The position numbers were made by a program, and so were the translations under genes. The notes below the pieces were generated by a model that worked only from the letters and a program-made list of their open reading frames with translations, had not been told where the DNA came from and did no database searches. From Paramicrosporidium saccamoebae KSL3 (Eukaryota > Fungi > Cryptomycota): a stretch of 25,769 nucleotides of DNA. The stretch lies in assembly GCA_002794465.1 (NCBI GenBank), contig MTSL01000198.1, positions 26,730 through 52,498 on the forward strand, given 5' to 3'. Below are positions 1 to 25,769 of this stretch, in pieces; position 1 is the first letter of the stretch, and each line of letters begins with the position of its first letter.

Positions 1-604
1 CGGCCAGTGTCTCGGCCTTTGGATTTCTTGCTGCCTGGAGGAATCTCAGAGTGTATTGATCGCCCAGATCCCTACCCACACAGCCCTTTGACTGCGCCAA
101 TCCTACAGCACGACCCCAAAGGAGAGCCTGCGCAAACACTTGAGCCACATCTTTCCATTGCTCACAAATTGGACGCTTGTCCTGGGAATTCTTGAGCGCA
201 TCAGACACTTGTTGGTCGGTCATATTAGCGCCGCCTCGAAGCTGTCGTACTACCTCTTCGCGCTTCCTAAAATACGCAAGACGATGCTCGCCAAAACGCG
301 GAAGCCAACCAAAGCCCAACAGAGAAGTGTCGACCGACTCGCGCACTGACTGAAGGGCGGATTGAGCCCTCTCGCGAAGGCTGGGGAGATCATTAAGATG
401 GGAATTGCGGTCTGCAATCCGATACTGAATACTTCCCTCATAAAGACGACCCGCTCTAATAGAGTCGGGAAAATCTCGAGCAGCTTGTGCCCCCACCTCG
501 CGATTCTGCTCATCTACATATTCGATGGCCGAGCGGATGTACTCTGTCGAAGAACCGAGAACCAACTGACAGAAACTTGAGAATGCAAAAATATCAAGCC
601 TCAT
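1..604 (-). CDS. Partial CDS (runs off window start): putative secreted protein, paralog of the 730..2574 gene
   Basis: Manual translation from ATG at 604 gives 201 stop-free codons (MRLDIFAFSSFCQLVLGSSTEY...). It is missing from the ORF track, probably because no stop lies in the window. Segment REEVVRQLRGGANMTDQQVSDALKNSQDKRPICEQWKDVAQVFAQALLWGRAVGLAQSKGCV aligns with RAEIIKQLEDDVHMTPDDVQARMRPDNIDVRDHCDEMQDVAEIYAEAFHWDKALEVMDNITCL of the neighbour. The N-terminus is short and hydrophobic. Confidence 0.85.
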   Translation of the reverse strand, partial: MRLDIFAFSSFCQLVLGSSTEYIRSAIEYVDEQNREVGAQAARDFPDSIRAGRLYEGSIQYRIADRNSHLNDLPSLRERAQSALQSVRESVDTSLLGFGWLPRFGEHRLAYFRKREEVVRQLRGGANMTDQQVSDALKNSQDKRPICEQWKDVAQVFAQALLWGRAVGLAQSKGCVGRDLGDQYTLRFLQAARNPKAETLA

Positions 605-729
605 GGTATCGGAACGAGACGCCAAGTCGATAATTTACGATCGCAATAACGGACAGTGTGATCTTTGACCAATTGGGGACCGCTTCCGGTACGGCAAAGT
701 GCGAACCAATTACATAATGACCCTTTTAT

Positions 730-2574
730 TTATGCGTTCACTATTTCGGGGATTTGCGGCTTGTTGTTCGTAGGGCTCTCTGGGGTTGTCCTACCAAATC
801 TGGCTGCTATTGCACTGAACCCTGCACTGCGACCTTGTTGAGTCCTGGTGCCACGTCCACCACCGATGCTGAGCTCATCCATACGTCGCTCGAATTCGGC
901 CATCTTGGCCCTCTGCTCTCGCTCGCGATGGATATTCGTGCTCTTGGAGTAATCAATGTTCTCATGCACCACCTGGGAACTCCCGCCCACTTTATTGAAA
1001 ATGGGGGGAAGGGTGGCTATCTTTTCACCATAAATCTTGAGGGGCTTCGATGCTGATCGCAGAGAAAGTGTCGGCTTTGGGATCCCCTCGCGCATAATCT
1101 TCTCTCTCTCCGCCTTTTTAGCTTCCTCGAATTTGTTAAAGATTGTATCTGTGATGACTGCATACTTCGGATTGTAGTTTGTCTGCCAGCCAGGGGGAGT
1201 GCCTGTCCATCTTTGTATGTCGTTCTTGAGCAAATCAAACGCATCGGTTGATTCTCTATCAGGATCTGAGAGCTGGTACAGCTCACGTGCGGATAGACGT
1301 CGGATGAGTTTGTAACATGTGCGCATCCAGCTGTCTTCGGTCCGTCCAGGTCGAGATGGGAATGCTTCCTGAAGCCAAATCCAGGCCAGCCATGGGTTAC
1401 CCGCCTTCTTGTAATACTCGTAGAGCAGACGGGTGTAAGTGTAATAAGCATGGACTCCAATGGAGCGCTGCAAGCGGAACTTTTCCTTAATGACAGTGAT
1501 AAAGTGGATATAGACGAGCGTACTCTTGTCGAGGGCCTCGCTAAGCTTCTCTGTCTCAATTTGCGCAAGTTGTCCATATAAATTGGGATAGTATAGGACC
1601 ATTACTTGGTTTGGATCTTCCAGAATCTGAGGCTCAAGGGCAAAGATCTTTCGGCGGACGTGCAGGTGGAGAGTCACCATTGCCGCCTGCAGTTCAGTGC
1701 TCTTTCGACGATGGTCTTTGAGATACATGCCATAATCGATGACCTTTTCAACAATGTCCTTGTTGTCGACTTTCATGCGAGTTGGTACCCCAATCGCAAA
1801 GGCGCCAATCAGAGCCGCCTTGTGGGCAACAGTGCGGAGACACGTTATATTGTCCATGACCTCAAGGGCCTTGTCCCAATGGAAGGCTTCTGCGTAAATC
1901 TCGGCTACGTCTTGCATTTCATCACAGTGATCCCGAACGTCAATATTATCGGGCCTCATCCTTGCTTGAACGTCGTCTGGCGTCATATGGACATCGTCTT
2001 CCAATTGTTTAATGATTTCAGCGCGCCGTTCATGATGCTTAATACGGTGGAATGCATATTCATTCCGATGACCAAAGTGCATGTACCCCAAATCGAGATT
2101 TACAACGTTCCGTTTGACACCCTTGTCAAGGAAGTAGTTTGCAGCATCACGTAGCATGTAGTACTGGTGGTCCATGCCATTTACTGTTACGAGTTCTCCA
2201 AAGGGGAGGTTCCAGTCAGCCTCTTTATACTTTATCCGTGCTTCTGTGTACCTTTGCTCCTTCATCAGATCAATAAACGACTGCATTGCATTTGCTCCAG
2301 TTGCAGTGTTCCAAGTCTCTGTACGCTCAAAAATGTCAAGCGCGTACGGTAACTCTGGTACAACACGGCGTCGGCGATTTTCAGCCTCCACTTCATTTTG
2401 AAAGGCCTCTTTCTCGCGCTGATCGTGCGGGTCGGAACCTTCGTCGCCAGTCTGCTTGTGCTGTTCGGGCCTCTCTTCATCTAGCTCTACATGTGGTTTC
2501 TGTCCCTCATTCTCACTGGATTCTACCAAGGTGCATTGCAGCAAGCAGATGATCAGCAAGAGCACCACCTTCAT
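730..2574 (-). CDS. Putative secreted, mainly alpha-helical protein of unknown function (~614 aa)
   Basis: 634-aa ORF (730..2634). The ATG at 2574 opens a typical signal peptide (MKVVLLLIICLLQCTLVES), followed by a charged low-complexity segment. Upstream ATGs up to 2634 cannot be excluded. No recognisable domain. Confidence 0.85.
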   Translation of the reverse strand: MKVVLLLIICLLQCTLVESSENEGQKPHVELDEERPEQHKQTGDEGSDPHDQREKEAFQNEVEAENRRRRVVPELPYALDIFERTETWNTATGANAMQSFIDLMKEQRYTEARIKYKEADWNLPFGELVTVNGMDHQYYMLRDAANYFLDKGVKRNVVNLDLGYMHFGHRNEYAFHRIKHHERRAEIIKQLEDDVHMTPDDVQARMRPDNIDVRDHCDEMQDVAEIYAEAFHWDKALEVMDNITCLRTVAHKAALIGAFAIGVPTRMKVDNKDIVEKVIDYGMYLKDHRRKSTELQAAMVTLHLHVRRKIFALEPQILEDPNQVMVLYYPNLYGQLAQIETEKLSEALDKSTLVYIHFITVIKEKFRLQRSIGVHAYYTYTRLLYEYYKKAGNPWLAWIWLQEAFPSRPGRTEDSWMRTCYKLIRRLSARELYQLSDPDRESTDAFDLLKNDIQRWTGTPPGWQTNYNPKYAVITDTIFNKFEEAKKAEREKIMREGIPKPTLSLRSASKPLKIYGEKIATLPPIFNKVGGSSQVVHENIDYSKSTNIHREREQRAKMAEFERRMDELSIGGGRGTRTQQGRSAGFSAIAARFGRTTPESPTNNKPQIPEIVNA

Positions 2575-3064
2575 TGCCAAGCTCGCGTTATTGGCGAGGG
2601 GAAGAACCACTTGAATTACATCTTCCATGTCCAATCATCGTTAATCTTACGGAACCAATCAAGTCTCTAGTCTGTCCTAAAATCTCACCAATCTGAATTA
2701 TGCTATTCAGAAACCCGCAGCACTTATCACGGAGCATCTAATTGAAGTGCTCAGGGTGTGGTCGACACAGGCTATCTATAAGAGACCGCCATTAAGATCT
2801 AATAAACAACCCGTTAGTGGGTGAACCACTTTTATTAAATTATGCGGCTTCTTTATAGATCGCCATTCTTATTATAACCAGACTGAACTGTGAGACCGCT
2901 ATCTGGGTCGAACTCGCCAATAATAAGCGGATGCTGTTTAACACAACTTTTACTATTCGATCCCACTGCGACTGCACAGAGGCCGTGCTGTGCCGGGGTT
3001 ATGGCCTACCCTGTTCCAGTATATTACAGGGGCCAAGTTCATTTGTCACACCCTGGTCTCAACG

Positions 3065-4624
3065 ATGGCCAAGCATAGCCTTCTGTCCTGCTTCTTAATC
3101 TTTCTTGGCCTTGTCAACTGTGCTCGCGATAGTGGCCGTGCCAACGGTTCTTATAATCTCGGAAATGACAAATTTATCCACACTACTGTTGAGTATAAGA
3201 AGGGCGACAGTGGAAAGATTCTAGCGAGCATGCCTGCGAATCTTAAGAATTTACCCTTAGAGATAAGCAAGGTGACAGAGAATCCTTCTGAACGTAACAG
3301 CAACGGCAACGTCAAAAAATGGATAACCGTGTCTGTCTCCGAATCTGCCCCAAAACCCAGGCCCAGTACTGGTACCAGGATCGACCACAACTCTCGGATG
3401 AGGAACGCTGTATTTTTTCCTAAAGCTCCCGCGCCTACCAGCTCGTCTAGGCCTGCAAAATCAGCATCAGATCCTTGGGCATGGAATCCCTTGGAATCGA
3501 ATCCGACTACAGTGAGTGAAACAGCGGGAACTAGAATCATAAATACGCAGCAGACCCTATACTCGCAAATGGATCGACAGCCTCAGAGGCTGACCCGAGA
3601 ATCACTTACAGAGCCAAAGGAGCGAGTCATTCTGGAGCGGAAAGAGCGGCCTAACCCACACTTGGAGCCAAAAAGGCTATATATTCCACCCTTAATGCAG
3701 GTGGTGCGGGCCACCCCAGTGAATCAAGTGACACAGACCATCTCAGCAGCGAAGAAAATTGCTCCACCCTTAATGCAAGCGGTACAGGCTATTCCAGTGG
3801 TGCAAGTAAGACACACCATCCCACCCTTGAAGCAAGCAACACAGACTATCCCACCCTTGAAGCAAGCAGCACAGACTATCCCATCCTTGAAGCAAACGGT
3901 GCGGACTATTCAACCAGAAAAAGGGGCTAGTCCGCCCTTGGTGCAAGTGATGCAGGCTGTTTTACTCTCGGAGCTAGTGGAACAACCCATTCCACCCTTA
4001 ACGCAGGCGGAACAACCTATCCCGCCAGTGAAGCGAACTGCTTCATCCCCGCAACATTTGGTGTTGGATGTCCCAAATTCGACGCGAATGGTACAGACTA
4101 CTCAATCAGCGAAGCCGCCAATGGAGCGGGCCATTCCACGCTTGGAGCCAAAGGAGCCATCTCCCCCATCCTTTGCTGGTAATTTTCAGAATGCATTCCA
4201 CTCTTACAAAGGCAGCACACAATTCGAAGTTTCTGAGCATTTTTACGGAACACTCTTTTCTGGAGAAGAATATCGAATCTTGTTGGCCTCTGTTGGGAGT
4301 GACATTGCCGTTCTCGCCATGGAAGATGAGAGCACAGATCCAGCAGTCATTTTGAACAGAGTCATCACAGAGGGACTATCAACAGTCGTCAGAAGTGTTA
4401 AGGGCATCTCTGGAGTCCTCATCAGAGAGCAATCGCCAAGGGTGGTGGAGCTTGTAGAAGGACCACTCTCTGTAAGAATCGGTGGTAAGTATTTGGCAGG
4501 TGACACTCTACCCGAGTTTCAAAACTTTCTGGTGCGCCGTATCAGTGATTCAAAAGGCAAATTCAACTTGGTACTTAAAAGATCATACCACTACTTCCAA
4601 GGTCCGCGTGTTGCGGTAGTTTAA
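3065..4624 (+). CDS. Array gene A: putative secreted protein with Pro/Gln-rich repeat linker and one C-terminal copy of the ~130-aa family domain
   Basis: ORF-track start 2990 is GTG; first ATG at 3065 gives signal peptide MAKHSLLSCFLIFLGLVNCA. C-terminal domain FQNAFHSYKG...SGEEYRILLASVG...SGVLIREQSPRVVELVEGPLSV is shared with genes B, C and D. Confidence 0.85.
   Translation: MAKHSLLSCFLIFLGLVNCARDSGRANGSYNLGNDKFIHTTVEYKKGDSGKILASMPANLKNLPLEISKVTENPSERNSNGNVKKWITVSVSESAPKPRPSTGTRIDHNSRMRNAVFFPKAPAPTSSSRPAKSASDPWAWNPLESNPTTVSETAGTRIINTQQTLYSQMDRQPQRLTRESLTEPKERVILERKERPNPHLEPKRLYIPPLMQVVRATPVNQVTQTISAAKKIAPPLMQAVQAIPVVQVRHTIPPLKQATQTIPPLKQAAQTIPSLKQTVRTIQPEKGASPPLVQVMQAVLLSELVEQPIPPLTQAEQPIPPVKRTASSPQHLVLDVPNSTRMVQTTQSAKPPMERAIPRLEPKEPSPPSFAGNFQNAFHSYKGSTQFEVSEHFYGTLFSGEEYRILLASVGSDIAVLAMEDESTDPAVILNRVITEGLSTVVRSVKGISGVLIREQSPRVVELVEGPLSVRIGGKYLAGDTLPEFQNFLVRRISDSKGKFNLVLKRSYHYFQGPRVAVV
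3821..3910 (+). repeat. Coding tandem repeat, 3 x 30 nt (PPLKQATQTI-type), within a wider PPLxQ repeat region (~3686-4030)
   Basis: ccacccttgaagcaagcaacacagactatc / ccacccttgaagcaagcagcacagactatc / ccatccttgaagcaaacggtgcggactatt. Confidence 0.9.
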
Positions 4625-5067
4625 AAATAGAGATAGACATAGAGCCTCTTATATCTGGCATTTATAGAATATAAAACTACTATTCATGCGGTTCTTGTCC
4701 AAAGTTGTAGACTAGCAATCATTTCTTTTTCAGGATTCAAATAAAAATCCTCTGTGTGATAGAGCGGATTGAACAGCTGGCTGTTTGGGGATGATTTCCT
4801 AGTTTGGAAAAACCGAATAAAGACTGAGATCTATACCATTACTATTCTAGATTTATTACGCTGTTTACGAGACTGAAAGTAGGTTGATAAATTGATAATG
4901 AACGAATTTTCCTCTCGCTCCTTTCCGCCTCTTCCTGCTTGACTTTGTCTGTGGTATTTCCCCCCCCCCTCACTACGCGACAGATTCACCATTTATCCCA
5001 CACTATCCCATGCTTGTGACTCGGCATTGCCGGGGTAGGACTGCCACAGCTAGCATTTGCCACAAGA

Positions 5068-6792
5068 ATGTTGGGACATACTCTGTTGTGCTCGCTTACT
5101 CTTTTTCTCATCACTACTCACTGCTCAAAAGAATCTCGACAAAATCCAAGGCTTCCGGAAAGTAATCCTGGACATCCTAAACTCCATGCCGCTCCGCATG
5201 CAGTGTTTGGCGTCTTCGATACGGTTACAGGCAAATCTCAAACGAGAGCTGTATCGGCCTTTGTCAACGGTGACTATGACGGTTACTCAGTCACGCTTAA
5301 TACTTGGTATAGGAAGGCTTTATACAATTCCTCTTTAGCGCCCATTTCATCCAGAGCTTCAGGTACGAGCACGAGTTCATCTTTAAAGCCACAAGTGGAA
5401 GAAGTTGTTGGTGAGACAACTTTTTCTATCAACTGTACCACTTGGTTACCTTTTGTAAGGACCCCTAATGGTCTGCAGATAAATGCTGGAGCCTACAGGA
5501 TCGTAGTGCAAACTAAGGGAAGCCAGATATTCGTAGTGACTATCCCGAAATCTGTGAGAATTGATAGTTACATCCAAGATATTAGTTGTCACGGGTTAAC
5601 TAAAATGGCCCGCACGGATTCCAGCGTCACAGGAATGCTTATCCAAGATTGTGCGAGTGATGTCCAAGGACAATATGAATCTGGCCCCTTGCTCTTTGCC
5701 TTGGACGGCAGAGTACTCGCTGCAGCCTTTGACTGGAGTACCCTGGATTTTTCGCAGTTACGTGTCTACGATTCTGAGGGAAATATTGACGTGATGATCC
5801 AGAGACAGCAGCCCAGCGTTCAAGTTGACACCGCCTCTGCCCGTCCATCGGTTCGGCAGAGCCCGGAAAAGCCAGCATATACACCCGTTTGGGGCAAGTT
5901 TGCAAGTGCGATTTATTCTTATAAAGGCACGACGACGCTCACGGCAGTGTCTGTCCCCAATGGAGTAAGATTTACTGCTGGTGATTACATGATTGCGTTC
6001 CAAACATGGGGGAACCAGATGGCCGTCTTGGCCACTACCGACTTTGTTCGCATGCCTGAATTTGTCAACGGGACAGAAACTCAAACCATTACTGAACTAC
6101 GTCACAAATATCCCAACTCTAACATCTCAGGAGTCGTAATACGGGATTATATGGGTACCAACATACAATACGCACCTGGACCGCTAGTCGTTTCCGTGGA
6201 TGATGAACAACTCACCACCAGATTTGAATGGAAATTATTCAATTTTGATCGTCTTTGTGTCTATTTTCATAATAGAACAATCGACATGACGATTAGGAAA
6301 GAGCATGGCCACTTTAATCCTCTCCAAAGAACTCTGACCCGCGAGCAAGCGATCCCAGCCACTCTGACGTTTATCGACACGTTCCGAGATGCCAATTATT
6401 CGTACAAGTGTGTCACGCAATATAAGGTAACTGAGCATTTTCATGGCGTTCTATTCTCTGGAGACCAATACCGAATTTTGTTGGCCTCGGTTGGGAGAGA
6501 CATTGTCGTTATCGCCATGGAAGATGAGAGTTTAGATGCGACGATTGTCTTGAACAGGATTCTCACAGACGGACTACAGACAACCGCCAGCAACGTTGCG
6601 GGTCTGTCTGGAATCCTCATCAGAGAACGATCGCCACGCGTGGTAGAGCTTGTGAAAGGGCCGCTGTCTGTGCTAGTCGGTAATAGAGCTTTGAAAAATG
6701 ACACTCTCTCCGAGCGTCAAACTTTGCAGGCGTACCAGGTCACTGATCCAAATGACAAGTTCCGCCTGGTGCTCACTAGACTGAACCAGTAA
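5068..6792 (+). CDS. Array gene B: putative secreted protein with three tandem copies of the family domain (574 aa)
   Basis: ATG start, signal peptide MLGHTLLCSLTLFLITTHCS. Three repeats each contain Y.I/L...SG(TG)..IR(IQ)...GPL: RTPNGLQINAGAY..ESGPL, SVPNGVRFTAGDY..APGPL and SGDQYRILLASVG..VKGPL. Confidence 0.88.
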   Translation: MLGHTLLCSLTLFLITTHCSKESRQNPRLPESNPGHPKLHAAPHAVFGVFDTVTGKSQTRAVSAFVNGDYDGYSVTLNTWYRKALYNSSLAPISSRASGTSTSSSLKPQVEEVVGETTFSINCTTWLPFVRTPNGLQINAGAYRIVVQTKGSQIFVVTIPKSVRIDSYIQDISCHGLTKMARTDSSVTGMLIQDCASDVQGQYESGPLLFALDGRVLAAAFDWSTLDFSQLRVYDSEGNIDVMIQRQQPSVQVDTASARPSVRQSPEKPAYTPVWGKFASAIYSYKGTTTLTAVSVPNGVRFTAGDYMIAFQTWGNQMAVLATTDFVRMPEFVNGTETQTITELRHKYPNSNISGVVIRDYMGTNIQYAPGPLVVSVDDEQLTTRFEWKLFNFDRLCVYFHNRTIDMTIRKEHGHFNPLQRTLTREQAIPATLTFIDTFRDANYSYKCVTQYKVTEHFHGVLFSGDQYRILLASVGRDIVVIAMEDESLDATIVLNRILTDGLQTTASNVAGLSGILIRERSPRVVELVKGPLSVLVGNRALKNDTLSERQTLQAYQVTDPNDKFRLVLTRLNQ

Positions 6793-7017
6793 TTGAAAGC
6801 TGATTCAATTAGAAATAATAGCAGTATTACTTTATTATTGTGAATGGGTATACACGATCATAAAGCACTAATAAAATATCTTGACTACATATCTCACATG
6901 TCTAGGATAATAATGTGGCGGCCACGATGAGAGCCGCAGCGTTCACATCTCCACGTGCCGGGCTTGTATCCTGAAAGATTGCAGGGGCTATTTCCATCTA
7001 GCAGGCCGCTTTCAACC

Positions 7018-8883
7018 ATGGCCAAACTCGCCCTGCTGGAAGTGCTATTAATTACGCTCGCCGTACTCTGCTACTCTTCAAGACCTGTCACGCGCAGTTT
7101 GACACATAGAAGTCTAGCGACCTCCGAGTCTGACACTTCAGGCACCAGTAACAGACAGTCCCAGGCGAAGGGTAGGCTTGATCCCCAAGACACATCTTTA
7201 ACCAAGCCCAAGGAAATTGTTCAAAAACAAAAAACTGTTAACCCCAAAAAAGCTACAGAAGACACCTCTACAAATCCCCAGAAGGCTGCTCGGATAAAAC
7301 TCCTTGTCATCCCCAAGACAGGCAGGAGAGCTACAAAAGACACCTCTACAAACTCCCAGATACAAAGACTTGTCGTCCCCAAGACGGTCTCGGAACATTC
7401 CTCTATAAACTCCCCTTCAAGCAAGCCAGGTCCCCAGGGGAATGTTCGGATACAAAGACTTGTCGTGCCCAAGACAGCCTCTGATGACGCCGCAGATTCT
7501 TTTTCAAGCGGCCCAAATCCTCAGGAGGATACTCTGATGCAAAAACCTGTTATACCCAAGACAGTCTTTGATGGCGCTACAGATTCTCTTTCAAGTGATT
7601 TACATCCCCAGAGGATTGCTCTGATGCAAAAACTTGCTGCACGCAAGATCAAACCTATCTCTCCTCCTTTAAGCAACCCCTTGAAGCATTCCTATACACC
7701 AGTCACCTAAAATGTTTCTGCAGCAATAATCCAAGACTCGTACAAATCGAATGGTTCTACCAGCAGCCCTTTGGCTGATGCTCTTGGTCTCTCGTCAAGT
7801 GGCCCTGTACTGAGTGTTCCAACCGTCGATCCAGTACTGCCGCACCGTCCCAACCTTGCCACTAGAGATAATTCCACGCCGATATTGCCATTACCCCGAT
7901 TCATATTGAAAGGTCACGCGTTATTCCCAGTGGTAGACATTCCCAACGGGAAAGTGATATTAGCTGGCACTTATTTGGTCGTGCTTCACTCTACCAACCA
8001 ACTGGTGGCCGTCCTAGCCATCTCCGATATGAATGTGGACGTGAGCAACATTATTGATGAGGTCGAGCGAAACGGCTTAATCAAGGCACACGAGAGATTT
8101 CCAGCCCTCGGCCTTTCTGGGATGGTAATCAGAATTGACACCACCCTAAACGTGCAAAATTTGCCTGGGCCTTTGGTGTTTACCACAAACAAAACTGAGC
8201 TTTCCTTCGAATTTAGCGGCAACATGCGTGCTCTCGGGAACTTGGCAGTACAGGACAGGAAAGGAAAGATTCGCTTAAAAGTCAAGGAAAGCCAGCAACC
8301 CATCCCTCAGGCCCAATCTATTGGACAACAAAATAATGAGAAGCAAACCCGAGAATCAACGCCAGAACAAAGTCTAAGAATGCTGCGGCAGCAGCTTTCC
8401 GAAATCTTACCGAGGCAGCCCGCCCCACGCTTGGAGCCGAAGGAATACTTCATCCAGGATTTTACTGGTAACTTTCAGAATGCGTTTCACTCTTACAAAG
8501 GCCGTACGCGTTTTGAAAGCTCCGAGCATCTTTACGGAACACTCTTTTCTGGAGAAGGATATCGAATCTTATTGGCATCGGTTGGGAAAGACATTGCTGT
8601 GCTTGTTATGGAAGATGCAACCACAGATGCGGCAGTCATCTTAGACAGAGTTCTCACAGAGGGACTACAGGTAGCTGTCAGGGGAGTTGCAGGTCTCTCT
8701 GGAGTCCTCATCAGAGAACGCTCGCCAAGAGTGGTGGAGTTTGTGAAAGGGCCGCTATCTATGCTAATCGGTGTTAGAGCTTTGGCGAATGGCATTCTAC
8801 CCGCGCTTCAAACTTTGCAGGAGCACCAGATCATTGATTCACATGGTAGGTTTTACTTGGTGCTCACTAGACTGAATCTGTAA
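7018..8883 (+). pseudogene. Array gene C: secreted two-domain paralog interrupted by one in-frame TAA (7708-7710)
   Basis: ORFs 6955..7710 and 7771..8883 are in the same frame. Reading through gives LKHSYTPVT*NVSAAIIQDSYKSNGSTSSPLADALG, aligning gap-free with gene D LRRSNTLIEQPIPATVIQEMHGSGASISSPLSTVLG; the stop sits opposite Gln (CAA). ATG 7018 opens signal peptide MAKLALLEVLLITLAVLCYS. Pseudogene versus sequencing error or allele is unresolved. Confidence 0.7.
7250..7640 (+). repeat. Coding degenerate repeats (V(I/V)PKT units; 78-90 nt period)
   Basis: gctacagaagacacctctacaaatccccaga versus gctacaaaagacacctctacaaactcccaga; gatacaaagacttgtcgt(c/g)cccaagac occurs twice, 90 nt apart; protein LVIPKT, LVVPKT, LVVPKT, PVIPKT. 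Confidence 0.8.
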
Positions 8884-9073
8884 TTGAAAATCGATATCAT
8901 TAGAGATAATAAAAGTGTTGCTCTATTCTTTTGAATGGATATACACGATCAACAAGCCCTAATAAAATCCCTCGCCTACACACCTTGCAACAGCATTCAT
9001 TGTGTACTGAAGCTATTTCCATCACATCAGCAGAGAGCCAGGGGTGCTTGAATTCAACAAGCTGTTTTTAGCC

Positions 9074-10900
9074 ATGGCCAAACTTGCTCTCTTGAATTTG
9101 TTATTCATATCATCTGCCGTAGTCAGTTGCTCTAAAATCTCTGCCAAGAAGAGTTTGACTTTTGGCAACCGTGAATATCCTCCGAGCAATTTCCCAGTAA
9201 GATCCAGGTCTCACACCCTAGGCACCCATAACGACAAGGCTCGAGTCGAAAATAAGGTACCCATTCAACTTGATGAAATACGGGTCACGCGCAGTTCGGC
9301 TCGTGGCAATACTAGATATCCTCCAACGAGACCACTAGCGAAATTGGATCTCGATACCCTAAGCACCAGTAACGGCAAGACTCAAGTCGAAAAAAAGTTA
9401 TTCACTCAACCTACTGAAAAACGAGTCACACGCAGTTCGACTCGGGGCGATACTAGATATTCTCCAAAGGATCCACCAGCAAAATCCAATCTTAATACCT
9501 CAGGCCCCCGTGCTAGCAAGCCCCACAACGAAGGCGAATCCAAGAAAGTCAAGAGAGGCAGAAATGGCTTCTCTACAAGGAGGTATCCAAGAAAACCCTT
9601 GAGGCGTTCTAATACACTGATTGAACAACCCATCCCCGCAACAGTCATCCAAGAAATGCACGGATCAGGTGCTTCCATCAGCAGCCCTTTATCTACTGTC
9701 CTTGGTACGTTGCTAGACGCTCCCGTAGTGACTGCTACAGTCGTTGATCCACTAGTGATGCATAGGTTCAATTATGCCACCATTTCCATTTTGGAAGACA
9801 ATTCTGTGTCAACCCTCCCACATCCCCTCTATAAATTCAAGGGATCTACAAGATTGATTGTCAAAGACATTCACAACGGAAAAATAATCTTTGCTGACAA
9901 TTATATGACCGTGCTTTACTTATCCGAGAGCCAGATTGTCATCCTGGTCATCCCTGATACGCATGTAGAGGTAAGAGAGATTGTCAATCAGGTTTACCAG
10001 AATGGTCTGATCATGGTAAACGACATGTTCCCACAACTTGGTCTGTCGGGAATGGTTATCAAAGTTGGCGCTATCACCTGTGCACAGCACGTGAAGGGGC
10101 CTTTGTCATTCTTTGTAAACCAGAATGAGCTTACCTCTGACTTTAATTGGACTGTTCTCAATCCCGAGCAAGTATGGGCACATGACGATGCTGACAAAAT
10201 CCATATAAATGTCCAGAGGGAACATCCGCCTTCCCCCCAGACCCAATCTGTTGGACAGCAGAACAACGAAGAGCCGATTCCAAGTCTACCGAGACAAATG
10301 GTAGAGCCAGACCAAAGCTTAAAACTGCTTGAGCAGCGAATTGCCCGGATTATTGAAAAGTTCAAGGAGCAGCCCAGTCCATTTTCGGAGGAGCCTGTGC
10401 CAATCTTGGAGGAGCCTAGTCCGCTCTTGAAACAGTCTGCCCCGTGCTTGGCCGGTAACTTCCAGAGCGCGTTCCACTCTTACAAGGTCGAAACTCAATT
10501 CAAAGTCTCTGAGCATCCTTATGGAACACTTTTTTCTGGAGAAGAATACCGAGTCCTGTTGGCCTCTGTCGGGCGCGATATTGCTGTTCTCGTCATGGAA
10601 GAGGAGAGCATAGATGCGGAAACTACCTTGGAGAGAGTTTTCAAGGACGGGCTACTTGCAGTCAACGGTGATGTTGCAGGTCTTTCTGGAATCCTCATCA
10701 GAGAGCAATCGCCAAAAGGGGTAGAATTTGTAAAAGGACCACTCTCTGTAAGAGTCGGTGGTAAGAATTTGACAAATGTCACCCTACCCGAGTTTCAGAG
10801 TTTTCTGGTGCGCCGTGTTAGTGATTCAAAAGGCAAATTCAGCTTGGTACTTAGAAGATCGTATCGCTACTTCCAAGGTCCGCATGCTACGGTAGTTTAA
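9074..10900 (+). CDS. Array gene D: putative secreted protein with basic N-terminal region and two copies of the family domain (608 aa)
   Basis: ORF-track start 9044 is GTG; ATG at 9074 gives signal peptide MAKLALLNLLFISSAVVSCS. Domain copies YKFKG..IHNG..VKGPL and SYKV..SGEEYRVLLASVG..VKGPL. Confidence 0.88.
   Translation: MAKLALLNLLFISSAVVSCSKISAKKSLTFGNREYPPSNFPVRSRSHTLGTHNDKARVENKVPIQLDEIRVTRSSARGNTRYPPTRPLAKLDLDTLSTSNGKTQVEKKLFTQPTEKRVTRSSTRGDTRYSPKDPPAKSNLNTSGPRASKPHNEGESKKVKRGRNGFSTRRYPRKPLRRSNTLIEQPIPATVIQEMHGSGASISSPLSTVLGTLLDAPVVTATVVDPLVMHRFNYATISILEDNSVSTLPHPLYKFKGSTRLIVKDIHNGKIIFADNYMTVLYLSESQIVILVIPDTHVEVREIVNQVYQNGLIMVNDMFPQLGLSGMVIKVGAITCAQHVKGPLSFFVNQNELTSDFNWTVLNPEQVWAHDDADKIHINVQREHPPSPQTQSVGQQNNEEPIPSLPRQMVEPDQSLKLLEQRIARIIEKFKEQPSPFSEEPVPILEEPSPLLKQSAPCLAGNFQSAFHSYKVETQFKVSEHPYGTLFSGEEYRVLLASVGRDIAVLVMEEESIDAETTLERVFKDGLLAVNGDVAGLSGILIREQSPKGVEFVKGPLSVRVGGKNLTNVTLPEFQSFLVRRVSDSKGKFSLVLRRSYRYFQGPHATVV
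9281..9465 (+). repeat. Internal duplication, 141-nt (47-aa) period: RVTRSSARGNTRYPP / RVTRSSTRGDTRYSP
   Basis: cgggtcacgcgcagttcggctcgtggcaatactagatatcctcc at 9281 and cgagtcacacgcagttcgactcggggcgatactagatattctcc at 9422. Confidence 0.85.
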
Positions 10901-11198
10901 AAATAGAAGTAGACATAGAGCCTCTTATAGTTTCCACTCATATAGAATATAAAAGACACTGGTGACAGTAACAATTGCACACTTCTGCTTGGAAATTAGG
11001 ATCACTTTTGTGGCATAAGGGCTCTCCCACCTACGTAAATAAACTTTTATTGCACATGCCTAACGAGAGAGCTGATGAGGGTACTCTTTACTTTGATCAT
11101 ACTGCAATTAGATATTGTCACTCCTTAAATTCGAATCAGTCCACCATGTATCACGGTATTGCCAGGGCAGGAGTTTTGCAACTAGCGCTGGCCACGAA

Positions 11199-11870
11199 AT
11201 GCTGAAACAAACTCTGCTATGCTTGCTTCCCCTTTCTTTTATTAGCATTCATTGCGCCAAGTCTGGCATTGCAAATAGCTCTAGCTGGCCAATTCAATCT
11301 CATTCCATACAAAAGACAGGGTCGCCACAATTTGACTTTTCAGGAAGCTTTGACGAGGCAGATTATTCTTTCAAAGGTTCCACGCTTCTTCTTCCCGTCG
11401 ATATTCCTAACGGATTGACATTTTTGGCTGAAAAACAATGGATCGTTTTCCATTCCCATAGAAACCAAATGGCCATCGTGGTCATTTCAAGATATCTCAA
11501 TCGGACTGAAATTTTGAACAGTATCAACATTCACGGCCTGAATGGGCTATGCCGCCTGCGCCCTGAATACAATTTATCAGGATTGGTTATCAGAAATTAT
11601 TTGGGCAGTCAACTGCAATACGTGCCTGGACCTCTAACTTTTTCTATAGACGGAGAGAAACTCACAGACGGATTTGATTGGAATTTTCTCAACTTTGAGC
11701 TGCTGCGCGTCTATCATTTGGAGAAATCTCTGCAAGTCACGGTTTGGAATAGATGGCAGCGATTTTCTCCGATTCAGCTGATCCCAGTAATGACTCCCGA
11801 ATCGATCCAAGAGCCAATCCAAGAGTTAGTCCGAGATCTGTCTGAAGAATCCCGGGTGTTTAGAACGTAG
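11199..11870 (+). CDS. Array gene E: putative secreted single-domain member (223 aa)
   Basis: ATG 11199, signal peptide MLKQTLLCLLPLSFISIHCA resembling gene B. One domain YSFKGSTL..IPNG..LSGLVIRNY..VPGPL..FDWNFLNF, closest to the second domain of B. Confidence 0.85.
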   Translation: MLKQTLLCLLPLSFISIHCAKSGIANSSSWPIQSHSIQKTGSPQFDFSGSFDEADYSFKGSTLLLPVDIPNGLTFLAEKQWIVFHSHRNQMAIVVISRYLNRTEILNSINIHGLNGLCRLRPEYNLSGLVIRNYLGSQLQYVPGPLTFSIDGEKLTDGFDWNFLNFELLRVYHLEKSLQVTVWNRWQRFSPIQLIPVMTPESIQEPIQELVRDLSEESRVFRT

Positions 11871-12280
11871 AGGATCGCTTACCTGGGTATAAGCATGTGT
11901 TCCGAATGGGCACTTGGGTGGCTGACGAGGTTGCGTCACTGCGCACGGCCCTGGTCATGTAAAGTAACCTTTTACGCCTATCCTCGCCAACACCTTGGCA
12001 TTATATCTAACTACAAGTCTATTTGCGAGATGGCTCTACTAAAAGATGCAAAATAATGAGTTGATCATTGCAAGGTCTATTGATAATAATAGATTACTTG
12101 CATCGATGATAATCAGACGGAGTCATCTTAGTATGGCCACATATTGGCAAGTCTATACAATAGCTTGTTCGTTATAATCTCCAACACGAGACATGTGCGT
12201 GATCATCTTTCCACTACGCGACGCGGATATGCATGCTTTGTATACCCCAAAGTTACATGTCTCTACTTTATTCTGCAATT

Positions 12281-12309
12281 TCAGCTCAGCTCAGCCCAGC
12301 TCGGCTCGG
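12281..12309. repeat. Pentamer microsatellite (TCAGC)3 CCAGC TCGGC TCGG
   Basis: Read directly; lies immediately upstream of TATAAAAG. Confidence 0.85.
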
Positions 12310-12310
12310 A

Positions 12311-12328
12311 TATAAAAGGGCACCGGGG
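12311..12328 (+). promoter_or_regulatory. Putative core promoter of the snoRNA (TATAAAAG plus ACCGGGG)
   Basis: Consensus TATA box about 30 nt upstream of the first snoRNA stem, followed by the RCCRGGG motif also seen upstream of most secreted genes. Confidence 0.55.
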
Positions 12329-12339
12329 TCGTTGGGGTG

Positions 12340-12475
12340 GATATGCGTTCTCACTTTAGCCTGTTCCCGTTGCAGTGGGAACGGGGCCATTCAGGACGCA
12401 TAGAACAATATCCCGTTGATTCGCTAACACTACGAACCAACATGAGTAGAGTTTGATAGTAACCTCGGGACAGAC
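12340..12475 (+). ncRNA. Box H/ACA snoRNA with two LSU rRNA pseudouridylation guide pockets
   Basis: Hairpin 1: ATGCGTTCT (12343-51) pairs AGGACGCAT (12393-401), upper stem CCTGTTCCC/GGGAACGGG. H box AGAACA at 12402-07. Hairpin 2: CCCG/CGGG lower stem, AACACTAC/GTAGAGTT upper stem. ACA at 12470-72. Pocket 1 (CACTTT + CATTCAG) is complementary to conserved LSU rRNA CUGAAUG-UC-AAAGUG, with the pocket top 14 nt from the H box. Pocket 2 (TTCGCT + GATAGTA) is complementary to LSU UACUAUC-U-AGCGAA. rRNA sequences are recalled, not looked up; the 5' end is approximate. Confidence 0.85.
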
Positions 12476-12634
12476 AAGTAGTAAAATCATACATTCTATT
12501 GGTCACGAGACTGTCCTGTTATATAAATTTGGAAATGGCAATGAGGGGGCCTCGGAGTTGTTGGCAAAGTAGAGTTGTTGACAGGACGGGTGTAGTTTGC
12601 AATCACAATTTGCACTTGTAGTCTAGACTGAATC

Positions 12635-15105
12635 ATGCTCGTTATTCGCCGGATTAACCAGTGGACAGTTACCCGTTATCGCACTCTCCATTGTCGCGTT
12701 TCTCTCGGTAGCCCTTCTCCATGCCGCATTTCCCTCCTCCGGCGGCTGTCCACTTCGCTTCCACCACCACAGCAACGTCGTCGTCGAGAGGAGGTCAGCA
12801 CCACACAGCCCAATCCGCTACATCGACTGAGACTGCGGACGGTGCGGGCGACGGAGAATAAGGTTGACTTTGGGGATGTACGCAGTTTCCCGTACGGAAT
12901 GGATGCGACAGTGTGGAGTGAATGGGTGGATGTGGCCCGCGGTACGATGACGCAGGATGGACGACCGTTCCGCTTATCAAAGGACCTGCGGGGTCGACCG
13001 CCAATTACGCCGGCACTACTACTGGCCTACACAGGAACACACGGGGAAGTGTTGCTAAAGACAGTGGCTATGGGTCTGGCCAAAGCTCTGGCAGCCGATT
13101 TCCTGGCCATCAATGCAGTAGAATTTGCGGCCATCATTGCCGCATTGAATACTGAAAGTCGGACGATGCGTGGAATGCCCCCCAAAACCGATTCGACAGA
13201 CGAATCACTTGTAGAATTTGTTGGAAACGAAACACTGTTCAGCGGCAGTCCAATGCGGACAGCCTTTTTCAATCGTCCCACCTCTATGGCACTTCGCTAT
13301 GCAGAACACTTTATGACGGGACTGGACGGCGCCGCCTCCCGACGAGTGATTTACGTGCAAACTCCACTGGGACTCTTCCAACACGGACCGATATTGGCAG
13401 AGGTGGCTGAAATGCTGACCGCTCGACGAAACAAAGAGACGGGAACGCTCTTTATCTTTTCAGAGGGCGACCAATACGATCCCGTCAGTCCCAAAGGACT
13501 CTTTGACCTTTCCATGACGATGGACCCCAAAGCGCCGCTGGGCGAGCCGCTTAAGGCGTTGATCGATCCCTCCGCCATGGGCTCTACCGACATGACTGAG
13601 AGCGACGGTATCTTTTCGTGGATGATTGACAGTCGTTTGCGGGCGCCGCGGATTGTTGTCTCGCCGCCAGAGGATGCACAGGCCTTAAGACAGCATCAGA
13701 GTCAAATCAACAAGGATCAGTCCCTCTCCATCTTTATTGATAATTATTCAGGCATCCTCTCCCGACTTCAGGAGCTTTCGGCAGTCGGAAATTTGTATGG
13801 CGAATTATTGTTGTCATTGCCGACGGCAAATCGGACAGAGGAAATCCGGTCCTTATTGCCATCGTTGAATCGACGAAGAATGTCAACCCAGGAAATGACG
13901 GCTTTCTGTTTGTCAGTGCCATTGCACTCGTCGCAACTTCGAGATGATCCAGTGGGTCTGTTTGCCCAATCAGTGGACCGATTTATACGTCTGCGAGAGA
14001 CTCAACAGCGCACAGTGTCCTTTCTAAAGACTAAAACGGATCCCAAGTTGGAGACGCTGACTAAGCATGAAAAACGTCTAGTTTCCTGCGTTGTCACGCC
14101 AGCCATGGTGGGCACTTCCTTTGCCGACATTGGCGCTTTGGACAGTGCCAAACGCACGCTGCATGAGCTAATCTCTCTCCGCATTCAACGTCCCGATTAT
14201 TTCTCCAAGGGTATTTTGCGGGACTGCGTTTCTGGCATTCTGCTCTTTGGTCCACCTGGCACGGGAAAGACCATGTTGGCTCGAGCTGTGGCTGCTCAAA
14301 GCGGAGCCAGTTTTATTGCCGTCAACAGCTCCTCCATATTTGACATGTACGTGGGGGAGGGTGAGAAGAATGTCAAGGTACCTGAGGGGGCATGATTAAT
14401 GCATAGGCATTGTTCACATTGGCTCGCAGATTGGCGCCATGCATTATTTTTGTTGACGAGGTTGATGCGCTCTTAGACTCGCGCGCTAATTCAGTGGGAC
14501 GGGCCAGTCGGGTGGAAATTATCAACGAATTCATGGCCGAGTGGGACGGTCTGCTCTCTCAAAATCATGGCATCACTGTCATGGCCGCTACTAACCGTCC
14601 CTATGCCCTCGATGATGCTGTTCTCCGTCGTCTCCCCCGCCGTATCCTCATTGACCTTCCCGACGCTGCTGCCCGCATGCAAATCCTTGCCCTATTGCTC
14701 AAGGACGATTTCCTTGCCGCCTCCGTTTCCCTCATGGACATTGCTCTTCGTTGCGAAAACTATTCTGGGAGCGATTTAAAGAATATGTGCATGGCTGCCG
14801 CTATGCGATCTCTCCGACGTGTTCGCGCTGTAGACACTGTTGGCGTTTCCGTGGGAATCGCTGCTAACATGTCTGCGGGGCCCACTTCTGAAAGATCCAT
14901 GAAATCTGCTGAGATGACCACAGGCTACCCCGCTGAAGTAGTCATGGAAATTACCAACGCCGACTTTGAAGGCGCCATGGCCGATGTGCCCGCCAGCATC
15001 TCTGACCGTATGGTCACTGTGCACGAGTTGCGGCATTGGGACACAATGTATGGTGAAGGACGTGTAAATAAGTCTACGGTTCAATTTGGTTTCTCTTGTC
15101 AATAG
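12635..15105 (+). CDS. MSP1/ATAD1-related AAA+ ATPase, probably mitochondrial; join(12635..14377,14407..15105), 813 aa
   Basis: Walker A GPPGTGKT, Walker B IIFVDEVD, second region of homology TNRPYALDDAVLRRLPRR. Splicing restores EGEKNVK|ALFTLARRLAPCIIF. Arg-rich, acid-free N-terminus resembles a mitochondrial presequence. Confidence 0.9.
14378..14406 (+). other. Spliceosomal intron, 29 nt (AAA ATPase)
   Basis: gtacctgagggggcatgattaatgcatag; removal joins the two halves of the AAA motif in frame. Confidence 0.92.
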
Positions 15106-15154
15106 TACCGCAGCCGAGCTGTTTCGATCATAGGTCCATTTTCCCTTTGGCCTT

Positions 15155-15256
15155 TTGTAAATAAACCCACTCATTTCTCTCTGATTCTTCTGCAAACCCG
15201 CCCATTTCTCTCTGATTCTTGTAAATAAACCCACTCATTTCTGATTCTTGTGAATA
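15155..15256. repeat. Imperfect minisatellite, 3 units of 33/31/29 nt plus a partial unit, between convergent genes
   Basis: ttgtaaataaacccactcatttctctctgattc / ttctgcaaacccgcccatttctctctgattc / ttgtaaataaacccactcatttctgattc / ttgtgaata. Confidence 0.85.
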
Positions 15257-15377
15257 GGCCTATTATTAAACTCCTGACCTAACCTAGCCCACAAAAACTA
15301 TCATGTAACTATAAAGTCTTTATTCGGATTCAGATTTAGTTTCAAAGGCGGATTCGCATTCATGGACCCAGCGCTGT

Positions 15378-15930
15378 TTAGGCAACAAGGGCCGAGGCAG
15401 AGGACGCCTCGCTACAAAAGTTAGTCATGTCCTTCGTCACTCCTTACTATTTCCAGACAGCGGGCAACATGCTAGTGCGCTTGTAGTAGCGCGCCAGACG
15501 GTGGATGCGCGATTCAATCAGAATCAGACGGTACTTACTGTCCTTGTCCTTGCGGTTGCGCTCCATGTGCTTGCGCACGGCCACAGCCTTCTTAATAAGA
15601 CAATACAAGTCTTCGGGGATTTGGGGAGCCAATCCTAACGCATTAGGGACCCGAACCAACCCTACCATGAGCGCGCAGCAGACGCACAATCTTTCCTCCA
15701 GTCAAGCACTTAAGCTGACCGATTCCGTGCGAGTCACGCAGCACTGAACCAATCTGCGATGGGGTCAGACCCTTCTTCGCCAGCTTGCAGATGAGCTCGG
15801 TAGCCTCGTCCGTGCTAGTCTTGAGCCAGGTTGGCGCGCGACGCGAGTACGGGATCGAAGAACCCGAGATACCCTTACTACACCATTAGTCGGGATGGAT
15901 GTCGTACCCAGAAGTGTGCATACGACCCAT
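15378..15930 (-). CDS. RPS13: 40S ribosomal protein S13 (uS15); exons 15908-15930, 15666-15877, 15448-15634, 15378-15411; 151 aa
   Basis: Spliced protein [27 protein letters not shown]...[10 protein letters not shown]...[52 protein letters not shown]...[13 protein letters not shown]. Exon sum 456 nt = 151 aa + stop. Confidence 0.98.
15412..15447 (-). other. Spliceosomal intron 3 of RPS13, 36 nt
   Basis: gtaaggagtgacgaaggacatgactaacttttgtag; branch CTAAC; restores WK-Y-EASS. Confidence 0.93.
15635..15665 (-). other. Spliceosomal intron 2 of RPS13, 31 nt
   Basis: gtagggttggttcgggtccctaatgcgttag; restores AH-G-LAPQIP. Confidence 0.93.
15878..15907 (-). other. Spliceosomal intron 1 of RPS13, 30 nt
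   Basis: gtacgacatccatcccgactaatggtgtag; restores TS-G-KGIS. Confidence 0.93.
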
Positions 15931-16544
15931 CTTGGATTAGCAAAAAATTAGAGGTCTTGACCAGGGTTGGACCTCAGGATAAAGAACAATAAAGAAATTA
16001 ATTTAGTATTGTAATGTCGCGTAATGGGAAAGATGCCATGGGCAAATTCACCGACACGTGGTGGGCGAACTCGCATTTAAGGGGTGGCAATATCTACTTG
16101 TAGCACGATCGGATAAAATAATTCGCTCTACTCACGACGTTCTACCCAACAAGAACAACTCTCGCTTAAAGTGCCACAATAGTGAGTCCCTGCATGTAGG
16201 CTACTGTATTGCCACATGGCAGTCACTACCACATCACACACAGAACTTTTTGTTCATTGCTGATCCAACAGTACATTTCTAGTCTCGAAAAAACGTATGA
16301 ATTCTAAAATAACATTGAAATCAATCGTCCCATTTCTCGCCTCTGGCTCTTCTTTCCGTGTTTAGACAAATACCCAGCTAAACATCCCACTAATTTACAC
16401 AATAGCCGGCCATCCTGCTTAGAGCAAATCCTACTTGGACCCTTACTTTACTGCAAGGCGAATACTCCAGCCCATACGGTCTTCGGTAAATTAAAGCCGT
16501 GGATGTAGAGACCAGTGCCAGGGATCAGTAGCGCTAAATTAAAC

Positions 16545-19500
16545 ATGCTGCCATCGTGCCTTCTCCTGCAGATACTCAAGTACTGCACGGCACATGGTAC
16601 GAGCTGCAAGGATTCGGTTGAGAGGCTTAATGGAGGCACCTATAGCGCAGCGATAGAAGTTGGTGAAGACTGGGACCGTTGTCGTTCTGTATTCTTTGAG
16701 AATGCATCAAGTAGCGGAGCTTCATTGTTCCTCACGGCCTTGGACGAAGGCTCCTGGGCAGCTACAGGACAAATCGCCCAAGATGTGGCCAACACGGAAG
16801 AATTTGCCGGTAAGGTCAATATCGAGCAGCTCAAGATCTTGACTACTCACGGTGCCACCATATCTTCACAGTTCTTTGCAAAAGTGTCGGATATCGAGGA
16901 TTTCGGTGGGCCGTCAATCAATAATGCAGATTTTCCGAAGAATATATTGGAATATTACAATGGTCCTATGCGTGATACCTCCTGGATGACTGCAGAACAG
17001 TTCAAATTGTTTGGAAGCAAGCTTGGCAAGACGATTCTATGCACGAAACTGGTGGGCTCTTCGATCAGCGCTGGCCTCCTTGCTTCTATCAGTCTGGAAT
17101 GCTTTCGTGGCCTTATTCAATCAAAGTCATCATTCGGCACCTGGTCCAGTTTCTGTCCAGGAATGATTGCAGATTGGCTTAATCACATCGAAGAAGATTT
17201 CCAGCATGTCAACCCCGATAACTATCAGTGTTTGCCGACGAGTGTGTGGCAGGAAGTACTAGGATCGCCTACACTTTTGGAATTTGTGCCGGACAATCAG
17301 TACAACCTGGAAAGCCCCAATCTGTTCAAGGTCTCATTGTCGAAAATTGGACACGTCCGATTTGCAGAAATCGTGAGACAACGTCCCAATGTGGCACTGA
17401 GTGTTATACGTATGCCTATACCCGAGTTGCCAGTCGACATCTTTGCCAGCTGTGGGAAAGAGGAAATGAAGTCTTTAACACGTCGATTTCTGACTCCACA
17501 TCTCTGGAAAAACCCAGAGATTATTGGGAACATTAGCAGTGCTGTAGATGATGACAAACACTTTTGCAACGGCATGGACGCCGAGACATACCACGACCTA
17601 ATTTGGTTGCGTGCAAACTGCAGTGCCAAGTGTCGTTCGTTTATATCGGTCCCAGACGGCTATGACAAAGAGAAGCTTCCAGAACTAGTCGACGGTGGGT
17701 CAATCTGGGACTCGCATGTGGCACAGATCAAGGCTAACCATTTACCTGATATACGCACTACCGGCCTGTTAATAGCCTCACGGAGTGAATTCTGTGAGCT
17801 GATGGCGGAAAAGGTGAGCAGCGATGAATTAGAGAATTTAGATAGTATCGCCCTTGGAATGATTGGTGCCAAGTGTGCCTTGGCACTAAAGTCACTCATT
17901 ACAAGGGAGGTTGCCCAGAAACTTAGATCACTTACTTTCCGACTGTTCACGGCTGATGACTTTAAGCTCAAAATGGCTGATATTACTCTCGATCAAATAG
18001 AGCACTTGTCTAAAAGCGTTCCGAAGGAGTCTAGTGTATTCACTAAAATCGAGACAGCTGAACTTTTGGAATATAGCAACAATATTCTCAGTGTCCTTAC
18101 GGATTCACAAATTGGTGCAATACAGGTGAAACCGGAGTATCTCAATTGGATTTCATTCCGAAGACAAGCTGCTCGACTGCTAAAAGAGATGCAGCAAGAC
18201 GATTTGAAAAAATTATTCGAATCGTGTCTCGCCTTTAAAGGTAAAGAAACTCTCGGCTTTGAGCACAAGGAATGTGCAAATGTGCTCTCAGGGATTATTC
18301 TTAATCTCTCAGGCCCCAACTGGGAATCTTCTGTGGGTTTTCTGTTCAACGACACTAATCTTCACTCGCTGCTGTACGAGTTGCTCAGTAAAGAAACCTT
18401 GCTTAAACTAATCCAAAAATCCACATTCAACTCAGCCGAGGATTTCAAACTAAAGCATGATGGACGGAAATACAATTTGGCACACTCCCTTCAAACGATA
18501 AGAGAATCACATCAATCATTGTCCAATCCACAGTCGACAATTTGTCATTCTGGTGTTACTGGGGTGGGTCCCCTTCGTGGCTGGCTTGGGGATTTGCTGG
18601 ATACAATGAAGACTAATATGGTTTCTAATACTGATGACATATATGCGTCCATTCAGAAATTCAAATTTCCCATTAAGGGAGTCGATGGCCCGCCGGCGGG
18701 GTTCCTGGCTGGAAAGGCGATGCAGAAAAAATTGAAACTCCCGTTTGCTCTAGATCCCAAGTTCTATGAACTCATTCTCAATGAGAATGACGATGAAACT
18801 GAGACATACTTCAAAACGACCTACGCGGAAGAATTGAGGGTGTTTAGGGACAATAATCTCTATCAACGTGTGACAAGCAATAGCTTCAAACTCACACACG
18901 AACAAAAGGACCAAGTGGAGCAGATTAAGCGGGAAGCATCTATGACTCCCTGTGAAAAAACAAAGGCTATAGAGAGAGTAAGGAACAAAGCATGGTTTGA
19001 AAGTAACAGGAATGATTTCGGTTGGGCGCCATTAAGCGAACTAACATTTAATGGATTCGAGAACACTAGCAACTACAACGACTACAGAATCCCACGTGGT
19101 GAACTCAGCTATGATGAATGGGAGGCAAAATGTGGTGCGGTATACTCGGTGTTTGAATATGAACATATGGAAGAATTCTTTGAAAAATTTAGTGCCAATT
19201 GTTTACAGGAATTCAAAACTTTTGTCAAGGGCTTCCGATCTGGGCTAGAGCTCTTTCTCAGGATGCCAAAAGCATATGTGGAAAATAAGCAGCCTTTTAC
19301 TGAAATACTTGTATCCAAAATTAACGGCGTTCCAATGACTGCAGACAAATTGTTTTCCAAAATTACAGTAAAAGCTGATGCTGACATTGCCTCTTGGTAT
19401 GGTGATGTAAAGTCTGAAGTCTTCTTCAAGGTGTTTTTGGACTGTCTGACACCGGAACAGCTGTCCAAACTTGTGGCTGTCTGGACGGGAGCTGCCTCGA

Positions 19501-19865
19501 CGGATTTGGATCGCATAAAACCAAAAATACTCTTCTACGTCCCAACGGATGGAAGTAACAAGTACAACAGTCGTGAAGCCATCGAAAATCTAGCCGCAAG
19601 CTCTGGCTCCATTGTCATTCATGGTGGCAACGAACACGAAGCCTTCCTGAGACAATTCTCGGCAAAGCTGCGGGAGGCAATGGGCTCTGACAAAGATGTA
19701 GTGGACCCGCTCAGTGACGGCAACGAGCATGTCGAGTTCTATCCGAGTGTGAACAGTGCTACTTGCTTTTCAGAACTGAAATTTCCACTACAACATTCTC
19801 GAATGCTGCTTGAAGCGCTCATTTGGCTTTTAAACGACGACCCAAGCAGTCTTTCTGACCGTTAA
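16545..19865 (+). CDS. Putative secreted protein with divergent C-terminal HECT-type E3 ligase domain, paralog 1 (1106 aa)
   Basis: ATG 16545 (track start 16515 is GTG); short hydrophobic leader MLPSCLLLQILKYCTA. HECT-ordered motifs: GVGPLRGWLGDLL, GFLAGKAMQKKLKLPFALDPKFYELIL, EFKTFVKGFRSGL, FFKVFLDCLTPEQLSKLVAVWTG, PSVNSATCFSELKFP (Cys codon 19764-66, 32 residues before the C-terminus). Confidence 0.8.
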   Translation: MLPSCLLLQILKYCTAHGTSCKDSVERLNGGTYSAAIEVGEDWDRCRSVFFENASSSGASLFLTALDEGSWAATGQIAQDVANTEEFAGKVNIEQLKILTTHGATISSQFFAKVSDIEDFGGPSINNADFPKNILEYYNGPMRDTSWMTAEQFKLFGSKLGKTILCTKLVGSSISAGLLASISLECFRGLIQSKSSFGTWSSFCPGMIADWLNHIEEDFQHVNPDNYQCLPTSVWQEVLGSPTLLEFVPDNQYNLESPNLFKVSLSKIGHVRFAEIVRQRPNVALSVIRMPIPELPVDIFASCGKEEMKSLTRRFLTPHLWKNPEIIGNISSAVDDDKHFCNGMDAETYHDLIWLRANCSAKCRSFISVPDGYDKEKLPELVDGGSIWDSHVAQIKANHLPDIRTTGLLIASRSEFCELMAEKVSSDELENLDSIALGMIGAKCALALKSLITREVAQKLRSLTFRLFTADDFKLKMADITLDQIEHLSKSVPKESSVFTKIETAELLEYSNNILSVLTDSQIGAIQVKPEYLNWISFRRQAARLLKEMQQDDLKKLFESCLAFKGKETLGFEHKECANVLSGIILNLSGPNWESSVGFLFNDTNLHSLLYELLSKETLLKLIQKSTFNSAEDFKLKHDGRKYNLAHSLQTIRESHQSLSNPQSTICHSGVTGVGPLRGWLGDLLDTMKTNMVSNTDDIYASIQKFKFPIKGVDGPPAGFLAGKAMQKKLKLPFALDPKFYELILNENDDETETYFKTTYAEELRVFRDNNLYQRVTSNSFKLTHEQKDQVEQIKREASMTPCEKTKAIERVRNKAWFESNRNDFGWAPLSELTFNGFENTSNYNDYRIPRGELSYDEWEAKCGAVYSVFEYEHMEEFFEKFSANCLQEFKTFVKGFRSGLELFLRMPKAYVENKQPFTEILVSKINGVPMTADKLFSKITVKADADIASWYGDVKSEVFFKVFLDCLTPEQLSKLVAVWTGAASTDLDRIKPKILFYVPTDGSNKYNSREAIENLAASSGSIVIHGGNEHEAFLRQFSAKLREAMGSDKDVVDPLSDGNEHVEFYPSVNSATCFSELKFPLQHSRMLLEALIWLLNDDPSSLSDR

Positions 19866-20153
19866 CTCTCTGTGGACCCCGAATGTGATAGAGTGGCAAA
19901 GAATTAAAGAAAAGTGGCCAGTCATAACAAGAATAAATGGTCTTAATAAACGGCCATGTCAAACAGGGCTATTGATTTGTAGTTGGCGGGAGGATGTAGT
20001 CGAGCGCGGGGAAACTAATGTCCCGCCATCCAAGTTGGAGTATACTAAGTAAAATCTGTTTAGATCCTTGCTTTATGACTCACAGGCTCGTAATATTTAT
20101 GTCTTCAGCCAATCAAAGTCATTGTTGTAGTTACCAGTACCGGGGTTAACAAC

Positions 20154-23100
20154 ATGTTATCCATGCTGCCACTATACCTTCTCCTGCAGATACTTCAGTA
20201 CTGCACGGCCAGCAGCGTTGACTGCAAAGCATTAATTGAAGGGCTTGATAGGAATGAACACGAAGCACCAAAGGACATTATCGAGAACTGGGATCATTGC
20301 AGTTCTACATTTCTAGGGAGTACGACAGAGCAAGGTGTTTCAGCGTTCTTAAATTTCATGATGTCACAACTAAAGGAGATTATGATTGATAGTTACAAAG
20401 GTGTGACCAGCACGGAAATGGGTAACAGGTCGGAAGAAGAGATAAAATCGGCGTTATTCCGAGACTGGAAGTCACGCTTTAATGTATCTATAGAAGGGAT
20501 TACTCAAGATATGGCCAACACGGAAGACTTCGCCAGTAAACTTGAAGTTGAATATTTCGAAATGCTGTTGGATTTGGGGTTCACCCCATCTTCCAGAAGC
20601 TTTGCACAAGTGAAGCGTATTCGTGAGTTTCAGCCCCCACCAGGTAAGGGCTCAGGCTTGCCAGAGAATATCTTGGAATATTGTGATGGCCTGATGCGCA
20701 CAGACTGGGTGGCCCCGGAACAGTTCAAATTACTCGGTAGCAAGCTTGAAAAAGATTTGCTATGCACGGATGTGGAAGGTTACGGGATCGACGTCAGCCT
20801 TCTTGCTGTCATTAGCTTAAAGTGCTTTCGTGGCCTCATAAGATCGAGTGTCTCATTCCCAGCCCCCCATAAATGGTCTGTCATCTGCCCAGAAACGATT
20901 AACGAATGGATTAGCTATCTCGAGGAAGATTTTCAACATGTCAAGCCTGAAAACTATCCGTCCTTGCCGATCAGTGTGTGGCAAAACGTATTAAAGTCGT
21001 CTGCACTTTTGGATCTCGCAATGAAGAATGATCCTGACCTTGACGTGAGACTATCCAATATTATCAATGTCCCATTGTCCGAAATCGGACATGTCCGATT
21101 CGCAGAGATTGCAAGACAACACCCCAATGTGGCTAGAGGGCTTTTTATCACATTTTCATCCAATTTTCCTGCTGATATTCTTGCCAGTTGTGGAAAAGAA
21201 GAAGTTAAGGCTTTGGAATTGAAGCTTAGAGTTATAGAGTTATCAAAAAAGCCAGAGGTTATTGAGAACATGGGTACTGCTGTGGATGATGACCGACACT
21301 TTTGCAAAGGCATGGACATTGGTACGTACGCCACAAAAACGTGGCTGCGCATGCACGGCAGCGACAGGTGTCGTTCGCTCATATCGGTCCCAGATGGCTA
21401 TGACAAAAAGGACCTTCCAGAACTAGCGAACGAAGGGCCAATTTGGGAATCGCAGCTATCACAGATCAGAAATAACCTCATCCCGAAAACTGCCACAATC
21501 ATTCCACTGATAACATCACGAAAGGAATTTTGTGAGCTGATGGCAGAGAGAATCGACAACAATGAGCTGGAGAACTTTGACGACTACGTACTTCGGGCTA
21601 TTAATAACAAGTGTGCCCTGGCGCTAAAGTCACATATCACAAGGAGTGTAGCTAAGATGCTTGGTGACTTTGCTTTCCGATTGTTCACGGCTGATGATTT
21701 CCAACTCAAATTGGCCGATATTTCCAGCAAGCAAGCGAGTCATCTATCTGAAGGTGTTTCGAACGAGCTCAGTGCGTTCGCCAAGATTGATGTGCTTGAT
21801 CTTTTGAACTGCAGTGATGATACCTTTTACACTCTTACGGATTCCCAGATAGATATAATTCAAAAGGCACCAGAATATACTGATTGGATTGCATTCCGAA
21901 GACAGGCTGCCCAATTGCTGCGGGACCCGCACCTACAGCCAGGCGGTTTGAATACTGCTTTTGATACGTGTCACGGCTTTAAAAGCAATGAGACTCTCGG
22001 CTTTGAGTACAAAGAATGCTTTGATGTGCTCGCTAGGATTATTCCTAGACTGGAAGACGACTACCGTGCCAAGGAGATGAACAATCTGTTAAATAACGCC
22101 AGTCTTCAATCGTTGTGGGATGAGCCTCTTGGTAAGAAGGCTCTATTTAAAGTAATGATGAGGACCTCATTTCCCTGGAACCAGGAGTTTGTTTTGCCAC
22201 ATGATGGAAAGAGATATGATATGGCCAAATCTCTTAAAGCTATAAGAAAATCATCCAAGACGTTGGCCAACCCACATTCAAAAGTGCGCCATCGTGATAC
22301 TGTCGGAGAGGGTCCCCTCCGTGCCTGGCTTGGAGAGCTGCTGGGCACAATGAAGGATAACATGATTGCTAATCTTAGCGACGTGGATGGATCGATTCAG
22401 AAGTTCAAATTCCCCATCCGGGGAGACGATGGACCGACTGCTGGGTTCCTGACTGGAAAGGCGATGCAACAGGGATTGAGACTCCCTTTTGCTCTGGATC
22501 CCAAGTTTTATGAACTCATTTTCAATGAAAAGGAGGACGAGATTGAGACATATTTTAAAACGACCTACGCGGATGAATTGAGTGTGTTTAGGGATCAAAA
22601 TCTCTATCAGCGTGTGATGGGCGATAGCTTTGAGCTCACGCCTGAGGAAGTAGAACAGATTGGACAAGCCCAACTCAAGACTCCCGAGGCGATGGAGGAG
22701 GCACGTAATAAGGCGTGGTTCAATCGTAACAAAGAGGATGCTTGTTGGGCTCCATTGGACAAACTGACATTCAATGGATTTGAGAGCCAAACCAATTACA
22801 ATCTCTACGAAATTCCACGAGAAGGACTCGGCCTTGAGGAGTGGTTCACAAAATGTGAAGCAGTCTACTCGGGATTTGAGTATGAAACCATGAAAGACTT
22901 CTTTGAAGAGTTTAGTGCCAAGTGTTTACAGGAATTCAAGACCTTTGTCAAAGGTTTCCGATCCGGGCTGGAAACTTTCCTCATTAAGGAAATACCACTA
23001 TTGGAGAACAAGCAAATTGTCCCAGACTTGCTTGTATCTGTGATCAACGGCTTCCCGATGACAGCGGAGCTCTTGCTTTCCAAGATTAGAATGGGGGCTG

Positions 23101-23603
23101 GTGCGGACATTGATTCATGGTATGGGACAGTAAAGCCTGAAGTATTCTTCAAGACGTTTTTGGAATGTCTGACTCCGAGGCAGCTGTCCAAACTTGTGGC
23201 CGTCTGGACGGGAGCTGCCTCGACGGAATTGAATGACAACCAACTGAAGCTATTTTTTTACAAGCCTGAGGACTATCACGTCACGTTTGACAGCTGTGAT
23301 GCCAGTGAAAAATTGTGCGCAAAGTCCAGATCCGTTGTCATCCATAGCGGCGACGAACACGAGTCATTTCTGAGACAGTTTTCGGCAAAGCTGCGAGATG
23401 CAGTGGATACAGATAAAGAAGTAGTCGATCCACTCAGCAATGGCGAAAAGTGTGTTGATTTCCATCCGAGTATTGGAAGTGCCACCTGCTTTATGTTCAT
23501 AAAATTGCCGGAGCAGGACGCCAGAAGGACTATTGAAGCACTCGTTGGACTGCTGAACGCCGATCCGAGCGATCTTTATGACGCCCCTCCCCCCCGAGTA
23601 TGA
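20154..23603 (+). CDS. Putative secreted protein with divergent C-terminal HECT-type E3 ligase domain, paralog 2 (1149 aa)
   Basis: Leader MLSMLPLYLLLQILQYCTASS; collinear with paralog 1 along nearly its whole length. Motifs GEGPLRAWLGELL, GFLTGKAMQQGLRLPFALDPKFYELIF, EFKTFVKGFRSGL, FLECLTPRQLSKLVAVWTG, PSIGSATCFMFIKLP (Cys codon 23487-89). Confidence 0.8.
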   Translation: MLSMLPLYLLLQILQYCTASSVDCKALIEGLDRNEHEAPKDIIENWDHCSSTFLGSTTEQGVSAFLNFMMSQLKEIMIDSYKGVTSTEMGNRSEEEIKSALFRDWKSRFNVSIEGITQDMANTEDFASKLEVEYFEMLLDLGFTPSSRSFAQVKRIREFQPPPGKGSGLPENILEYCDGLMRTDWVAPEQFKLLGSKLEKDLLCTDVEGYGIDVSLLAVISLKCFRGLIRSSVSFPAPHKWSVICPETINEWISYLEEDFQHVKPENYPSLPISVWQNVLKSSALLDLAMKNDPDLDVRLSNIINVPLSEIGHVRFAEIARQHPNVARGLFITFSSNFPADILASCGKEEVKALELKLRVIELSKKPEVIENMGTAVDDDRHFCKGMDIGTYATKTWLRMHGSDRCRSLISVPDGYDKKDLPELANEGPIWESQLSQIRNNLIPKTATIIPLITSRKEFCELMAERIDNNELENFDDYVLRAINNKCALALKSHITRSVAKMLGDFAFRLFTADDFQLKLADISSKQASHLSEGVSNELSAFAKIDVLDLLNCSDDTFYTLTDSQIDIIQKAPEYTDWIAFRRQAAQLLRDPHLQPGGLNTAFDTCHGFKSNETLGFEYKECFDVLARIIPRLEDDYRAKEMNNLLNNASLQSLWDEPLGKKALFKVMMRTSFPWNQEFVLPHDGKRYDMAKSLKAIRKSSKTLANPHSKVRHRDTVGEGPLRAWLGELLGTMKDNMIANLSDVDGSIQKFKFPIRGDDGPTAGFLTGKAMQQGLRLPFALDPKFYELIFNEKEDEIETYFKTTYADELSVFRDQNLYQRVMGDSFELTPEEVEQIGQAQLKTPEAMEEARNKAWFNRNKEDACWAPLDKLTFNGFESQTNYNLYEIPREGLGLEEWFTKCEAVYSGFEYETMKDFFEEFSAKCLQEFKTFVKGFRSGLETFLIKEIPLLENKQIVPDLLVSVINGFPMTAELLLSKIRMGAGADIDSWYGTVKPEVFFKTFLECLTPRQLSKLVAVWTGAASTELNDNQLKLFFYKPEDYHVTFDSCDASEKLCAKSRSVVIHSGDEHESFLRQFSAKLRDAVDTDKEVVDPLSNGEKCVDFHPSIGSATCFMFIKLPEQDARRTIEALVGLLNADPSDLYDAPPPRV

Positions 23604-23918
23604 TGGAGGGAAAAAGAATAGAATAACAAGAACAATGCGAATGATTATAATAAAAAGCCACAATTACTGTGTAACGGTCTCAATGAATAGCCATGTTAAA
23701 TGGGGCAACATTGGGAGGTTAGTGATCAAGGCGGGAGTGTATTGTTAGTGTATACAAATGCGCGTGTATGCGATTTTATCATGAGCATAGGCACTGTACA
23801 ACTAACATGAATGCTATACGATACGAGTATTGCCTAAATGAATATTCCATCCATAATATACATCGTCCCCGTAATACACAATGCATCACCCGTGATACAC
23901 ACAATATACAATACACAT

Positions 23919-24764
23919 TCATTTTTTAAAGACGACAAGAGCAGAAAGGACAGATAGTGCCAAGAGTGCAAGTGAAATGATGAACCAAAGAATACCATAT
24001 ACAAAGGCGGGGATGAGGACACTACATCTGTGAGCAAACACATAGGCATCGGATCCTTCAATGGTATTAAAGACGGTGGCATTAAGGATGCTCAGGATGG
24101 ACTGGACACTGGCAATGGCACCCAGAAAGAGGATCACATGGCGGGTAAAGGCACCGTCCTTGAACATAAAGGCAAATCCTAGCAGGGCCGTCAATCCAAG
24201 GGAGGAGAGGATTGTAAACAGACCGGATGAGAAGAACAGTGTCACCAGCAAGATCAGAATGACAATGACAGCCGACCATTTTGCCGTTCGATGTCCAAAC
24301 GCCATAAACACCAACAGAGCACCGATCAGCGTGCTGCCGATATAGCCAGCGGGCAGGATGAGACAGAGCCAGCCCCCAGAGAAGCGCGTAGCTCCAGATT
24401 CATCGAAATTAATGTTTATACTCCCCATGCGAGCGCCTGTAAGCCAGCACATGAGTGCATGTCCAAACTCGTGGAAAATGGTAGAGAGAATTGCAAATGG
24501 AAACAGTATCAGTCTGGTCACTCGGAACTGGTAGCAGGCTGTGATCAGGACGAGCTGTGCCGCTAGCAGGCCGAGGATGGTCCACTGTTCCTTGGTTGGG
24601 TGCAGACGACGGGCCCATTTCGAACGCCGCCCAACGAGGAGGGGCGACCGGGCAACTCCATATCCATGCAGCTCCATCTCGTCGTCCTTGCCGCTGTCGG
24701 GAAGGAGGGCCAGCCGACTAGTCCAGCCAGAGAGCGTCTTTTGGAAGTCCTTCCACTTGCCCAT
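23919..24764 (-). CDS. Peptidase M50B-like polytopic membrane zinc metalloprotease (~281 aa)
   Basis: HEFGH zinc motif in a hydrophobic helix, SGATRFSGG, PAGYIG, downstream SDA motif and several transmembrane segments. Start placed at MGKWKDF (24764); the ORF-track extension to 25232 is antisense to Rab1. Confidence 0.85.
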   Translation of the reverse strand: MGKWKDFQKTLSGWTSRLALLPDSGKDDEMELHGYGVARSPLLVGRRSKWARRLHPTKEQWTILGLLAAQLVLITACYQFRVTRLILFPFAILSTIFHEFGHALMCWLTGARMGSININFDESGATRFSGGWLCLILPAGYIGSTLIGALLVFMAFGHRTAKWSAVIVILILLVTLFFSSGLFTILSSLGLTALLGFAFMFKDGAFTRHVILFLGAIASVQSILSILNATVFNTIEGSDAYVFAHRCSVLIPAFVYGILWFIISLALLALSVLSALVVFKK

Positions 24765-24856
24765 TGGACCCCGCCCGCCAATCAGCACGCATCTGCCTAA
24801 CAACGCATAAATCAATTTAGCGCGATTAACTCGCTCGTTTACAACGGTTGGTTGGG
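24765..24856. promoter_or_regulatory. Putative 92-nt bidirectional promoter (M50B-like gene / Rab1)
   Basis: Divergent ATGs at 24764 (-) and 24857 (+); contains GCCAATCA, and a GGG run lies within a few nt of each ATG on its sense strand. Confidence 0.55.
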
Positions 24857-25529
24857 ATGAGTCAGGAATAGTACGACTGGTGGCAGTGGTGTTGAATATA
24901 GCGATTACCTGTTCAAGCTTCTGCTGATTGGCGACTCGGGCGTAGGAAAGTCGTGTCTGCTGCTGCGTTTTGCCGACGACACGTACACCGAGTCCTTCAT
25001 CAGCACCATTGGAGTGGACTTTGTACTCTGTCGAAGTGAACGGACTAATGTGTAGAAAATTCGCACAATCGAGTTGGAGGGACGTACGGTCAAGTTGCAG
25101 ATTTGGGACACGGCTGGCCAGGAGCGTTTCCGGACTATCACTAGCAGCTATTACCGCGGCGCCCATGGCATCATTGTGGTGTACGATGTAACCGACGCGG
25201 ACACCTTTTCCAACGTCAAGACGTGGCTGCAAGAGATTGACCGCTACGCCTCAGAGGGAGTCAATAAGCTGTTGGTGGGTAACAAGTCAGACCTCGCCCC
25301 CAAACGTCAGGTGGAGTTTGCCACGGCAAAGGAGTTTGCTGACCGATTGGGTGTGCCGTTCCTGGAGACAAGCGCCAAAAATTCGACAAATGTGGAACAA
25401 GCCTTTCTGACAATGGCAAAGCAAATTAAGGATCGGGTGGGAGCACAGCAGCTGAGTGCCACGGCCGGCCGTGTGAATCTGCCTGCCAGCGGGACAAAGG
25501 TGGAGCAGCCCTCTGGCGGGTGTTGCTAA
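24857..25529 (+). CDS. YPT1: Rab1/Ypt1 small GTPase; join(24857..24870,24902..25022,25056..25529), 202 aa
   Basis: [83 protein letters not shown]...NKSD...ETSAK...GGCC. Exon sum 609 nt. Confidence 0.98.
24871..24901 (+). other. Spliceosomal intron 1 of Rab1, 31 nt
   Basis: gtacgactggtggcagtggtgttgaatatag; restores E-Y-DYLF; no clear YTRAY branch site. Confidence 0.88.
25023..25055 (+). other. Spliceosomal intron 2 of Rab1, 33 nt
   Basis: gtactctgtcgaagtgaacggactaatgtgtag; restores IGVDF|KIRT; in-frame TAG if retained. Confidence 0.93.
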
Positions 25530-25533
25530 GCCT

Positions 25534-25581
25534 TAGTTCTAGTTCTAGTTCTAGCTCTGGTTCTGGTTCTGGTTCTGGTCC
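25534..25581. repeat. Hexamer microsatellite (TAGTTC)3 TAGCTC (TGGTTC)3 TGGTCC in the Rab1 3' flank
   Basis: Read directly; 8 units starting 5 nt after the stop codon. Confidence 0.9.
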
Positions 25582-25745
25582 TGAACTGTTCAATAAATAT
25601 TCCCGTGATCAGCCGTCCTTCATGTGTAATTGTTTATTAGGACATTCATAATGGCTGTTTGAGATACGATAGGACAAAAACTGTGTGAAAAAGTACTTTT
25701 AACTCACGGATGCCACTTGCAATCTAAATCGCATTGTAAATTGCA

Positions 25746-25769
25746 TCACAAGTCACAAGTCACAAGTCA
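25746..25769. repeat. Heptamer repeat (TCACAAG)3+ running off the window end
   Basis: tcacaag tcacaag tcacaag tca. Confidence 0.85.

Follow-up and report, generated by a model that had tools for sequence, protein, structure and literature searches.

Tandem leader-bearing proteins with a divergent HECT domain as candidates for exported ubiquitin ligases in the intranuclear parasite Paramicrosporidium saccamoebae

Two adjacent genes of Paramicrosporidium saccamoebae raise the question of whether a eukaryotic parasite sends HECT-type ubiquitin ligases into its host. To our knowledge, HECT ligases are considered to be enzymes that act strictly in the cytosol or the nucleus. The pathogen-delivered HECT mimics that we know of are bacterial and unrelated to HECTs in sequence, and we know of no detectable sequence homology between these bacterial effectors and eukaryotic HECTs. 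The genes lie in a 25,769-nucleotide stretch of contig MTSL01000198.1 (the whole stretch is called the window below). A preliminary description made from the sequence alone had read them as signal peptide–bearing HECT ligases that most plausibly act inside a host cell, as would fit an intracellular parasite. P. saccamoebae does live in this way, as an intranuclear parasite of Saccamoeba, and its assembly is a bin from a host-plus-community metagenome (PMC5701793); the genome paper nowhere discusses secreted proteins or ubiquitin. We consider the window pair good candidates for exported enzymes that hijack the host ubiquitin system.

Both genes are intact open reading frames arranged in tandem (Table 1), which confirms the intronless paralogs of ~1100 amino acids described earlier, and a full-length alignment gives 52% identity between their products, a divergence at which synonymous sites have become saturated. 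Two further close paralogs, PSACC_03654 and PSACC_02888, are located elsewhere in the P. saccamoebae genome, which holds at least six HECT-like members of the family; environmental relatives exist as well. Among 1.84 billion representative proteins searched, 65 relatives of the pair were found; most of the distant ones are known only from Logan, ENA, and JGI assemblies. The similarity of the two window proteins is therefore far above chance, and the pair is best explained as tandem duplicates in a lineage-specific family that P. saccamoebae shares with uncultured relatives. Protein searches through a word index were nearly empty: the 16-sequence family alignment returned two metagenomic fragments and nothing else, and the relative P0074, used as a query, returned P0032 as the sole protein. 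Such an index misses the leader-bearing HECT family.

Table 1. Features of the tandem gene pair (positions within the window).
Feature	Position	Strand	Basis or remark
Upstream element GTCTTCGGTAAATTAAAG, degenerate copy of the element before all four close paralogs	16479..16496	+	Alignment
Paralog 1 coding sequence, no intron	16545..19865	+	ORF analysis; 1106 aa plus stop codon (19863–19865); ATG at 16545
Paralog 1 hydrophobic leader MLPSCLLLQILKYCTA, candidate signal peptide	16545..16592	+	C at −3, A at −1
Paralog 1 N-domain, residues 17–639, outside Pfam families	16593..18461	+	Family alignment
Paralog 1 divergent HECT domain, residues 640–1106	18462..19862	+	Profile and predicted fold
Cys1074 codon, in SATCF (paralog 1)	19764..19766	+	Aligned on HECT catalytic Cys
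Upstream element GTCTTCAGCCAATCAAAG, CCAAT-containing; before paralog 2, PSACC_03654, and PSACC_02888	20101..20118	+	Alignment
Paralog 2 coding sequence, no intron	20154..23603	+	ORF analysis; 1149 aa plus stop codon (23601–23603); ATG at 20154
Paralog 2 hydrophobic leader MLSMLPLYLLLQILQYCTA, candidate signal peptide	20154..20210	+	Sequence
Paralog 2 N-domain, residues 20–682	20211..22199	+	Paralog alignment
Paralog 2 divergent HECT domain, residues 683–1149	22200..23600	+	Profile
Cys1112 codon, in SATCF (paralog 2)	23487..23489	+	37 residues before the C terminus

The assignment to HECT ligases had been based on a series of C-terminal motifs, every one of which was found, in the order claimed, in both paralogs. 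In paralog 1, GVGPLRGWL, GFLAGKAM, LPFALDPKFY, FKTFVKGF, FLDCLTPEQLSKLVAVWTG, and SATCF begin at residues 673, 719, 732, 890, 964, and 1071, and their equivalents in paralog 2 begin at residues 718, 764, 777, 928, 1002, and 1109. When compared to the Pfam HECT family (PF00632), paralog 1 scored 12.4 bits (E = 0.12), and the isolated C-terminal domain scored 14.9 bits; paralog 2 gave no match to PF00632. Weak Pfam HECT matches were obtained for all four close paralogs (best E = 2.3e-4), and seven distant full-length relatives had no HECT match in Pfam at E ≤ 0.01. Since no single sequence reaches the Pfam gathering score of 23.9 bits, the HECT-order motifs alone would not have been decisive. 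Searches of PDB sequences with single sequences or with a four-paralog profile found nothing. Only a profile built from 16 family sequences matched HECT ligases of solved structure, with AREL1 (E = 1.6e-5 and 3.5e-5) and TOM1 (E = 1.4e-4) ahead of SMURF1/2, HUWE1, UBR5, and HECW2.

The family profile aligns with HECTs in four collinear blocks: IDxGGPxRxW, GKAxQ, LTxxQLxxLxxxWTGS, and a cysteine block that falls on (H)TCFN. The HECT core is also the best conserved region of the paralogs (58 to 70% identity versus 31 to 35% for residues 17 to 90). The domain of paralog 1 is ~100 residues longer than canonical HECT domains, with one extra stretch in the N-lobe (about residues 775 to 870, ~95 residues) and another in the C-lobe (about residues 1000 to 1060, ~60 to 70 residues). 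The latter separates the conserved TGS block from the cysteine and may affect docking of an E2, which counts against a ligase. An AlphaFold2 model of the domain (pLDDT 80.7, pTM 0.77) is two-lobed, and its 50 top Foldseek matches in the PDB are all HECT ligases (best E = 4.5e-4, probability up to 1.00), so that the HECT fold anticipated earlier is supported by structure prediction. The TM-scores of these matches are low (0.2 to 0.49), in part because the domain is two-lobed and carries two large extra stretches. A model computed from the four-paralog alignment had a pLDDT of 44.7; it was discarded and kept out of the Foldseek search. By family profile and predicted fold, the C-terminal ~465 amino acids are a genuine, remote, and highly divergent HECT domain.

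In the profile, the cysteine of SATCF aligns with the catalytic cysteine that AREL1 and TOM1 carry in their (H)TCFN block. It is followed by 32 residues in paralog 1, exactly as first counted, and by 37 in paralog 2. The cysteine is invariant in the 16-sequence alignment. Its loss from close orthologs had been named as evidence that would speak against a ligase: 37 of the 42 relatives covering the position keep it at ~20% sequence identity, but the other 5 have lost it. The presence of SATCF rather than HTCF had been taken as a possible sign of altered activity; it is weak evidence of this because His is rare throughout the family, being found in one relative only, and the residue before the cysteine is mostly T, S, or A. 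Several canonical HECTs likewise have no His before the catalytic cysteine, and such enzymes can be active. At position −4, where HECTs conserve a hydrophobic Phe, paralog 1 has Leu (...SSLSDR); the tails of paralog 2 and PSACC_03654 are longer, and an LN.P...(F/L/M/I/Y).D motif is conserved near the C terminus across the family.

The N-domain of the window proteins matched no Pfam family. In paralog 1, its Cys166, Cys186, Cys341, Cys363, and Cys444 are at least 90% conserved at ~22% sequence identity, and paralog 2 has a 36-residue insertion near the domain start compared to the other paralogs. The domain also occurs on its own in a subfamily of 750- to 820-amino acid proteins that start with a leader and have a transmembrane segment at the C terminus, and it is fused to an alpha/beta-hydrolase in two P. 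saccamoebae proteins that carry the GenBank name “Proteinase (Secreted protein).” A profile of the N-domain had a single match in the PDB, HeliScrew4, an artificial repeat protein made of random-sequence repeats; this match mirrors an 11-residue LTxxQIxxLS periodicity and was rejected as a homolog. The N-domain (~620 residues) is probably the target-binding part of the proteins.

Whether the proteins are secreted depends on the leader and on the start codon that precedes it. The frame of paralog 1 contains an in-frame TAG at 16506–16508 and is open only from position 16509; that of paralog 2 contains a TAA at 20091–20093, upstream of the ATG. DNA upstream of the ATG is conserved among the paralogs, yet it carries 4-nt and 3-nt indels as well as in-frame stops. 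Since these indels fall between GTCTTCAGCCAATCAAAG and the ATG, this stretch is noncoding. The conserved element, of which GTCTTCGGTAAATTAAAG is the degenerate copy, is noncoding too and, judging from the alignment, probably belongs to a promoter or 5′ untranslated region. Introns of this genome have a short GTAnG...CTAA(T/C)...AG signature, and a sequence search upstream of both ATGs revealed no coding exon that could be joined through such an intron. The CTTCTCCTGCAG in the leader codons was considered as a 3′ splice site, but no candidate intron fits the signature. An upstream exon suggested by the annotation of PSACC_02888 was rejected in view of stops and of indels that are not multiples of three. 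The leader therefore appears to form the true N terminus.

The hydrophobic leader ending in YCTA, reported for both proteins at the outset, is present and conserved. It is 16 to 19 amino acids long, with an h-region of 10 to 13 residues and a (K/Q)YCTA c-region in which position −3 is Cys and position −1 is Ala. It is kept in all four close paralogs and in environmental homologs; its sequence identity is 50 to 81%. Its hydrophobicity is moderate (maximum Kyte-Doolittle nine-residue mean of 1.8 to 2.4), it has no basic n-region, and Gln and Tyr occur within it. A hydrophobic leader, in many cases a classical signal peptide, is found at nearly all of 36 family N termini listed. A (D)[W/C]xxLxxxLN motif follows the leader in the window proteins and in about a dozen relatives, which places the window leader at the position of the relatives’ signal peptides. 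Neither window protein ends in KDEL or HDEL, and hydropathy analysis revealed no strongly hydrophobic transmembrane-like segment in them. Neighboring genes at 2990–11870 form a tandem array whose products have strong signal peptides with the same kind of ending, C-x-A/S; these products look like structural secreted proteins, some of them proline-rich. The secretory interpretation of the pair thus draws on family evidence, and the leader is most likely a cleaved signal peptide. The secreted HECT of the preliminary description is partly supported, namely as regards paralogy, HECT homology, leader position, and start codon; what the leader does not have is a basic n-region.

The best explanation, to which we give slightly less than even confidence, is that the pair are leader-bearing HECT-like ligases that may be exported to the host and ubiquitinate host proteins there. 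The proteins would enter the parasite’s secretory pathway, where the leader would be cleaved. As the parasite grows inside the amoeba nucleus, secreted proteins would be released into a host compartment. A host E2 would then hand ubiquitin to Cys1074 of paralog 1 or Cys1112 of paralog 2, from which it may be passed to host proteins picked by the N-domain. Against this explanation, the catalytic thiol has to withstand the oxidizing secretory pathway.

If the HECT-derived domain has instead been re-used for thiol chemistry or binding, the proteins could function extracytoplasmically without E1 or E2, either secreted or on the parasite surface, the spore wall, or the invasion apparatus. Several observations are consistent with this idea: the N-domain is shared with proteins that have a leader and a transmembrane segment, the HECT domain has diverged strongly (it carries two large extra stretches and scores below the Pfam threshold), five relatives do without the cysteine, and the neighboring genes resemble those for structural secreted proteins, some of them proline-rich. 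The apparently overwhelming presence of leaders in the family would also be surprising for an enzyme dependent on partners in the cytosol; inside a host nucleus, however, secretion reaches a compartment that contains E1, E2, and ubiquitin. Moreover, the cysteine aligned with the HECT catalytic residue is kept in most relatives despite their low overall identity, and the best conserved parts of the domain are its most HECT-specific blocks. We therefore regard a non-ubiquitin role as unlikely. In a stranger variant, the family might be active outside any cytosol, with the HECT cysteine performing non-ubiquitin chemistry.

It is quite unlikely that the leader has no signal-peptide function at all and that the proteins are the parasite’s own cytosolic or nuclear HECT ligases, with the N-terminal helix belonging to the folded N-domain, for example, as an F-box–like LPxxLLxxILxY segment. 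The moderate hydrophobicity, the missing basic n-region, and a conservation that is unusually high for a signal peptide would all agree with this, as would three relatives without an obvious leader (P0039, P0045, and P0065). By eye, the segment (LPxxLLLxILxYC) is reminiscent of the helix that opens an F-box, but Pfam found no F-box in the first 63 to 66 residues of the four paralogs at E ≤ 10, and distant relatives carry unrelated, mostly classical signal peptides at the same position, followed by a conserved mature N terminus, for which reason the F-box was rejected. The occurrence of the N-domain in proteins with a leader and a transmembrane segment and in entries named as secreted, its conserved cysteines, and the lineage-specific rather than housekeeping character of the family also argue against a cytosolic ligase.

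Secreted pseudo-ligases that reach the host and sequester its E2~ubiquitin or ubiquitin without catalyzing transfer are very unlikely: SATCF in place of HTCF, the noncanonical tail of differing length in the two paralogs, the large extra C-lobe stretch, and the loss of the cysteine in some relatives could be read in this way, but a pure binder would not be expected to conserve the cysteine so strongly, the absence of His is the rule in the family, and the LN.P...(F/L/M/I/Y).D motif close to the C terminus retains a hydrophobic residue.

Should the exported-ligase explanation hold, the pair would provide the first known example of HECT-type ligases that a eukaryotic parasite exports into a eukaryotic host and would represent an unrecognized family of signal-peptide HECTs that Paramicrosporidium-like parasites use, together with host E2s, in the host nucleus; we put this forward tentatively, as possible rather than probable. 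True HECT homologs would then form a new class beside the RING-type secreted E3 effectors of Trichinella and Plasmodiophora and would offer an initial molecular entry point to the manipulation of the host nucleus by rozellid and microsporidia-like parasites. The family may also serve as a natural experiment in how much HECT divergence and how many extra residues are tolerated while the putative catalytic cysteine is kept.

Compared to canonical HECT E3s (E6AP/UBE3A, NEDD4, SMURF1/2, HUWE1/TOM1, AREL1, and UBR5), the window pair shares the position of the domain at the extreme C terminus, the collinear blocks, the predicted two-lobed fold, a cysteine ~32 to 37 residues from the end, and a large variable N-terminal region that could select substrates. 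It differs in its secretion-type leader, in scores below the Pfam gathering threshold, in ~95 extra N-lobe and ~70 extra C-lobe residues, in (S/A)(T/S)C instead of HTC, and in the C-terminal tail. The N-domain outside Pfam with its conserved cysteines and the membership in a lineage-specific family expanded by tandem duplication also set the pair apart.

The concept proposed here, a secreted parasite E3 that acts on host proteins via the host ubiquitin machinery, is known from Ts-RNF of Trichinella spiralis (PMC10877949) and PbE3-2 of Plasmodiophora brassicae (bioRxiv 10.1101/2022.10.26.513834). These effectors are RING-type adaptors without a covalent ubiquitin intermediate, whereas the window pair is HECT-type with a candidate catalytic cysteine. 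SopA, NleL, and other bacterial effectors of the bHECT group (bioRxiv 10.1101/2023.06.05.543783) are pathogen proteins that work in the host with host E2s and a catalytic cysteine in a two-lobed HECT-like domain. SopA and NleL are delivered by bacterial secretion systems; the window pair is eukaryotic, has an endoplasmic reticulum–type leader, and, unlike SopA and NleL as described, has detectable remote HECT sequence homology. Since neighboring genes in this eukaryotic window contain spliceosomal introns, membership in the SopA/NleL type is not expected. Large families of leader-bearing paralogs in microsporidia such as Nematocida (PMC5423893) are likewise lineage-specific, tandemly expanded, proposed to be host-exposed, and found in intracellular parasites of microsporidian affinity; the likeness is one of description, with no sequence relationship claimed, and the HECT-like catalytic domain distinguishes the window pair from them.

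The two long plus-strand ORFs proposed in the preliminary description are both found in the window, and the encoded proteins share 52% identity along their entire length. The motifs that had been read as following HECT order are all present in that order, and the residue count after the Cys of paralog 1 was correct. A protein search across 5.8 billion sequences returned four matches only: the window pair, PSACC_03654 (1168 aa; UniRef label "HECT domain-containing"), and PSACC_02888, which is partial, being truncated by its contig end. In the current annotation, the genes appear as hypothetical proteins only, one with an automatic "HECT domain-containing" label.

Positions of the gene pair, its upstream elements, neighboring genes, and a related metagenomic pair (window coordinates unless a locus or residues are named)
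Feature	Position	Strand	Details
ORF, 634 aa	730-2634	-	internal leader-like stretch MKVVLLLIICLLQCTLVES
Tandem array, five or six lineage-specific genes	2990-11870	+	upstream of pair
Array ORFs	2990-4624, 5068-6792, 6955-7710 plus 7771-8883, 9044-10900, 11115-11870	+	
AAA+ ATPase gene	12635-15105	+	one 29-nt intron at ~14379-14407 (GTACCT...GATTAAT...TAG)
Ribosomal protein S13/uS15-like gene	~15340-15935	-	three introns, 30-36 nt
CCAAT-containing element GTCTTCAGCCAATTAAAG	16479-16496 and 20101-20118; locus L001 ~7941-7958; locus L002 ~8176-8193		
Paralog 1 CDS	ATG 16545 to stop 19863-19865	+	1106 aa
Paralog 1 HECT domain, extra stretches	N-lobe ~residues 775-870; C-lobe ~residues 1000-1060		
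Cys1074 codon, paralog 1	19764-19766	+	in SATCF; 32 residues after Cys
Paralog 2 CDS	ATG 20154 to stop 23601-23603	+	1149 aa
Cys1112 codon, paralog 2	23487-23489	+	in SATCF; 37 residues after Cys
M50B-like membrane metallopeptidase ORF	23919-25232	-	E = 4e-38; immediately follows paralog 2
Tandem signal-peptide + HECT-like pair	locus L003 6054-9485 and 10001-13108		JGI metagenome 3300036987, contig Ga0377238_001373

Single sequences are insufficient to settle whether the C-terminal domain is a HECT domain. The Pfam HECT model (PF00632), suggested earlier as a check, does match weakly in all four close paralogs (best E = 2.3e-4), but single sequences score 12.4 to 14.9 bits, below the cut-off of 23.9. 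A PDB sequence search using one protein or a four-paralog profile as query gave no match. Searching 1.84 billion representative proteins with a profile brought up 65 relatives (44 with E ≤ 1e-10), from which a 16-sequence alignment of the C-terminal domain was built. Members outside the close group are 17 to 23% identical to paralog 1, and only six columns are invariant, that of Cys1074 among them. When the 16-sequence profile was searched against the PDB, nearly all matches were solved HECT ligases: AREL1 (E = 1.6e-5 and 3.5e-5), TOM1 (1.4e-4), and then SMURF1/2, HUWE1, UBR5, and HECW2. The matched blocks are collinear, and the family Cys block coincides with (H)TCFN, the block containing the catalytic Cys. 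AlphaFold2 prediction gave a pLDDT of 44.7 with a 4-sequence alignment and 80.7 (pTM of 0.77) with the 16-sequence alignment. In a Foldseek search of the PDB with the AlphaFold2 model, the top 50 places were all taken by HECT ligases (Smurf1, Smurf2, UBR5, HUWE1, Tom1, HECTD3, TRIP12, AREL1, and the two comparators named beforehand, E6AP and NEDD4), with probabilities up to 1.00 and a best E-value of 4.5e-4; the TM-scores were just 0.2 to 0.49, as expected since the domain is two-lobed and exceeds canonical HECT domains by ~100 residues. Of 42 relatives whose sequence spans the site, 37 keep the catalytic-position Cys. Among the close paralogs, it is the HECT core that is best conserved (58 to 70% identity versus 31 to 35% in residues 17 to 90). 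The profile, the structural model, and this Cys support the original HECT assignment, and we conclude that the C-terminal domain is a genuine HECT domain, though a very divergent one, with the catalytic Cys in place.

P. saccamoebae, which is sister to Microsporidia, lives as a parasite inside the nucleus of Saccamoeba (PMC5701793). Tentatively, we regard secreted HECT ligases that act on host proteins with host E2 as the most likely reading of the pair. We infer that the proteins would carry a signal peptide that is cleaved off and would then leave the parasite; since the parasite resides inside the amoeba nucleus, secretion would bring them to a compartment with host E1, E2, and ubiquitin. 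On its Cys, the HECT domain would accept ubiquitin from host E2, and the ubiquitin would be passed to host proteins held by the N-domain, the ~620-residue part between the leader and the HECT domain.

Relatives support a secretory route, as they point to an extracytoplasmic N-domain. Proteins of one subfamily (750 to 820 aa) consist of a leader, the N-domain only, and a C-terminal transmembrane segment followed by a short basic tail. Type I membrane proteins are laid out in this way, and the N-domain would thus be outside the cytosol. N-domain cysteines 166, 186, 341, 363, and 444 are at least 90% conserved at ~22% identity, a pattern typical of disulfide-stabilized extracytoplasmic domains. 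In the window proteins, a hydrophobicity scan found no strongly hydrophobic transmembrane-like segment, and neither paralog ends in KDEL or HDEL. Among the close paralogs, it is the HECT core that is best conserved (58 to 70% identity versus 31 to 35% in residues 17 to 90).

The secreted-ligase reading depends on the leader, a stretch of 16 to 19 residues with a hydrophobic core of 10 to 13 residues, no basic residue before the core, moderate hydrophobicity, and a plausible cleavage site with Cys at −3 and Ala at −1. Judged from the leader alone, a signal peptide is only suggested; the evidence from family sequences is stronger than the leader itself. A hydrophobic leader is present at the start of nearly all 36 family N-termini listed, many of which appear to be textbook signal peptides, e.g., MRVAPVLFIVIIGGAFFCSA and MKVQLLALLLLSCSIHTDQA. 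A conserved mature start, (D)[W/C]xxLxxxLN...NW, directly follows the leader in about a dozen relatives as well as in the window proteins, which puts the window leader in the signal-peptide position. Close homologs with the same LLLQxLxYCTA leader are found in metagenomes (relatives P0005-P0009 and P0044). In P. saccamoebae, the N-domain is also fused to an alpha/beta-hydrolase (S33-like) in P0027 (PJF19829.1) and P0031 (PJF18592.1), both named "Proteinase (Secreted protein)" in GenBank. That the pair encodes ordinary intracellular parasite ligases with a non-secretory hydrophobic N-terminus is a reading we find improbable. A reading of the leader as the first helix of an F-box (LPxxLLLxILxYC) found no support in the profile search or in the leaders of relatives.

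An upstream exon that would remove or bury the leader, raised in the preliminary description, is likewise not supported. In-frame stops lie 12 and 21 codons upstream of the two ATGs. The GTCTTCAGCCAATTAAAG element is conserved in all four close paralogs ~45 to 60 nt before the ATG and probably serves them all as a promoter or 5′ UTR element; 4- and 3-nt indels between it and the ATG indicate that this stretch is non-coding. The annotation of PSACC_02888 takes the CAG of the element as a 3′ splice site, and the resulting upstream exon is not conserved among the close paralogs. Introns in neighboring genes span 29 to 37 nt, with GTAnG at the 5′ end and a CTAA(T/C) branch site 7 to 9 nt before AG; those of the AAA+ ATPase and S13/uS15-like genes define the intron type of this genome as stereotyped and very short. 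Among candidate introns with this signature, none yields an upstream coding exon.

The pair may instead be surface or extracellular proteins whose HECT-derived domain no longer handles ubiquitin, which we consider rather unlikely. A secreted decoy that would bind E2~Ub without catalysis is quite improbable. The earlier argument from SATCF in place of HTCF carries little weight: in the family, T/S/A nearly always precedes the Cys (His once), and several active canonical HECTs likewise lack that His.

At least six HECT-like members occur in P. saccamoebae: besides the four close paralogs there are PSACC_02458 and PSACC_02459, found together on one 11.8-kb contig. The metagenomic L003 pair, on a gene-dense contig (45% GC) of an uncultured compact eukaryote with long uninterrupted ORFs, shares the HECT-like domain and shows clear signal peptides but has a different N-terminal domain; its resemblance to PSACC_02458/02459 suggests a Paramicrosporidium-like organism. 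Together, these members define a recurring architecture of leader, variable N-domain, and divergent HECT, with repeated tandem duplication. The N-domain is a mobile module: it is fused to a PGAP1-like domain in relative P0041, and in some relatives it repeats internally two or three times. It also shows an 11-residue periodicity (LTxxQIxxLS-like; window 17890-18180, paralog 1 ~residues 450 to 545), which explains a profile match to the artificial repeat protein HeliScrew4 (PDB 9zem; E = 6.6e-6) that we reject as homology.

The GC content of the window is consistent with the P. saccamoebae genome (7.3 Mb, 46.9% GC, 3750 predicted genes; PMC5701793). No Pfam matches were found for the upstream array genes or for the 634-aa ORF. 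The start of each array gene is an internal ATG that opens a strong signal peptide, e.g., MAKLALLNLLFISSAVVSCS, which, like the window leaders, terminates in C-x-A/S; the genes have in common a repeated module of ~110 aa (F.SYKG.T.F.VSEH.YGTLFSGEEYRILLASVG.DIAVL...GLSG.LIRE.SP), and some contain proline-rich repeats (IPPLKQA.QTIPPLKQ). As the array is leader-bearing and lineage-specific, the pair is part of a leader-bearing, lineage-specific gene cluster. The array products could be spore-wall, polar-filament, or effector proteins.

The genome paper of P. saccamoebae makes no mention of secreted proteins or ubiquitin (PMC5701793), and no HECT secreted by a eukaryotic parasite came up in our literature search. 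Secreted RING-type E3 effectors have been reported in Trichinella (PMC10877949) and Plasmodiophora (bioRxiv 10.1101/2022.10.26.513834), and HECT-like effectors in bacteria (bioRxiv 10.1101/2023.06.05.543783). The combination of leader and HECT is surprising and open to direct testing in the window pair, for which ligase action on host proteins is a candidate function. The new element is the presence of true HECT homologs in a leader-bearing, tandemly expanding family.
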